This document shows positions 1 to 58,341 of a DNA stretch of 58,341 bases, piece by piece. The position numbers and the translations under genes are program-made. The notes beneath the pieces were generated by a model. The model saw only the letters and a list, made by a program, of their open reading frames with translations, was not told where the DNA came from and made no database searches. This stretch comes from Methanotrichaceae archaeon (lineage in GTDB: Archaea; Halobacteriota; Methanosarcinia; Methanotrichales; Methanotrichaceae), in the NCBI GenBank assembly GCA_963748825.1, contig CAVVKN010000011.1, positions 1 to 58,341 of the forward strand. The letters are read 5' to 3'. How positions within the stretch are numbered: the first letter of the stretch is position 1; every line of letters begins with the position of its first letter.

Positions 1-133
1 CGGACATTAAAGCAAGGTCTACGTAGCTGGAGTCCTTCACGGCGACCTCGAAATCAGTGAGAGCTTCACGATAAGCCTTCAGGTAGACATACATCAGCAT
101 CATATACATATTGCCAGAATTCTCTAATTCCAT
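1..133 (-). CDS. N-terminus of hypothetical protein running off the window edge
   Basis: ATG at 133 preceded by GAGGT; open frame MELENSGNMYMMLMYVYLKAYREALTDFEVAVKDSSYVDLALMS to position 1. Confidence 0.45.
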   Translation of the reverse strand, partial: MELENSGNMYMMLMYVYLKAYREALTDFEVAVKDSSYVDLALMS

Positions 134-393
134 GACCTACCTCTGCCTACTGCTTTTTTTGCTCCTCCCTGAATCGAGCCGCCCGACAGGCAGCAAAATC
201 ATAGCTTGCCTCAGAGCGCCGTCTGCAAGAATGGCAACAGGGAAAACCGCTGCATGGAATTATATAAAGATATTTGCGCCTCATTCTTAAAAGTTAGGAA
301 ATTAAAAATTGGGAAATAGTAACAAATAGGGACGATAATAGTAATAGATTTAAGATATAGAGACCAATAATTTACAGAGGAGATCAAGAGAAT

Positions 394-951
394 ATGAGAA
401 TTTTAGTGCCCCTGGCAGAGGGCTTCGAGGAGATTGAAGCGATTTGCGTCATCGACATTTTGCGGCGAGCCGATATCGAGGTTGTGACGGCGGGATTAAA
501 GGATGGGATGGCGGAAGGCTCTCATAAAATTAAAGTGCTGCCTGACACCACCCTGGAAAAAATCGACTATCGGGACTTCGATGGGCTGGTCTTGCCCGGA
601 GGCGCACCGGGCTTTGTCAACCTGGGAAATGATGAGCGCATCTTGAATATGGCACGGGAGATGGATCGAGCGAAAAAGGTCGTCGCGGCGATATGCGCGG
701 CTCCCTCGGTCCTCATCAAGGCGGGAGTCTTGCAGGGACGCAGGGCCACGGTCAGCCCCTCGGGAAAGGCTCAGGTGGAGGCGTGCGCCGACTTCAGTGA
801 AGAGAGAGTTGTTGTGGACGGCAATCTTGTCACCAGCCGCTCACCGGGAACGGCCCTGGAGTTTGCCTTGAAGCTGGTGGAGGTGCTGGCGGGAAAGGAG
901 AAGATGATGCAGGTCAAGGAGCAAACGATGGCCATATGCCTGGGGGACTAA
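394..951 (+). CDS. DJ-1/PfpI (ThiJ/YajL-like) family protein
   Basis: GFEEIEA, LVLPGG, AAICAAP nucleophile-elbow Cys, VVVDGNLVTSRSPG; GAGGAG RBS. Confidence 0.93.
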   Translation: MRILVPLAEGFEEIEAICVIDILRRADIEVVTAGLKDGMAEGSHKIKVLPDTTLEKIDYRDFDGLVLPGGAPGFVNLGNDERILNMAREMDRAKKVVAAICAAPSVLIKAGVLQGRRATVSPSGKAQVEACADFSEERVVVDGNLVTSRSPGTALEFALKLVEVLAGKEKMMQVKEQTMAICLGD

Positions 952-1003
952 TCAATATTAATCCCTCGAAAGTTTTTTTAGCTTCCGACATCAGACTATC
1001 ATC

Positions 1004-1213
1004 ATGAATTTCATGGTTGTTCTTCAGGAAGCCGAAGAAGGCGGCTACATCGTGAGCTGCCCAGCACTTCCCGGATGTCATTCTCAGGGGGACAGCATGG
1101 AAGAGGCTCGGAAGAACATCAAGGAAGCAATAGTAGGCTGCCTAGAATCTCTGGCAGAAGAACGAACAAAGCTGCTGAGCTATTCGGGAAAGATCATGGA
1201 AGTAACGGTCTGA
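1004..1213 (+). CDS. hicB: HicB-family antitoxin (short form)
   Basis: EEGGYIVSCPALPGCHSQGDSMEEARKNIKEAI HicB signature. Confidence 0.9.
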   Translation: MNFMVVLQEAEEGGYIVSCPALPGCHSQGDSMEEARKNIKEAIVGCLESLAEERTKLLSYSGKIMEVTV

Positions 1214-1219
1214 TCTCAG

Positions 1220-1460
1220 ATGGCCCAAAAGCTGCCGGTGATTTCCGGCAAAGAAGCCGTTAAGGCCTTCACCAAAGCAGGCTGGCGTCTGGATAGGATC
1301 TCTGGAAGTCATGCCGTAATGAGGAAGGATGGATCAGAGGTAACCCTTTCTGTTCTACTTCATCCGGAATTGAGAAAGGGCTAATCTCCACTCTTTGATA
1401 AAGGACGCAGCCATTGATTTAGATGAGTTCCTTGCTTACTTGATTGTTCTAGGATTATGA
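1220..1460 (+). pseudogene. hicA: HicA-family toxin, disrupted
   Basis: MAQKLPVISGKEAVKAFTKAGWRLDRISGSHAVMRK...HPELRKG then TAA at 1382-1384; HicA-like tail LIKDAAIDLDEFLAYL resumes just downstream. Confidence 0.8.
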
Positions 1461-1612
1461 AACCGTAACTATTTCCTTTGCACTCTGCCCACCTGCTCAA
1501 CAGGCAGATACCGCCGCCTCGTCGCAAGCGGCCAAAAGAATGTGACTTTTGAAGCCGGCTTAATGAAAAACACCTTCATCCACAGTCTGAAGAATCAAGC
1601 TGATGCAAAAAA

Positions 1613-2473
1613 CTAAACCAGAGGCTCCGGCTGTTTGCCCTCCGGCGCCAGCGGCAGGCCCGCCCGGTGCATGACCAGTGGCCCGGTGAAGTGCAGCGCC
1701 CGGTTCAAAAGCAGGCGCTTTCCCTCATCAGTCAGGGCAAAGACGGGAATGGAGATTCCCATCTGCAGCCTTGCTCGCTCGCCCACGACATCCCGCACCG
1801 CCTTTGAAGCACAGGACCAGACCAGATCGCAGCTTTCCGCCAGGGCTCTGGCCTGCGCCTCGCTAATGCCGGTGGTGTGGACCGCCAGCAAAAAGGGCCT
1901 TGCCCCCAGCTTTGCCCCCATCTCCCGCAGAGCAGTGGCTTCGTCGGCATTGGTCCCGGCTATGGTCACTGCGATCTTCTGAAATCCCGCCGCCACCGCC
2001 TTTTCAAATCCCCGCACCTGATTAACTGTCGCCTGCCGGTCGAGCAGAAGGCAGCCCCTTTTCGCCAGCCCCTCCTGGATCTCTGCAATCGGCTCGGTCT
2101 CGATCAGCCCGGTCATGTGCGCGCCCACCGCTTGCAGCACATCCGGCCTTGCCGCCACCACAGTGCCCGCGCCCTCGCAGACCACCACGGCAGCATCAAC
2201 CAGGCCTTCGTTCATGGCATCCATCAGGATCTCGGAGGCACCGAAGCTCACGGGCTTTTCTTGCAGCTCTAAAACCCTTTGAGGGCCGTACATGCCAAGC
2301 TCTTGCATGTGGCTTTGCAGTACGCGCTCCACAGTCTCCCGGCTCTCCTTCTCGATGCCGTACAGATCCCTGCGCAGAGGGCAACAGCTAATGCCAGGCT
2401 CGGTCAGAACCTCTATCTTGCCGTCTTTTACCTTGACACGCGCTTTGGCCATCTCCAGCAGATGCTCGGACAT
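1613..2473 (-). CDS. Methanogenesis marker 8 protein (DUF2099)
   Basis: True start probably MSEHLLEMAKARV (2473); CCPL, VSFGASEIL, DAAVVVCEGAGTV, AVHTTG, SCASK motifs. Confidence 0.85.
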   Translation of the reverse strand: MSEHLLEMAKARVKVKDGKIEVLTEPGISCCPLRRDLYGIEKESRETVERVLQSHMQELGMYGPQRVLELQEKPVSFGASEILMDAMNEGLVDAAVVVCEGAGTVVAARPDVLQAVGAHMTGLIETEPIAEIQEGLAKRGCLLLDRQATVNQVRGFEKAVAAGFQKIAVTIAGTNADEATALREMGAKLGARPFLLAVHTTGISEAQARALAESCDLVWSCASKAVRDVVGERARLQMGISIPVFALTDEGKRLLLNRALHFTGPLVMHRAGLPLAPEGKQPEPLV

Positions 2474-2477
2474 TTTA

Positions 2478-2636
2478 TTACCTGGCAATTTTGGTATTCG
2501 TCGATTTGCAGCGCGGGCACGGCAGCTTGTAGCCGAAGCCCTTGAAGACTTGGCTGCAGTCCTGGCATCTGTAATTTTTGGCAAAGACCTCTTCCGTGCT
2601 GCCCAGATCCACTCCACAACCGCAGGTGGCACACAT
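2478..2636 (-). CDS. Small Cys-rich zinc-ribbon protein (52 aa)
   Basis: MCATCGC...CQDC...CPRC; ends 4 bp before the marker 8 start. Confidence 0.65.
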   Translation of the reverse strand: MCATCGCGVDLGSTEEVFAKNYRCQDCSQVFKGFGYKLPCPRCKSTNTKIAR

Positions 2637-3135
2637 AAAAAAGAAATGGCCTTTTGATCGTAAATATGTTATCCCAACGAGAGCGCCAAAAATTATAGGC
2701 GGATGGGCTGATCGAGCCTCTTTTAATTTCCGCGGTCTCTTCTCCCGCTCTCGCAGACGTGGCGGTGGGATGCCTGTGCTGGCCAAGGATTCCCCGGGGG
2801 GAGATCTTTTAGAGGGGCCACCTCGTTGCCTGGAGTGCCTGGAGGCGGCCAAAGCAGCGCTAGCTATATTTTTATACAATTAGTGTAATCTGAAGCATCA
2901 GGAGGCGAGTATTTTGGCTTTCTACCGTGCCCTGAGTAGGGGGCGAGGCCGACCTGGGGCTTTGGAGAGAAGGACTTTCGGGTTGCACCTCGGCGGTCGA
3001 GAATACTTCGCCATGTTGATCGTCTCGATTAGTTCTATGACATCCTCGTTGAGGTTCAGGCCGGTGCGAGAATTAGGTATATCCGCTGGATCGAAGGACG
3101 TATCGTAAGTCCAAATTTTTGACCGCTCATAACAA

Positions 3136-4413
3136 TTAGCGGCTTTTTCCATTTCTACCAGGAAGCTGTTCTTGATCATTTTTCTGTCGTCCAAAGAGCT
3201 TAACTAGGTATTTAACTAAGCATTTGCCAAAGATGCCCCCGAGCATGATTCCCGCTACTCCCAATACAAAGAAGAGATAATCCTTGTTTCTTTCCATCCA
3301 GTCTTCTACGGTTATGTAATCTTGCCTAAACCTATATATTTTTTTATAATTTTTCCCAGTTATTATTATACTAGGTAACGAATAAACTCCGCTAGAGTTA
3401 AATAATATATTTTTATAAATATTAATAGTTTGATTAATGGTTAGATTTTTCGAAATACGCACATTATTATCACTTTCAATTTTTCCAGAGTCAGTTATAT
3501 TATGGTAACTATATTCCTTCAATTTAGCAAATTCGAATTGAGCATTGGTATTCTTGCCAGCACCTCCTAAATACGTTATATCATATGTTATGTTCAGGGG
3601 CTCATCGTTAAGAGTACTTCCGCGACTTGCAATATTTTTCTTTATTGCAGTCACACCAACATCGAATCTCGGCATAGGCTCGTCAACGATTACATTTAAG
3701 GAATAATCCATATCAGGATATGGTTGTTCATTATCGTAAAATCGCAATAATGTCTTAGTGCTATAAATCCCAGATTCATTTGGTATTATCGAATACCAAT
3801 AAATTAGTCTCTGGTGATTATCGAGCCGGATGCCTCCACTAGTCATTAAGTTCTCTGAAATATCGCTTGAAACAAACGATAAATTGTCCTGGGAATCGAT
3901 ATTGATACAAGTATGAGAGATATTATTAATGGCATTTAGCTCACATGACTTGATTTCTTTCGCTTCTGTCATTCTAAATAGATTGGATACATAGGGAACA
4001 GATAATTTATCATCTACGGATTCATGTACCCACAACCCTTTAATCTCCTTAACCATAGGCAAAATCTCAACAAAAATTATGATTGAATCGCCTAAAAGGT
4101 ATCCCTCTTTTTTGTTAGGATAGATCCTTTTATTGATCTTTGCAGGTTCTCCAAACTGGTAGAATTGGCGTTCAATTACATGTCCTCCTCCTCCTGTTTT
4201 TATGTCGGCGAAGGCCGAAGTAGGAGATCCACTAATTCCCATTGATTCTCCCACGACATTCTCGATCGTTCTAGAACTTAATTCTTCGTCAGCTCCCACT
4301 TCATCTGCAGTATACCTCAGAGAAGAAGCAGGAGCAGCTACTGCCAATATAATTATTAATATTATATTATATATTTTATTAATATTTATATTATTAGCAA
4401 GGATATCTTCCAT
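3136..4413 (-). CDS. Hypothetical secreted, C-terminally anchored surface protein
   Basis: 425 aa; N-terminal hydrophobic signal, many N-x-S/T sequons, C-terminal TM (LFFVLGVAGIMLGGIFG); AT-rich. Confidence 0.7.
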   Translation of the reverse strand: MEDILANNININKIYNIILIIILAVAAPASSLRYTADEVGADEELSSRTIENVVGESMGISGSPTSAFADIKTGGGGHVIERQFYQFGEPAKINKRIYPNKKEGYLLGDSIIIFVEILPMVKEIKGLWVHESVDDKLSVPYVSNLFRMTEAKEIKSCELNAINNISHTCINIDSQDNLSFVSSDISENLMTSGGIRLDNHQRLIYWYSIIPNESGIYSTKTLLRFYDNEQPYPDMDYSLNVIVDEPMPRFDVGVTAIKKNIASRGSTLNDEPLNITYDITYLGGAGKNTNAQFEFAKLKEYSYHNITDSGKIESDNNVRISKNLTINQTINIYKNILFNSSGVYSLPSIIITGKNYKKIYRFRQDYITVEDWMERNKDYLFFVLGVAGIMLGGIFGKCLVKYLVKLFGRQKNDQEQLPGRNGKSR

Positions 4414-5944
4414 CCAAATCCTCCCAATGATTTCGACTATATCGCGGCAGATCTATGGATTCGTTTGTAGAACTCCTGCATCTATAACAATTTTGATTAA
4501 TCATACATGTAATGTCTAATCTTACATTATTTCGATTGATTTTTTCACGGATACGATCTCCATTATCTAAGCTAGATATCACGATATTATTTTCTCCATA
4601 TCGCAGGTTTATAGAGTTATTTTGAGGATTTGCAGTTATATTATTGTTTAAAATTTTATTCTCATGAGAATCATTCATGAAAATAGCACAATTTGACCTG
4701 ATAATATTATTTGATATAGTGCTATTTCTTAAATTATCTGTTAATATTGCTGCCTCTGCTTGGTAGTTTATTATCATAAGTCCATCTATGGTTATTTTGG
4801 TTGAATTACCTATTTCTATTTTATCATCCAATATTGGTTTTTCTGTGCCATAAGCTGAATTTATTGTGAGATTATGTACCTTCTCAATTATTACTTTGTC
4901 TTGATGATCTCGATAAGTTCCACAAACTTCGTTAAGCAAGTGTAGTTCTGTGTCGTTTTGCACGAAACGAGTAAGGTTTTCGCAATTACTTAAGTAAATG
5001 CAATTCGGATTTATTGAGATATTTTTTCTCACAACATTCGTAATACCTTTCAAAGTAACGCTTAAACTCAAATTAGTATTATTATTACCAGACGTCCATT
5101 CGATGCGAGGTGTGCTACAAGTCCCGACAATCTCTCCTTCTTTTATGGTCCATAAATATTCTGCGTCATTTATATCGTAGATAGACGCATTTAACTTCGG
5201 TTCATATCTACAGACAGAAGGCAAAACCTGGATCTCAAGCGGTACAACTCGTACCATCCCAATTTTTTGAGTGGTATTTGCACCATTGCATGTAACTATA
5301 TAGCTGTAATTTCCAGACTTATTGGAATCCACAGAAGAGAAATTTACAAGAGACGTACATCCTTCGGAACAACCAGCACCTTCCTCGGTAAAGAAAGCAC
5401 TACTCAATGGAAATCCTGCATAAATCTCCACATCTGGTGCATCTACATTGCATCGTTCACAGATGATATTTGCATATTTTATGTGAATGTTATCGATGTA
5501 GCCGTATCCTCCATTCGGATTAGCAACCCGCCATGTGACCATGCCAGCCGGTAAGCGTTTCACAGAATGAACCCATCCTTTACTTCTGCATCGCTCACTT
5601 CCACCAGGATAAATGAGTCTCAATTCACCCCCTAGGCCATCAGTTAGATCAGATTTCCAATCATATTCTATCTCCGCCGTATCATTAAGATTTAAACTAA
5701 AGGAACTCATCCCCACTTCGAGATCCCCTACTTGAAGAAAGAAATCTGTACTGGACTTATTTATGTGCCAGCCATTCGGTATTTCTCCCATTGGAAGTTT
5801 AAGGTCATCAAAATTATAATTTTCCTCGCAAGTTCCATCTACATCTATGACAAAAAAGCAGCAAAATATATTAACCAGTGTTAGGACAAAGACTGACGAT
5901 TTCGTGATGCATCGATATGACAAGATACACATCCCTCTTATCAC
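4394..5944 (-). CDS. Hypothetical secreted protein with C-terminal parallel beta-helix (NosD/CASH-like) region
   Basis: 516 aa; signal-like N-terminus; ITIDGLMI...NSTISNNII...NKILNNNI repeats; overlaps the downstream gene. Confidence 0.65.
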   Translation of the reverse strand: MIRGMCILSYRCITKSSVFVLTLVNIFCCFFVIDVDGTCEENYNFDDLKLPMGEIPNGWHINKSSTDFFLQVGDLEVGMSSFSLNLNDTAEIEYDWKSDLTDGLGGELRLIYPGGSERCRSKGWVHSVKRLPAGMVTWRVANPNGGYGYIDNIHIKYANIICERCNVDAPDVEIYAGFPLSSAFFTEEGAGCSEGCTSLVNFSSVDSNKSGNYSYIVTCNGANTTQKIGMVRVVPLEIQVLPSVCRYEPKLNASIYDINDAEYLWTIKEGEIVGTCSTPRIEWTSGNNNTNLSLSVTLKGITNVVRKNISINPNCIYLSNCENLTRFVQNDTELHLLNEVCGTYRDHQDKVIIEKVHNLTINSAYGTEKPILDDKIEIGNSTKITIDGLMIINYQAEAAILTDNLRNSTISNNIIRSNCAIFMNDSHENKILNNNITANPQNNSINLRYGENNIVISSLDNGDRIREKINRNNVRLDITCMINQNCYRCRSSTNESIDLPRYSRNHWEDLDGRYPC

Positions 5945-6013
5945 AGGTTATATAGTAATATCATCATATACTTACAAGCATAGTATAAATATGTTTGGGA
6001 GTTTGAGTTTGGG

Positions 6014-7084
6014 TGTAGAGTCCCGAATGTTTGGCATTTAAATACCCCGCGATTTCTTTTAAATCCATCCTGTCGCATTAAAATCTCTCTCCATCCTCAA
6101 GATGAACTGGTTTAGCTTGCATTCATCAGGCATTCTTGACCAAAATGCATCTTCCGGGGTCTGTAGATAGTGTTTCTCATCGAGGCTCTCGTGATAACGT
6201 GTCGAGTTGTACCAGTTCAAGAATTTGTTAAAATCATCAAACAATTTTCTGCTTTTCTCGTAGGTATGATACCATTTTTCGATTTTTCCATTGGTCTGGG
6301 GATGCTTGACTCTGGCCAGGATATGTTTGATTTCGTTTTTCGCTAGGAATGCATCGAAAGCACTCTCCGAATCCCCATTTTTATCCATCTTGTTTGCGAA
6401 GAATTGCGTGCCATGATCCGTGATGACTTCTCTGATCCTCCGAATCTCGCCGTAGTCCTCAAGCGCCATTCTCACCAGATCGATGCTAGCTTCACCAGTT
6501 GCTGCAGGAAATTCTCCGCCTGCAAGAATAAATCGCGAGCTGTCATCGAGGACCACACAAACCTCCTTGCCATTGATTCGGCTCGTATGCCAATCAAGAT
6601 GAACTGCAGTGAGGCTGTGCTTTCGTTCGTATCTGATCCCAGGGCTTCCTGCGTTTCTTCTTTTTCTGGTTCTCATTAGCCAAGCCATTCTCAAGAAGGA
6701 CTTCATGGATGGCGTTGTGCGGTATATGCCTGCCATATTATGTTCGATTATTTTTTCGAGGCGTCTTGCTCCAGAATTTTGCTCTTTGGGGATTTTTAGA
6801 ACAAGGCACTTATCTGCGTCGGTGAGATTGGTCTTGGGGCGTCCGAACTTCCTTGGTGCCAATGGCTCTTTGTTTTTCATCCAGTGTCCCCAGACACGAT
6901 TTACTGTTCGAATGCTAACCTTCATCTCTGCTGCAATGATTCTGGAGCTAATGTTATTGGTTTTAGCTCGAATGATATATTTAACCTTGGCAGGTGTCAG
7001 CTTTAAAACTTTGTTTCTTCTGCCTTTGCCCATACCATATTGATGTGGATGAGTATATAAATGCCAGGCTTTTAGGACTCTACA
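6014..7084 (-). mobile_element. IS481-family insertion sequence
   Basis: Imperfect TIRs TGTAGAGTCCCGAATGTTTGGCATTTA / TGTAGAGTCCTAAAAGCCTGGCATTTA; 15-bp TSD GAGTTTGAGTTTGGG at 5999-6013 and 7085-7099. Confidence 0.9.
6059..7033 (-). CDS. IS481-family transposase (rve integrase core) with an internal frame-shifted segment
   Basis: VHLDWH, LDDSSRF, ITDHGTQF, HPQTNGKIEK DDE motifs; N-terminal HTH. Confidence 0.88.
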   Translation of the reverse strand: MGKGRRNKVLKLTPAKVKYIIRAKTNNISSRIIAAEMKVSIRTVNRVWGHWMKNKEPLAPRKFGRPKTNLTDADKCLVLKIPKEQNSGARRLEKIIEHNMAGIYRTTPSMKSFLRMAWLMRTRKRRNAGSPGIRYERKHSLTAVHLDWHTSRINGKEVCVVLDDSSRFILAGGEFPAATGEASIDLVRMALEDYGEIRRIREVITDHGTQFFANKMDKNGDSESAFDAFLAKNEIKHILARVKHPQTNGKIEKWYHTYEKSRKLFDDFNKFLNWYNSTRYHESLDEKHYLQTPEDAFWSRMPDECKLNQFILRMERDFNATGWI

Positions 7085-7825
7085 GAGTTTGAGTTTGGGA
7101 AAGTCATCGTTGACCTAGATGATCGGAAGGAGGACGATGGCCTGCTATGTTCTGCTAGTGAGTATAGCTATGGGATGAAGCTTTGAGTGCGTGGTTCGAG
7201 TGCGCGAGCTACTCGCAAGGGCTAGGACTATGGCCATTTCAGGCTGGCGAACTCCTGGCCCGCGGCATTTTCGTGCATGATTACCTCGCTTCGCGAGGCT
7301 TGCCCAAGCGCCCGCAAAATCAGTTTTCGACGGCGGGACGGATTCAGTGGCTACGCCGCAGGATTGCCCAAAGGGCCGTAGCCTTGATCGGCCCAGACGG
7401 CGACGACTGGCGGGCGTTGGCCTCGTGGTGCAGAGTGACGAAAAAATGAATAATACGTGATGGCAGATCCGTGCTAAAAGTGAAACCAGTCGAATGGTTT
7501 GAGTTCTTGAAACCGGAAGAGATTGAAGAGTTTAGAAAGAATGGATCTAGGTGATATGCGAGTGCAGGAAGGCCTTGCAGAAGACTGCCCGTGCACCCGC
7601 AGCTCGCTCACTGACTAATGCGACTGTGCAGCTTTAAATGGTGCAAAATGTAAGCGAAAGCATTTGCAGCCAGGTCAGTTCGTCTAAAATTTTAACTATA
7701 AATTAGTATAATATATTGCGAGTGGATACTAAAAGGCGTGGCGCACTTATAGGGATGTGTTGTTGCGATCCAGCCAGATGAGGATGCTGGAGTAGTCGCC
7801 CGCAAATATTGTGTAGCGCTGCAGG

Positions 7826-7923
7826 TCGAGGTGGCTGCTCTGGGCTTTGGCCAGCATCTCCACTGGGAGGCGACCAGGATGTTGAAAGTCTCCAGAGCAG
7901 GAAGACGGCCGGGGGTGGAGTTT
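7826..7923 (-). repeat. Decayed gene fragment, direct-repeat copy A (copy B at 12991-13085)
   Basis: Shares GGCCAGCATCTCCAC..GGAGGCGACCAG..GTTGAA..GACGGCC..TGGAGTTT with 12991-13085. Confidence 0.75.
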
Positions 7924-8038
7924 AATTTCGATGATACATGAATAGTAATAAATGCAGGTTCAGCGATCTCGATCTAAGAAATATACGATGACGATCCTGC
8001 TGGGCCAGTTCTATAATGAGAGAAAGGGAGTGAGAAAT

Positions 8039-8536
8039 ATGAAGCCAGAGCTAATAGAAATTGCGAAACAAGGGCAAATCGATCCAGAAACTGCCGGGCG
8101 ATTGGCGAAATGCATGGATTCCGAGTTTAAGTCCTCCCCGATTCGATACTTTGGTGCAAGGAAAGTAATCATTGTTGCCGGCGTCGGCGAATTGCTGTCC
8201 ATAAGGATCTCGGGATTCGGCGAATCTTTTACGGGGAGACAATTGAAATGCAGCAACGTGGATAATCCAGAAAATCTCGAAGTGAGTATGGCGGAAAGCG
8301 GCATGGTCTTGCAGTCAGCCAAAGACCCGGATGTCCTCTACGTGAAAGATGGTGAGACTTCAATAACCGGACCAAAGTACTCTGATGTCGCAAAAGACCT
8401 TGATACTCCTGCTGAGGTTTTTAAGACCCTGCCAAGAAAAGATCCCGACATAGTGCAAATAGACAATCGGATTTTCCGCCAAACGGGGACGGTGTATATT
8501 AGCAGTCCGTTTCATGTTATCATGCTGGAGCGGTGA
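8039..8536 (+). CDS. Hypothetical protein
   Basis: ORF 7952-8536; likely start MKPELIE after GGAGTGA RBS; operon-like with the next gene. Confidence 0.6.
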   Translation: MKPELIEIAKQGQIDPETAGRLAKCMDSEFKSSPIRYFGARKVIIVAGVGELLSIRISGFGESFTGRQLKCSNVDNPENLEVSMAESGMVLQSAKDPDVLYVKDGETSITGPKYSDVAKDLDTPAEVFKTLPRKDPDIVQIDNRIFRQTGTVYISSPFHVIMLER

Positions 8537-8540
8537 AGCC

Positions 8541-9437
8541 ATGAATGAAATCCAAGAGATTTCCAATTTGATGGACAAAGAAATTGAGGCAATTACAATT
8601 GCAGCCGCCTCTGATCTACCCTCTCGAAAGATAGGAGGAAAAGCTTCTGCGAGAGTTGTAAAGCTTCGCAATCCCAAAATTATTACAACCGAGAACAAGA
8701 TAGAAATCCTTGGCCCAGTGTTCCTGCTGAGCGTTGGGGAGCTGAAAAAAGCAATTAAGAATCGCTACAAGACCCCTGGGCAGAATATTTTCCCAGAGGT
8801 CGTTGATGATTTCATTTTCAGCAATGATAAAGAAGCCTTGAATCGGTTAAGGACTTTTGACTCCGCACAAGCCGCCAGCGACCTGGTCAATTTGGCAAGG
8901 CTTGTCAAAGTTCCATCAGACTCGGAAAAAATCGTACTGGTTAGCAAAATCAAACCGCTTGAACTGGTAACCGAGTATATAGTTGATGGCAAGCACACGA
9001 GTGGAAACTTCTTGGGAAGCTTCGATCTTCCTCTGGTAGTTATGACTGACAACGGGGCGCAATTTGACTTTGAAAACCCGTCAAACGTTGTAGGCACAAA
9101 TCAGCGGGTGGAGGAATCGATGGCCATCAACATGAATAATATCATGCTGATTGCAGAAAGGGTGGATGATAACACAATCCAAATAACGGGCGGATTGAGA
9201 CATGTTGGCTGGGGAAATGCAATGGCGATTGTGTCCTTGATTTGCTTGCTGGTCGGTGCCTTCTCATTTATTGAAAAGAGACTGTTCTTTTTCATAGTAT
9301 TACTAATCAGCGGGGCTGCGTTAGCGATCGCAAGGTACCTACCCACCAATTGGAATAAGGAGTTCTTCGGAATGTCAGAAATACAGGTTGTCGGGAACGC
9401 ATACACAGTCTTCAAATTTTACGGAGAGATGGCATGA
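8541..9437 (+). CDS. Hypothetical membrane protein (two C-terminal TM helices)
   Basis: Start MNEIQE 4 bp after the previous stop; hydrophobic hairpin near the C-terminus. Confidence 0.65.
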   Translation: MNEIQEISNLMDKEIEAITIAAASDLPSRKIGGKASARVVKLRNPKIITTENKIEILGPVFLLSVGELKKAIKNRYKTPGQNIFPEVVDDFIFSNDKEALNRLRTFDSAQAASDLVNLARLVKVPSDSEKIVLVSKIKPLELVTEYIVDGKHTSGNFLGSFDLPLVVMTDNGAQFDFENPSNVVGTNQRVEESMAINMNNIMLIAERVDDNTIQITGGLRHVGWGNAMAIVSLICLLVGAFSFIEKRLFFFIVLLISGAALAIARYLPTNWNKEFFGMSEIQVVGNAYTVFKFYGEMA

Positions 9438-9589
9438 TATGAGGCAATTGATCGGGGAATAATCCTGTTTTTTGTTCATTTTGCAAACTCTTGACGAAAG
9501 AACTAAATTCTTAGACATTCTTATTCTCCGATATCTAAAATATGTTTTTCTTTGGCATAAGGTAGACAAATGAAAGCCAGGAGGAATAG

Positions 9590-10471
9590 ATGAGCGGAAT
9601 AGATAGCGATATATTAAGAGAGAAAATAAGGCAAAAGATGCCTAAACCTCCAAAGTTTTCTTTTGGGTTAAAGGCATTCCTCACGATTGCAATCATATCT
9701 CTGATACTGCTTGGGCTAGTGGGAGGATCCTTCATAGCAGTAATTCCAGCCGGTAATGTCGGCGTGCTAGACCGATTCGGAGTGGTTTCAGACACCGTGC
9801 TCAGCCCTGGATTTAACTTCAAAGATCCCCTCACCGGCGTCCACGAGATGAATACTCAGACCCAGCAAATAGAATATAAAGAAGTAACTGGGACGCTAAC
9901 GAGAGAAGGTCTTGAGATAAAACTTGATAGTAGCGTGCTCTGGCATCTTGATCCGATTAAAGCTCCACAAATATATAGGACCGTAAGAGGAGACTATGTC
10001 GACACAAAATTGACACCCTCTTTTATGGGCCTATTGCGGGCTGAAATCAAAAAATACACGGCAGAAGACATATACACCAACAAGTCGACTGAAATTCAAG
10101 CGGATGTCGAACACCAACTTAAGCTAGAGCTAGGTGAAACTGGCATTATCATCGAGAGAGTCTGGTTAAGGGGAATCTTTCTGCCAACGGAGCTTCAGGA
10201 AGCCATTACAATTAAACAGCAGAAGCAACAACAAGCTCAGCAGATGCAGTTTACCATCCAGCAATCCGAGCAAGAAGCCAAGAGACTGGTCATTGAAGCA
10301 AAGGGTATTGCTGAGGCAAACCGCATCAAGGGAGAATCTGTTACGCCAACACTGGTTTCCTGGGAATTTGTCCAGGGAATAAAGACCAACCCCAATGTCT
10401 TGTACGTACCCATTGGTTCGGGGGGCGGAAGTGTGCTATTTAACCTTCCAACCCCTAACATAAACAGCTAG
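9590..10471 (+). CDS. SPFH/prohibitin (band 7) family membrane protein
   Basis: TM then IPAGNVGVLDRFGVV...PGFNF; coiled C-terminus EAKGIAEANRI; GAGGA RBS. Confidence 0.9.
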   Translation: MSGIDSDILREKIRQKMPKPPKFSFGLKAFLTIAIISLILLGLVGGSFIAVIPAGNVGVLDRFGVVSDTVLSPGFNFKDPLTGVHEMNTQTQQIEYKEVTGTLTREGLEIKLDSSVLWHLDPIKAPQIYRTVRGDYVDTKLTPSFMGLLRAEIKKYTAEDIYTNKSTEIQADVEHQLKLELGETGIIIERVWLRGIFLPTELQEAITIKQQKQQQAQQMQFTIQQSEQEAKRLVIEAKGIAEANRIKGESVTPTLVSWEFVQGIKTNPNVLYVPIGSGGGSVLFNLPTPNINS

Positions 10472-10479
10472 AGAGCGAG

Positions 10480-10660
10480 CAGGCCATTCGCTTGAACCAA
10501 CCGCGGCGGTTGATGGTGGGCTCAAGGCCTTATCTTTTGGCCTTGAGAACCATGCGTGGAAACCCATATGTTGGTATAAGGGAGGTGGATAAGGTCAGGA
10601 TCTTGGGACTTCGATGAACTCTAGGAGATCGGAGATGACACGCATCTCTGGGCCTTCCAG
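10480..10660 (-). pseudogene. Fragment resembling an archaeal family-B (PolB2-like) DNA polymerase internal segment
   Basis: Frameshifted reading EGPEMRVISDLLEFIE/SQDPDLIHLPYTNIWV/RMVLKAKR*GLEPTINRRGWFKRMA; DPDxI exonuclease-region-like motif; assignment from memory. Confidence 0.45.
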
Positions 10661-10875
10661 CCGAGCTCTACCTTCCAGTTGTCGTATTTCAATGAAAATT
10701 TTATTTTGGCCCGATATAAGGCTATTTTTCCCTCATCGTCCAGCTTGACGTCCAACTCCGTGACTTCGCCTATTCTAAGGTTCCAAAGGGATTCAGACGC
10801 CGTGTCGATTGCATTTCTAGCAGCATCCTCCCAACTGGTAGAAGACGATCCAACTAGTTCTATAACTTTATAAAT
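10621..10875 (-). CDS. Dodecin-family flavin-binding protein lacking a canonical start codon
   Basis: IYKVIELVGSSSTSWEDAARNAIDTASESLWNLRIGEVTELDVK...YRAKIKFSLKYD dodecin signature; the upstream ATG is followed by an in-frame TAG. Confidence 0.75.
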   Translation of the reverse strand: MYKVIELVGSSSTSWEDAARNAIDTASESLWNLRIGEVTELDVKLDDEGKIALYRAKIKFSLKYDNWKVELGWKAQRCVSSPIS

Positions 10876-10946
10876 GCTCTCTTGCCTCCTTTGCTACATA
10901 ATCATGGGCCTACATTGATATAATCTTCTAAGTTTATGTACTTTGC

Positions 10947-11144
10947 CTAATTCTCACGGATCTTCGTCATATCGGCATCAATGGCAATCGATAATGGAAG
11001 CTCCTTTGAGAGCTTCTCCTGTTTCTCCTTGGAACGGGAGACCGGAACGACTCTCGCACTGTGTTCCGCTAGAAACTTTTCCGTAGCCAGGCCGATGCCC
11101 GATGAGGCACCGGTTTCGATGACGATTCTATCTTGAACATCCAT
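10947..11144 (-). pseudogene. Truncated short-chain dehydrogenase (SDR) N-terminus
   Basis: TGASSGIG Rossmann motif and ADMT, stops after 65 aa. Confidence 0.8.
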
Positions 11145-11231
11145 AAAATAAAATTACTTATTTACGCTTTATTTCCCCTGGAATACTTTTAGTTTTGGGC
11201 AGGTGTCATGCTGCAACCGAACAACTTTCAA

Positions 11232-12899
11232 TCAGAGGATATTGATCATCAGCGAATTCGACCATCCTGAAGAGGCTCCCTTATCATCCAGAGCCATGGC
11301 TTTGACCTGGTATGTTCCGGCCTTGTTCCATTTGTGAGATACGCTTTCACTCTTCCCTGAGTCAATGAAGACCAAACCGGTCCAGGAAGTTGTTTTATCT
11401 CCCCAGTCGAAGACATACTTGACCTGGTCTCCATCGGGATCGTTTGCAGATGTAACATATCTATAAGTGGCCTTGCGTCGTCCAGAGGTCGGTCCCGATG
11501 GTACGATCGGTGGATTGGGTGGATCATTGTCACGGATAGTCACATTCATTAGATCCGTCCACCCTGATGACGCGCCTTTGCTGTCTGTAGAGTTGGCTTT
11601 GATCTGGTACCTTCCCGCTTTGACCCAGGTATGATTTGCGTCTTCAAATGAGCCGGAATCGACTAGATCTGTAGCGGAGGTCGTCCCATCTCCCCAGTCG
11701 ACGGAGTACCTAACTTTGTCACCATCGATATCTTTAGCCATTGTAAAGTAGCTATGAGCGATCCCTACGTAGCCAAAACTCGGTCCGAATAGTTCCTTTG
11801 GCTTATCGGGTTTGCTGTTTGCAATAACTTTAATTATCAAACCCCGGGACCACTTTGATGTGGCTCCTACCTTATCCTTGGCAATGACTCTGATCCGGTA
11901 GTCTCCTTCACCACTCCAACAGTGCACTGCACTTGCATTGCATCCAGATCTGATAAGATCCGTACTGGACTTATTTCCGTCTCCCCAGTCGAAGGTATAC
12001 TCTGTTTCATCTCCGTCAGGATCTGATGCGGATGAAGTGTAAGCATATTCGGCCCAGGCATAGACCGATCTGGGTCCAGATGGTTTGGAGGGTTTATCGG
12101 GGGGAGAATTTATGACGATATTTTGCGCCTCTGACCATCCAGAGGAGGCTCCTCTTTCGTCAGTGGCAAATACTCTGATCTGGTATGTTCCGGCTTTCTT
12201 CCAGGCATGATTCGCGCTCGCTTCCGCACCGGAGACGAGAAAGCCTGTGATCGATTCTGTTCCATCTCCCCAATCCAGTGTGTACCTCATCCGATCTTCG
12301 TCTGCATCAGCGGAGGAAACGGTATAATTATTGGAGGTTCCTGGCCTGCCTGAAATTGGGCCTGATGGCGCTTTGGGTTTGTTTGGCGGTGTATTTAAGG
12401 TGATGTCGAGCGACTCCGACCATTCGGAGAACGCGCCCTTGCTATCTGTGGCCATGGCTCTGATCTTATATGTCCCTGCCTTATTCCAGGAGTGATTCGC
12501 ACTCGCAGCAACACCCGAATTGATGAGTGGCGTGGTCGATTCTGCTGCGTCTCCCCAATCGAATGTGTACAACACTCTGTCTCCATCCGGATCGATGGCG
12601 AAGGTGGAATAGCTATACGATGCCGCAGGGACGCCGATGGCAGTTCCCACGGGGATAATCGGTATTTCAGGAGGATTATTATGAATTTCTGCACAGATCA
12701 ATAGCTCTGGCCAATAGGGCACGACGCCTACGTAACCGCCAGTCAATTGCTGTGGTCGGCCTGCATCGAAAATTGGTCCGCAGAAGGCATAACTCACATT
12801 TTCTGCGGAAGGAACTCCTTGAGAAAATATGATGGATGACCAGAGTGATGCCAATATGATAAAAAGCCTTATAGGGTGGCCAAATGTCATCCGGAACAC
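11232..12899 (-). CDS. Secreted PKD-domain repeat protein (about 5 tandem PKD domains)
   Basis: Signal peptide; five repeats of DPDGD..Y.FDWGD...H.W.KAG.Y.I.A.A.D.KGA.S.WS. Confidence 0.9.
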   Translation of the reverse strand: MFRMTFGHPIRLFIILASLWSSIIFSQGVPSAENVSYAFCGPIFDAGRPQQLTGGYVGVVPYWPELLICAEIHNNPPEIPIIPVGTAIGVPAASYSYSTFAIDPDGDRVLYTFDWGDAAESTTPLINSGVAASANHSWNKAGTYKIRAMATDSKGAFSEWSESLDITLNTPPNKPKAPSGPISGRPGTSNNYTVSSADADEDRMRYTLDWGDGTESITGFLVSGAEASANHAWKKAGTYQIRVFATDERGASSGWSEAQNIVINSPPDKPSKPSGPRSVYAWAEYAYTSSASDPDGDETEYTFDWGDGNKSSTDLIRSGCNASAVHCWSGEGDYRIRVIAKDKVGATSKWSRGLIIKVIANSKPDKPKELFGPSFGYVGIAHSYFTMAKDIDGDKVRYSVDWGDGTTSATDLVDSGSFEDANHTWVKAGRYQIKANSTDSKGASSGWTDLMNVTIRDNDPPNPPIVPSGPTSGRRKATYRYVTSANDPDGDQVKYVFDWGDKTTSWTGLVFIDSGKSESVSHKWNKAGTYQVKAMALDDKGASSGWSNSLMINIL

Positions 12900-12990
12900 A
12901 TCATAAAGAGTAATAGGAATAATATTTAAATTTTTCTACAGCCATGTTAATTTTTGGGAGCGCATCTCCAGGATCTTGCCGCGCGGCAAT

Positions 12991-13085
12991 TCCAGGTGGT
13001 TGTTCAGGGCTTCGGCCAGCATCTCCACGGAGGCGACCAGCACGTTGAAGATTTCATAGAGTAACGGACGGCCCAGATGGAGTTT
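12991..13085 (-). repeat. Decayed gene fragment, direct-repeat copy B
   Basis: Homologous to 7826-7923; reads FNVLVASVEMLAEALNNHLEL. Confidence 0.75.
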
Positions 13086-13218
13086 CGATTCTTTCGCTTC
13101 CTTCACCGGAATATACTTACGGGCCAAGCCAGTTCATCAGGCGTAGCCACGCGAGGTCTATTCTTGATCGTGAAAAAGGAGATTAAGCACTTGGGAAAAG
13201 GGATGAGGCTCAATAGGA

Positions 13219-14658
13219 ATGCACGCTGAAGAAATGGATTTGGAGCAGGAATCGGGCAGCAAGAATCGTTACATAGTTTTGCTGCTTGTTCTCACAGGCG
13301 TCTTGATGGCAGTGGTTGATGGATCCGTGGTCAGCATCGCCCTTCCCACTATTACAGCATATTTCCGTGTCAGCATCGCCCAGTCACAAATGATCATGAC
13401 CTCTTATCTTGTTACACTCACCAGCTTGCTCATGATCTTCGGCAAAGTCGCAGAATACGTGGGCAAGGCCAGGCTCTTCTTTCTCGGGATTGCCCTCTTT
13501 ACCATCAGTTCTTTAGCCTGCGGATTGTCCACAAGCTTGAATCTCCTTGTGCTCTGCCGGATAATCCAGGCCACAGGAGCTGCCATGATGTTTTCCATAA
13601 GCTCTGCCATAATCTTCCAGGCTTTCCCTCGGGGTGAGCAGGGCCGGGCCATGGGTTACATCGGAGCAACTGTCGCTATCGGTAGTATTTTAGGACCCAC
13701 ATTGGGCGGTTTTATCGTAGATCTATTGGGCTGGAAGTATATTTTCCTCATTAACGTTCCTATCGGCATCATGCAGTTGCTGCTCTCTTCACGGTACATG
13801 AGAATAGAGGACATCAGAGCCCGCAGCTTCGAGGTGGACTGGATTGGCGCAGTAACCCTGATAACCTTCATAGTTTCTCTGATGGCAATATTAGGCCAAC
13901 TTTCTGTTAGCTTCACCTTTCAGCCTGCCATTCTTGCCCTGGCCTTGATCTTTCTGGGCTCTCTGGCAGCTTTCGTGACAATTGAGTCCAGGCATAAGGC
14001 CCCGCTACTGGACCTCTCCATCTTCCGCTACAGGATGTTTGTGCTGCCCTGTATCAGTATGATGCTGTTCTTTGTAGCAAACCTGATGATATCCGTTCTG
14101 GGGCCATTCTATTTTGAGGGCGTGATGGGCTACACGGCATCACAAGTAGGTTTGATTTATCTCATCGTCCCGGCCATAATGGTTATTGGTGCGCCGGTAA
14201 CCGGCTGGGTCTACGACAAACACCAGTTTCGCTACTTAGCCGCCCTGGGAATGTTGATTATGGCAATTTCCATGATGCTCCTCGGATATCTGGCCGGGAG
14301 CGTAGAGCGTGATCCCCGGTTGCTGCTGCTCACCTTTGTGTCCATGGGCATAGGCGGCGTTTTCTTCCAGAGCCCCAACAACACCGAGATAATGAGGGCC
14401 CTGCCCAGAGCAAAGATAAACATCGCCTCCAGCTTCACGGCCACTATCAGAAACCTGGGAATGGCATTAGGTGTATCCTTTTCAGGTGTTCTGGTGTCGC
14501 TTCAGCTCGCCCAGGCGGGATACTATGGGACACTTGTGGAAGCGGGGCCAGGGCTACTAGCGGCAACCATAAGTCGAGTGATGATCCTGGCAGGGTTGCT
14601 ATGTATAATCGGCACCCTGGTTTCCATATACAGAGGACTGAATTCAGCCCAGTTCTAA
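13219..14658 (+). CDS. MFS transporter, DHA2 (EmrB/QacA-like)
   Basis: VDGSVVSIALP, GPTLGG, WKYIFLINVPIG, PLLDLSIF motifs; about 14 TM. Confidence 0.92.
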   Translation: MHAEEMDLEQESGSKNRYIVLLLVLTGVLMAVVDGSVVSIALPTITAYFRVSIAQSQMIMTSYLVTLTSLLMIFGKVAEYVGKARLFFLGIALFTISSLACGLSTSLNLLVLCRIIQATGAAMMFSISSAIIFQAFPRGEQGRAMGYIGATVAIGSILGPTLGGFIVDLLGWKYIFLINVPIGIMQLLLSSRYMRIEDIRARSFEVDWIGAVTLITFIVSLMAILGQLSVSFTFQPAILALALIFLGSLAAFVTIESRHKAPLLDLSIFRYRMFVLPCISMMLFFVANLMISVLGPFYFEGVMGYTASQVGLIYLIVPAIMVIGAPVTGWVYDKHQFRYLAALGMLIMAISMMLLGYLAGSVERDPRLLLLTFVSMGIGGVFFQSPNNTEIMRALPRAKINIASSFTATIRNLGMALGVSFSGVLVSLQLAQAGYYGTLVEAGPGLLAATISRVMILAGLLCIIGTLVSIYRGLNSAQF

Positions 14659-14659
14659 T

Positions 14660-14887
14660 GGCAAAAGCGAGGAGAGCCCCACGGACAGGAAGGGCAAGTG
14701 CTTTTTCGTGCCCTACGGTGAGATCAAAGAGAACGGCTACGACCTCTCCATATCGAAGTACAGAGAGATCGAGTACGAAGAGGTAGAGTACGAGAAGCCG
14801 GAAGTGATTCTGGACAAGATCGAGGCTCTGGAAGACCAGATCAAGGCGAATGTGGCCGAGCTGAGGAAACTGCTGGGGGAAAATTAA
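14660..14887 (+). pseudogene. C-terminal fragment of type I R-M methyltransferase subunit (HsdM)
   Basis: Startless frame SPTDRKGKCFFVPYGEIKENGYDLSISKYREIEYEEVEYEKPEVILDKIEALEDQI*; EIxENxYDLSIxKY is typical of the HsdM tail. Confidence 0.75.
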
Positions 14888-14988
14888 TGTGCTGTAGATC
14901 AAACAAATTTTATTTTATATAAATACTAATAAAATATACGCTCATTCGATGAAAGGCTTATATTCTAGGCTGCAAGTAGGTAGTTGTA

Positions 14989-15177
14989 ATGTGTGAGAGT
15001 GTAAATGATAAAATAGTGTCTGCGAACTCGCATACTGAAAGGCATATTTCCTATAAATCTGATGCTAGTATGTCCGAAGATGAAATAATAGATGGCTTGA
15101 TGGAGATATCTGCGATCTCGCTCCCAGACGAACCTCATAAGTATCGCTCAAGCTCCCATACATGCACGAAAATATAA
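14989..15177 (+). CDS. Small hypothetical protein, possible partner of the downstream PemK/MazF
   Basis: 62 aa, overlaps the toxin start; no recognisable motif. Confidence 0.35.
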   Translation: MCESVNDKIVSANSHTERHISYKSDASMSEDEIIDGLMEISAISLPDEPHKYRSSSHTCTKI

Positions 15178-15512
15178 AGAAAGGCGATATAATTCTGCTT
15201 CCTCTTTCTCACACTGATCTTGTGACAGATGAAGTAAGACCTGCGCTGGTTCTATATCATGATCTTAAGGATATGCAACTCATTGTTGCGTATATAACAA
15301 CTCGAATTAAAGATAAGCCAGAGCTATTCGAGAGATTGATTTTAAAGGGAACGGCAATATTTGATAAATCTGGTTCGTTGTATGATTCCATGATCAGAGT
15401 AAATTGGATGATGACGGTCAAGCGAATTCTTGTTGATAGAAAGATCGGGGAAGCGGATGAAGATTTGCGAACATGGGTAAATCAAGTCGTTCCCAAATGC
15501 CTTGCCATATAA
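15162..15512 (+). CDS. PemK/MazF-family toxin
   Basis: KKGDIILLPLSHTD...RPALVL...IVAYITT...SMIRVNWMMTV...KIG pattern. Confidence 0.8.
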   Translation: MHENIKKGDIILLPLSHTDLVTDEVRPALVLYHDLKDMQLIVAYITTRIKDKPELFERLILKGTAIFDKSGSLYDSMIRVNWMMTVKRILVDRKIGEADEDLRTWVNQVVPKCLAI

Positions 15513-15585
15513 TCAAGAAAAAGCAATAGGGAAAAGCTATAATTACCCGAAAACCACCTCCAGAGAATGAGAGAAGGAGAAAATA

Positions 15586-16542
15586 ATGTCGGAGGATCAG
15601 AAAGCAGTCTACAGCCGGGCACCGGAGATCTTCAAAAGGCTCCGGCGCGAGATCGATAAAGTCATAGTCGGCCAGAATGTGGCCATCGAGCAGCTTCTGA
15701 TTGCCATTCTTGCCGGAGGCCATGCCCTCCTGGAGAGCAATCCGGGCCTTGCCAAGACGCTGCTCGTGAAGACGACGGCATCCTGCCTGGGCCTTGATTA
15801 CAGCAGGATTCAATGCACTCCGGACCTTATGCCTGCCGACATCACCGGCACAACCATCATCGAAGAGATGGATAAAGGCAAAAAGTTCCGCTTCGAGGCC
15901 GGGCCCGTCTTTTCCAATATCGTTCTGGCAGACGAGATCAACAGGGCATCTCCCAAGACCCAGAGCGCTCTTTTGGAGGCCATGCAGGAAAAGCAGGTAA
16001 CTGTGGGAAACAAAACCTATCTTCTGGACAAGCCTTTCTTTATCCTGGCCACGCAAAATCCAATCGAGATGGAAGGCACCTTCCCTCTTCCCGAAGCACA
16101 ACTGGATAGGTTCTTACTTAAAATTTTCATGGAATATCCCTCCAAGGAAGAGGAGCTGGAGATCCTGGAGAGATATACCATTCGCGGCGAGCCGAGCGTG
16201 GAAAACGTGGTCAGCAAGGATGAGGTGATCGCGCTTCAGCAGCTATGCCGCGACATACCTGTCTCCGATGATCTGAAGGCTGCGACCGTGAATCTTGTTT
16301 TGGCCACGCGCAAATGGGAGGGAGTCGCATATGGGGCCAGCCCCAGGGCCACCATCGGTCTAATCCTCTCCGCCAAGGCCAGAGCCTTTCTGCAGGGCAG
16401 AAACTATGCATCCAAAGAGGATCTGCATGTCATGGCCTATCCAGTCTTAAGGCACAGAATCATCCTGGGCTTTGAGGCGGAGAGAAAAGGCCTCACCCGC
16501 GACCAGGTGGTAACAGACATTCTAAAGAGCCAGTCCCTCTGA
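15586..16542 (+). CDS. moxR: MoxR-family AAA+ ATPase
   Basis: PGLAKT, RIQCTPDLMPADITG, LADEINRASPKTQSALLEAMQE, ATQNPIE, LPEAQLDRF. Confidence 0.95.
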   Translation: MSEDQKAVYSRAPEIFKRLRREIDKVIVGQNVAIEQLLIAILAGGHALLESNPGLAKTLLVKTTASCLGLDYSRIQCTPDLMPADITGTTIIEEMDKGKKFRFEAGPVFSNIVLADEINRASPKTQSALLEAMQEKQVTVGNKTYLLDKPFFILATQNPIEMEGTFPLPEAQLDRFLLKIFMEYPSKEEELEILERYTIRGEPSVENVVSKDEVIALQQLCRDIPVSDDLKAATVNLVLATRKWEGVAYGASPRATIGLILSAKARAFLQGRNYASKEDLHVMAYPVLRHRIILGFEAERKGLTRDQVVTDILKSQSL

Positions 16543-16574
16543 AAAATGTATCTTTAGGTCGTTAAGGACAAATC

Positions 16575-17432
16575 ATGGATACAGAGTTCTTCAAAGAGCT
16601 GGAGAAGTTCTCCCTGCTCGTCAAGAAGCGGGTATCGACCGCCTACAGCGGAGGCAGAAAGTCCCTGCGCTTAGGCCACGGCATCAGCCCCGTCGGCTAC
16701 CGGGAGTACCGCAAAGGAGACGACTTCAAGCTGGTGGACTGGAAGGTCTACGGGCGAACTGAGAAGCTCTACATCCGGGAGCACGAGGAGGAGAGAAGCC
16801 TGGTGGTGCACATCCTTCTGGACGGCAGCGCCAGCATGGGCTATGAGGGAAAGTTCGCCTATGCCTCCCGCCTGGCAGCCGGCTTTGCTTATCTCGCCAC
16901 CCTGGAAAATGAGAAGTATGCCATATCGCTCTTTTGCAAGAAGCTCTATCCCGGTGAGCCCAAGCGGGGAAGAAGAAATCTCTTTCAGTCAATCGTTGAG
17001 CTGGATAATACCGCTCCCAAGGGTGGCACCAGCCTGCTTGCCATGGCTGATCAGTTGGAATCGCTCCTCAAGACGACTAGCCTGGTGGTCTTGATATCCG
17101 ACCTGCTGGGCGAGACTGATGATGTCCTGTCCAGCATCTACCGGCTGTCCGGGCATGAGCTGGTAGTAATTCAAGTATTGGCACCGGAAGAGACGCAGCT
17201 ACTCTTCGGAGGCGATGTCAAATTCGTGGATCTGGAGAGCGGCCAGCCTCTCATCACGCGAGTAACAGAAGGTGAGCGGCAGGAGTATATGCGACGCATG
17301 GCGGAGCATAATGATCGCATCCGAGCGGCATGTAGCCAGGTTGGGGCTGACTACTTCCTCATAAAAACGGATCAGCCCATCTTCGAGGGCTTTTCCGAGA
17401 TGCTAAGCCGTGCTGTGATCTGGAAGACATAA
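16575..17432 (+). CDS. DUF58 domain protein (MoxR-associated, VWA-like)
   Basis: YREYRKGDDFKLVDWKVYGR, LLDGSASM, ISDL. Confidence 0.9.
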   Translation: MDTEFFKELEKFSLLVKKRVSTAYSGGRKSLRLGHGISPVGYREYRKGDDFKLVDWKVYGRTEKLYIREHEEERSLVVHILLDGSASMGYEGKFAYASRLAAGFAYLATLENEKYAISLFCKKLYPGEPKRGRRNLFQSIVELDNTAPKGGTSLLAMADQLESLLKTTSLVVLISDLLGETDDVLSSIYRLSGHELVVIQVLAPEETQLLFGGDVKFVDLESGQPLITRVTEGERQEYMRRMAEHNDRIRAACSQVGADYFLIKTDQPIFEGFSEMLSRAVIWKT

Positions 17433-17435
17433 TTC

Positions 17436-18662
17436 ATGAATTCAAGTAATAATAACGTTAGGCTTGGTTACGGTCAAGGGTGCCTCGATCTGATGATAGG
17501 CGAAGGGGCAGAGGTGGTGCTGGCAGAGGAGCTTCCGGCTGCGCCCGCCGGTGAGGTGGAAAGATCGATAGATAATGCCGCAGGAAGTGCCTTGGATGAT
17601 TTTGCAGGCTGCAAATCGGCCAGCATTCTGGTGAGCGACATCACCCGTCCTGCTCCCAGTCATCTCATGCTTCCCCCTCTCATCCAGAGGCTCAAGGATC
17701 TCGGCATTGCCGATCTGAAAATCGTCTTTGCTTTGGGAACGCACCGCAGGATGACAGCCGTTGAGGAGCGCTTGCTTCTGCGGGACTGCACGATCTTGCC
17801 CTACATGCAGCATGACCCTCAAGCCTGCGTATCTTTGGGCGAGACAGGGCGGGGAACGCCCGTGGAGATCCTCGATACTGTCGCCTCCTCGGATCTCATT
17901 ATTGCCACAGGGAATATCGAATATCACTATTATGCCGGCTACAGCGGCGGAGCCAAAGCCGTCTTGCCTGGAGTCAGCTCGGAGCGTTCTGTGATCAAGA
18001 ACCACGAGCTGATGAGAGATCCGCTCTCAACTACGGGGAGGCTGGACAGCCCCGTGCGCCAGGACATGGAGGACGCCGCCGGGATCGTCGGGCTTGATTT
18101 CATCTTGAATGTCGTTCTGAATGGCAAAAAGGAGATCGTGCAGTCGGTTGCAGGCGACTTTATCTCCGCTCACCGCGTGGGGGCCGCTACTGTGGATCGC
18201 ATGTACCGGCGCCCCGTCGAGCCGGCGGAGATAGTTGTGACCTGTGCCGGCGGCAGGCCCAAAGACCTCAACCTCTTCCAGGCTCAAAAAGCGCTGGACA
18301 ATGCCAAGAATGCCGCCCTGCCGGGAGGCAGCATCATCCTGGTGGCGGAGTGCTGCGAGGGGCTGGGCCATCCCGTCTTCGAGCGCTGGGCAAGTGAAGC
18401 GACATCCGCCGAGGATTGCTGGGAGCGCTTCGGCCGGGAGTACGAGTTTGGCGGACACAAGGCTGCCTTTCTGGCCAGAGAGTCCATGCAGCATCATCTG
18501 ATCCTAGTCTCTGCTCTTCCCAGAGAAAGGGCAGAGATGTGCTTCTTCACTCCTGCGGCAACTCTTGAGCAGGCCCTGGAGCTAGCTAGGGCGCGGCAGG
18601 GCAGGGATGCGCGCATGCTGGTCATGCCGCACGGGAATCTGACGCTGGCTGTGGCGAAATAA
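17436..18662 (+). CDS. larA: Nickel-dependent lactate racemase family protein (LarA-like)
   Basis: SDITRP, ALGTHR, HYYAGYSGGAKAVLPG, DLNLFQAQKA, AECCEGLG. Confidence 0.88.
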   Translation: MNSSNNNVRLGYGQGCLDLMIGEGAEVVLAEELPAAPAGEVERSIDNAAGSALDDFAGCKSASILVSDITRPAPSHLMLPPLIQRLKDLGIADLKIVFALGTHRRMTAVEERLLLRDCTILPYMQHDPQACVSLGETGRGTPVEILDTVASSDLIIATGNIEYHYYAGYSGGAKAVLPGVSSERSVIKNHELMRDPLSTTGRLDSPVRQDMEDAAGIVGLDFILNVVLNGKKEIVQSVAGDFISAHRVGAATVDRMYRRPVEPAEIVVTCAGGRPKDLNLFQAQKALDNAKNAALPGGSIILVAECCEGLGHPVFERWASEATSAEDCWERFGREYEFGGHKAAFLARESMQHHLILVSALPRERAEMCFFTPAATLEQALELARARQGRDARMLVMPHGNLTLAVAK

Positions 18663-18703
18663 TTTTAATTTTGTTTTTTATCTGGTTAATTGCCTGGGTG
18701 ATT

Positions 18704-21573
18704 TTAATCGGACTTGACCAGCTTCTCCAGAGCATCTTTTAGCTCCTCCATCTTCACCGGCTTGCTGATGTATTCATCCATTCCGGCGGCTAGGCATTGC
18801 TCTCGATCTCCCTGCAATGAATAGGCGGTCATGGCGATTATCTTGGGCTGCTTTGCAGCAGGCAGGCTACTGCGAATGAATTTTGTAGCATCGAGTCCAT
18901 CCATTTCCGGCATCTGGATGTCCATGAGGATCAAATCATAGGATTTTTGCTCTAAGCTATTCAGCACTTCCTTGCCGTTGACGGCCACATCGGCCTTATA
19001 CCCCAGATGCTTGAGCATGGCCAATGCCACTTTTTGGTTGACAGGATTGTCCTCTGCCAGAAGAATGCGATAATTTAGGTATCCTGTGGGGCGCAAAGCA
19101 TTTTCTCTTTCTGGTTTTAACGGTTTTTTCCTTATCCCCAAAAATGCGCAGCAATGCACTGCCAAGCTGAGCTTCTCTGACCGGCTTGGTTAAAAATGCC
19201 TTGATTTTTGCCTCCATGGTTCTGGCCTTCTCTCCCAAGAAGGCAACCTCTATCACGGGCAATGATTGTAGATCCGGTCTGTTTAATCTCTCCGCCAGAA
19301 TGGGCCATTCCGGGATATCGGCATCAGCTATAATTACATCGTACCTGTCCCGGTCCAGCAGCATGATTGCTTCTAAGACTGAGCCTGCTTTTGCAGAGGC
19401 TATGGCAAAAGAGCGAAGATGATTGGCAAGCATCTCGCTGCTGGCCTCTTTTCCTACTGCGATCAGCGCCTTCTTGCCTCTTAATATGGAATAGGCCTCA
19501 GCATCTCGGTTTATGCCAGTGACCGCAGTATTTTTTTCAGGTAAATTCGCATCATTTGCGGGTCTTGCCGGAATGATGAAATGAAATTGGGAGCCCAACT
19601 CCTGTTTTGCTCTCTGCCCAGATTCGACCGCCCATCAGCTCGACCAATCTGCCGCTGATGGCCAAACCCAGACCAGTCCCTTCGTACTTGCGTGTCAATG
19701 ATGTATCTACCTGGCTGAAGGGGAGAAAGAGCCGAGACATGCGATCCTCTGGGATGCCTATCCCCGTATCGCTGACCATGAAATGTAATGCTGTTTCTTT
19801 TTTTTCGATGGAAACAAAGATTGTGACCTCTCCCGATTCAGTGAATTTGACGGCATTGCTGAGCAGGTTTACAAGAATTTGCCCCAGCCGCTTGGCATCG
19901 CCCACCATTTTCCGGGGCACATCGCTTGCCATAACATAAGCCAGCTCCAGGCGCTTCTCAGAAGCCCGAGCTGCTACCTGATCCAGGGCGCTCTCCAGTA
20001 CATCCTGCAAATCCAATGGCAGGTTAGCTATTTCCATCTTCCTGGCATCGATCTTGGAGAAGTCCAGTATCTCGTTAATAATGCAAAGCAGGGATTGGCC
20101 GCTGCTGCGAATGGTCTTCACATAATCTCTCTTTACCGGATCAAGATCGCTCTCCAAGAGCAGGTCCGTCATGCCAATGACGGCATTAAGGGGCGTTCTG
20201 ATCTCGTGGCTCACATTGGCGGTAAACTCGGCCTTCGCTCTTGCCGAAGCCTCTGCAGCATCTCTAGACAGGACGAGCTCCTCCTCCATCTTCTTCTGCT
20301 CGGTGATGTCAATGCAAACGCCAAGAGCTGCATAAATCTCACCCGATTCATCCAGCAGAGGATATACGGAGAACATAGCCGGAAATTTCTCCTGGGAACG
20401 TCTCACTAAGGTTATGAATCCTGAAAGTGTAGTTTCTTCCTTCATGCGGCGAGCCGCTTCAACCAATTTATCATGGTCCTCGGGAAGAAGCAGCAATGAA
20501 ACCGGCTTTCCTAAAATTTCCTCGCGCCGGTAGCCGAAGGTCTTCTCCGCTCCCGGGGAAAATTCAAGGATGAGGGGCTCCTGATTCCGGGCATCAGCAA
20601 TGATAAACGATACATTCTTAGCCGCTTCAAATATGGCTCTTAAATATAGCTCCCTCTCCTGCAGAGCTTTTTCGGCCCTCTTCCGCTCAGTCAGCTCTTT
20701 ATTCAGATCGGTTGTTTTCTCTATTACCATCTGGTTCAAGAAGTCCTGTCTGCTGGCAGCCAGGTAAAACAGGCTGATTAGAAGTCCAATAATTATCAGG
20801 CCTGCCATTTGGGCGATTCTCAGCGGCACTTGCACTGAATTGATCCATCCTCCCGCAGGCGCTCCTGCCAGCTCCCAGTAGCTTTCAGGCAGCTCTACTT
20901 TGAAGATCACCGGTTCGGATTGGAATACTTTGCTTTCGCCAAAAAATACCTGACCGCTGCTATCTCTTAATGCCATATTCACGCCGCTGGAGGTATGGTT
21001 AAATCCCGCTGATTCTAGGATCGGTGGGATGTCGAGGGTCATAGAAATGATTCCCCAGAATGTCTCATTCTCATAAACGGCTTTCCTGGCTACCATTCCC
21101 AGGCCGCCTCTCCTCATCTCATGAGGAGAGGTGATAACCAGGCGATGAGTGTCAATGGCTTTTTGCACATCCGCCCTAAAGCCGGGGGAAAGATCCTGGA
21201 AAAGGCTTCGACCGATCATGCCTTCCTGATCTTTGGCCGGATAGACATACCCAAAGACACCATTTGGCGCCATGGCAAGATTGCGAATGCCGTTGGTGCT
21301 GGAATAGATATGAGACGAGAAGATCTCGAACTTATAATCTATTGCAGATTTTGGTGAACCTATCTCAGCCTGGACAAAAGCATCCAGGCCTTCCAGTAAT
21401 TCCAGGCGCTGAGAAATAGCCATGGCTAGAGAATTACCGTGCGGATCGAGCTGGCCGGCAACCCGCGCCCGCTCATCCGTTATAAGCTGGGCCTGATACC
21501 AAAGGCTTGCCTGCCACCAAATCAGCAACAGAGCAATAGCAAGCAGAGCTGTCTGGAGCTGGGTCTTTCTCAT
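18704..21573 (-). pseudogene. Hybrid sensor histidine kinase (CHASE-PAS-HisKA-HATPase-REC-REC) split into three ORFs by two frameshifts
   Basis: ORFs 19552-21573, 18996-19598, 18704-19165; SHEIRTPLN, NLLSNAVKFT, GTGLGL, ILLAEDNPVNQ; breaks at a G-run (~19590) and an A-run (~19125). Confidence 0.85.
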
Positions 21574-21730
21574 TCGCCCCCCTTTTCATCGGCAGAAGTT
21601 CTATTTTCATCCCTATATGAATCAAAGCATAAATGCTTTCGGCAGCTAATAGATTGCAGCGCTTGAAACCCTCCGCTTTTGCCTAAGGTCGGATAAACTA
21701 TTTCCGCTAAAAGGCCAAGGCAAAGAGTTA

Positions 21731-22231
21731 ATGTGGCCTGAGGAACAGACTCGCGGTCGGCTAATGGATGGAATGGATACCGCGATCTTCAAAGATCCCG
21801 TAGTGGTAAGGAGATTTCAGCCGGACGATCTGGAGGCGGCTTTAGAGATTGACCGGGAGGTCTTCGGCGGATATGATCCGGCCATCTTCACGGCCTTCTA
21901 TGAATACCATGGAGGCAGCACTCTTGTCGCAGAGGTTGGTGGAATTGTGGCCGGCTTCGTCTTGGGATTCAAGCATACTCCCTTCGAGGGCAGAGTCTTC
22001 TGGCTGGCGGTAAGACCGGGCTTTCAGAGCCGCAGCATAGGCATGAGGCTCATGCTGGAGGTTTTACAGACCTTCCGGCAGATGGGAGCTCTCAGCGCCA
22101 CCCTGGAGGTGAGAGTGAGCAATAAAAAGGCCCAGTCGCTCTATTCCATGCTGGGCTTTCGTATGATCGGCATCTGTCCTGCTTACTATAGCGATGGTGA
22201 GGCGGCCATCATCATGAAAATGCGGCTGTGA
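21731..22231 (+). CDS. rimI: RimI-like GNAT N-acetyltransferase
   Basis: LAVRPGFQSRSIG, LEVRVSNKKAQSLY, YYSDGEAAIIM. Confidence 0.85.
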   Translation: MWPEEQTRGRLMDGMDTAIFKDPVVVRRFQPDDLEAALEIDREVFGGYDPAIFTAFYEYHGGSTLVAEVGGIVAGFVLGFKHTPFEGRVFWLAVRPGFQSRSIGMRLMLEVLQTFRQMGALSATLEVRVSNKKAQSLYSMLGFRMIGICPAYYSDGEAAIIMKMRL

Positions 22232-22259
22232 ACTACCGCGTCCTGAAGGTTGGGGACTT
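22228..22259. mobile_element. Possible isolated IS200/IS605-type end remnant
   Basis: GTGAACTACCGCGTCCTGAAGGTTGGGGACTT resembles subterminal hairpin ends of this family; no transposase. Confidence 0.3.
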
Positions 22260-22274
22260 AAGATTTTTTAGCAG

Positions 22275-23309
22275 TTATTTGTACCAGTCCAGGCTTTCGT
22301 CCACGAATCTTATGAACGATATGAAGAAGTCCTTTGCATCCTGATTCATACCTGTCCTGGAGATCATTTCTTCTGCCTGACCGGCATGCTCTCTTGAGAT
22401 CGACTTGGCCTTATCAAGAGCGCCGCAGTCTCTTATCAGGCTCTGCACATATTTGATTTCAGAACCTTCAAGGCATCTCCCTTCCTGCATGATTGCGGCC
22501 AGGCGTTTTTCCTTCTGCAATGCCAGGATGACATGCAGCGGCTTCTTCCTCTTGCCGATGTCCCCACAGGGAACTCTGCCATACTGCTCCTCTGTAGCAA
22601 AGGTATCGATGATATCATCCTGAATATCGAAAGCAAATCCTATGTGCCTGGCGACATTCAGAAGCAGCTCTTGATCCTTTTCGGGAGCAGATGCGAGAAT
22701 TGCACCGACGAGCATTGATGCCTTGAAGAGCGAGGCTGCTCTTCTGCCGGCCATGACCTCCCACTCCCTGACATCCGGGTCCTTGTACTCGAAGAGCATG
22801 TCCAGGATCTGGCTCTCGTTGACAGCCCGAAACTCTGAGGCCAGCAGTTTTGCTGCCTTCACGATCTTATCTTGCTCAAAGCCGGACTGCAAAAGGCACA
22901 GGTTGGCCTGGGCATAAAGGATATTTCCGGCAAACATGGCCGAGCCGGAGCCGAAGCGCTCATCAAATCCCTTGGCAATCATTTTGTGCAGCGTGTCCCC
23001 GCCTCTTCTTTTGTCTTCTGCATCCACTATATCGTCGTGTATGAGGATGCTGTGCCTGTATAGCTCAATGCCGGAACATACCCTGATGATTCGGTCGTCA
23101 ACTTGACCGGTAAAGCCCTGGTAGACTATGAGAGTGCTACACGCAGACAGCCTTCTTCCACCCCTCAGCACAAATTCCCGGGTAGCATCATAAACATCTC
23201 CCAGGAAGGGATGGTACTTCTGGCCATCTTTTACCATCTCATCCATTCGGCTCTTGAGGTCTTCCTCTATGATTGCCCCATAGCTATCGAGCACATCTGC
23301 GTAGTCCAT
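22275..23309 (-). CDS. Polyprenyl synthetase (GGPP synthase, IdsA-like)
   Basis: GGRR, LIHDDIVD..RRG, FDIQDDIID motifs. Confidence 0.93.
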   Translation of the reverse strand: MDYADVLDSYGAIIEEDLKSRMDEMVKDGQKYHPFLGDVYDATREFVLRGGRRLSACSTLIVYQGFTGQVDDRIIRVCSGIELYRHSILIHDDIVDAEDKRRGGDTLHKMIAKGFDERFGSGSAMFAGNILYAQANLCLLQSGFEQDKIVKAAKLLASEFRAVNESQILDMLFEYKDPDVREWEVMAGRRAASLFKASMLVGAILASAPEKDQELLLNVARHIGFAFDIQDDIIDTFATEEQYGRVPCGDIGKRKKPLHVILALQKEKRLAAIMQEGRCLEGSEIKYVQSLIRDCGALDKAKSISREHAGQAEEMISRTGMNQDAKDFFISFIRFVDESLDWYK

Positions 23310-23321
23310 TGAGCTTTTCTC

Positions 23322-24509
23322 CTATAACTTATCAATTAGGTTTAAGATACCCAGATTCCAGAGCAATTTCGGATTCTGCTTGAACAGAAACCTTAGCAGG
23401 TCTCGCATATTCATCCTGGAGACATCCTTCCCATGCAGCCCTCCTGCCAGATGGTTCAGATCATCATCCGTAAGCTTCAGGAAGAAATTTTTAGCATGAT
23501 AGCGTTTCTCTATATGCTTGCCGATAGATGATCTCCACCTATCCTCATATTCTTTTAGGGCGGCTATACTTGCATCCCCAGAAGATACTGCCTTGCCTGC
23601 AGTCTCCCCTGCCATTACTCCCGCCCTCATGGCATTTATGATCCCGCCTCCTGTGAGTGGATCAGATTGATGGGCTGCATCTCCAACCAGCATTATGCCG
23701 TCTGATGTTGTATTATTCATTGGGCCGGAGGTGGGGATTCCTCCTGCCACTATTTGCAAAATCTTTGCCTGGGGCATCCTTCTCCGCAAAAATCTATCCA
23801 GCAGCCTTATGGGCTCGCCCGGGCCGGATTGGGAGCCCTGTATGCCGATGCCCACGTTGGCAAGTCTGTCTCCTTTGGGAAAGATCCATACGTAGCCTCC
23901 CGGAGCCATTCTGTTTCCGAAAAAGAACTCACAATATTCCTGGTCAATGCAGTCGTCCAAAACTTGATACTGCGCACAAACCATTATGTCCTCCGGTTTT
24001 AGCCTGGTATCTATTCCCGCCCACCTGGCTACCTTGGACTCGACACCGTCCGCGCCTATGATCAGAGGTGCCTCGATCTGGAGGGGCTCGCCCTGGCAGA
24101 TGGCAGATACTGTGCATAGACCATCCTTCCGGATCAATCCGATTGCTCTTGTCTTGACCAGGACCTTTGCTCCAGCGCGGGCAGCCTGGAGGGCAAGGCC
24201 GCGATCAAAGATTTTTCTCTCCAGGATGTATCCACCCTCTTTTCCGCCATTATCCATGGTCATGAAAACATTATCGTTATTAGGAGAATGCAGCTTTACC
24301 CCATTTACCTCAGTTGATATCCAGTCGGGCTGCACGGTGATCAATTCACTAAGTTCCGATCTGATGCTCACTCCCTCTGCGCATCTGATAGGCTCTCCTA
24401 TCTCCTGCCTCTTTTCTAAAAGTACAACATTCAGGCCCAATTCTGCCGCGGTCTTGGCAGCCATAGACCCTCCTGGGCCCGCTCCTATTACAACTACATC
24501 GCACTTCAT
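23322..24509 (-). CDS. Digeranylgeranylglycerophospholipid reductase (geranylgeranyl reductase family)
   Basis: GAGPGG, RCAEG, GADG, PGGYVWIFPKG, VGDAA..PLTGGGI. Confidence 0.92.
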   Translation of the reverse strand: MKCDVVVIGAGPGGSMAAKTAAELGLNVVLLEKRQEIGEPIRCAEGVSIRSELSELITVQPDWISTEVNGVKLHSPNNDNVFMTMDNGGKEGGYILERKIFDRGLALQAARAGAKVLVKTRAIGLIRKDGLCTVSAICQGEPLQIEAPLIIGADGVESKVARWAGIDTRLKPEDIMVCAQYQVLDDCIDQEYCEFFFGNRMAPGGYVWIFPKGDRLANVGIGIQGSQSGPGEPIRLLDRFLRRRMPQAKILQIVAGGIPTSGPMNNTTSDGIMLVGDAAHQSDPLTGGGIINAMRAGVMAGETAGKAVSSGDASIAALKEYEDRWRSSIGKHIEKRYHAKNFFLKLTDDDLNHLAGGLHGKDVSRMNMRDLLRFLFKQNPKLLWNLGILNLIDKL

Positions 24510-24979
24510 TCTATCTGCATCATCTTGGCTAGTGCCTTCTCCAGCTTCTTTTGCGTCTTTGCATTCGGATTGAGCAGCTGATCCAGATCCCTTTCAATCC
24601 TTTTGTAACTCTCCAATGAGGCGGGGCAATCCTCGTAGATCTCCACGCCCTGAAGTCCAATTTGGCTGGGGCTGAGAAATGGACTGCATCTGCATACCAT
24701 TGGTCTCGCCTGATATATCTTGCATCCCTTCTCTGCAGCATCATAAAATCGGCATGGCGCTGTTGCCTTAAAGGCCCGCAGGTCGGACTCGCTGGGGTGA
24801 GGGATGGTGTATTCTTCGATCACCTCTTCCTCGGAAATATTAAAAAAGCTCGCCAATCTGCGAATATCTTTGGGATAAATATCAATGGGATCGGCTACCT
24901 GGCAGCAATGACCGCAACGCTGGCATTGGAAATCCATTTGGATCTGGATGCGTAGATAATCATAGGGATCTAATGGCAT
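24506..24979 (-). CDS. YkgJ-family cysteine cluster protein
   Basis: FQCQRCGHCC, PCRF, CKIYQARPMVCR. Confidence 0.88.
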   Translation of the reverse strand: MPLDPYDYLRIQIQMDFQCQRCGHCCQVADPIDIYPKDIRRLASFFNISEEEVIEEYTIPHPSESDLRAFKATAPCRFYDAAEKGCKIYQARPMVCRCSPFLSPSQIGLQGVEIYEDCPASLESYKRIERDLDQLLNPNAKTQKKLEKALAKMMQIE

Positions 24980-24985
24980 GGGTTT

Positions 24986-25420
24986 TCAGAACTTTATCCT
25001 GGGAATCTCCGCTTCCCTCATATTCTCGGCCATGCTCCAGAACCACGCCTCGCCTTTGGGAATGCGAAATATCGCCAGCACCGGGTCACTGGGGCTCTTC
25101 ATCAAAGCTTTGAGAAAAGGCCTCTCTTCCAGGAGCCGGGCCCGAAGCTTGGCATTGTCCAGAAACTCCACTTCTCCAGTCAAACGCATCATATTCTTGG
25201 CCATCATTTCGCCGCCAGCATGGTAGAAGCAAATCTCCACATTGGGATTGTTCTTGAGCTGCTTGTAGACGCTCTTTGCCGTTCCAGTATGGTAGTAAAA
25301 GCCGCTTTCATCGGCAAACCACATCAGAAAGGCCCTTACCCTGGGCATTTCCCCTTCCATTGTGGCTATGAAGCTGACCGGGTTATCATTGGCAAATTTT
25401 ATGCAATCCTTAAAATCCAT
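24986..25420 (-). CDS. Pyridoxamine 5'-phosphate oxidase-like FMN-binding protein
   Basis: ATMEGEMPRVR, KSVYKQLKNNPNVEICF. Confidence 0.88.
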   Translation of the reverse strand: MDFKDCIKFANDNPVSFIATMEGEMPRVRAFLMWFADESGFYYHTGTAKSVYKQLKNNPNVEICFYHAGGEMMAKNMMRLTGEVEFLDNAKLRARLLEERPFLKALMKSPSDPVLAIFRIPKGEAWFWSMAENMREAEIPRIKF

Positions 25421-25522
25421 TGCAGACCCCTTTCCGGTCTTGTATGCTGTTATTATTTAGATCTTTCTGCATTTGCATCAATCGAAAAGACTTATTATGT
25501 AATAGTAATAATATTGCGTCTA

Positions 25523-26074
25523 ATGCTTAATATAACCAATCTAAGCGACAGGCAGCTTTATGTGGAGAGCGATCGCTGGCAGTGCCGCTTCGGCTATGGA
25601 GAGCCGGTGAGGCTGGGCCTGGTCCTGGAAGCTGTGGACCTATCTCTAAGTGACGAGGAGGGCTTCTCTTACGTCATCGATGCCGGACTCATTCCCCAGC
25701 TCGATTTTCTGGACGAGGAAATTTTGGAGGATGCAAGATCAGAGGGTCTGGGGACGCGAGAGGAACTTTTGAGCTATGCCTACGAATGCTATGGCAGCGT
25801 GCCCGTGAACATCGATGCCGTGCAGCCTCCCAAAGCCTCCTGCGGCATGTCCAGCTTCGTAGCCGAGAGCAGTATAAGCACTATAATTTCCGGAACAGGT
25901 GAGGAGATGGAGACCCGCCACTTCCAGGATCTAGAGGAGGCCATTTCCTTCGCTCGCGACTTTTATGCGGTTTATGCTCCCGTCATCTTCGGCTTCATCG
26001 ATGTGGTGCTGGATCACCCTCTCCGGGTGGGGGGAACTGGCTGGGACAAGATCAGGCAGATGGCCAAAAAATAA
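25523..26074 (+). CDS. Hypothetical acidic protein
   Basis: Likely start MLNITNLSDR; genome-typical codon usage. Confidence 0.7.
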   Translation: MLNITNLSDRQLYVESDRWQCRFGYGEPVRLGLVLEAVDLSLSDEEGFSYVIDAGLIPQLDFLDEEILEDARSEGLGTREELLSYAYECYGSVPVNIDAVQPPKASCGMSSFVAESSISTIISGTGEEMETRHFQDLEEAISFARDFYAVYAPVIFGFIDVVLDHPLRVGGTGWDKIRQMAKK

Positions 26075-26144
26075 TCAGGCTCTCGCTGCTCCAGAATCTT
26101 TACCACAGCCTTAATAAGTTAAATGTATTTCCGGGAACTTCTGA

Positions 26145-26504
26145 TTGAGAGGAATTGATATGTCATACTATCATATGATGGACTGGTTCCCATTCATGGG
26201 ATTTGGAACCGTCTTTTCCTGGTTTATCTCGTTAGCTGTAGCCTACCTGGTCTACAAGGATGCTGAGAAAAGAAACATGAATGGGCTTCTATGGGGTTTG
26301 CCGATCTTGATACCCTGGATAGGCATACTGTTTCTGATAATGTATCTGATCTTGCGCGATTCGGGACGCCGCATTGCTGCCGAGAGCAGCGCGCCGGTAA
26401 AAACCATGGCCGAAGAGGTTTTGGACGAGAGATATGCTAGAGGAGAGTTGACCCGAGAGATCTACCTGCAGATGAAGGAAGACCTTAGAAAGCCCGCTAA
26501 CTGA
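26145..26504 (+). CDS. SHOCT-domain membrane protein
   Basis: YKDAEKRNMNGLLW TM pair; LDERYARGELTRE SHOCT motif. Confidence 0.8.
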   Translation: MRGIDMSYYHMMDWFPFMGFGTVFSWFISLAVAYLVYKDAEKRNMNGLLWGLPILIPWIGILFLIMYLILRDSGRRIAAESSAPVKTMAEEVLDERYARGELTREIYLQMKEDLRKPAN

Positions 26505-26580
26505 TTGCAGATAGAATGGAATGCTGCATGATAGCGGCCACTGCATAATTTTTCCTCAGGCAGTGCCAATTCCATCTCAT

Positions 26581-27000
26581 TTAAACGAAAAGAGCTTGTG
26601 CGTCTGCTACAGTTTGCAAACCAATAGCACCCAAATTGCGTTCAATGGCCGCACCAAGCTCATCTATCTTCATAGGCTTGTTGAGATAATCATCAGCCCC
26701 TGCATCATAGCAAAGATCGCGGCACATCTCCGCCTCAAATGAGGTGACAACTATTATCTTGGGGCCTTGCGACCACCGCTTGCGAATGATTTTTGTGGCT
26801 TCAATTCCATCCATTTCCGGCATTTGGATATCCATTAGCACCAGATCGTAATGATGCTCCTCCAGAGCCACCAGGACCTCTCTGCCGTTCCTGGCCGTAT
26901 CGGCCTCTAGCCCCAGCTTCTTGAGTACAATCAGAGCCATTTTCTGATTTACCGGATTGTCCTCGGCAAGAAGAATGTTCAAAGTCGGTCTGGCCAGCAT
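26581..27000 (-). CDS. Stand-alone response regulator receiver protein
   Basis: ILLAEDNPVNQ, LMDIQMPEMDG, YLNKP. Confidence 0.92.
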   Translation of the reverse strand: MLARPTLNILLAEDNPVNQKMALIVLKKLGLEADTARNGREVLVALEEHHYDLVLMDIQMPEMDGIEATKIIRKRWSQGPKIIVVTSFEAEMCRDLCYDAGADDYLNKPMKIDELGAAIERNLGAIGLQTVADAQALFV

Positions 27001-27324
27001 AGTCCTCGATCAGTAGGTTAGAGCTTTTAGTATAAGAATTTTTCTTTAGTAATTAATTTTAAGGCAGAGTTCCCAAATTGTTTAAATGATTACTATGAGT
27101 TTATTTGCAAAGATTTATAATTCTATATTACAATATGGCAATTCATAACTCAAAATTAATTTAAATAATAGAATTATTAATTGCCTAACATTCAATTGAG
27201 GTTATTATTCATAAAAATGCAAAGGGATTTCTGCTATCCGGTTAGATTTTTTTGCGCAATAATTTTCTATACTTGTGCGTGATAATGAATCTTAATTTGC
27301 AGGAATCTCAGGAGGAGCTAGGAA

Positions 27325-28057
27325 TTGAGTGCAAGCCCAATTTTATTGCTGGTTTTATGCTATGTTCTGGTTTTACCCTTGGCAGCATCTGCCGAGCAAG
27401 AGATGTTGACAATAGGAAAATATAGGAGAACGACACATATCAGGTGATCATCAACGACTCCGGCCACCATGCGGTGATCTATCTCTCCGAGTCGCGGACT
27501 ATCGGCTTTGCGGAGACAATAAGTATGGTTGATGATCTCTTTAGTGCGGCGAATATCACCAACCCGGACCACTACATAAGATCCATCGACGGTCAAAGAG
27601 CGATTCTGGGCGTGGCAGCAACTTCGAGAACGATCGTCTTCTTTTTACAGCCGCTTTTCCCATGTACTTCGGGGCAGAGGGCACAGGCCTTTATGTGCTG
27701 GTTGGATCGGACTTCCCCTGGGAGAACACAACCAGGATGCTGCTTGACACCCTGAAAGTTGATCTCAATCGCACGTCGCCTGTCGCGATACAAACCCCGA
27801 AGATGGGCATGAGCGTTGGCGGCAGCGAGTACGGCCTGCCTCTTTCCCGGGTGGATGGCCAGGGAGCAGAACCATCGGGCTATTCGCCCTCGGATCTGAT
27901 CTATGATGGCTACATTACCTTCTCGAACAACAGTGGCCAGTCCATAAAGGATGCCGTCGTAATCGATTACGCCCTGGGGGAGGAGGACGGCGAGGCCGCG
28001 GAGTTCTACGATCTGGAAGAAAAATTCGGTCAGCGTGATGTGGATAGAACTGGCTGA
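27325..28057 (+). pseudogene. Secreted hypothetical protein broken by two frameshifts
   Basis: AGGAGG RBS, TTG start, signal peptide (ILLLVLCYVLVLPLAASAEQ) stopping at ~27446; continues in ORFs 27444-27755 and 27662-28057. Confidence 0.55.
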
Positions 28058-28152
28058 TAAAAACAGGACCACCGTCTACTTCGATATCACTGAATTCTTC
28101 GGCATATTTTAATGCAAACGTTTTTTGGCAAAGACGCTCCAGGATAGTTATC

Positions 28153-28641
28153 ATGAAAGGCATAAAAGAGAGAACCAGGCCAAAGAAGGGAACGGTTGAA
28201 GATCGTTTCTTTTTGACTCCCACCTTTCAGGTTCTGACCATCGGCGTTCCCTTTTGCATCTTCAAGCTGCTCTTCGGCCTGCTTGCCCTGCGCGCGGGTG
28301 TGCCGTATGCCTCTCTTTCTGCCTTGGGATGGCTGGTCATAGCTTGGGCCCTGGCAGATTTGCTCATGAACCTGGTACGAGTCATCTTTCACATCGCCGG
28401 CCGGGCGGCCCCCATCGAGTATTGCACCATCGCTCAGGCGGGAAGGCTCTTTAAGAGGCCCATGCTCTTTTTGGCCATCGACACTCTGGTCACCTTTTCC
28501 ATCATTTGTTTCGTTCTTTGGTCCGGCTGGATAGTGCGACTCAGCCTGCTGGAATCATATCTCTGGTATGCGGCTACCACATTGAATCTGATCAGCATCT
28601 CTGTTGTCAACATATGGATCGAACTATCCAGAGGACGGTGA
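28153..28641 (+). CDS. Hypothetical membrane protein (4 TM)
   Basis: 162 aa with hydrophobic helices. Confidence 0.75.
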   Translation: MKGIKERTRPKKGTVEDRFFLTPTFQVLTIGVPFCIFKLLFGLLALRAGVPYASLSALGWLVIAWALADLLMNLVRVIFHIAGRAAPIEYCTIAQAGRLFKRPMLFLAIDTLVTFSIICFVLWSGWIVRLSLLESYLWYAATTLNLISISVVNIWIELSRGR

Positions 28642-28711
28642 GTTTTTTGGCAATGAGAATGAGAAAACGATATATTTTTGAACCGCATATGTTAATGAAC
28701 TATTATGGAAG

Positions 28712-29320
28712 ATGGTGATAATGAATAAAGACCTCGAAAGCCTCCTCTCCGAATTGAAGGCCGTTCATGAAGATCTGCGACTGATACCTACTGAGATAAT
28801 AGTAGTTTCTGATTGGGTGCGGCTCAAGTGCAGGTATGGTTGTGACAATTATGGGAATCGTCTCGGTTGTCCGCCTTTCACCCCCACACCACCCGAGACC
28901 CGAGCTGTTCTCTCTGCATACAGAAATGCAGTCCTGGCCCGCTTTGAGGCCAAGCCTGATCCCAAGGTCGCGCCGAAACACGCCAGCCGGGCTCTCTCCA
29001 ACTCGGTGGTCAAGATGCAAAAGACCGTGGCCGAGCTGGAGAAGGCCGCTTTTTTGGCCGGCTACTATAAGGCATTCGGCATGAACGCCATGCCCTGCGC
29101 CCTCTGCGAGACATGCGTCATCGAGGAGATGCAAAAGAAGGACCAGGCGGTCTTCGATCTGGATAGCGTGAAATGCAAGAATAAGGATATCATGCGCCCC
29201 TCCATGGAGGCTTGCGGCATCGATGTCTTCAAAACCCTGCAAAACGCCGGCTATAAGCCGCAGGTTCTCAAGGACTGCAAGGAAATGGTGGAACTCTTTG
29301 GCCTGATACTGCTGGACTAA
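28712..29320 (+). CDS. DUF2284 metal-binding protein
   Basis: WVRLKCRYGC..YG..LGCPP, PCALCETC, RPSMEACGIDVFKT. Confidence 0.88.
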   Translation: MVIMNKDLESLLSELKAVHEDLRLIPTEIIVVSDWVRLKCRYGCDNYGNRLGCPPFTPTPPETRAVLSAYRNAVLARFEAKPDPKVAPKHASRALSNSVVKMQKTVAELEKAAFLAGYYKAFGMNAMPCALCETCVIEEMQKKDQAVFDLDSVKCKNKDIMRPSMEACGIDVFKTLQNAGYKPQVLKDCKEMVELFGLILLD

Positions 29321-29399
29321 AATTCTTAATCTTTTTTCCGGGGGTGCATATCAGCTAATAAGCTAAATGCTAATAAGCTAATATACCATCACATCCTCC

Positions 29400-29666
29400 G
29401 TGAGTTTGATGCATTGGGAATTGATCGGCTCAAGTGCAGCCGTTTTGACCATGTTCGGCTTCGTGCCCCAGATCCTCAAGATCTACAAAACGCAGTCTGT
29501 AGCAGATGTCAGCCTGGTTATGCTCCTGCAATTCTGCCTTGGTATGTTCCTCTGGCTGCTCTACGGCTTGCACATCCAGGATAACATTCTCATCGTAGCC
29601 AATACTGTATCTTTTCTTAGCTTGATAGTCGCCATAGGATTATTCTTAAAGTACAGGAAAAGATAG
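29400..29666 (+). CDS. SemiSWEET / PQ-loop transporter
   Basis: FVPQILKIYKTQSVADVS, LWLLYG, IVAN; 3 TM. Confidence 0.88.
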   Translation: MSLMHWELIGSSAAVLTMFGFVPQILKIYKTQSVADVSLVMLLQFCLGMFLWLLYGLHIQDNILIVANTVSFLSLIVAIGLFLKYRKR

Positions 29667-29667
29667 A

Positions 29668-29955
29668 TCAGCTCTTTTCCAGTTTTTCTCTGATCCGATG
29701 CTGCAGCCGTTCTAATGAGCCTTTGGTGCACTGGCGATTATCACAGGGAGAGAAATCCTTAGGGCTGCAGCCGGCCAAAAGCTCCATGACCCTGTCTGCC
29801 ACATCATAAACCTGTAAATCCTCCAGCCTTTGCAGAAAGAGTGAGGCCTGTGAGTTGAATTCCCGGCATTTTCCAGGATCGGAGACGCCACTCTCATGCA
29901 GCTCATAGAGCCGATTCAGCTCCTTTTGGACCTTCAGCCAATCATCTCTGTCCAT
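29668..29955 (-). CDS. Hypothetical protein
   Basis: Likely start MDRDDWLK; helical 95 aa. Confidence 0.6.
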   Translation of the reverse strand: MDRDDWLKVQKELNRLYELHESGVSDPGKCREFNSQASLFLQRLEDLQVYDVADRVMELLAGCSPKDFSPCDNRQCTKGSLERLQHRIREKLEKS

Positions 29956-30022
29956 TGTTGTTAAATCTGCTTTTTCCAGGCTTATAAAGCGATGCATCGG
30001 AAGAGAGAAAGAAGGTTATTAT

Positions 30023-30880
30023 TTGATATTAAAGGAAGACATTCGTCCGCAAAAAAGTGCTTGCTTTCTAGAGGCTACGATGACTATTCCATTGATCGAT
30101 ACCGATACGGGCATGGTCAAGAGGCATGAAGCATCTTCTTGCCGGATGACAGATGGGGCAGAGTGCTCTCGCTTCGATATGAAATTCCTGCAAGCAGGCT
30201 CTTTGCCGGACTTATTGAGCCTGCAAAGCGTCATCGCTGCAAATCTTACCTGCCCGGAGATCTTCATGCTGCATGATGAAAAATACTTGCTGGAAATCCT
30301 CCGCCTCGATCGCTCGGTTATCGGTGTGACAACCGAGGACGGGCTGATTGCTTACAGCATCATTCGCATTCCCGGCCTTGCCGATGACAACCTGGGCTGG
30401 GACATAAATCTGCCGGAAGAGGAGCTAACTAAAGTTGCCCATCTCCAGGCGGCGGCAGTCCACCCTGCCTATCGCGGCAATGGTCTGCAGCGAAAGCTCA
30501 CTTCTGCACATATGCATGTGATTGAAGAACTGGGATACGAGCACGTCTGCTGCACAGTATCTCCCAAAAATCCCATAAGCCTCGCCAATTATCTCTCCTA
30601 TGGACTGATGATTGAGGGGCTGCACCCTAAGCTGAACGGCTGGTGCAGATATATTTTGCATAAAAATATTTTGCGTCCAAATTTCATCAATATGGGAGGA
30701 CCAGAAGACAAGGTTAAGTCAAGAGATCAGGAAGAATCAAGAGTTTGCAGAAACGAAATCAAAATTCAAATCTCGGACATCGAAGGTCAATTTGATCTCT
30801 TGAAAAGAGGCTTCAATGGCTTCAAGATTGCAATCCTTCCCGATGACGCAGAAGTATTCTACGCAAAGTTCTATTTCTAA
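30023..30880 (+). CDS. GNAT-family acetyltransferase
   Basis: AVHPAYRGNGLQRKL acetyl-CoA motif, TVSPKNPISL; start may be ATG 30080. Confidence 0.8.
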   Translation: MILKEDIRPQKSACFLEATMTIPLIDTDTGMVKRHEASSCRMTDGAECSRFDMKFLQAGSLPDLLSLQSVIAANLTCPEIFMLHDEKYLLEILRLDRSVIGVTTEDGLIAYSIIRIPGLADDNLGWDINLPEEELTKVAHLQAAAVHPAYRGNGLQRKLTSAHMHVIEELGYEHVCCTVSPKNPISLANYLSYGLMIEGLHPKLNGWCRYILHKNILRPNFINMGGPEDKVKSRDQEESRVCRNEIKIQISDIEGQFDLLKRGFNGFKIAILPDDAEVFYAKFYF

Positions 30881-31023
30881 AAGCCAATTTAAATTAAAGA
30901 CCATAAAACTATTTGCTTATTTTTTACTAAACGCAATCCCCCATAGCTTGCAAACTTGGATTGCACTGTAATAAAGAAGAAAAGGCAGAGCCGGATACCC
31001 AACCTGGCTCTGAATGCTTGGCT

Positions 31024-31431
31024 TTAAGCGGTGATCTTGCTCTTGGCGATGTACTTGATGAGGGCCGGGCCGAGTCTTGCCTTCTTCTGAACCTGGCTGG
31101 CCAGATCCTCCATGGCAGCGCCGCTGGCCACCAGGGAACTGATCTCCGCCAAGGTGCTATCATCTACGGTAAAGTACTCGTCCAGGTCCTTTCTGTGGCC
31201 CCAAACATCTCCTTCCAATAGTTCAATGCCCTGCATGTCCAGGAATACCTGGATGGCATTGGACATTGTCTTGTGATAGGACGGGGGCACCTGAATCATT
31301 CGCAGCCTGGGGCATCTTTGCATCAAGCTGAGGAAGTCTACATTGCTGGCGCGAAAAGCCAGGTGAACCATCTTCTCATTGGGATTGAGATTTGGAATCT
31401 CATTTTTTGAGCTAACTACTCTAAGTCTCAT
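31024..31431 (-). CDS. DUF1699 family protein
   Basis: MRLRVVSSKNEI..VHLAFRASN..GDVWGHRKDLDEY. Confidence 0.88.
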   Translation of the reverse strand: MRLRVVSSKNEIPNLNPNEKMVHLAFRASNVDFLSLMQRCPRLRMIQVPPSYHKTMSNAIQVFLDMQGIELLEGDVWGHRKDLDEYFTVDDSTLAEISSLVASGAAMEDLASQVQKKARLGPALIKYIAKSKITA

Positions 31432-31750
31432 TTAATTCTCCTATTTGCTAAAGAATATTCCATAGTATTAATAGACACTTTAGGTGTACACATGTGTACA
31501 GAAAGATATCTATGGACCATACACATGTTTACAAAAAAAATCCATTGGCCGTTTGAGGTACTAAATTTGACAAAAATGAGATTAAATTAGAATATTAGAT
31601 GGCATATATCTCATGCCAATTGCAAGAGACACAACAGAGAGGAGCCTTCCGTTTTGCCGTAAATTTTACAACGATGGCCAAGAAATTATCTTATTAATAG
31701 CTGTCGCTATATCAGGTGAACTATTGGCAATAATAGAATCTAAATAGCTA

Positions 31751-31915
31751 TCAAAGATGGGGAAGTATTTCCGGGCCTTCGGTCTCTCCCTTAAGCGTTT
31801 TCATCTTAACCATATCTCTGAGGTGCACCTTCAATTCTGCGGCATCTGTTGGATTGATCTCAACATTAAGCTCGAAGTCCCTCCCCGGGAGCGAGGGACT
31901 GTGGCGTATCGTGTA
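31751..31915 (-). pseudogene. Fragment of molybdopterin-dinucleotide-binding domain (formate dehydrogenase alpha-like C-terminus)
   Basis: TIRHSPSL...VEINPTDAAELKVHLRDMVKMKTLKGET; no start codon. Confidence 0.65.
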
Positions 31916-32020
31916 GCCGCAGTTTAGCCGCTGTTAACTTTCTGATTTCCAACAATAATAGGAGAGGGTGAACCAAAAGGACGAGAAATTATTATTACCT
32001 ATTCCAGCATATTCTCCCTT

Positions 32021-33736
32021 GTGAAAAACCGCGAGGTCGCCGCCCTTCTTTACGAGATTGCAGAGCTGTTGGAGCTGCACGCCGAGAACCGCTTCAAGAT
32101 CATAGCCTTCAGCAAAGCCGCCCGAGCCATCGAATCTTTGCCGGAGGACATTAATCGGGTCTGCCGGGAGAAGAGACTGCAGTCCATTCCCGGAGTGGGG
32201 AAAGCCATTGCCCAGAAGGTGGAAGAATACCTCAGAACCGGCCAAATTCAGGCTCATCAGGAGCTTTTGGCCCAGACTCCCCCTGGCCTGGCCCAGCTTC
32301 TCCAGATATCGGGCCTGGGCCCCAAGACCATTTTTATGCTGCACGAGAAGCTGAACATAACCAACCTGGAAGAGCTGGAGAAGGCGGCTAAAGAGCATCG
32401 CATCAGAAGGCTTCCCAGAATGGGGCCGACGCGCGAAACAAATATTCTAAAATCTATTGAAAGGTACAGAAAACGCAGCACTAGAATTCTCTTCAGCACA
32501 GCCGAGCCCATTGTAAACGATATTTTGGCCTATCTGCGAGGCATGGAAGGCTTGGAGCACATCACCGCTGCAGGCAGCTTTCGCCGGGCGCGGGAAACCG
32601 TAGGCGACATTGATATCCTGGCTACTGCCAGCAGGCCGGAGGAGATCGTTGCCGCCTTCGTGCGCATGCCTTTGGTGCAGGAGGTGCTGGCCAAAGGCCC
32701 CACCAAGGCCAGCGTCATAGTGCAAGAAACGATTCAGGTGGATCTGAGAATTGTGGAGCACCGATCTTATGGCACAGTGCTGCAATATTTTACCGGCTCC
32801 AAGGAGCATAACGTCCGGCTTCGTCAACTGGCTCTCAATCGCGGCTACTCCCTGAGCGAGTACTCCCTCACCCGTCTTTCGGACAGCCAGGACCTGTTCT
32901 TTGATCAAGAGGAGGAGGTCTATGCAGCTTTGGGGCTGCCCTACATTCCTCCCGAGATGAGAGAAGACCGCGGGGAGATTGAGGCTGCTTTGCAGGGAAG
33001 GCTGCCCAGACTGGTGGAGCTTAAAGATGTGCGTGGCGATCTGCATGTTCACAGCAACTGGTCGGACGGAAGGGCTTCCATTCTGGAGATGGCCCATGCC
33101 GCCCAGGCTCTGGGCTACGAGTACATTGCTCTTTGCGACCATTCCCCCTCGGTTGGCATTGCCGGTGGACTGCCTCCCGAGAAGCTGGAGCAGAAGATCG
33201 AGGCCATAGCTTCTGCCAATGAGGAGCTAGAGGGCATCACAGTTCTGGCAGGAACGGAGGTTGACATTAAGGCCGATGGCAAATTGGACTATTCTGACGA
33301 TCTCCTGGCCAGATGTGATGTGGTGGTGGCTTCAGTGCACATGGGCCAGCAGCAGACGGAAAGGGCCATAACGGGGAGGCTGATCTCGGCTATAGAAAAC
33401 GAGAATGTGGACATAATTGGCCACCCCACCGGAAGGATAATCGATCAGCGCGAGCCATATGAAGTGGATATGCAGGCGGTCTTGGAGGCGGCGGCCAGAA
33501 CGAAGACGACCCTGGAGATAAATTCCTATCCCAGCCGCCTGGACCTGAGCGACGTCAATGCCAAAGCTGCTAAAGAGATGGGAATAAAGATGAGCATAAA
33601 TTCCGATGCTCATGATGCAGAGCAGCTCCTGACTATGAAGTACGGCGTGAATGTAGCCAGGCGGGCCTGGCTGGAGAAGAATGACGTGCTTAACACCTTA
33701 TCCCTAAAGGAGCTGCTATTGGTGCTGAAGCGCTAA
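32021..33736 (+). CDS. polX: DNA polymerase X / PHP 3'-5' exonuclease
   Basis: IPGVGKAIA HhH, AGSFRR..TVGDIDIL, YFTGSKEHN, GDLHVHSNWSDG, INSDAH. Confidence 0.95.
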   Translation: MKNREVAALLYEIAELLELHAENRFKIIAFSKAARAIESLPEDINRVCREKRLQSIPGVGKAIAQKVEEYLRTGQIQAHQELLAQTPPGLAQLLQISGLGPKTIFMLHEKLNITNLEELEKAAKEHRIRRLPRMGPTRETNILKSIERYRKRSTRILFSTAEPIVNDILAYLRGMEGLEHITAAGSFRRARETVGDIDILATASRPEEIVAAFVRMPLVQEVLAKGPTKASVIVQETIQVDLRIVEHRSYGTVLQYFTGSKEHNVRLRQLALNRGYSLSEYSLTRLSDSQDLFFDQEEEVYAALGLPYIPPEMREDRGEIEAALQGRLPRLVELKDVRGDLHVHSNWSDGRASILEMAHAAQALGYEYIALCDHSPSVGIAGGLPPEKLEQKIEAIASANEELEGITVLAGTEVDIKADGKLDYSDDLLARCDVVVASVHMGQQQTERAITGRLISAIENENVDIIGHPTGRIIDQREPYEVDMQAVLEAAARTKTTLEINSYPSRLDLSDVNAKAAKEMGIKMSINSDAHDAEQLLTMKYGVNVARRAWLEKNDVLNTLSLKELLLVLKR

Positions 33737-33772
33737 AACGAAGAGCCATGAAAGGCTTATTAACGGGGGAAG

Positions 33773-34036
33773 GTGAAGCTAGGCTTTATGATGAGAATTA
33801 ACAACCAAGCCAAAGTCGGGCTGGTAACTGTTGTCTGTCTCCTTTGCCAGGGTTATATCTTCTCTTTCATCTTGAGGGTGGAGCCCCATCCATTGATAGC
33901 CTTTTTGCCGCTTCTCCCCTATATTGCCTACATTTATGCTCGCGCAAGTAGAACATGGTATTTTAATAGGCCTCTTTACTGGATGTCAGGAATAATCGCT
34001 TTGACTGCGCTGGATATAATGCCCTTTGTCTTATAA
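33773..34036 (+). CDS. Small membrane protein (3 TM)
   Basis: 87 aa, hydrophobic. Confidence 0.65.
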   Translation: MKLGFMMRINNQAKVGLVTVVCLLCQGYIFSFILRVEPHPLIAFLPLLPYIAYIYARASRTWYFNRPLYWMSGIIALTALDIMPFVL

Positions 34037-34077
34037 CCATCCAGAAAAAGAATCCGCAGCGAGCTGAAAAATGCTCG

Positions 34078-34321
34078 GGTCCCATCACCCATTTTGCCAA
34101 AGTCCTCAAGCACGACAGGGGGATTTGCCACAGTGCACCTGGTGGGGCCGGTGCACCTGCTGCAGGGGCTGCCTGCGCCCGAGGACATCGGCATCTGCAT
34201 GGTGGCCACCTTCGAGGGCACGGTGAGCAGGGGGGAGAAGGTCGGAGGTAGGCGATACGGTGCGATTTCTGCCCGAGCTACTCCGTGATGCAAAAGGTGC
34301 ACTCCGGCATAGTAGTTCATT
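34078..34321 (+). pseudogene. Decayed fragment of a methanogen Fe-S-type conserved gene, copy A
   Basis: PITHFAKVLK / TVHLVGPVH..DIGICMVATFEG..MQKVHSG with frameshifts; ~170 bp repeated at 35613-35785. Confidence 0.6.
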
Positions 34322-34355
34322 CAGAAGGAAACCGGTTAAGAATAGAAGCTATTGA

Positions 34356-34433
34356 GAATATGCTCAATAGGCTGTGGAGGACTTGCTCCGCATAAGGAGT
34401 TGGGACAACCTTGGCATCGAGCAGCTCCCAGAT
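34356..34433 (-). mobile_element. 3' end and TIR of an IS66-family element (same family as 42623-44941)
   Basis: 34360-34433 matches 42627-42700 at 72/74 nt; TIR GAATATGCTCAATA. Confidence 0.85.
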
Positions 34434-34794
34434 TCGTTTGGCAGTAAGTCGCTGTTTTCGGGGATGTTCGAGGTTCGACTCAAGATACTGGTGGATCTTC
34501 TGGCGGACTGTTTCAGTGAGGATGCTCGAGGGCTGGATGATTTTCCTGTTCTTGGGCAGGATTTCATCAGTCGCTCCATTCTGTACATCTTTGACTCGAT
34601 GTACGTATTTTTTTACTGTGTTCTTGGATATGTCCAGTTTGCGGGCTACTTCTTTGTAAGAATCACGGAGTTCGTACAAATCGACGATTCTACGTATATC
34701 TGCCATCGTTTTCACCTTCGTGCCCACCTCTCTGAATACTTGGAAAGAGGAGGCTTTCCTTATTGGGGGGGTCAAAATTGAGTCGGCGAAAACA
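34423..34794 (-). mobile_element. IS21-family 5' end with truncated istA
   Basis: TIR TGTTTTCGCCGACTCAATTTTGACCCC at 34794; HTH SYKEVARKLDISKNTVKKY and PRKQRLTAKRIWELL. Confidence 0.85.
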
Positions 34795-34924
34795 CCTTAG
34801 AGCCGGACGGCGGGTATGCTGATGGAGATGCCTTGACGGGTGCATTTAGCGAGCTATGCGCAAATGAGGCGGAACCGCGGCCAAATTTAGAGAGACTTCG
34901 GGCTTTAGTCAAAGGTGAGGAAAC

Positions 34925-35092
34925 ATGATCGGACTAGACGAAACCGACAAGAGGCTTAAAGCCATTAGAGATAAATTAATTGAGGATTATAAAATAAAAC
35001 TGATAGAAACATGGGAATATAGCGGCAAGGGCGGCGGCTCTAAGGTTGCTCCGATCAGGAGAAAATCCAAACCAAAGAAATACCAGGTCTAA
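34925..35092 (+). CDS. Small hypothetical protein (55 aa)
   Basis: GGTGAGG RBS, ATG, MIGLDETDKRLKAIRDKLIEDY... Confidence 0.35.
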   Translation: MIGLDETDKRLKAIRDKLIEDYKIKLIETWEYSGKGGGSKVAPIRRKSKPKKYQV

Positions 35093-35158
35093 GACTGAAC
35101 TTGAAATCAAGAAATGGATACAATTTAGAAAGCAAGCCGGGAAAATCTGATAAAAAGT

Positions 35159-35464
35159 TTAGGCAATTATTTCTCTTAGTTCTCCCATATCGAATTTTTG
35201 ACCGGTTTTTATTTCTATACAATGTTGTACAATGCGTGAAGATAATTCAATCCAAATTTCATCATTTGTTAATCTAGATTTACCAGGAGCGTCTTTGAGA
35301 TTGCGAGCTGCATGGTATATATGTTTGAGAAATTCTACCTCAGGCAAGTCCTCATTCGTGATATCTTCACCTAATAGCCCCAAACATATCTTAACCTGAT
35401 CCTTTTCTTTTTCGTCTAACATTTTTTTTTCCACATCCATATCCTTTATAGATGGTTGCCCCAT
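35159..35464 (-). CDS. Hypothetical protein (AT-rich)
   Basis: 101 aa ORF with ATG start. Confidence 0.55.
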   Translation of the reverse strand: MGQPSIKDMDVEKKMLDEKEKDQVKICLGLLGEDITNEDLPEVEFLKHIYHAARNLKDAPGKSRLTNDEIWIELSSRIVQHCIEIKTGQKFDMGELREIIA

Positions 35465-35612
35465 GAGTTTATCTTATTATTGGTCCGACTTATTCCTAAG
35501 GAAAACTTGGTACAGAACGACATTCGTGTATCGGAATAGTTTATATCCTATGAATAATCTGTGCTGGCCCGTCAGACGAGTAATTCCGGGTGAGCCATCA
35601 GGCTAACGCGGA

Positions 35613-35810
35613 GTGCACCTGCTGCAGGGGCTGCCTGCGCCGGAGGAAATCGGCATCTGCATGGTGGCCGCCTTCGAGGGCACGGTGAGCAGGGGGGAGA
35701 AAGCCGGAGGTAGGCGAGACGGTGCGCTTTCTGCCCAAGCTTACTCCATGATGCAAAAGGTGCACTCGGGAGTGGTGGTGCACTTAGAGGGGACGTCGGT
35801 GCGGATCTAA
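35613..35810 (+). pseudogene. Decayed fragment of the same Fe-S-type gene, copy B
   Basis: VHLLQGLPAPEEIGICMVAAFEGTVSRG...MMQKVHSGVVVHLEGTSVRI. Confidence 0.6.
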
Positions 35811-35900
35811 GGGGCGATCTGGAAGCATGCTAGATTAGAGCGAAAATATCATGGGCCAAAACTCTTTATGGACGAAACCCAATCATATTAAGCGATTAGC

Positions 35901-36173
35901 ATGGCTAAATTATTAGGTGAGATTGGAAAAACCTTCCTGAAATTCAGCTCCGGTACAGGGATTGAGGAGTTCAAACAGGAGTTTTATCTAACGAATTCTG
36001 AGACAGCAGCCTTTCTACGAGATCTGGCCCAGCAGATTGAAACAGGAGGCAAGGTTGAAGTAGCCTATGGTAGCTTATCCCTCTCGATTAATCCCGCACC
36101 CCCTATCAAGCTTGAAGTGGAATACGAGAAAAATGAGCTTGAGATTGAGATAAAGATTAAGGAGATGCCCTGA
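35901..36173 (+). CDS. Amphi-Trp domain-like protein
   Basis: ETAAFLRDLAQQIETG...LEVEYE..ELEIEIK pattern. Confidence 0.7.
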   Translation: MAKLLGEIGKTFLKFSSGTGIEEFKQEFYLTNSETAAFLRDLAQQIETGGKVEVAYGSLSLSINPAPPIKLEVEYEKNELEIEIKIKEMP

Positions 36174-36346
36174 AATTTCGTCAATACACTTCTCAGAAAA
36201 GCTTTTCCCCTTAAAGCACCTGAATCAATGAAATAGTTGCCAAAGAGCCCCCGGGTGATCAATCATAATGCATCACATATCTGAGAAAATTGATCGAGCA
36301 AAAGAATGAGAAAGGGCTTGTGCAGCCCTGTCGCCAATAAACTCGA

Positions 36347-36832
36347 TTAGCTTATAATCTCGTAGCTATCTTTGTGCGGATTGATGAGCAGCCTTTCTGC
36401 AATCTCCCTGGCTGCCATCTGCGCTTCCGGCTTGAGCGTATCGAAGTACAGCTTCCAGACGGTAGCCTTCTTCACATCCACCACATTCTCGAAGCCCAGG
36501 CGGCTTCGCAAGCGCTCTCGGATGGAGATGGCCTCGCCGTCCTCGATGTGCAGGGCGACCTTGACCGGCACGTAGCCCTCTTCAAACTTAAGCTCGTCGA
36601 TAAGAACTATGTGGCTCTCCTTGTTCTCGTTGACCAGTTCCTTGGCAAAGCTCTTGGCCAGCTCCTCTGGATCGCCTGAATCAACCTCGATGCTGAACAA
36701 GCGCTCCTTCTTGACATCGGCCAGGACATTGCCGAAGCCCAGGCGCCGGATAAGCGTGTTCTTAACGGTGGCTGCCTCGGCATCGGGGATCTTCAGCCAC
36801 ACGCGCAGATTTATCTTCTGGTTCATGCTCAT
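36347..36832 (-). CDS. purS: FGAM synthase subunit PurS (tandem two-domain form)
   Basis: Two repeats of D.EA..I/V...L..RLGF.NV..VKK ... LV/IN..K.S; overlaps the purQ stop. Confidence 0.8.
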   Translation of the reverse strand: MSMNQKINLRVWLKIPDAEAATVKNTLIRRLGFGNVLADVKKERLFSIEVDSGDPEELAKSFAKELVNENKESHIVLIDELKFEEGYVPVKVALHIEDGEAISIRERLRSRLGFENVVDVKKATVWKLYFDTLKPEAQMAAREIAERLLINPHKDSYEIIS

Positions 36833-37671
36833 GCGTTCACCTCGATGTAGCGCTTCATAGATTCGAATACCCTTCTGCCAGGTCCGGGCTCATCGGGCCG
36901 CTGCTTTCTCGGATCGAAGGCAGGAAGCTGCCAGGCGAAAAAGGCCCTCTCCGGGTGAGGCATCATGCCCAGGACATTTCCCTGCTCATTGCAGATGGCC
37001 GCTATGCTTTCTGTGCTGCCGTTCACATTGAATGGAAACTCGTTTATGATCCGCCCGTTCTTGTCGCAGTATCGGAAGACAACCTGACCCTCATCGTTAA
37101 GCTTTTTCATGAGGCCAGGGGTAGTAGTGACCAGATTTCCCTCGCCATGGGCGATGGGGATCTTGAGCAGCGCTCCTCTCTCGATGGCAAAAGAGCCGCC
37201 ACACCTTCTGGGAGGCGCTTCGTGCCGAAGATTTACCCAGTCGCAGTAGTAGCCCCTCCGCACAATCTTTCCCTGGGAGACCATCACGTTTTGGGCCAGG
37301 GCCATGTCCACTTTTCCACTGCCCTTTTCGCACCACTCTCTGCTCTCCTCTCCGCTGCCATTAAAGTTGCCGGGAAGAAGCCCAGTCTCCACCAGAATCT
37401 GAAATCCATTGCAGATGCCGATGATGGGCTTCCCCTTACAAGCCTCTTCTTTCAAGGCGCTCATGACCGGTTCTTTAGAGGCTATAACTCCAGCACGAAG
37501 CCGGTCCTGATAGGAGAAGCCTCCCGGTATGACAAATCCGTCAAAGCCGGACAGCTCGCCTGCAGGCCGGTTCCAGCGAAAGATTTCGCCGTCCATGCCG
37601 ACTGCTTTCACAGCCACCAGGGTCTCAAACTCGCAGTTCGTACCCGGAAACTGCAAAACTGCTATCTTCAT
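36829..37671 (-). CDS. purQ: FGAM synthase glutaminase subunit PurQ
   Basis: FPGTNCE, PGGFSYQD, GICNGFQIL, PIAHGEG, GMMPHPER. Confidence 0.96.
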   Translation of the reverse strand: MKIAVLQFPGTNCEFETLVAVKAVGMDGEIFRWNRPAGELSGFDGFVIPGGFSYQDRLRAGVIASKEPVMSALKEEACKGKPIIGICNGFQILVETGLLPGNFNGSGEESREWCEKGSGKVDMALAQNVMVSQGKIVRRGYYCDWVNLRHEAPPRRCGGSFAIERGALLKIPIAHGEGNLVTTTPGLMKKLNDEGQVVFRYCDKNGRIINEFPFNVNGSTESIAAICNEQGNVLGMMPHPERAFFAWQLPAFDPRKQRPDEPGPGRRVFESMKRYIEVNA

Positions 37672-40001
37672 CTCATCGCCTCCACCAGGCCTGCCGTCCA
37701 AGCATTCCTCGCGCCGTCCAGGTCCAGGTCGGCCACAGACTCGCCTGCTCTCGACATCACAATCCGTCTCTTGCTTGTTACCTGACCGATCTGCATCGGC
37801 TCCAGATTATAGCTCTTGAGGATCTCCACCAGCCGGGCTTCGCTACCGGCTTTTGCCTCCAGGACAAAACCGGAGGACTCGGAAAACAGCAGCTTGTCGG
37901 TCCTCATGCCGGGATCTCCGCCCTGTACCAAATCCAAATCCAGCTTCACTCCGAATCGGGCCGGCCGGGTGAGGGCCATCTCGGCCACGCTTGCTGCCAG
38001 GCCGCCGTTGGAGATATCGTGGGCCGCGGCCAGGAGGCCTTCGTCTATGGCATCGATAACGGCGTAGATCATATTTCTCTCCATATCGAAGCGAACTATG
38101 GGCACGTTGGCGCCCGTCACTCCTAGAATGGTTCTGTAGTACTCGGACCCTCCCAGCTCGTCAAACCTGGGCCCGATCAAAAATAGCTTGTCGCCGGCTT
38201 TCTTCAGTTCCATGGTGATGGCTTTACTGAAATCCTTCATGATGCCAACGCAGGCCACTACGGGCGACGGGTCGACGGAACCTTGCGGCGATTCGTTGTA
38301 GAAGCTGACGTTCCCGGAGACAATTGGAACAGGCTGCTGCTGGGCTTCGTAGCCCTTGAGGTACAGTTGTTTGCAGGACTCGGCCAGGCCCTTCACGCCC
38401 TCTCGAAACTCCCAGAAGGCCTCCGGTTTTTCAGGATTGCCGTAGTTGAGACAGTCTGTGAGAGTAGAGGGAACAGCGCCGATGGCAGCCACATTTCGCA
38501 TGGCTTCGGCCACAGCCGTAGCTCCTCCCCAGTAGGGGCTGATGCGCCCGTAGAAGGGATTGCTATCCACTGCCAGGGCCACTCCAAACTTTTCGCCTCG
38601 CACCGGAGCGATCAGGCCGGCGTCCGCCTCTCCCGGCCGGATTACGGCATTTCCCATGACCTCTGTATCGTAGTAGCGGTAGACGTGCTCTCTTGAGGCG
38701 ATGTTGGGAGATCTCAGGATCTTGAGCAGCACCTCATTGTAGTCCGTCGGCTCTGCCGCATCCGGCTCGGTCAGACTGATGATGCGCGGCGTTTCCTCGC
38801 GCTGGTAGCGGATGCCTTGCGTCAAATGCTGGATGGGCACATCGCAGACCATCTCACCTTTATGCGTGACTGTAAAGCGATCGCCGGTATTGATCTTTCC
38901 GACAACGCTGGCCCGAGCCCCCTCGTAGACATTGGGCAGGTCCCAGTCCTCGTTGTAGATCTTGAGAATCTTCTCGCGCAGTTCCGGGGGCGAGACGATG
39001 AGGAAGCGCTCCTGGGTCTCGGCGATGCTCAGCACCTCGGCGGGAAAGTCGCCCGCTTTATGCATGTCATCCAGGTTGATCTCCATGCCAAAGCCCCCGG
39101 CAGAGCCCATCTCCGATGTGGCGCAGGTGAAGCCGCCGCCTCCCAGGTCCTTGAAGCCGATCTCGATGCCCGACTCGCGGACCAGCCGGAAGAGATCGTC
39201 GTTGGCCTTGAAGAGCACGTTCTTGAGGAAGGGGTCGGGGATCTGCACCGCGCCGCGGTTGGTCTCCTCGTCCTCTTCTCGCAGGGCCTCCGAGGCGAAG
39301 GTGACGCCGCCCAGGCCGCTGGCGTCGGTGGGCTTGCCGATGAGGATTACATCGTAGCCCTTCTCCCCCGCCAGGGGCGGAGCCCGGGAGCGGATGATCT
39401 GGTCGCGCCGGACGATACCTAGCGAGACGACATTGACCAGACAGTTGTCGTCGAAGCTGTCATTGAAGACGATGTCTCCGCCCATGTTGGGAACGCCCAG
39501 AGCATTGCCGTATTGCCAGATTCCGTCCACCACGCCCTCTGCCACCCAGCGAACCTTGCTGGCCTTGGGGCCGTAGGGATTGCCGAAGCGCAGGGGATCG
39601 GCTGTCGCTACAACGGTCGCGCCCATGCAGTTGACATCGCGGACGATGCCGCCGATGCCGGTAGCTGCACCCTCGTTGGGCAGGATCTGGCTGGGGTGGT
39701 TGTGGCTCTCGTGAGAGATGACGACGCACCACTTGTCGTCGATGGCCACGATTCCGGAGTCTTCAACAGGGCCCATAACCACATTGGGGCCGTCGGTAGG
39801 AAGGAATTCTTTGAGGGTGGCGCGAGAGCTCTTGTAGGAGCAGTGCTCGGACCACATGGCATCATAGCAGAATAATTCGGTGAGGGTGGGATCGCGGCCC
39901 AGCACCTCGGCAATGGAGCGCGCCTCGGCAACGGACATGCCAATGCCTGCGCCGCGCAAACTGGCCTCCACTTCAGGATCGGAAAGACCGATTATCTTCA
40001 A
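37668..40001 (-). CDS. purL: FGAM synthase subunit PurL
   Basis: MWSEHCSYKSS, ESHNHPS, GAATGIGGIVRD, DCLNYGNPE, VSGNVSFYN, HDISNGG. Confidence 0.97.
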   Translation of the reverse strand: MKIIGLSDPEVEASLRGAGIGMSVAEARSIAEVLGRDPTLTELFCYDAMWSEHCSYKSSRATLKEFLPTDGPNVVMGPVEDSGIVAIDDKWCVVISHESHNHPSQILPNEGAATGIGGIVRDVNCMGATVVATADPLRFGNPYGPKASKVRWVAEGVVDGIWQYGNALGVPNMGGDIVFNDSFDDNCLVNVVSLGIVRRDQIIRSRAPPLAGEKGYDVILIGKPTDASGLGGVTFASEALREEDEETNRGAVQIPDPFLKNVLFKANDDLFRLVRESGIEIGFKDLGGGGFTCATSEMGSAGGFGMEINLDDMHKAGDFPAEVLSIAETQERFLIVSPPELREKILKIYNEDWDLPNVYEGARASVVGKINTGDRFTVTHKGEMVCDVPIQHLTQGIRYQREETPRIISLTEPDAAEPTDYNEVLLKILRSPNIASREHVYRYYDTEVMGNAVIRPGEADAGLIAPVRGEKFGVALAVDSNPFYGRISPYWGGATAVAEAMRNVAAIGAVPSTLTDCLNYGNPEKPEAFWEFREGVKGLAESCKQLYLKGYEAQQQPVPIVSGNVSFYNESPQGSVDPSPVVACVGIMKDFSKAITMELKKAGDKLFLIGPRFDELGGSEYYRTILGVTGANVPIVRFDMERNMIYAVIDAIDEGLLAAAHDISNGGLAASVAEMALTRPARFGVKLDLDLVQGGDPGMRTDKLLFSESSGFVLEAKAGSEARLVEILKSYNLEPMQIGQVTSKRRIVMSRAGESVADLDLDGARNAWTAGLVEAMR

Positions 40002-40994
40002 TTCAGGTACACCTCTAGTAGCTATGCCTATCCATACGTGGTGCGTTATGAATTTATCGATCCAGGGGGAGGGAATGGGGGGAGGGAAAGGGATGAGACA
40101 CGGAAATGTACTGGCAATAATGACGAGATCAAGTTCTCTGATGGAGAGGGTTTGACGAGGTCACGGGCACGGGGATTCATGGGTACTATCACTGGATCTA
40201 CGTGAGACGTGCGGATGCGTGAGCCCGAGTAGCCAGGCGGAAGGGGGGCCAGTGGGCGCGAAAATCATAAATCATAATACGATCTAAACCAAACGGTCTT
40301 TATGGTAAATGTTGAGGATATTAAGAAGATACAGGATTTGACTAGGCAAGTTGAATCTAGCGAAGGATGGGAAATAGAGATACGAAACCAGAAATTTAGG
40401 TACAAGTTATTATATATTTACGACAAACTATAACCCGCTTAAAAATGCTCTTAAGTTTTTTAATAGTAATGATGTTATAGTCCTGCACCGAAATAATGAA
40501 ATAAATTATATACTTCTAGATTTACCCTATTTGAAAGCCTGGGACCGATGGTCAAAGGAAGGGGGAAAATATTTGAATAATGCTAAAGATAATATTACTT
40601 CGCTTGATATTATAAATGATTATGGTTCATTAGTAATTTAGTTTTATAATTGGTTCTTGATGAGACAAGAAGAATTGTGCAAAGAGGAATTTGAGCAATC
40701 TCAGAAACTCAAAGACGAATATAATAAACTTGATCTGAAAATATTTTCCCGACTTTCAAATGAGTTAAAAAAAAGTGACAACTTATATATATATATATTT
40801 GAATACGTTATATATAGGCAGAAACACACATAGCTTTACAACTTTATTCTTCTTTCCCATGCTCATCTGATTAGTATATAGAGTCAAGAGTTTGGGACTC
40901 CACATAATGATTTAAATATGAAAAGACAATAGTAGTACAGCTAAGTTAAGCCTTACTGGCAGGATCGAAGGCTTTAGGCTTGGGAGATTCTACA

Positions 40995-41621
40995 ATGTAC
41001 AAAAAAATATTTGCCGTCGTAGGAGTCCTTCTCATCTTGTGCTCTGCCACAGCATGGGCACAGAAGGAAGCCGCAACTCAAATGAGCGCTTTATCGAAAG
41101 ATATAGTATCTGCTTCCGCCATATCGAAAAATGCTGCATCAGCTTCGGCGAGCGTGAAACAACTTCAAAGCATTTATTCAGGAAACTTTTTCCTCCAGCG
41201 CATGCCTGATCTTAGAGTAACACAGGTTATTCCAGGTACGCCTTCGTTTGAAAGCAGTAGTGTGGTCAATGTTCCGCTCACAGTAACCATTAAGAACTTC
41301 GGAGCATCAACCAAGGAACGTTTCAAAATCAGTGTAGATGCCCAAGTCGATGGAGGATCGAGATATGTGAAACCCTTCACTGTTCCCCGTCAGAGTGATA
41401 TGTGGTACCCCTGGCAAAATGGTTTGGCTAGCGGGGCTGAAGTTACTTTCACTGGAAATCTACAAATAGGAACTCCTTCAGGTGATTCGCTCTCCGGCAA
41501 ATCCGCCATCATCTATGCAATCGTAGACAGTATATCTGGTGATGAGTTTGTACCAGACTCGGGGAGAGTTATGGAAAGCAATGAGGTAAACAATGAGATG
41601 ATGGCAGAAATTCAACTCTAG
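40995..41621 (+). CDS. Secreted protein with a CARDB-like Ig domain
   Basis: Signal peptide; PDLRV..VTIKNFG..YAIVDS..VMESNEVNN. Confidence 0.75.
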   Translation: MYKKIFAVVGVLLILCSATAWAQKEAATQMSALSKDIVSASAISKNAASASASVKQLQSIYSGNFFLQRMPDLRVTQVIPGTPSFESSSVVNVPLTVTIKNFGASTKERFKISVDAQVDGGSRYVKPFTVPRQSDMWYPWQNGLASGAEVTFTGNLQIGTPSGDSLSGKSAIIYAIVDSISGDEFVPDSGRVMESNEVNNEMMAEIQL

Positions 41622-41824
41622 ATTTCGAAGATTAATCTTAACCTACATTAGATAACCGTATTGAACTTAAGCCTGTAAGCGATACAGGACAGCCGACCGA
41701 GTTAACCAACTCGGTGTTCTTTCTCATTAACGAGAGAAAAAGAGGTTATCCAAGAGCGGATCTCGAGAGTCATGCATAGTCACGTTGAATCTGATGCTCC
41801 GTCCACATTTTTTTATTACTTCGG

Positions 41825-42112
41825 GAGCGCGAAGGGTCACGAATACCCCTACCTTCAGGTCGGGGATGAAGTGAACCCTCGCCCGTTTTTGGGGTTGGAA
41901 ATCTATTATGCTTAAGTGGCAAATTCCTTTGATCCGTTGGAAATATAATAAGGATTCTCAAAGGAAACCGAAGCAGAGTATCAATCGTGCAGAACAAGGG
42001 GACCTGGACAACTGAGACTTGACGATTTCTGAATTCCCGAAAACCGGGCGTGCGGGGAGTGTGGCCCGAAGCATACCCCGTCCTTTAGGGTGGGGTGGCC
42101 GTGCGTAGTTTG
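41825..42112 (+). mobile_element. Internally deleted IS200/IS605-family element (non-autonomous)
   Basis: Left hairpin CCCCTACCTTCAGGTCGGGG, right hairpin ACCCCGTCCTTTAGGGTGGGGT; remnant GKFL*SVGNI / QLRLDDF* resembling a TnpA C-terminus. Confidence 0.65.
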
Positions 42113-42137
42113 ATTTTAAAGAATACTCTTCTCAATA

Positions 42138-42221
42138 GCGGGGTTTAACTTTCCAAATTTCATTTAAAGACTTAAGATATATTCTCGCAGGAGTTCACGG
42201 GTTCGAATCCCTTTTCGGGCA
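42138..42221 (+). pseudogene. Degenerate tRNA-Leu(TAA)
   Basis: 84 nt: GCGGGGTT...AGAC-T-TAA-GA...CTCGCAGGAG (variable arm) TTCACGGG-TTCGAAT-CCC...GCA; D-arm and acceptor stem do not pair. Confidence 0.65.
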
Positions 42222-42254
42222 GTGGAAAGGTTCTGGATCTTCCCCTGGCAGATG

Positions 42255-42444
42255 TGGCCCCGAGCACCAGCTTATCGACACGCCGCCGGTGATCCAATGT
42301 CATTTTGATGGGCAATCATGCCTCCCAAACTCCCTCCGGAGATATGGCCCCGATCAACTGCAAGGGCATTCATCAGGCCAACGGTCTCCCCGATAATCTG
42401 CACAATGGTACAGGGGCCGGGCCAATCGCAGCGACCCCACCCGA
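42255..42444 (-). pseudogene. Alpha/beta hydrolase fragment abutting repeat copy 1
   Basis: GRCDWPGPCTIVQIIGETVGLMNALAVDRGHISGGSLGGMIA / RRVDKLVLGAT; GxSxGG motif. Confidence 0.65.
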
Positions 42445-42535
42445 TGCTCCGGCGCCCGTTAGCGAGCGCCGCTGCCGGGCTCCGGGCCCGTCTGGCTGCC
42501 ACCCACAGGGCTGCCGGGCCGGGAGGGCGAGCGCC
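42445..42535 (+). repeat. GC-rich cassette-separating repeat, copy 1
   Basis: TGCTCCGGCGCCCGTTAGCGAGCGCCGCTGCCGGGC...GGGAGGGCGAGCGCC. Confidence 0.95.
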
Positions 42536-42630
42536 TTCTGGTTCACTCAAGACCTGAGGGCTTGATTATTTCCAAGAATATGATTCCGAGGTAGAGTTAC
42601 GTTCTAAGGTGCAGCAAGCACTGAACATGC

Positions 42631-43620
42631 TCAATAGGCTGTGGAGGACTTGATCCGCATAAGGAGTTGGGACAACCTTGGCATCGAGTAGCTCCCAGAT
42701 ATAATATCCAGAATATACTCGAAATAGCTAACTCCTTGCTTTCTGCATGTGTCAAGGATAGTCAATTGATTCTCCCAAGCGGCCTTGCCGGATTCGCTTC
42801 GAGTTCCGTAGCTGATCTTCCTCTTGATCACGCCTTCCCGCACAGCTATCTCGGAACCGTTGTTATGTAACGGCAGCTCAGGATAGATCAGTACCTTCAG
42901 TAACCTATCCTTTCGCTTTCTCGTCGATGCTATTGTTTCATCCAGCATCACATAACCTGTTTTGGCTGTGGGCGAGAAGATGAAATCAAAGAGCCACTTA
43001 AGATATACCCCAAAACCACAATCAGGATTCTCTTTAAAATCCGCCAGCAGTTCATAATAGTGCCATAGCCGATCGATAAAACCACTCAGCAGAGTTCTAT
43101 GTTGTTCAAGAACGGGTGTTAGTTTCCTATAATGCCGTATCTCATGTATCCAGCATAGCCCCTGCTTTGAAGATATGGAATGGAATTGCTGGGCAGCATC
43201 CGAAACCATTGGCTTGTCTATTTGCTCGCCTTCTTTCAATCCGAAAATGGGTCTCAAATCATCTTTGCTTTTTCCGCCTAGAATGAAGAACGAGCCGAAC
43301 TGATCATTGCACACCACGTCCAGATAATGATTTTTCCCTGCGTGCCTGGCACCAGTATCATCTATCTGAAAGTAATCTGCGTTCTCCATACCGGTTTTGA
43401 ATATCGCATTTTTTTCGGCGGTAAATTCTTCGCGCTTCTCTTCGATCATGATGTTTGAGATCGTGCCTTCAGAGATGATGGTGCCGATGCTGCTCCAAGA
43501 TCTTCTGGATTTTGTTCTCGGTTAGCTCTTCCCAGGTTATGGAGGGTGATCGCGAAATGCTTTCAGGCGGCTTCCAAAACTGGTCCCTTGCAGATCCTTT
43601 GGAAGTTTCGCTTCGAAGAA
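42631..43620 (-). pseudogene. IS66-family transposase C-terminal part
   Basis: QIDDTGAR, LCWIHEIRHY, LPLHNNGSEIAVREGVIKRKISYGTRS, DTCRKQGVS; frameshifted upstream of 43449. Confidence 0.85.
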
Positions 43621-44791
43621 TGTTCGTCGTATACTACAGGGCAGCAGAAAAGTTATCCGAGCACGGATTGTTTTGCTGGCTGCGATTGGCAAAAATAATC
43701 GCGAAATCGCTAATGAATTAGATGTGTCCTTGGACACTGCTCGATTATGGCGGCAACGATGGCTGGACTTGCAGCCGATTTCTTTGGACGATCTGAGTGT
43801 TGAAGAACGCTTGGATGACCTGCCAAGACCCGGAGCACCACCTCGTTTAACTGCAAACCAGATTTGTCAGATCCAACAGCTGGCTTGTGAGAAACCTGCT
43901 GAATCTGGACGTCCAATTAGCCAATGGACAAGCCGTGAGATTGCAGCTGAAATAATGAAGCGGGGCATTGTAGATACGATTTCAGCTCGTCATTCTGCCA
44001 GGATTTAAAAAAAGGTCTCCAACCACACGATTCGCTACTGGCTAACACCTGCGCCGGACGAACGGTTTGACGAAAAGGTAGACGACATCAATTCATTGTA
44101 CCAACAAGCCCAGAATTTAGCTCAAAAAGGTGAAGTTGTAATGAGCATCGATGAAATGACGGGGGTTCAAGCTCTCGAACGCAAACACCCTGGATTGCCA
44201 ATGGCACCAGGAAAAGTGGAACGAAGAGAGTTTGAGTACGTCAGGCATGGAACTCAATCATTCATCGTGAGCTTTGCGGTAGCCAGCGGACGGATTGACA
44301 CCATTTCTTGCGGCGATACGCGCAATGAAGATGACTTCGTATCGCATATCAAGGAGGTGGTTGAAAGCTCTTTATCCGCATCCCGCTGGCACTTTGTCGC
44401 TGACAACCTCAATATCCATAAATCAGAATCCCTCGTGAGGTATGTGGCCGATATATCCGAGTTGGACATAGACTTAGGAATCAAAGGCAAAAGCGGTGTT
44501 TTGCAGTCGATCGAGACTCGTGAATCATTCTTGACCGATCCATCCCACTCTATCGTCTTTCACTACACGCCGATACACGCTTCTTGGATGAACCAAGTTG
44601 AAATATGGTTTAGCATCTTAGTCCGGAAGCTGCTCAGGCGAGCCTCCTTTGCTTCCATCAATGATTTGAAAGCAAAGGTTTTGGCGTTTGTCGAGTACTT
44701 CAACCAAACAATGGCAAAGCCGTTCAAATGGACATATCGAGGGAGAGCACTTGCTGCCTAAAATTAGGCTTATTTAAGCCCAGCTGTACTA
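43621..44791 (+). mobile_element. IS630-family element lacking its left end; two-ORF transposase (43673-44008, 44096-44761)
   Basis: DLPRPGAPP HTH, A7 slippery site near 44007, [35 protein letters not shown]; right TIR TTATTTAAGCCCAGCTGTACTA. Confidence 0.88.
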
Positions 44792-44999
44792 GATGCTTTA
44801 GATCAAGATGGTCGGCATTCAAGTGCGATACGTCCTGCTCTATACTTCCATCCACATATCTATGTTAGATACTATTACTATTTATAATTTTACTATATTG
44901 GCTTGGTTTAAATCTATATCCACATGATATTGAGCATGTTCCAAGCACTTCTGATATGTTGGACATTGATTCAATCTATTGCAAAAAAATTTATAGACT

Positions 45000-46511
45000 T
45001 TAGGGTCTAACATAAATCCGTCTTGTGGTTGTATTCTCAATGTCATTGCTATCTTGAACTGTAAATTTTATGAGGTATTCTCCCGGATTTTCAATCACTT
45101 CTCGGATCTTGCTTGTGTTGATATTCGAACTCGCTGGGGAACCGGAATAGAGGAGAAGTTGATTGGCATACCAATTAAAGGATTTTACTTTGCTACTGGG
45201 GCAAAGAAAAGCACTTCCCTTAAAATTGATTCCCTGACCTACTCTGGGGTTTTCCGAAATATTTTCTATCTTAGCAACAGGACACTGAGATACCTCAATA
45301 TTTATTTCAGATATGCTTGTACCGGCTTCATTTGATGCCATTAGAATATATTTCTCGGTGGACAGTGGTGAGATAGGTTGCGACCCTTCCATATCCACCC
45401 TCATTCCATTAAGTGTAGTATTGTAGGGATCAGCACCGCTAATTTTCCAATTCAAATTTGCGGATTCGCCTCTAGTAATCTTTTTCTTATCCGGCCAGAA
45501 GTCCAAATGAGGCTTTTGAATCAGCACAGTCAAATTCGATATAGAAGAATTCGTTCCATAATCGTTTATTGCGATCAATCTGTATGTCGTGTTTCTGTTG
45601 GGGCTGACTTGCAAACTTCCTGCGTCCTTAAGAGTTTCGGAAGTGATTGCAGGTTCTATCCGTATTGTATCGACATTGTTTACATGCCAGCTCAAAACTG
45701 CAGAATCGCCATCACTTTTAATTCTATTTGGTTCTACCTTGAATTCGACTATCTCGGGCTTTCGTGAAATAATCGTCACCGTAACACTACTCTCGTTATA
45801 TTTCCATCCAAAGTTGTTAGCTACTAATGTATAAATCGTGTCATCTAGTATAGGTATTGTTTTTGTTCCAATAGAAATATTTTTCTCATTTGCTTGTAAC
45901 TCACACACATTTGGCCGGATTGAAATAGTATTAACGTTAGAGACATTCCACTGCAAAGTGACACTATCGCCCAGATTGACTTGATTTCTGCTAGTATTAA
46001 ATTCATTTATTCTTGGAACGGATTTTGTGGTGAAGGTCCAGATTGGTCCAGATGTGGTCTTGTCTCTGTTGTTCTTAGCCTCAATCCTCCAGTAATATTT
46101 AGTGTTAGGATTCAAAGATTTCTCAAGAGGACATCGGATCTCTTTATAAGAGTTCGTAAAATTTATTGGATCTAATTTGGTCCAATTGCCACCTTCAGGC
46201 CTTAGAAAGACCTGATAATTGATGGTGAGAGCATCAATTTTAATTGGATTCTTGGATCCAATAGAGATAAGGAATTTGTTAAGCACTGATTCATTATTCT
46301 CCCCGAACCAGGATAAAGTTAAGGGATAAGAAATATCTAGGGTTCCATTGGGTGGAAATTTTAATTCTGGATTTGATGGCGAAGGGGTTACAGATTGAAT
46401 TATTAAGAAAAGAAACGCCAAACCTAGTACACTAACAAACACTAACAGGTTTTTATTTGTGATAATATTACTTAATATATTTCCTTGCATTTTGGTTTCA
46501 TCTTTTTCCAT
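45000..46511 (-). CDS. N-terminally anchored surface protein with FN3-like and repeated Ig-like domains
   Basis: TM near the N-terminus; LNPNTKYYWRIEAKN..GPIWTFTT; three repeats of S..L.W.V.N...TY.L.A.N..G; AT-rich. Confidence 0.8.
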   Translation of the reverse strand: MEKDETKMQGNILSNIITNKNLLVFVSVLGLAFLFLIIQSVTPSPSNPELKFPPNGTLDISYPLTLSWFGENNESVLNKFLISIGSKNPIKIDALTINYQVFLRPEGGNWTKLDPINFTNSYKEIRCPLEKSLNPNTKYYWRIEAKNNRDKTTSGPIWTFTTKSVPRINEFNTSRNQVNLGDSVTLQWNVSNVNTISIRPNVCELQANEKNISIGTKTIPILDDTIYTLVANNFGWKYNESSVTVTIISRKPEIVEFKVEPNRIKSDGDSAVLSWHVNNVDTIRIEPAITSETLKDAGSLQVSPNRNTTYRLIAINDYGTNSSISNLTVLIQKPHLDFWPDKKKITRGESANLNWKISGADPYNTTLNGMRVDMEGSQPISPLSTEKYILMASNEAGTSISEINIEVSQCPVAKIENISENPRVGQGINFKGSAFLCPSSKVKSFNWYANQLLLYSGSPASSNINTSKIREVIENPGEYLIKFTVQDSNDIENTTTRRIYVRP

Positions 46512-46740
46512 ATCTATTACTCCTGCCGGAATGCATTTTTATATATTATTTTATAGTACCAATTAATTACTAGACAAATATACTAGTTTAAGGCACAAGT
46601 TGTATATATATCTTAACTTGGCTACTTAGGGATTAATTCTCGTTCTCTTTTTAATTTTTCATTATCCTTTGAATCGATCTGCAGTAAATGATACATGGCA
46701 GTCTTGCTATTGCTTACTTGACCTCTAGCTTCCTCCTGCG

Positions 46741-46831
46741 TGCTCCCGCGCCCGTGAGCGAGCGCCGCTGCCGGGCTCTCGGCCCGCCTGGCGGCCACCC
46801 ACAGGGCTGCCGGGCCGGGAGGGCGAGCGCC
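46741..46831 (+). repeat. GC-rich cassette-separating repeat, copy 2
   Basis: TGCTCCCGCGCCCGTGAGCGAGCGCCGCTGCCGGGC...GGGAGGGCGAGCGCC. Confidence 0.95.
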
Positions 46832-46918
46832 TCGTGGCCCTCCTAAGGGAAGGGAGAGCTTGCAGTCTCATGCGTCATTTTAAGCCGACGAAATGGAAAT
46901 CAAAGGAAGTTTGCGCGT

Positions 46919-47017
46919 CTCTGCGTCCTCTGCGTCTCTGCGGTTAATAATCGTAGCTGAATAATTTAACTCTGAGGTTTACGGGAATAAAACCGCAGAG
47001 TCGCAGAGAGCACAGAG
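46919..47017. repeat. 27-bp inverted repeat built from CTCTGCG units
   Basis: CTCTGCGTCCTCTGCGTCTCTGCGGTT (46919-46945) versus AACCGCAGAGTCGCAGAGAGCACAGAG (46991-47017). Confidence 0.85.
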
Positions 47018-47196
47018 GACGAACGAACGGAGAACGGAGAACTACCAATCGGCAGTTTTCTCAAGGCGGAAATCAATAAGGGTGTGGCAAGAATTGTCAT
47101 TCTTTCATCGAAACTTCGCGGCTTCGCGCCTTCGCGTGAACCCGGATCTCGGGCAAGGCTGCGAAGAAGCCATGATCGCTGCGCTCCGCACCAACG

Positions 47197-47287
47197 TGCC
47201 CCTGCGCCCGTGAGCGAGTGCCGCAGCCGGGCACCTGGCCCGCCTGGCCGCCACCCGCAGGGCTGCCGGGCCGGGAGGGCGAGCACC
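47197..47287 (+). repeat. GC-rich cassette-separating repeat, copy 3
   Basis: TGCCCCTGCGCCCGTGAGCGAGTGCCGCAGCCGGGC...GGGAGGGCGAGCACC. Confidence 0.95.
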
Positions 47288-47337
47288 TCAAGATACTCAA
47301 GGCAGAAAGAATCTACAATGGCACAAGGATTTGATTT

Positions 47338-47730
47338 CTATTTTAACTCTGGTATCTTGCGTCCTTTTTCAGTGCGATCAAAATCTGCATCAAAGCTCAT
47401 TATCTGCAGGCCATACTTCTGTGCGACGGCATATTGGTAGGAATCATCAAAATCCAAACGGAACCTTTTCGAGACTTCTGCCATAGCGAGAATCTCTTCC
47501 GGATCTAACCCGATCACAGTTATTCCTGTCTTTATTATTACGTCCTTCACGAAGCTGTCGTAGGTCTCATGTCTGTTTCTTTGGAAAAGGAAAACCCCAA
47601 TGGAATGAAGTGAGAAATCCGTTATAAAAAGATCTGAGGAGGGGTTTGCGATAAATAGATGCTTGGCAGCCTTGCTCTTCTCTCGCTGCAGCAAGATCTC
47701 CAAAAATATATTCGTGTCCAGGAGGTACAT
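47338..47730 (-). CDS. vapC: PIN-domain (VapC-like) toxin
   Basis: YLLDTNIFLE, LDFDDSYQY, IMSFDADFD. Confidence 0.9.
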   Translation of the reverse strand: MYLLDTNIFLEILLQREKSKAAKHLFIANPSSDLFITDFSLHSIGVFLFQRNRHETYDSFVKDVIIKTGITVIGLDPEEILAMAEVSKRFRLDFDDSYQYAVAQKYGLQIMSFDADFDRTEKGRKIPELK

Positions 47731-47936
47731 TAGGCTCCTCGCATCTTTCCAATCTCGTGCTGGAGTTCCACAGAGGAATACTGCTCTCCCAGATCTGCGA
47801 GAGCTCCTTCCCAGTCAAAAGTCGGCACCTTTTGCTTCTTTTTAGATCTTTTCTCCAGCAAAAATTCTGCATAGCTAATAACTTCTTTTTGAATGTCAAG
47901 AGGCAATTGCTCAACGAACCTAGCGAGGGTTGTCAT
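47730..47936 (-). CDS. DUF2281-type putative antitoxin
   Basis: LP.DIQKEVISYAEFLLEK...FDWEGAL...SSVELQHEI; stop/start overlap with the PIN gene. Confidence 0.85.
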   Translation of the reverse strand: MTTLARFVEQLPLDIQKEVISYAEFLLEKRSKKKQKVPTFDWEGALADLGEQYSSVELQHEIGKMRGA

Positions 47937-48032
47937 TTTTATCTTTCAAATATAGGATGCCTAAGCTTTAATATTTATCGGCAAGGATGATTTCTCCTAA
48001 TTTAACTTAGTTTTTCCTGACGTTCTCACGCG

Positions 48033-48133
48033 TGCTCCCGCGCCCGTGAGCGAGCGCTGCTGCCGGGCACCCGGGCCCGCCTGGCCGCCTGGCCGCCACC
48101 CCGCAGGGCTGCCAGGCCGGGAGGGCGAGCGCC
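48033..48133 (+). repeat. GC-rich cassette-separating repeat, copy 4 (internal GCCTGGCC duplication)
   Basis: TGCTCCCGCGCCCGTGAGCGAGCG...GCCTGGCCGCCTGGCCGCC...GGGAGGGCGAGCGCC. Confidence 0.95.
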
Positions 48134-48188
48134 CGCGGGCTCCAGAAGAATTAAATGGGCTTGCGGAAACTTTGGCAAGCTGGAAGTG

Positions 48189-48446
48189 CTAAGTAGAGGC
48201 ACTCAGCTTCAGCTCAACTTCTCCAGCCCTCAGAGGCTTGGTCAGAAGTCTTCCGGCGCGAAATTCTCTCATGATTTCATCTATCTTTCTAGAAGTTTCG
48301 ATTGAGAAATAGGCCTCACTGCAGCTATCGCAAACGTAGGCCGGCACATCCTTTATTACTATTATCTCACCATCGACTCTGACCGTGAAATCGGTTGTGC
48401 CCTTCTTGAGCCTCCCTTTTCCGCAACTACAGGTGTCAGGAATCAT
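48189..48446 (-). CDS. YgiT-type (MqsA-like) zinc-finger putative antitoxin
   Basis: CSCG...IIVIKDVPAYVCDSCSEAYF; ATGA overlap with the upstream gene. Confidence 0.85.
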   Translation of the reverse strand: MIPDTCSCGKGRLKKGTTDFTVRVDGEIIVIKDVPAYVCDSCSEAYFSIETSRKIDEIMREFRAGRLLTKPLRAGEVELKLSAST

Positions 48447-48760
48447 TTTAGCACTCTCTCTTTGCAATTTATCCATCCATCTTCGTCCGGCAGATATACA
48501 GTCACAACTCTCAGATAATCCAGGCACTTAGCCACAACGACATGACACGGTTTTCCTGGCAGCAACCCAAACATGAGCACCGAGGGGCACGGGAAATCGT
48601 CTGGATAACTCTCTATTATCTCGCCATTTAATATTAAGTTTACGATATCATCGGCCAAAACGTCTCTTTCCACCATCCTGGCATTGGCGTGTTTGGAGAT
48701 GATAATTTTGTCTTCCCAGACAAGCTTCTTTATCTCTTCAATAAGTCCAGAGGAAGACAT
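48443..48760 (-). CDS. DUF4258 putative toxin (RelE/BECR-like fold)
   Basis: SKHANARMVER..GEIIESYPDDFPCPSVL..HVVV..VVTVYLPD..W. Confidence 0.85.
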   Translation of the reverse strand: MSSSGLIEEIKKLVWEDKIIISKHANARMVERDVLADDIVNLILNGEIIESYPDDFPCPSVLMFGLLPGKPCHVVVAKCLDYLRVVTVYLPDEDGWINCKERVLK

Positions 48761-48883
48761 CTGACACCTGCCTTTTTAGTTCAGATCTGGCTTTCCAGAG
48801 AAAAAGATTGCGGGCAGCGGCTACTCTCTTTTGGCATAAATATCGCTCCACTGCCCGACCGTGCTCCTTCGCATCTGTCAGAG

Positions 48884-48977
48884 TGCTCCCGCGCCCGTGA
48901 GCGAGCGGCAGCTTCCGGGCACCCGGGCCCGCCTGGCCGCCACCCCGCAGGGCTGCCAGGCCGGGAGGGCGAGCGCC
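48884..48977 (+). repeat. GC-rich cassette-separating repeat, copy 5
   Basis: TGCTCCCGCGCCCGTGAGCGAGCGG...GCCAGGCCGGGAGGGCGAGCGCC. Confidence 0.95.
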
Positions 48978-49071
48978 CGCAGGCTCATCTAAGACTGGAG
49001 CGCTTGCAGTTGCTCCAAGATTTGTCGGCAGCAAAAACCAAATTGGAAATTATTAATATTAATATAAAAAT

Positions 49072-49248
49072 CTATTTAATGCCACGTCGCTTGATGTATT
49101 CATCCAAGCTGATGAAATCACCCTTCTCACGCTCGATGAGTGCATGAAGTTCCTCTACGGTTGATTCATCTTCTTCCTCAAGGGCGGCAAAATCCATGTC
49201 TTTAAAGGGCTCATCATTTGCTGCTATGACTTTGCTTCGAGCTGCCAT
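49072..49248 (-). CDS. Small acidic putative antitoxin (58 aa, missing from the ORF track)
   Basis: AGGAGA RBS; MAARSKVIAANDEPFKDMDFAALEEEDESTVEELHALIEREKGDFISLDEYIKRRGIK. Confidence 0.75.
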   Translation of the reverse strand: MAARSKVIAANDEPFKDMDFAALEEEDESTVEELHALIEREKGDFISLDEYIKRRGIK

Positions 49249-49280
49249 TGGATAATCATCTCCTTTATTAGTATATTGCT

Positions 49281-49553
49281 TTATCTGTAACCCGATTTTC
49301 TTTTCTTTTGGAATATTTTTATAATATTTATAACTCTTTCTGAATCACACACTTCGTATTCTACTCGAAGCTTTCCTACCCTCAGCCGATACAATGTCTC
49401 ACTGCCTTCCACGGGCACGATATCTGCTAATGGGCGAGGCCGGTAGGGATTGCTCTTAATCTCTTCAAGATGGGCAACGATCTTTTTTACGGCATGGCCC
49501 GGAAGCTTATCTAAAGCTTTTTGCGATGTTCGTGATAGCTGTAGCGTGAACAT
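49281..49553 (-). CDS. relE: RelE/ParE-family toxin
   Basis: MFTLQLSRTSQKALDKL..NPY..LYRLRVGKLRVEY; upstream TTTATA box. Confidence 0.88.
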   Translation of the reverse strand: MFTLQLSRTSQKALDKLPGHAVKKIVAHLEEIKSNPYRPRPLADIVPVEGSETLYRLRVGKLRVEYEVCDSERVINIIKIFQKKRKSGYR

Positions 49554-49624
49554 TCTTATTCCAGCTCTTAATCTTTCTAGATTGATATAAAGAGTCTTGG
49601 CTTTTGGGCTTGGGCTATTTGGCA

Positions 49625-49718
49625 CTTTTGCCCAGCAATCTGCAAGAGCCTCCTATCAGGCCGGCGGTATCCCTGGCCATCCGCTCAATGGTGCCCGGGG
49701 CCGGGCTGATCGCAGCGA
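49625..49718 (-). pseudogene. Alpha/beta hydrolase fragment abutting repeat copy 6
   Basis: GRCDQPGP / TIERMARDTAGLI; DNA shares AATGGT..GGGGCCGGGC..ATCGCAGCGACC with 42404-42436. Confidence 0.6.
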
Positions 49719-49786
49719 CCGCTGCCGGACTCCCGGGCCCGCCTGGCCGCCACCCACAGGGCTGCCGGGCTGGGATGGCGAGCGCC
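49719..49786 (+). repeat. GC-rich cassette-separating repeat, copy 6 (5'-truncated)
   Basis: CCGCTGCCGGACTCCCGGGCCCGCCTGGCCGCCACCCACAGGGCTGCCGGGCTGGGATGGCGAGCGCC. Confidence 0.9.
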
Positions 49787-49879
49787 AGCTGGCTAACTCG
49801 AGGCCGGAGAGCTTCATGATTTTCAAGATTGGGATTCTGAGATAAAGTTATATCTTCTGGCGTTGCATGAACTTCTGAT

Positions 49880-50122
49880 ATGTTCTGCGAGTACATCCAA
49901 GCTGCGATCTCTAAGGCGGTCTATGAAGTCATAGATGATGAAGAGCCTTATTACGGCGAAGTGCCCGAATTGAAAGGCGTTTGGGCAACCGGTAAAACTC
50001 CTGAAGAGTGTCGCGAGAATTTGAGGATGGCCATAGAGGACTGGATTGCTTTTAGTCTGCGATTCAATTTACCAATCCCGGTGATTGAAGGTCAGACCAT
50101 AAAAGCACCAGCCGAGGCCTAA
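49880..50122 (+). CDS. hicB: HicB-family antitoxin
   Basis: YYGEVPELKGVWATGKTPEECRENLRMAIEDWI..LPIP. Confidence 0.9.
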   Translation: MFCEYIQAAISKAVYEVIDDEEPYYGEVPELKGVWATGKTPEECRENLRMAIEDWIAFSLRFNLPIPVIEGQTIKAPAEA

Positions 50123-50125
50123 GGC

Positions 50126-50347
50126 ATGTCAAGGTTATGCCCGGTTTCTTGGAATGAGCTGGTAAGAAAACTGCATGCCCTCGGATTCGATGGCCCTTAC
50201 ACAGGCAAAGGGCCACATCCCTTGATGTGGAAAGGAACGATCCGGGTGATGATCCCAAATCCTCATAGAGCTGATGTTAGCGTTGACCTGGTAAAGAAGA
50301 TCCTGAGACAAGGAGAGATTAGCAGAGAAGAATGGCTTTCAGCCTAG
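50126..50347 (+). CDS. hicA: HicA-family toxin
   Basis: ELVRKLHALGFDGPY..GPH...IPNPH..DVSVDLVKKILRQ..ISREEW. Confidence 0.9.
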   Translation: MSRLCPVSWNELVRKLHALGFDGPYTGKGPHPLMWKGTIRVMIPNPHRADVSVDLVKKILRQGEISREEWLSA

Positions 50348-50427
50348 CGAAAAAAGCTGCCCAAAATTCGTCACATCCTGTCTTCCTGCCCGCATGCTTC
50401 GAGCCCTCTTGCCGCCGCCCGCCTGCA

Positions 50428-50519
50428 TGCTCCTGCGCCCGTGAGCGAGGGGCCGCAGCCGGGCACCGGGCCCGCCTGGCCGCCACCCACTTGGCTGCCT
50501 GGCCGGGAGGGCGAGCGCC
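50428..50519 (+). repeat. GC-rich cassette-separating repeat, copy 7
   Basis: TGCTCCTGCGCCCGTGAGCGAGGGG...GGCCGGGAGGGCGAGCGCC. Confidence 0.95.
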
Positions 50520-50633
50520 TCAAGCTCAACTGGGTTTACATGAGACCTTGCCGAAAACGAAAAGAGCGATGCTTTTTGCAACTGTGCAAACTCTTGCGCA
50601 GATAGTTATTTATCATAATAATGGGTAAAATGG

Positions 50634-50906
50634 GTGGAGATAAATATGCCGCTCGCAAAAATCGATGAACGAGGCAGAGTACAACTGCCAAGCCGTCTCC
50701 GGCAAAAGATGAAGCTCAAAGAAGGAGATGAATTCGTAGCGGAAGATCTGGGAGAGGATACGATTGTCCTCAAGAAGATCAACCTGCGGGCACTTCTGGA
50801 GGATGCTATTGAAAAGGCTAAGTCGGTAGACCTGGATAAGCTGGAAAAAGAGATCGAAGAGGAGAGCAATCAGCTTGCCCGACAGAAGTTCAAGATATCT
50901 GCTTGA
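50634..50906 (+). CDS. AbrB/MazE/SpoVT-family antitoxin
   Basis: KIDERGRVQLPSRLRQKMKLKEGD; true start probably ATG 50646. Confidence 0.88.
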   Translation: MEINMPLAKIDERGRVQLPSRLRQKMKLKEGDEFVAEDLGEDTIVLKKINLRALLEDAIEKAKSVDLDKLEKEIEEESNQLARQKFKISA

Positions 50907-50967
50907 TAATACCGTCTTCATAGCCTTAAATTCGATTAGAAGGTCGAGGGCAAGCGGCAGTCGATAG
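50875..50967 (+). pseudogene. Truncated PIN (VapC) toxin N-terminus
   Basis: MPDRSSRYLLDNTVFIA overlapping the AbrB stop, then early TAG. Confidence 0.6.
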
Positions 50968-51571
50968 TGGTGTTGAAGAGCCATCCCGCCGATGTCGCCC
51001 GCCACGATTCACATGGCCCCCTGGTGGAGCAGATGCTCGGCCCTGCAAACAGCTCCCCGAAAGTCGGCATGCCTCACGAGAAGACCGCCCTGCAACGGCC
51101 AGATCGAGGCCAAGGACGTGCAGATAGACGCATGGCAATGAGTTCATATCCTTCCAGCTACTTGCTAAGGTTAATAATTAGGTGTCGAATTTTTGCGGCA
51201 TCGTTGTAGGCAAACATGAAAACAAACTTGGATATGGCCACATCACGGCGCAAAGAGCTTTTGGAGCTTATTGCGTCCGCGTCCGATGAAATCGCGGCAA
51301 TAGATCGCTGTTTACCAATTCTGTATAGTCAAGCCCTAGAGGCCGATCTTCTCCAGAGCAAAGAAAAGCGCTAGCTCAAACTCACTAGCCCCCTCGCGTA
51401 ATTAAGCCCTGGTGATCATAAGATGGCCGCTGTCGAAGAAATCAATTACAGCGAGGCGGCATATGTTGATTACCAATACGAGTATTTGCAGAAGCATAAA
51501 TTAGAAGGGATCACATTAGAGGAATTGCGGTGCACAAGCCTTGTAATCAGAATAAGTCAAGATAGTTAAAA

Positions 51572-53109
51572 CCTTAACTCCGGTTTTTAGGGAATAAATT
51601 AAATCCTAATTTTGCGTCAAGCGTCTCTAATTTTCTAGGTATCTCTGAAATTATATTGCAGTCATTTAATTCTACTAAGTACACCTTGCTCAGATCAAGC
51701 AGGATGTCTTTTGGAGATTGCTTTCTTAAAAGGTCAGCTTTTTTCAGAGCCACCTCAATCTTTGTGTATGCATATAATGATAAAAACGAGATAAAAATAT
51801 GCCCGAAGACACTTTCATTATCCTGCAAATAGAGAATGTCTGCTTGAAGAGCATTTTTGTAGGTATCGAAAAGCTTCTCGATTCGGTCTCTACTTTTATA
51901 TTGCATAAATATAGTATTCTCGTCTAAATCGAGATTAGACACTATCAGGATCTTTCCAGCACGCTTCTGCGCCTCACTAAGTTTATTGGCGTCGATTTTT
52001 CCCTCGTCTAGTTTTTGATAGAGCGTGATGTTTTCTTCAAGCATTAATTGTTGGTCTTCGTATAAATAAAGAAAAATGTCCTCAATTTTTCCTTTTCCGC
52101 ATTTTATCAATCTATCCTGATAAAATAGGTGATTATTCAGACCTATATCTGTCCCATAAAGTAGACTGTTTCTTCTGGCAGGCAAAATGAAGCTCATTTT
52201 CTTTTCTAGCAGGAATTTAATGGCATCCTTCGAAAAGAAACCTCTATCCAATATGATCGTCGATCCTTCTTTATTGGCTTCAACGATGCTGTTATAGAGA
52301 CTCTTTATGTCGCGAACGCTTCCTGGTATCGTTCTAATCAAAGTGGGCAAGCCTGTCTCCAGAGAGCAAAACAGCGCGATATTTATTTGAGGAATGTGGA
52401 TCTTGTTCTTGTTATAGCCAAACTCTGCAAAATTTATTGATGACTTGGTCAACACAGTGCTCAAATCATACACGAGATCTTTGTCCTTTTCAGATAGGGC
52501 TCTAAAAACGGAATCCTGTGCTTGACTGTCTATTCCAACAGCTTTCAACACATGGCTTAAGTTCTTTGCATCCAAATTTGGATTTATCTTTTGAACATTA
52601 TATATTTTATCCCAGGCAGAATGAACTCGTTTCAATGGCATATAGCCAGATGCTCGCGTTATCGCTAGAGCATAGATTTCTTCCCACTCATCTTTGAAAG
52701 CATCCTCAAGGCATGACCTCATATCGGTAAGAATACGGTCAAATAGCATTGCGTTACCATACTCTTTTATGCCTCGAAGATTTTTCGCGGTTACCGATCG
52801 CTTAACTCCCTCAATAAGCCCTTTAGTGCGATCCAGATTGCCGATATAATCGGAATCTTTTATTCGTTTTTTGAGTTGCTTATCCCAGTGTGTCGTTGAA
52901 TGATAGACATAATGATGGTTACTTATATATTTAATTTCTAGTCCTTTCTTTCCCATTTTTCTTTGTTCAATCAGCCATAATTTTGCCCATTCGTCCATGT
53001 ATGGTATATTAGGGAATACATATATTTATAGATTTCCATTGAAATAATTTACAAGAGGTTAAAAATTTAAAATAATATCAAATTTAAGCCCTAAATCGCG
53101 GAGTTAAGG
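51572..53109 (-). mobile_element. IS1634-family insertion sequence, apparently intact
   Basis: TIRs CCTTAACTCCGGTTTTTAGGG / CCTTAACTCCGCGATTTAGGG; 6-bp TSD TTAAAA (51566-51571, 53110-53115). Confidence 0.88.
51574..52998 (-). CDS. IS1634-family DDE transposase
   Basis: VYDLST, FGYNK, PGSVRD, ILDRGF, YKSRDRIEKLFDTYK. Confidence 0.88.
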   Translation of the reverse strand: MDEWAKLWLIEQRKMGKKGLEIKYISNHHYVYHSTTHWDKQLKKRIKDSDYIGNLDRTKGLIEGVKRSVTAKNLRGIKEYGNAMLFDRILTDMRSCLEDAFKDEWEEIYALAITRASGYMPLKRVHSAWDKIYNVQKINPNLDAKNLSHVLKAVGIDSQAQDSVFRALSEKDKDLVYDLSTVLTKSSINFAEFGYNKNKIHIPQINIALFCSLETGLPTLIRTIPGSVRDIKSLYNSIVEANKEGSTIILDRGFFSKDAIKFLLEKKMSFILPARRNSLLYGTDIGLNNHLFYQDRLIKCGKGKIEDIFLYLYEDQQLMLEENITLYQKLDEGKIDANKLSEAQKRAGKILIVSNLDLDENTIFMQYKSRDRIEKLFDTYKNALQADILYLQDNESVFGHIFISFLSLYAYTKIEVALKKADLLRKQSPKDILLDLSKVYLVELNDCNIISEIPRKLETLDAKLGFNLFPKNRS

Positions 53110-53171
53110 TTAAAATACAAATACTAATACTAGTATCACGCTGATTACATCGCTTCCGAAGGCTCGAATAC

Positions 53172-56100
53172 ATGCTGGTCTTACACTCCATCTGGGACAC
53201 GGAAACATTCTACATCTGGGCCGAATCTTCAGCTCTGCCCCTCTCCACCGACGGCAAATCAGATCGCCGCAAGAAACAGCATCCACAGTCTCATCCCTTC
53301 GCCCTGCCTGGCATAGAGCTCAAAGACCTCCTTTCTGAGACCTTCCCCTGGAGCGGCGACGGCTGCCGGGTGGAAGAGCTGACTCTCCGTCTTCCCTCCG
53401 GAAAATCCGGACCTCTTCCCTCCCCCTGGCTTTTGCGGGAGGACTACCTATCTGAAAAACCATCTCTACTGGGCGCCTACGCCGTCCCGGCCCTGGGTCT
53501 CGCGCCCGGCTCCGCCCTCGATCTTCTCCTGGACATGCCCACTCGCCCTCCCCAGGGCACAGCTTATGCCGACTCCATACTCTTCTGGTCACAGCTCGCC
53601 CTCTTTTCTCTGGAGCTTGTATCCCGGGAGCAGTTTGTGCCCGCCATCCGGAAAAGCAGAGCCCTCTGGAAGGCGGTGATCGACGAACCGGACCAAGAGC
53701 GGCTGAATATTTTCATCCGGTCCCTGCCGCCCAGCTGTCTTGGCCTGTCGCCCCTGCTACCCCAGGAGGCAGCGATGGCCCCCCCATCCCGGCTGGTCCA
53801 CAGCTTCGTGAACAGCGCTGTGGACGCACTTGTGCGCAGCAGCCTGGATGGGGGGGTCAGCCTCCTGCCTGCCCGGCGGGGCAGAAGGCCCAAGATCGTC
53901 CCTCTGCCGATTCAATTCCTGGCGGCCCTCACCAGCAAAGAGGCCGGCCTGTCTGCCTCTGCCCCGGAGCTGGTCTCCTTCTCTCTAAAGATGGATTCCT
54001 GGACAGCACAAATCCATCCGAAAATTGAGGACGTGCCATTTCGCACCTGCTTTCGCCTGGAAGCCCCCGGCGTTGAAGATGATGATGATGCCTGGTGTCT
54101 CGCTTTCTTCCTTCAAGCCAAAGATGACAAAAGCCTGATTGTTCCGGCAAAAGAGGTATGGCAGACCAAATCTCGCGCCCTTACCTTCCTCAAGAAGAGG
54201 CTGAAAAATCCACAGGAGCAGCTCCTGGCCGACCTTGGCAAAGCATCTCGGGTCGTTCCTCTGATGGAGAAGTGCCTGGAGAGCGCCCGCCCCACCGGCC
54301 TGGAGATGCAAACCGAGGAGGCCTACTCCTTCCTGCGGGAGTCTGCTCCCCTCCTGGAGCAGAATGGCTTCGGGGTACTGCTGCCTTCCTGGTGGGAGCG
54401 CCCCGGTTCGCGCCTGGGAATAAAGCTTCAGCTCAAAGGTGCGGTAAAAAAAGAGGGCCAGGTCGGCTCGGCCTTCTTCGGGCTCGACACCCTGGTCAAC
54501 TACGACTGGCAGCTCTCCCTGGGCGGCGATATCCTCACTGAGTCCGAGTTCGCCGAGCTGTCCCGCCTCAAGGTCCCCCTCATCCAGATCAGGGGCGAGT
54601 GGATGGAGCTTCGCTCCACAGAGATCGAGGCGGCGATCGAGTTCTTCCGGAAGAACCGGGATCGAGAGATGACAATGGCTGAGGCACTTCGCCTTGGCCT
54701 GAACCTGCCCGGCCAGAGCTTGCCAGGCCAGGAGCTGCTCGGTGTCGATTCATCCCTACCCGTTCTCGGCGTTCAGGCGGAGGGCCAGATCGAGCAGATG
54801 CTCAAAGCCTTGTCCAATCCAGGCAATCTGGAGGATGTTTCGCCTCCTCAAGAGTTTCAGGGCACATTGCGCCCTTACCAGCTGCGGGGCGTCTCCTGGC
54901 TGGAGTACCTGCACCGGATAGGTCTGGGTGCCTGTCTGGCAGACGACATGGGCCTGGGAAAGACCGTGGAGCTGATCGCTTTTCTCCTGCGTGAACGAGA
55001 GCATGAAGGAGAGACTGGAAAGGAAAATGAACCGGCTAAAGAAGAATGTAGGGCCAAAGGCCCCCTCCAGCCTGCTCTTCTCATCTGCCCCATGTCCGTG
55101 GCCGGCAACTGGCAAAAGGAGCTGGAGCGTTTTGCCCCCAGTCTCCGGGTCCTGGTGCATCACGGCCAAAATAGGCTCACGGGTCCCGGCTTCCAACAGG
55201 AGGCTACAGGCAAAGACGTTGTAATCACCACTTACGCTCTCGCCCAGAGGGATGAGGAGCATCTGTCTGCCGTCTCCTGGAGCCATGTAATCCTGGATGA
55301 GGCCCAGAACATCAAGAACCAGGCCGCCCGGCAGACCCAGTCCATAAAACGGCTCCGGTCAGGGCAGAAGATCGCCCTCACCGGAACCCCTGTCGAGAAC
55401 AGGCTCTCCGAGCTATGGTCCATCATGGACTTTCTCAATCCCGGCTACCTGGGATCCGCTGCATCCTTCCGCAAAAATTTTGTGCTGCCAATTGAAAAAT
55501 ACAAAAACAAGAGCAGCTCCGAGGCTCTGCGCTCCATAATTCAGCCCTTTATCTTGCGGCGGCTCAAGACCGATCCAACCGTTATCCAGGATCTGCCCGA
55601 GAAGATGGAGATGCGGGTCAACTACAGCCTCACTGCTGAGCAGGCATCGCTTTATGCCGCCGTGGTCGAGGAGATGCTGGGCCGCATAGAATCGATGGAC
55701 GGCATAGAGCGCAGAGGTCAGATTCTGGCCGCTCTGACCAAGCTAAAACAGATCTGCAACCATCCCGCCCTCTTCCTGCAGGATGGAAGCGCCCTGTCAG
55801 GCCGCTCAGGAAAGCTCTCCCGCCTGGAGGAGATGCTCTATGAGGTCCTGGCCGGTGGCGATAGAGCCTTGATCTTCACCCAGTTTGCCGGAATGGGGGC
55901 CATGCTCAGACACCATCTCCAGGAGAAGCTGGGAGTCGAGGCCCTGTTCCTGCACGGAGGAACCTCCCGAAAGCAGAGGGATGATATGATCCAGAGGTTC
56001 CAGGCGGGTGGATCGCCAATCTTCATACTCTCTTTAAAGGCGGGTGGCTTCGGCCTCAACCTGACCGCAGCGAGCCATGTCTTTCACTTTGATCGATGGT

Positions 56101-56354
56101 GGAATCCGGCAGTGGAAAATCAGGCTACGGATCGTGCCTTTCGTATCGGGCAGAAGAAGAACGTCTTTGTCCACAAGTTCGTGTGTCTCGGCACTCTGGA
56201 AGAGCAAATAGATGAAATGATAGAGAAAAAGAAGGCCCTGGCAGAATCGGTAATAGGGACTGGTGAGTCCTGGCTGACGGAGCTTTCCAATGAGGCGCTA
56301 AGAGACATGCTCTCCTTGCGGCATGCCGTTAGTAGTGGGGATGATGATAAGTGA
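53172..56354 (+). CDS. SNF2-family helicase/ATPase
   Basis: LRPYQ, LADDMGLGKT, DEAQ, LTGTPVEN, FILRRLK, GGFGLNL, WWNPAVENQATDRAFRIGQ. Confidence 0.96.
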   Translation: MLVLHSIWDTETFYIWAESSALPLSTDGKSDRRKKQHPQSHPFALPGIELKDLLSETFPWSGDGCRVEELTLRLPSGKSGPLPSPWLLREDYLSEKPSLLGAYAVPALGLAPGSALDLLLDMPTRPPQGTAYADSILFWSQLALFSLELVSREQFVPAIRKSRALWKAVIDEPDQERLNIFIRSLPPSCLGLSPLLPQEAAMAPPSRLVHSFVNSAVDALVRSSLDGGVSLLPARRGRRPKIVPLPIQFLAALTSKEAGLSASAPELVSFSLKMDSWTAQIHPKIEDVPFRTCFRLEAPGVEDDDDAWCLAFFLQAKDDKSLIVPAKEVWQTKSRALTFLKKRLKNPQEQLLADLGKASRVVPLMEKCLESARPTGLEMQTEEAYSFLRESAPLLEQNGFGVLLPSWWERPGSRLGIKLQLKGAVKKEGQVGSAFFGLDTLVNYDWQLSLGGDILTESEFAELSRLKVPLIQIRGEWMELRSTEIEAAIEFFRKNRDREMTMAEALRLGLNLPGQSLPGQELLGVDSSLPVLGVQAEGQIEQMLKALSNPGNLEDVSPPQEFQGTLRPYQLRGVSWLEYLHRIGLGACLADDMGLGKTVELIAFLLREREHEGETGKENEPAKEECRAKGPLQPALLICPMSVAGNWQKELERFAPSLRVLVHHGQNRLTGPGFQQEATGKDVVITTYALAQRDEEHLSAVSWSHVILDEAQNIKNQAARQTQSIKRLRSGQKIALTGTPVENRLSELWSIMDFLNPGYLGSAASFRKNFVLPIEKYKNKSSSEALRSIIQPFILRRLKTDPTVIQDLPEKMEMRVNYSLTAEQASLYAAVVEEMLGRIESMDGIERRGQILAALTKLKQICNHPALFLQDGSALSGRSGKLSRLEEMLYEVLAGGDRALIFTQFAGMGAMLRHHLQEKLGVEALFLHGGTSRKQRDDMIQRFQAGGSPIFILSLKAGGFGLNLTAASHVFHFDRWWNPAVENQATDRAFRIGQKKNVFVHKFVCLGTLEEQIDEMIEKKKALAESVIGTGESWLTELSNEALRDMLSLRHAVSSGDDDK

Positions 56355-57247
56355 GCCCTTATTGGAGTTACTACGAAAAGACTTCGCCAAAGGAGGTCAA
56401 GAACGGCCTGAAGGCCAAGAGCAAACGTGGCTCTATCGGGGAAACCTGGTGGTCAAAGCGCTGGGTTGGCGTTCTCGAGTCCTTCAATCTGGGAGCCAGG
56501 CTAACAAGGGGAAGATCCTATGCCCGAAAAGGCCAGGTCATCTCCATCGATGTCAAGCCGGGGGCTGTGCAGGCCCGTGTCCAGGGATCATTTCCAGAGC
56601 CATATGATGTATCGATAAAACTGTCACCCCTATCTTCGGAAGAGTGGGAGAAAGCCATCGCTGCCATGGCCTCTAAAGCGGTATTTTCGGCTCGCCTGCT
56701 CTCCGGTGAGATGCCGCAAAACATCGAAGAAGCATTTTCCGACAGTGGCATATCTCTCTTTCCCAAGAAGAACGCGGATCTGAAAACTGATTGCTCCTGT
56801 CCGGATTGGTCGAATCCTTGCAAGCACATAGCTGCGGTCTATTATCTCTTAGCTGAGCAGTTTGACAGTGATCCTTTTCTCATCTTCAAGCTTCGGGGCA
56901 GATCCAAAGAGGAGATAGTCGAGGCTCTGCGCAGTTTCCGCTCTGCCGGGGCCGAAGAAGAATCCGAACAGTCTCGCTCTCCCGATTCTATCTCTGTCTC
57001 CCTCATCGAGGATAAGGCCAAGCCTCTGGAAGAATGCCTGGATTGCTTCTGGAAAAAGGGAAGCGAGCTTGATTTGCTTGGGATTGATCCCAAGAGTCCG
57101 CAGGTGGAGAACGCAGTCCTGAAAAGGCTTGGAGATGCCCCCATCTTAATTGGCCAGGCCAATTTGGCCTTTTTTCTCAAAAAGGCATACGTAATAGCAG
57201 GTCAGGCCGCACTCCAGAAGGCCGTCAGAGGAAGCGAAGAGCCATAA
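56351..57247 (+). CDS. SWIM zinc-finger protein (SNF2 partner)
   Basis: RLTRGRSYAR, CSCPDWSNPCKH, DPFLIFKLRG; overlaps the SNF2 stop. Confidence 0.92.
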   Translation: MSPYWSYYEKTSPKEVKNGLKAKSKRGSIGETWWSKRWVGVLESFNLGARLTRGRSYARKGQVISIDVKPGAVQARVQGSFPEPYDVSIKLSPLSSEEWEKAIAAMASKAVFSARLLSGEMPQNIEEAFSDSGISLFPKKNADLKTDCSCPDWSNPCKHIAAVYYLLAEQFDSDPFLIFKLRGRSKEEIVEALRSFRSAGAEEESEQSRSPDSISVSLIEDKAKPLEECLDCFWKKGSELDLLGIDPKSPQVENAVLKRLGDAPILIGQANLAFFLKKAYVIAGQAALQKAVRGSEEP

Positions 57248-57389
57248 TTTTTTATCCATACAAACCGCTCTCTTCACTAGCCACCGAGCAGACTATAAAT
57301 AGTTTGGAAACATATCTCCATCTTGCAACTTGCATATTATCGAACTTATCGAACACAAAGACAATTATCGAACTAAAGGAGAGTGTGAT

Positions 57390-58085
57390 ATGGGTTTCTT
57401 GGATCGGATGAGCACAGTTGTGCAGGCAAAGATGAACAAGATCATGGATAAGATCGAGGACCCCAGGGAGACCCTGGATGTGTCTTACGAAAAACAGCTC
57501 CAGCTCCTGCAAAATGTTAAAAGGGGCGTAGCCGAGGTCACCACTTCCAAGAAGAGACTCGAGCTGCAAAAGGCCAAGCTGCAGATGAGCCTGGACAAGC
57601 TGGACGGTCAGGCCAAAGAAGCATTGCAGGCGGGGCGCGAGGATCTGGCTCGAAAGGCACTGGAGAACAAGGCTTCCCTGCAGGCACAGTCGACAACACT
57701 AGACCAGCAGATCGCCGACCTCAACGACCAGCAGCAGAAGCTTATGGACGCGGAGAGCCGCCTGGCTACCAAGGTGGAGTCCTTCCGCACCAAGAAAGAG
57801 ACCATCAAAGCCCAGTATTCTGCAGCAGATGCGCAGGTAAAAATCACTGAGTCCGTGACTGGCATCAGTGAAGAGATGGCCGATGTGGGCATGGCCGTGC
57901 AGAGAGCTGAGGAGAAGACGGAGAACATGAAGGCCCGGTCGGCAGCCTTGGACGAGCTTCTCGAGTCGGGAACTTTAACCGATTACTCCGGCAGCAATGA
58001 TCTGGACCGGGAGCTGGCCAAAGTAAAGGCGCAGAGCAGCGTCAATGATATGCTGGCCAAAATGAAGGAGGAGATGAAGAAATGA
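57390..58085 (+). CDS. pspA: PspA/IM30 family protein
   Basis: MGFLDRM..DKIEDPRE..ALQAGREDLARKAL coiled coil. Confidence 0.92.
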   Translation: MGFLDRMSTVVQAKMNKIMDKIEDPRETLDVSYEKQLQLLQNVKRGVAEVTTSKKRLELQKAKLQMSLDKLDGQAKEALQAGREDLARKALENKASLQAQSTTLDQQIADLNDQQQKLMDAESRLATKVESFRTKKETIKAQYSAADAQVKITESVTGISEEMADVGMAVQRAEEKTENMKARSAALDELLESGTLTDYSGSNDLDRELAKVKAQSSVNDMLAKMKEEMKK

Positions 58086-58341
58086 TCATCAGGATTTTAG
58101 GTGAGGGGCAGTTTCGGCTGGACGACAATCTTCTGGACCGGGTAAACAAGATCGACAATCAAATTGTAAATCACGTCTCCCAGGGCAACAAGAAAGAGTA
58201 TGCCAAGGATCTGGCCAATTTGATATCCGCCGTTAAAGAGCTGGCAGAGCCCCTCGATCCGGTCGAGATCTTACCCTCGGATATCATAATTCCTCAATCC
58301 GACATGTCGTTTGAGGAGGCCAGGCAGGTGTTCTGCGGCGA
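58082..58341 (+). CDS. PspA-associated protein (PspAA-like), partial
   Basis: ATGA overlap; MIIRILGEGQFRLDD...ILPSDIIIP..D.SFEEAR runs off the window. Confidence 0.8.
   Translation, partial: MIIRILGEGQFRLDDNLLDRVNKIDNQIVNHVSQGNKKEYAKDLANLISAVKELAEPLDPVEILPSDIIIPQSDMSFEEARQVFCG

Follow-up and report, generated by a model that had tools for sequence, protein, structure and literature searches.

Short gene modules, most of them type II toxin-antitoxin (TA) operons, are packaged between copies of one conserved, co-oriented repeat in arrays that occur genus-wide in Methanothrix, and we found no published description of such a repeat-bounded array in the literature. We analysed one such array in a 58,341-nt stretch of a Methanotrichaceae archaeon (GenBank assembly GCA_963748825.1, contig CAVVKN010000011.1; hereafter the window). 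Exactly one repeat lies between any two modules, whatever the orientation of their genes. Our reading, to which we give about an even chance, is that these are sedentary chromosomal module arrays of one part of the genus that are shuffled by homologous recombination and gene conversion. The original prediction for this DNA, an architecture resembling that of an integron but built on a repeat other than attC, holds as to architecture, and its interpretation as a whole is partly supported.

The window contains seven copies of the GC-rich repeat, each ~100–125 nt with a 63-nt core and all on the plus strand (Table 1), as had been predicted from start points that fall within the mapped spans. The predicted length of ~90 bp was too short, as the core is flanked within the conserved unit by a left arm of ~35 nt and a right arm that can reach ~60 nt but is weakly conserved. 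Scanned with a profile, the assembly as a whole (2.88 Mb, 25 contigs, 94.9% complete) returned these seven copies and one on contig C13 (6821–6950), all at E ≤ 9e-21, with the next-best match at E = 0.027. The rest of the window held no further copy, in line with the prediction, and the repeat is not dispersed within the assembly. Across species the core is 85–95% conserved, approximately as coding DNA, while arms and spacers diverge, a pattern that hints at a role for the core sequence itself, for example as a binding site for a protein. Within the core, an imperfect 13-bp dyad around a 7–8-nt spacer resembles a tyrosine-recombinase core site, and direct 10-mer sub-repeats ~41 nt apart, read from the alignments, could be candidate protein-binding sites; untidy internal deletions occur between short sub-repeats. 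The repeat folds no better than its shuffles (z from −1.2 to +0.3) and its hairpin has no compensatory changes among 127 distinct copies; what is conserved is the sequence rather than a structure. No Rfam family matched the repeat, it is not a tRNA piece, and its alignments have no terminal inverted repeats.

Table 1 Features of the array and its edges (window coordinates)
Feature	Position	Strand	Remarks
777-aa housekeeping gene, locus anchor	37668..40001	-	Orthologues in genus genomes
Displaced 3' half of tRNA-Leu(CAA) gene	42168..42214	+	Left array edge
Alpha/beta-hydrolase pseudogene remnant (residues ~79-161)	42199..42442	-	Ends at start of R1
Repeat R1	42437..42563	+	Profile scan and alignment
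Nested IS insertions	42623..44943	.	IS66-family fragment interrupted by IS630 (Pfam PF03050, PF13565, PF13358)
IS66-family fragment ORF	42631-43449	-	Pfam
IS630 (HTH + DDE_3)	43621-44799		Pfam; inside IS66-family fragment
503-aa membrane-anchored ORF	45000..46511	-	Weak Ig-like matches; module private to this genome
Repeat R2	46733..46856	+	63-nt core 46769-46831, set by association profile
Dispersed ~130-nt inverted-repeat element, MITE-like	46903..47035	.	In degenerate non-coding 'E' module
Repeat R3	47189..47312	+	Profile scan and alignment
DUF2281 antitoxin + PIN toxin module	47338..47936	-	DUF2281 47730-47936; PIN 47338-47730
Repeat R4	48025..48160	+	9-nt internal duplication
DUF4258 + MqsA/YgiT-like zinc-ribbon module	48189..48760	-	DUF4258 48443-48760; partner 48189-48527
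Repeat R5	48876..49000	+	Profile scan and alignment
ParE/RelE toxin + 58-aa partner	49072..49625	-	Toxin 49281-49625; partner 49072-49248
Repeat R6	49696..49815	+	Diverged left arm; hydrolase-remnant-type sequence in its place
HicB-like UPF0150 + HicA module	49880..50347	+	UPF0150 49880-50122; HicA 50126-50347
Repeat R7 (final copy)	50420..50545	+	Profile scan and alignment
AbrB/MazE antitoxin + 17-codon start of PIN toxin	50634..50925	+	AbrB 50634-50906 (PF04014); PIN 50875-50925; array truncated here
IS4-type DDE transposase	51574..52998	-	PF01609 at 3.4e-16; just past truncated array end

Window gene content was checked by Pfam, which agreed with the TA pairs predicted for the intervals. 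The DUF2281 (PF10047, 4.3e-15) and PIN (PF01850, 6.3e-16) module recurs in 6 other genomes at 87–95% identity with different neighbours, while that of DUF4258 (PF14076, 1.8e-22) and an MqsA-like partner just below cut-off (PF15731, 28.6 bits; cut-off 30) is also present in G033 and G017. The ParE/RelE toxin (PF05016, 9.8e-8), whose true start is probably an internal ATG, and its 58-aa partner, which matched no Pfam family, are kept as a pair in G059; the same genome has two copies of the UPF0150/HicB-like (PF21748, 1.9e-31) and HicA (PF07927, 2.2e-6) module. The predicted IS66/IS630 insertion and AbrB-PIN fragment were both found; the intact PIN partner of other arrays (146 aa), used as a tblastn query, placed the break in the latter past codon 17, and the window's IS insertions have 94–99% identical copies on contigs C6, C22, C18, C2 and C13. 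The predicted Ig-like surface gene is a membrane-anchored ORF whose weak Ig-like character goes back to I-set and BatD matches, both below the Pfam cut-off; positions 45170–46437 within it were uncovered in four metagenome runs. The module described as empty contains an inverted repeat, an ordinary dispersed element that also occurs on at least 13 further contigs, and the sequence surrounding it is homologous to E modules. TATA-like AT-rich strings were seen by eye upstream of operons, and a strict motif matched the 503-aa gene only; the predicted leaders are plausible. The array intervals contained no integrase or replication genes, and TA pairs paralogous to those of the array, on contigs C14 and C25, lack the repeat.

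The gene anchoring the locus, which from a reading of its sequence we take to be PurL/FGAM-synthase-like, has orthologues of 87–96% identity in 54 of 59 genus genomes, and Pfam AIRS/AIRS_C occur in the flanking-ORF tally. A repeat cluster lies no more than ~6 kb from this gene in 11 of 25 repeat-bearing genomes, with one relative orientation in all 11, and two more relatives have diverged repeats at the site. At the left array edge, the tRNA-Leu fragment is 94% identical to positions 33–79 of the intact tRNA-Leu (C5:30061-30147), and the window has no complete tRNA by ARAGORN. G045 has an integrase element at tRNA-Leu next to its own TA/repeat island. The hydrolase remnant is 59% identical by tblastn to an intact gene (C13:5860-6720), which together with the C13 repeat forms a solitary unit. 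Comparable remnants, which stop at residue ~79, lie directly against repeats of G059, G017 and G036 and against R6 of the window.

The repeat is carried by 25 of 59 Methanothrix species genomes in up to 13 copies, and metagenome contigs reach 10 copies in 7.4 kb, co-oriented at every locus. The exact core was confined to Methanothrix/Methanotrichaceae/Methanosarcinales records (13/13 genome stretches), and the repeat was not found in viral contigs, plasmids or phages. A few solitary copies lie off the main cluster (that on C13, and G059:C23, G033:C50 and G042:C12). Modules are ~0.3–1 kb in size and drawn from a pool of ~15 recurring types, which includes an acylphosphatase/coiled-coil gene and the non-coding E module besides TA operons, and multi-member ORF clusters keep one orientation relative to the repeat (26/26). 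As had been expected for relatives, order and content vary among the clustered arrays, with 49 adjacencies in 26 distinct arrays giving 26 different typed neighbour pairs.

Sequence variation tracks the left module as far as ~46768 in the window and the right module from ~46832 onwards, such that the left arm varies with the module to its left, the sequence past the core with the module to its right, and the core with neither. Among standard-arm copies the left arm is weakly module-specific (z ≤ 3.8). Core polymorphisms (reference positions 88–98) associate with the host genome (z 4–9) and not with either neighbouring module, an association that could partly result from shared descent rather than conversion. 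Two near-identical contigs, L074 and L078, with flanks that are 100% and 99.1% identical, differ by exactly two modules, a natural gain or loss; L078 has an additional 1466 nt, an E-like module and an intact AbrB-PIN pair between two repeats, where L074 has a single hybrid repeat whose crossover falls within 10 nt near the core's 3' end. The partner repeats of this crossover share just ~50 nt of imperfect homology. In four independent metagenome studies, window-like modules of at least 90% likeness occur in other orders (joints Hic to PIN, YgiT to E, YgiT to PIN and Hic to Hic, with switches inside repeats) on Logan contigs, in which chimeras at repeats are possible. These patterns point to the core and standard left arm as the exchange zone for neighbouring modules, through which whole modules appear to have been lost, gained, duplicated and re-ordered. 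Breakpoints had been predicted at a fixed repeat position; they fall within the repeat, across a ~63–100-nt zone in which even the sharpest positional switch is no narrower than ~63 nt.

As predicted, no integrase is present in the window and attC ends are lacking, with zero RYYYAAC...GTTRRRY pairs on both strands of 42001–51200 and neither GTT nor AAC conserved among the repeat copies. The proposal of a consistently linked tyrosine, serine or HUH recombinase was not supported, as none of any class tested was linked to the array at 30 loci. In a Pfam tally of 144 flanking-ORF representatives from these loci, site-specific recombinase families were absent from the 25 commonest families, and IntI was not found among tyrosine-recombinase matches or flanking families. 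The closest tyrosine recombinase to an array in a complete genome was ~450 kb off. The window's own assembly has two weak or partial PF00589 matches, no PF00239 and a Y1 pseudogene; among 5 array-bearing genomes, 1 has serine recombinases and 4 have Y1/HUH.

In the mechanism that we consider most likely, the repeats are substrates for the host's homologous recombination and gene conversion, and no dedicated integrase takes part. Modules would be deleted or duplicated by unequal crossing-over between repeats, and any repeat could readmit excised circles or admit imported array DNA; the payoff may be a reshuffling stock of TA modules in a variable, defence-gene-rich region. This reading is favoured by core polymorphisms that track the host genome, by the lack of conserved secondary structure and of a linked or shared recombinase, and by the deletions between sub-repeats. 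However, the short homology at the L074/L078 crossover is a poor substrate for homologous exchange, the conservation of the core and its dyad also speak against this reading, and ~12 unrelated modules in fixed orientation with one common repeat go beyond what homologous recombination explains. First capture of modules would be accounted for if the core were a double-stranded site for a recombinase encoded elsewhere (host XerA-type or of another class), with circles excised and re-inserted at other repeats, a possible but doubtful alternative. The integron-like anatomy and dynamics, strict module orientation, core dyad and narrow crossover would all suit such a platform; the C13 unit looks like one relocated cassette, and the tRNA-Leu fragment is att-like, with the G045 element in a comparable setting. 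The original prediction of a cassette-capture platform with its own recombinase was nevertheless not demonstrated, since no enzyme is linked and core variants track the host genome, as gene conversion would lead one to expect; the sparse recombinase complement of the assembly, the breadth of the exchange zone and the absence of the repeat from mobile-element sequences also count against it.

Alternatively, each module might need the repeat as a cis-acting element (an insulator or terminator, a regulator or nucleoid-protein site, or a small RNA gene), with recombination as a by-product. The single repeat per boundary, the coding-like conservation of the core and the spaced 10-mers agree with this role, which we nonetheless regard as improbable given the Rfam, folding and covariation results and the repeat-free paralogues on C14 and C25; the repeat also appears to lack the T-run typical of archaeal terminators. 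An ordinary MITE/REP-like repeat with a chance local concentration, or integrative elements that piled up in tandem at a single att site, could explain the few solitary copies and the tRNA-Leu fragment. It is very unlikely, as 7 of the 8 copies in 2.88 Mb form one co-oriented cluster, and the repeat has no terminal inverted repeats and is not tRNA-derived, with intervals free of integrase and replication genes; a dispersed MITE was rejected on this distribution. Least credible is a canonical integron remnant, i.e. a CALIN (an attC cluster without integrase) as in other archaea, despite the co-oriented sites of attC length, short TA-rich cassettes and fixed chromosomal site. According to the main text of Ghaly et al. 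2022 (PMC9668308), archaeal integrons are mostly CALINs, with TA genes as the top annotated cassette function (10.5%); that main text does not name Methanothrix. An integron was rejected for want of attC boxes, a conserved hairpin, IntI or a linked recombinase. Overall, we observed neither a genome-wide MITE, nor a fixed module order, nor attC boxes.

Among the closest known systems are sedentary chromosomal integrons and CALINs, archaeal integrons included; one example, the Vibrio superintegron, has ~120-bp VCR attC repeats. Integrons and the Methanothrix arrays share a fixed chromosomal site, co-oriented ~100-nt repeats with high similarity inside each lineage, short cassettes with many TA pairs that have their own promoters (putative ones in Methanothrix) and either gene orientation, and content and order that vary among relatives around a common lineage-level pool. 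Unlike in integrons, the Methanothrix repeat has no R''/R' boxes or conserved folded structure, the array has no IntI or attI/Pc end, and repeat variants track the genome rather than the cassette across a broad exchange zone. Neisseria intergenic mosaic elements and minimal mobile elements form repeat-mediated mosaic regions driven by homologous recombination, and are comparable as short intergenic repeat arrays that evolve in concert and serve as substrates for homologous exchange and uptake of foreign alleles; the Neisseria repeats, however, are dispersed over many loci and bound no single ordered TA array. Acinetobacter plasmid dif modules (PMC13141974, PMC6449649) are Xer-dependent and have 28-bp XerC/XerD sites in alternating orientation. 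They are likewise discrete accessory modules, including TA pairs, that are bounded by short repeated sites and shuffle between replicons, and since the host supplies the recombinase, a housekeeping enzyme, from a gene elsewhere, one would not expect an integrase beside them. The Methanothrix repeat differs from these sites in being ~100 nt, GC-rich, always co-oriented and chromosomal, and no dif-like 11-6-11 site was identified in it. By Pfam, the modules themselves are ordinary type II TA families (PIN/VapC with DUF2281, AbrB or AF2212; HicAB; RelE/ParE; DUF4258 with an MqsA-like partner; DUF433) with genomic paralogues that lack the repeat, and it is their packaging between a common repeat that is unusual.

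All seven copies of the GC-rich repeat claimed in the original prediction (R1 to R7) were recovered, on the plus strand, by repeat search, MAFFT, BLAST and a profile HMM alike. By scanning the whole assembly of the window's genome with nhmmer at maximum sensitivity (25 contigs, 2.88 Mb, 94.9% complete; the window is the whole of contig C11), we found these seven copies and one more on contig C13 (E ≤ 9e-21), and the best remaining match had E = 0.027. The repeat is thus private to the window locus bar one solitary copy and, as had been proposed, absent from the rest of the 58 kb. Scatter across the genome in random orientation, which the original prediction had named as the opposing outcome, was not observed, seven of eight copies lying in one cluster. 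A MITE was rejected on this distribution: of only 8 copies across the 2.88 Mb, 7 form one co-oriented cluster, and relatives show a like pattern; terminal inverted repeats and target-site duplications were not visible on inspection of alignments of 7 and 46 copies.

Coordinates of the repeat copies and associated features (positions without a contig prefix are in the window; C, contigs of the window's genome G000; L, array-bearing stretches of relatives or metagenomes)
Feature	Location	Strand
777-aa anchor gene	37668-40001	
~310-nt element just left of the array	41810-42120	
Displaced 3' half of tRNA-Leu(CAA)	42168-42214	
R1	42437-42563	+
R2	46733-46856	+
R3	47189-47312	+
R4	48025-48160	+
R5	48876-49000	+
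R6	49696-49815	+
R7	50420-50545	+
63-nt core in R2	46769-46831	
Canonical G-quadruplex motif in core	42508-42527, 46804-46823, 47260-47279	+
IS630 nested within IS66-family fragment	42623-44943	
Non-coding (E) module, window	46857-47188	
~130-nt inverted-repeat element	46903-47035	
SNF2 helicase, SWIM protein and PspA/IM30	53172-58085	
Solitary repeat	C13:6821-6950	-
Intact alpha/beta-hydrolase gene with solitary repeat	C13:5860-6950	
Intact tRNA-Leu(CAA) gene	C5:30061-30147	
Near-full tRNA-Leu in G045	L043:6563-6637	
RNase HII-like and RnlA-toxin-like ORFs in G045	L043:8043-10081	
Non-coding (E) module, L034	L034:1201-2404	-
Public-run joint, Hic to PIN	50524->47296	
Public-run joint, YgiT to E	48887->47201->46851	
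Public-run joint, YgiT to PIN	48935->47296	
Public-run joint, Hic to Hic	50477->49754	

Pfam searches bore out the gene calls made from the sequence, with small corrections (the 503-aa ORF, the MqsA-like gene and the PIN partner of AbrB). Families above cut-off in the window intervals were PIN, DUF2281, DUF4258, ParE/RelE, UPF0150, HicA and MazE/AbrB, and the array contents are predicted to be adjacent small toxin and antitoxin (TA) genes of known type II families. The MqsA-like partner of DUF4258 scored 28.6 bits, just under the cut-off of 30; the 58-aa partner of ParE/RelE matched no Pfam family, and behind the AbrB/MazE gene that succeeds the last repeat, the PIN partner breaks off after its first 17 codons. 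What had been called an Ig-like surface gene is present as a 503-aa ORF, but its Ig-like matches were all sub-threshold in Pfam. An IS66-family fragment and an IS630 nested within it are also present in the window array, and both look like recently active IS elements because copies on C6, C22, C18, C2 and C13 are 94–99% identical. The interval described as empty with an inverted repeat does hold one, but as a separate dispersed element present on at least 13 other contigs, ordinary and MITE-like in kind and unrelated to the array repeat.

A hydrolase pseudogene remnant adjoins R1 on the left and ends at the repeat start; it corresponds to residues ~79–161 of an intact alpha/beta-hydrolase paralogue on C13, and the solitary C13 repeat lies 100 nt past the 3' end of that gene, so placed that gene and repeat together have the look of a single, complete 'hydrolase module'. 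In at least three other genomes, and at R6, repeats adjoin remnants that are likewise cut at residue ~79, and this recurrence shows that junction-plus-repeat units were copied within arrays. Left of the hydrolase remnant lies the displaced 3' half of a tRNA-Leu(CAA), and ARAGORN detected no tRNA gene in the window. In the complete genome G045 the tRNA-Leu is near-full; on one side of it is a tyrosine-integrase/D5-primase element, and on the other a defence/TA island containing diverged repeats. This context hints at an old link of the array with an integration hotspot and names no enzyme. The reading that integrative elements had built up in tandem at a tRNA att site was rejected, as the sole tRNA-Leu fragment lies outside the repeats and the intervals hold TA genes. 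Other features of these surroundings are a ~310-nt element immediately to the left of the array, on which Rfam is silent and which has copies 70–90% identical on C18, C5, C13 (two), C23 (two), C9 and C10; in G045, RNase HII-like and RnlA-toxin-like ORFs adjoining a DUF2281-PIN module; and, in the right flank of the window, a SNF2 helicase with DUF3670, a SWIM zinc-finger protein and PspA/IM30, among which the SNF2-SWIM pair may be a defence-type module.

The distribution of the repeat was surveyed across genomes and collections. When each prokaryotic species was represented by one genome, an exact core-motif scan gave 13 stretches, every one from a record titled Methanothrix, Methanotrichaceae or Methanosarcinales, and the metagenome scan gave 20; viral contigs yielded 0 stretches, and the plasmid and phage collections no match. 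The repeat was found in 11 of 61 genomes of the family sample, the window's own included, and in nine of 15 other members of the window's genus in that sample. Across the whole genus, 25 of 59 genomes carry it at E ≤ 1e-5 (13/30 among high-quality genomes); two relatives (G101 and G095) were negative at this threshold, yet diverged copies were found in them by a broader profile. Copies were clustered and co-oriented in all loci examined, with maxima of 13 copies per genome and of 10 within 7.4 kb. Metagenome-assembled contigs break within several arrays, three of which extend to the end of their contig, so the locus is easily missed.

The arrays also occupy a recurrent chromosomal site. The 777-aa housekeeping gene used as anchor has orthologues in 54 of 59 genus genomes, and 11 of the 25 repeat-bearing genomes have a repeat cluster that shares a contig with it at a distance of 2–6 kb, with identical repeat orientation relative to the gene in all 11. 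Two genomes have the cluster elsewhere (G042, on another contig; G045, 88 kb distant), and contig breaks make the position not callable in the remaining 12. Genes between the anchor and the first repeat, and past the last repeat, vary between genomes, and many are of defence type; three relatives (G049, G051 and G057) have no array at the anchor site.

Clustering of ORFs from 111 inter-repeat intervals (median 641 nt; some on duplicate contigs) showed that the commonest module type is a non-coding one, E (35/111). Next came an acylphosphatase with a coiled-coil protein (13 intervals), DUF2281-PIN (11), AbrB-PIN (7), HicBA (6), RelE with its 58-aa partner (5), DUF4258-MqsA-like, or YgiT-type (5), AF2212-PIN (4), and a second HicAB type, a DUF433 protein and a 295-aa unknown (2 each). 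All 26 multi-member ORF clusters are in a single orientation relative to the repeat. An E-module peptide was considered and dropped; since the reading frame of its ORFs shifts between copies, E was treated as non-coding. E modules contain, besides an AT-rich TATA-like stretch, several heptad iterations; the repeat following them has a distinct left arm. The proposal that relatives' arrays vary in module content and order held: the window reads IS/Ig, E, PIN, YgiT-type, RelE, Hic, AbrB, while G059 reads Hic, Hic, RelE, PIN, G017 reads PIN, YgiT, AbrB, and G036 reads PIN, E, AF2212-PIN, acylphosphatase. Across 26 distinct arrays, the 49 adjacencies (a few counted twice, as L048 and L049 overlap on one contig) comprise 26 different typed neighbour pairs.

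Exchange between modules maps to the interior of the repeat. In the PIN module aligned from seven genomes, homology begins just past the core of the left repeat and stops before the next repeat. Among 46 neighbour-labelled copies, the left arm is 'variant B' whenever the left neighbour is E-type, irrespective of the right neighbour, and the sequence past the core tracks the right neighbour. A column-by-column association profile of 151 copies places the switch within the 63-nt core, which is 85–95% conserved and tracks neither neighbouring module. One crossover could be placed more narrowly, in metagenome contigs L074 (identical to L068) and L078, whose two flanks are 100% and 99.1% identical. 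L078 has 1466 nt extra between two repeats, comprising an E-like module and an intact AbrB-PIN pair, where L074 has a single hybrid repeat. This crossover falls within 10 nt at the 3' end of the core, and homology between the partner repeats is imperfect and limited to ~50 nt. When contigs from four independent public runs were mapped on the array at ≥90% likeness, window-like modules were seen joined in different orders, the switches lying inside repeats; these joints come from assembled Logan contigs that may be chimeric at repeats and are supporting evidence only. Stretches lacking cover in the four runs (e.g., 45170-46437) are not evidence of absence, and the share of sampled words present in any one sequencing run did not exceed 0.25.

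Co-oriented sites between short cassettes, with content varying between strains, are an integron trait that the array shows; the repeat was also compared with attC. As had been stated, attC ends are absent: a regular-expression scan for RYYYAAC/GTTRRRY over 42001-51200 gave 0 matches on both strands, and the seven window copies have no conserved GTT or AAC. Single-stranded DNA folds of three copies, on both strands, scored z of -1.2 to +0.3 against dinucleotide shuffles. Neither folding nor RNAalifold revealed covariation: the 13 stem pairs of the central hairpin, followed through 127 distinct copies, have no double compensatory change, variants mostly breaking pairs. Rfam e-value scans of window 40000-53000 and of an E module (L034:1-2700) gave chance-level matches only. 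With no R''/R' boxes, a fold no better than shuffles, no covariation and no credible Rfam match, attC was rejected. Canonical G-quadruplex motifs are far more frequent (33/128 copies) than in dinucleotide shuffles (0.7%), but as the motif is not conserved throughout (in the window, 3 of 7 copies have it), a G-quadruplex as defining function was dropped. That the repeat is primarily a regulatory or RNA element we consider improbable.

The linked recombinase anticipated in the original prediction was found neither among the 25 commonest Pfam families in the flanks of 30 loci nor near the array in the complete genome G036, where the nearest PF00589 match is ~450 kb away. PF00589 searches and the flank tally likewise revealed no IntI beside the array or elsewhere in the genome; the window's own genome has one 40-bit partial match and one sub-threshold match of 26 bits. 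Among five array-bearing genomes, serine recombinases occur in one and Y1/HUH transposases in four, as a pseudogene in the window's genome. The 212 flank ORFs of at least 170 aa within 8 kb of repeats formed 174 clusters, and only the acylphosphatase module, the 777-aa anchor and the anchor's neighbour appeared in more than two loci. Site-specific recombinase families were absent from the 25 commonest Pfam families of 144 cluster representatives (the last of these families having 2 members, and the six longest proteins left out), among which DDE IS transposases had 4 members. Because no recombinase is linked to the arrays, they are not integrons in the enzymatic sense.

What, then, moves the modules? 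With duplicate contigs removed (128 copies), left-half core polymorphisms associate with host genome (z 4–9) and with neither neighbouring module, and in standard-arm copies the arm is only weakly module-specific (z ≤ 3.8). We read this pattern as concerted evolution, such as gene conversion and unequal exchange among the repeats of one array leave behind. Some copies carry untidy internal deletions; partial copies tried as crossover markers turned out to be such deletions, between short sub-repeats. Given the concerted evolution, the lack of structure and of a linked enzyme, and the untidy deletions, host homologous recombination acting on the repeats appears the more likely engine by which modules would be shuffled, lost and duplicated, and we put its chance at about even. 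Homologous recombination leaves unexplained the first capture of about a dozen unrelated modules between copies of the same oriented repeat, which would be accounted for if an unlinked site-specific recombinase worked on the repeat. Also speaking against homologous recombination, the core is conserved about as strongly as coding DNA and contains an imperfect 13-bp dyad with a 7–8-nt spacer, and the sole resolved crossover used very short homology. We hold an unlinked site-specific recombinase to be possible and somewhat doubtful. A broader formulation, tentatively entertained, is that of an unrecognised class of cassette platform, in which a ~63-bp double-stranded GC-rich core would be recombined by an unlinked (or housekeeping Xer-type) recombinase, an enzyme that would capture, excise and reorder small modules, TA pairs and others, at one constant place in the chromosome. 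If true, archaea would have independently evolved a functional counterpart of the integron.

Either a cassette array can be maintained by homologous recombination alone, a point relevant to the possible origin of integrons, or a new recombination system is still to be found. In sediments, wetlands and digesters, Methanothrix rank with the foremost producers of methane from acetate, and we know of no genetic system for them. Lineage-wide swapping of modules at a conserved repeat makes the locus a natural gene-exchange site that could serve strain typing and possibly targeted insertion. With at least eight TA families concentrated in a defence-rich variable region, a role of TA arrays in archaeal defence against viruses and plasmids becomes testable.

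In the literature searched, neither this repeat nor a Methanothrix TA cassette array of non-integron type is described; archaeal genomes with attC clusters are listed in the supplementary tables of Ghaly et al. 2022 (PMC9668308), which lay outside this search and might bear on the point. We would place the array, provisionally, with repeat-delimited cassette arrays, with a real if minor chance of a new recombination system. Of known systems it comes nearest to sedentary chromosomal integrons and CALINs (clusters of attC sites without integrase), and next to the Xer-dependent dif modules of Acinetobacter plasmids. The latter resemble the array in having TA-bearing modules shuffled by an unlinked host recombinase (proposed, for the array), and differ in site, orientation and replicon: dif sites, of the 28-bp XerC/XerD type (11-6-11), alternate in orientation and are on plasmids, whereas the array copies are co-oriented within each locus and chromosomal beside a housekeeping gene, and the plasmid collection had no match to the repeat core. 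Chromosomal integrons and CALINs are like the array in anatomy and population behaviour and differ in site, structure and enzyme. For the study of mobile elements, the array offers a clear example of population dynamics resembling those of integrons where both attC and IntI are missing.
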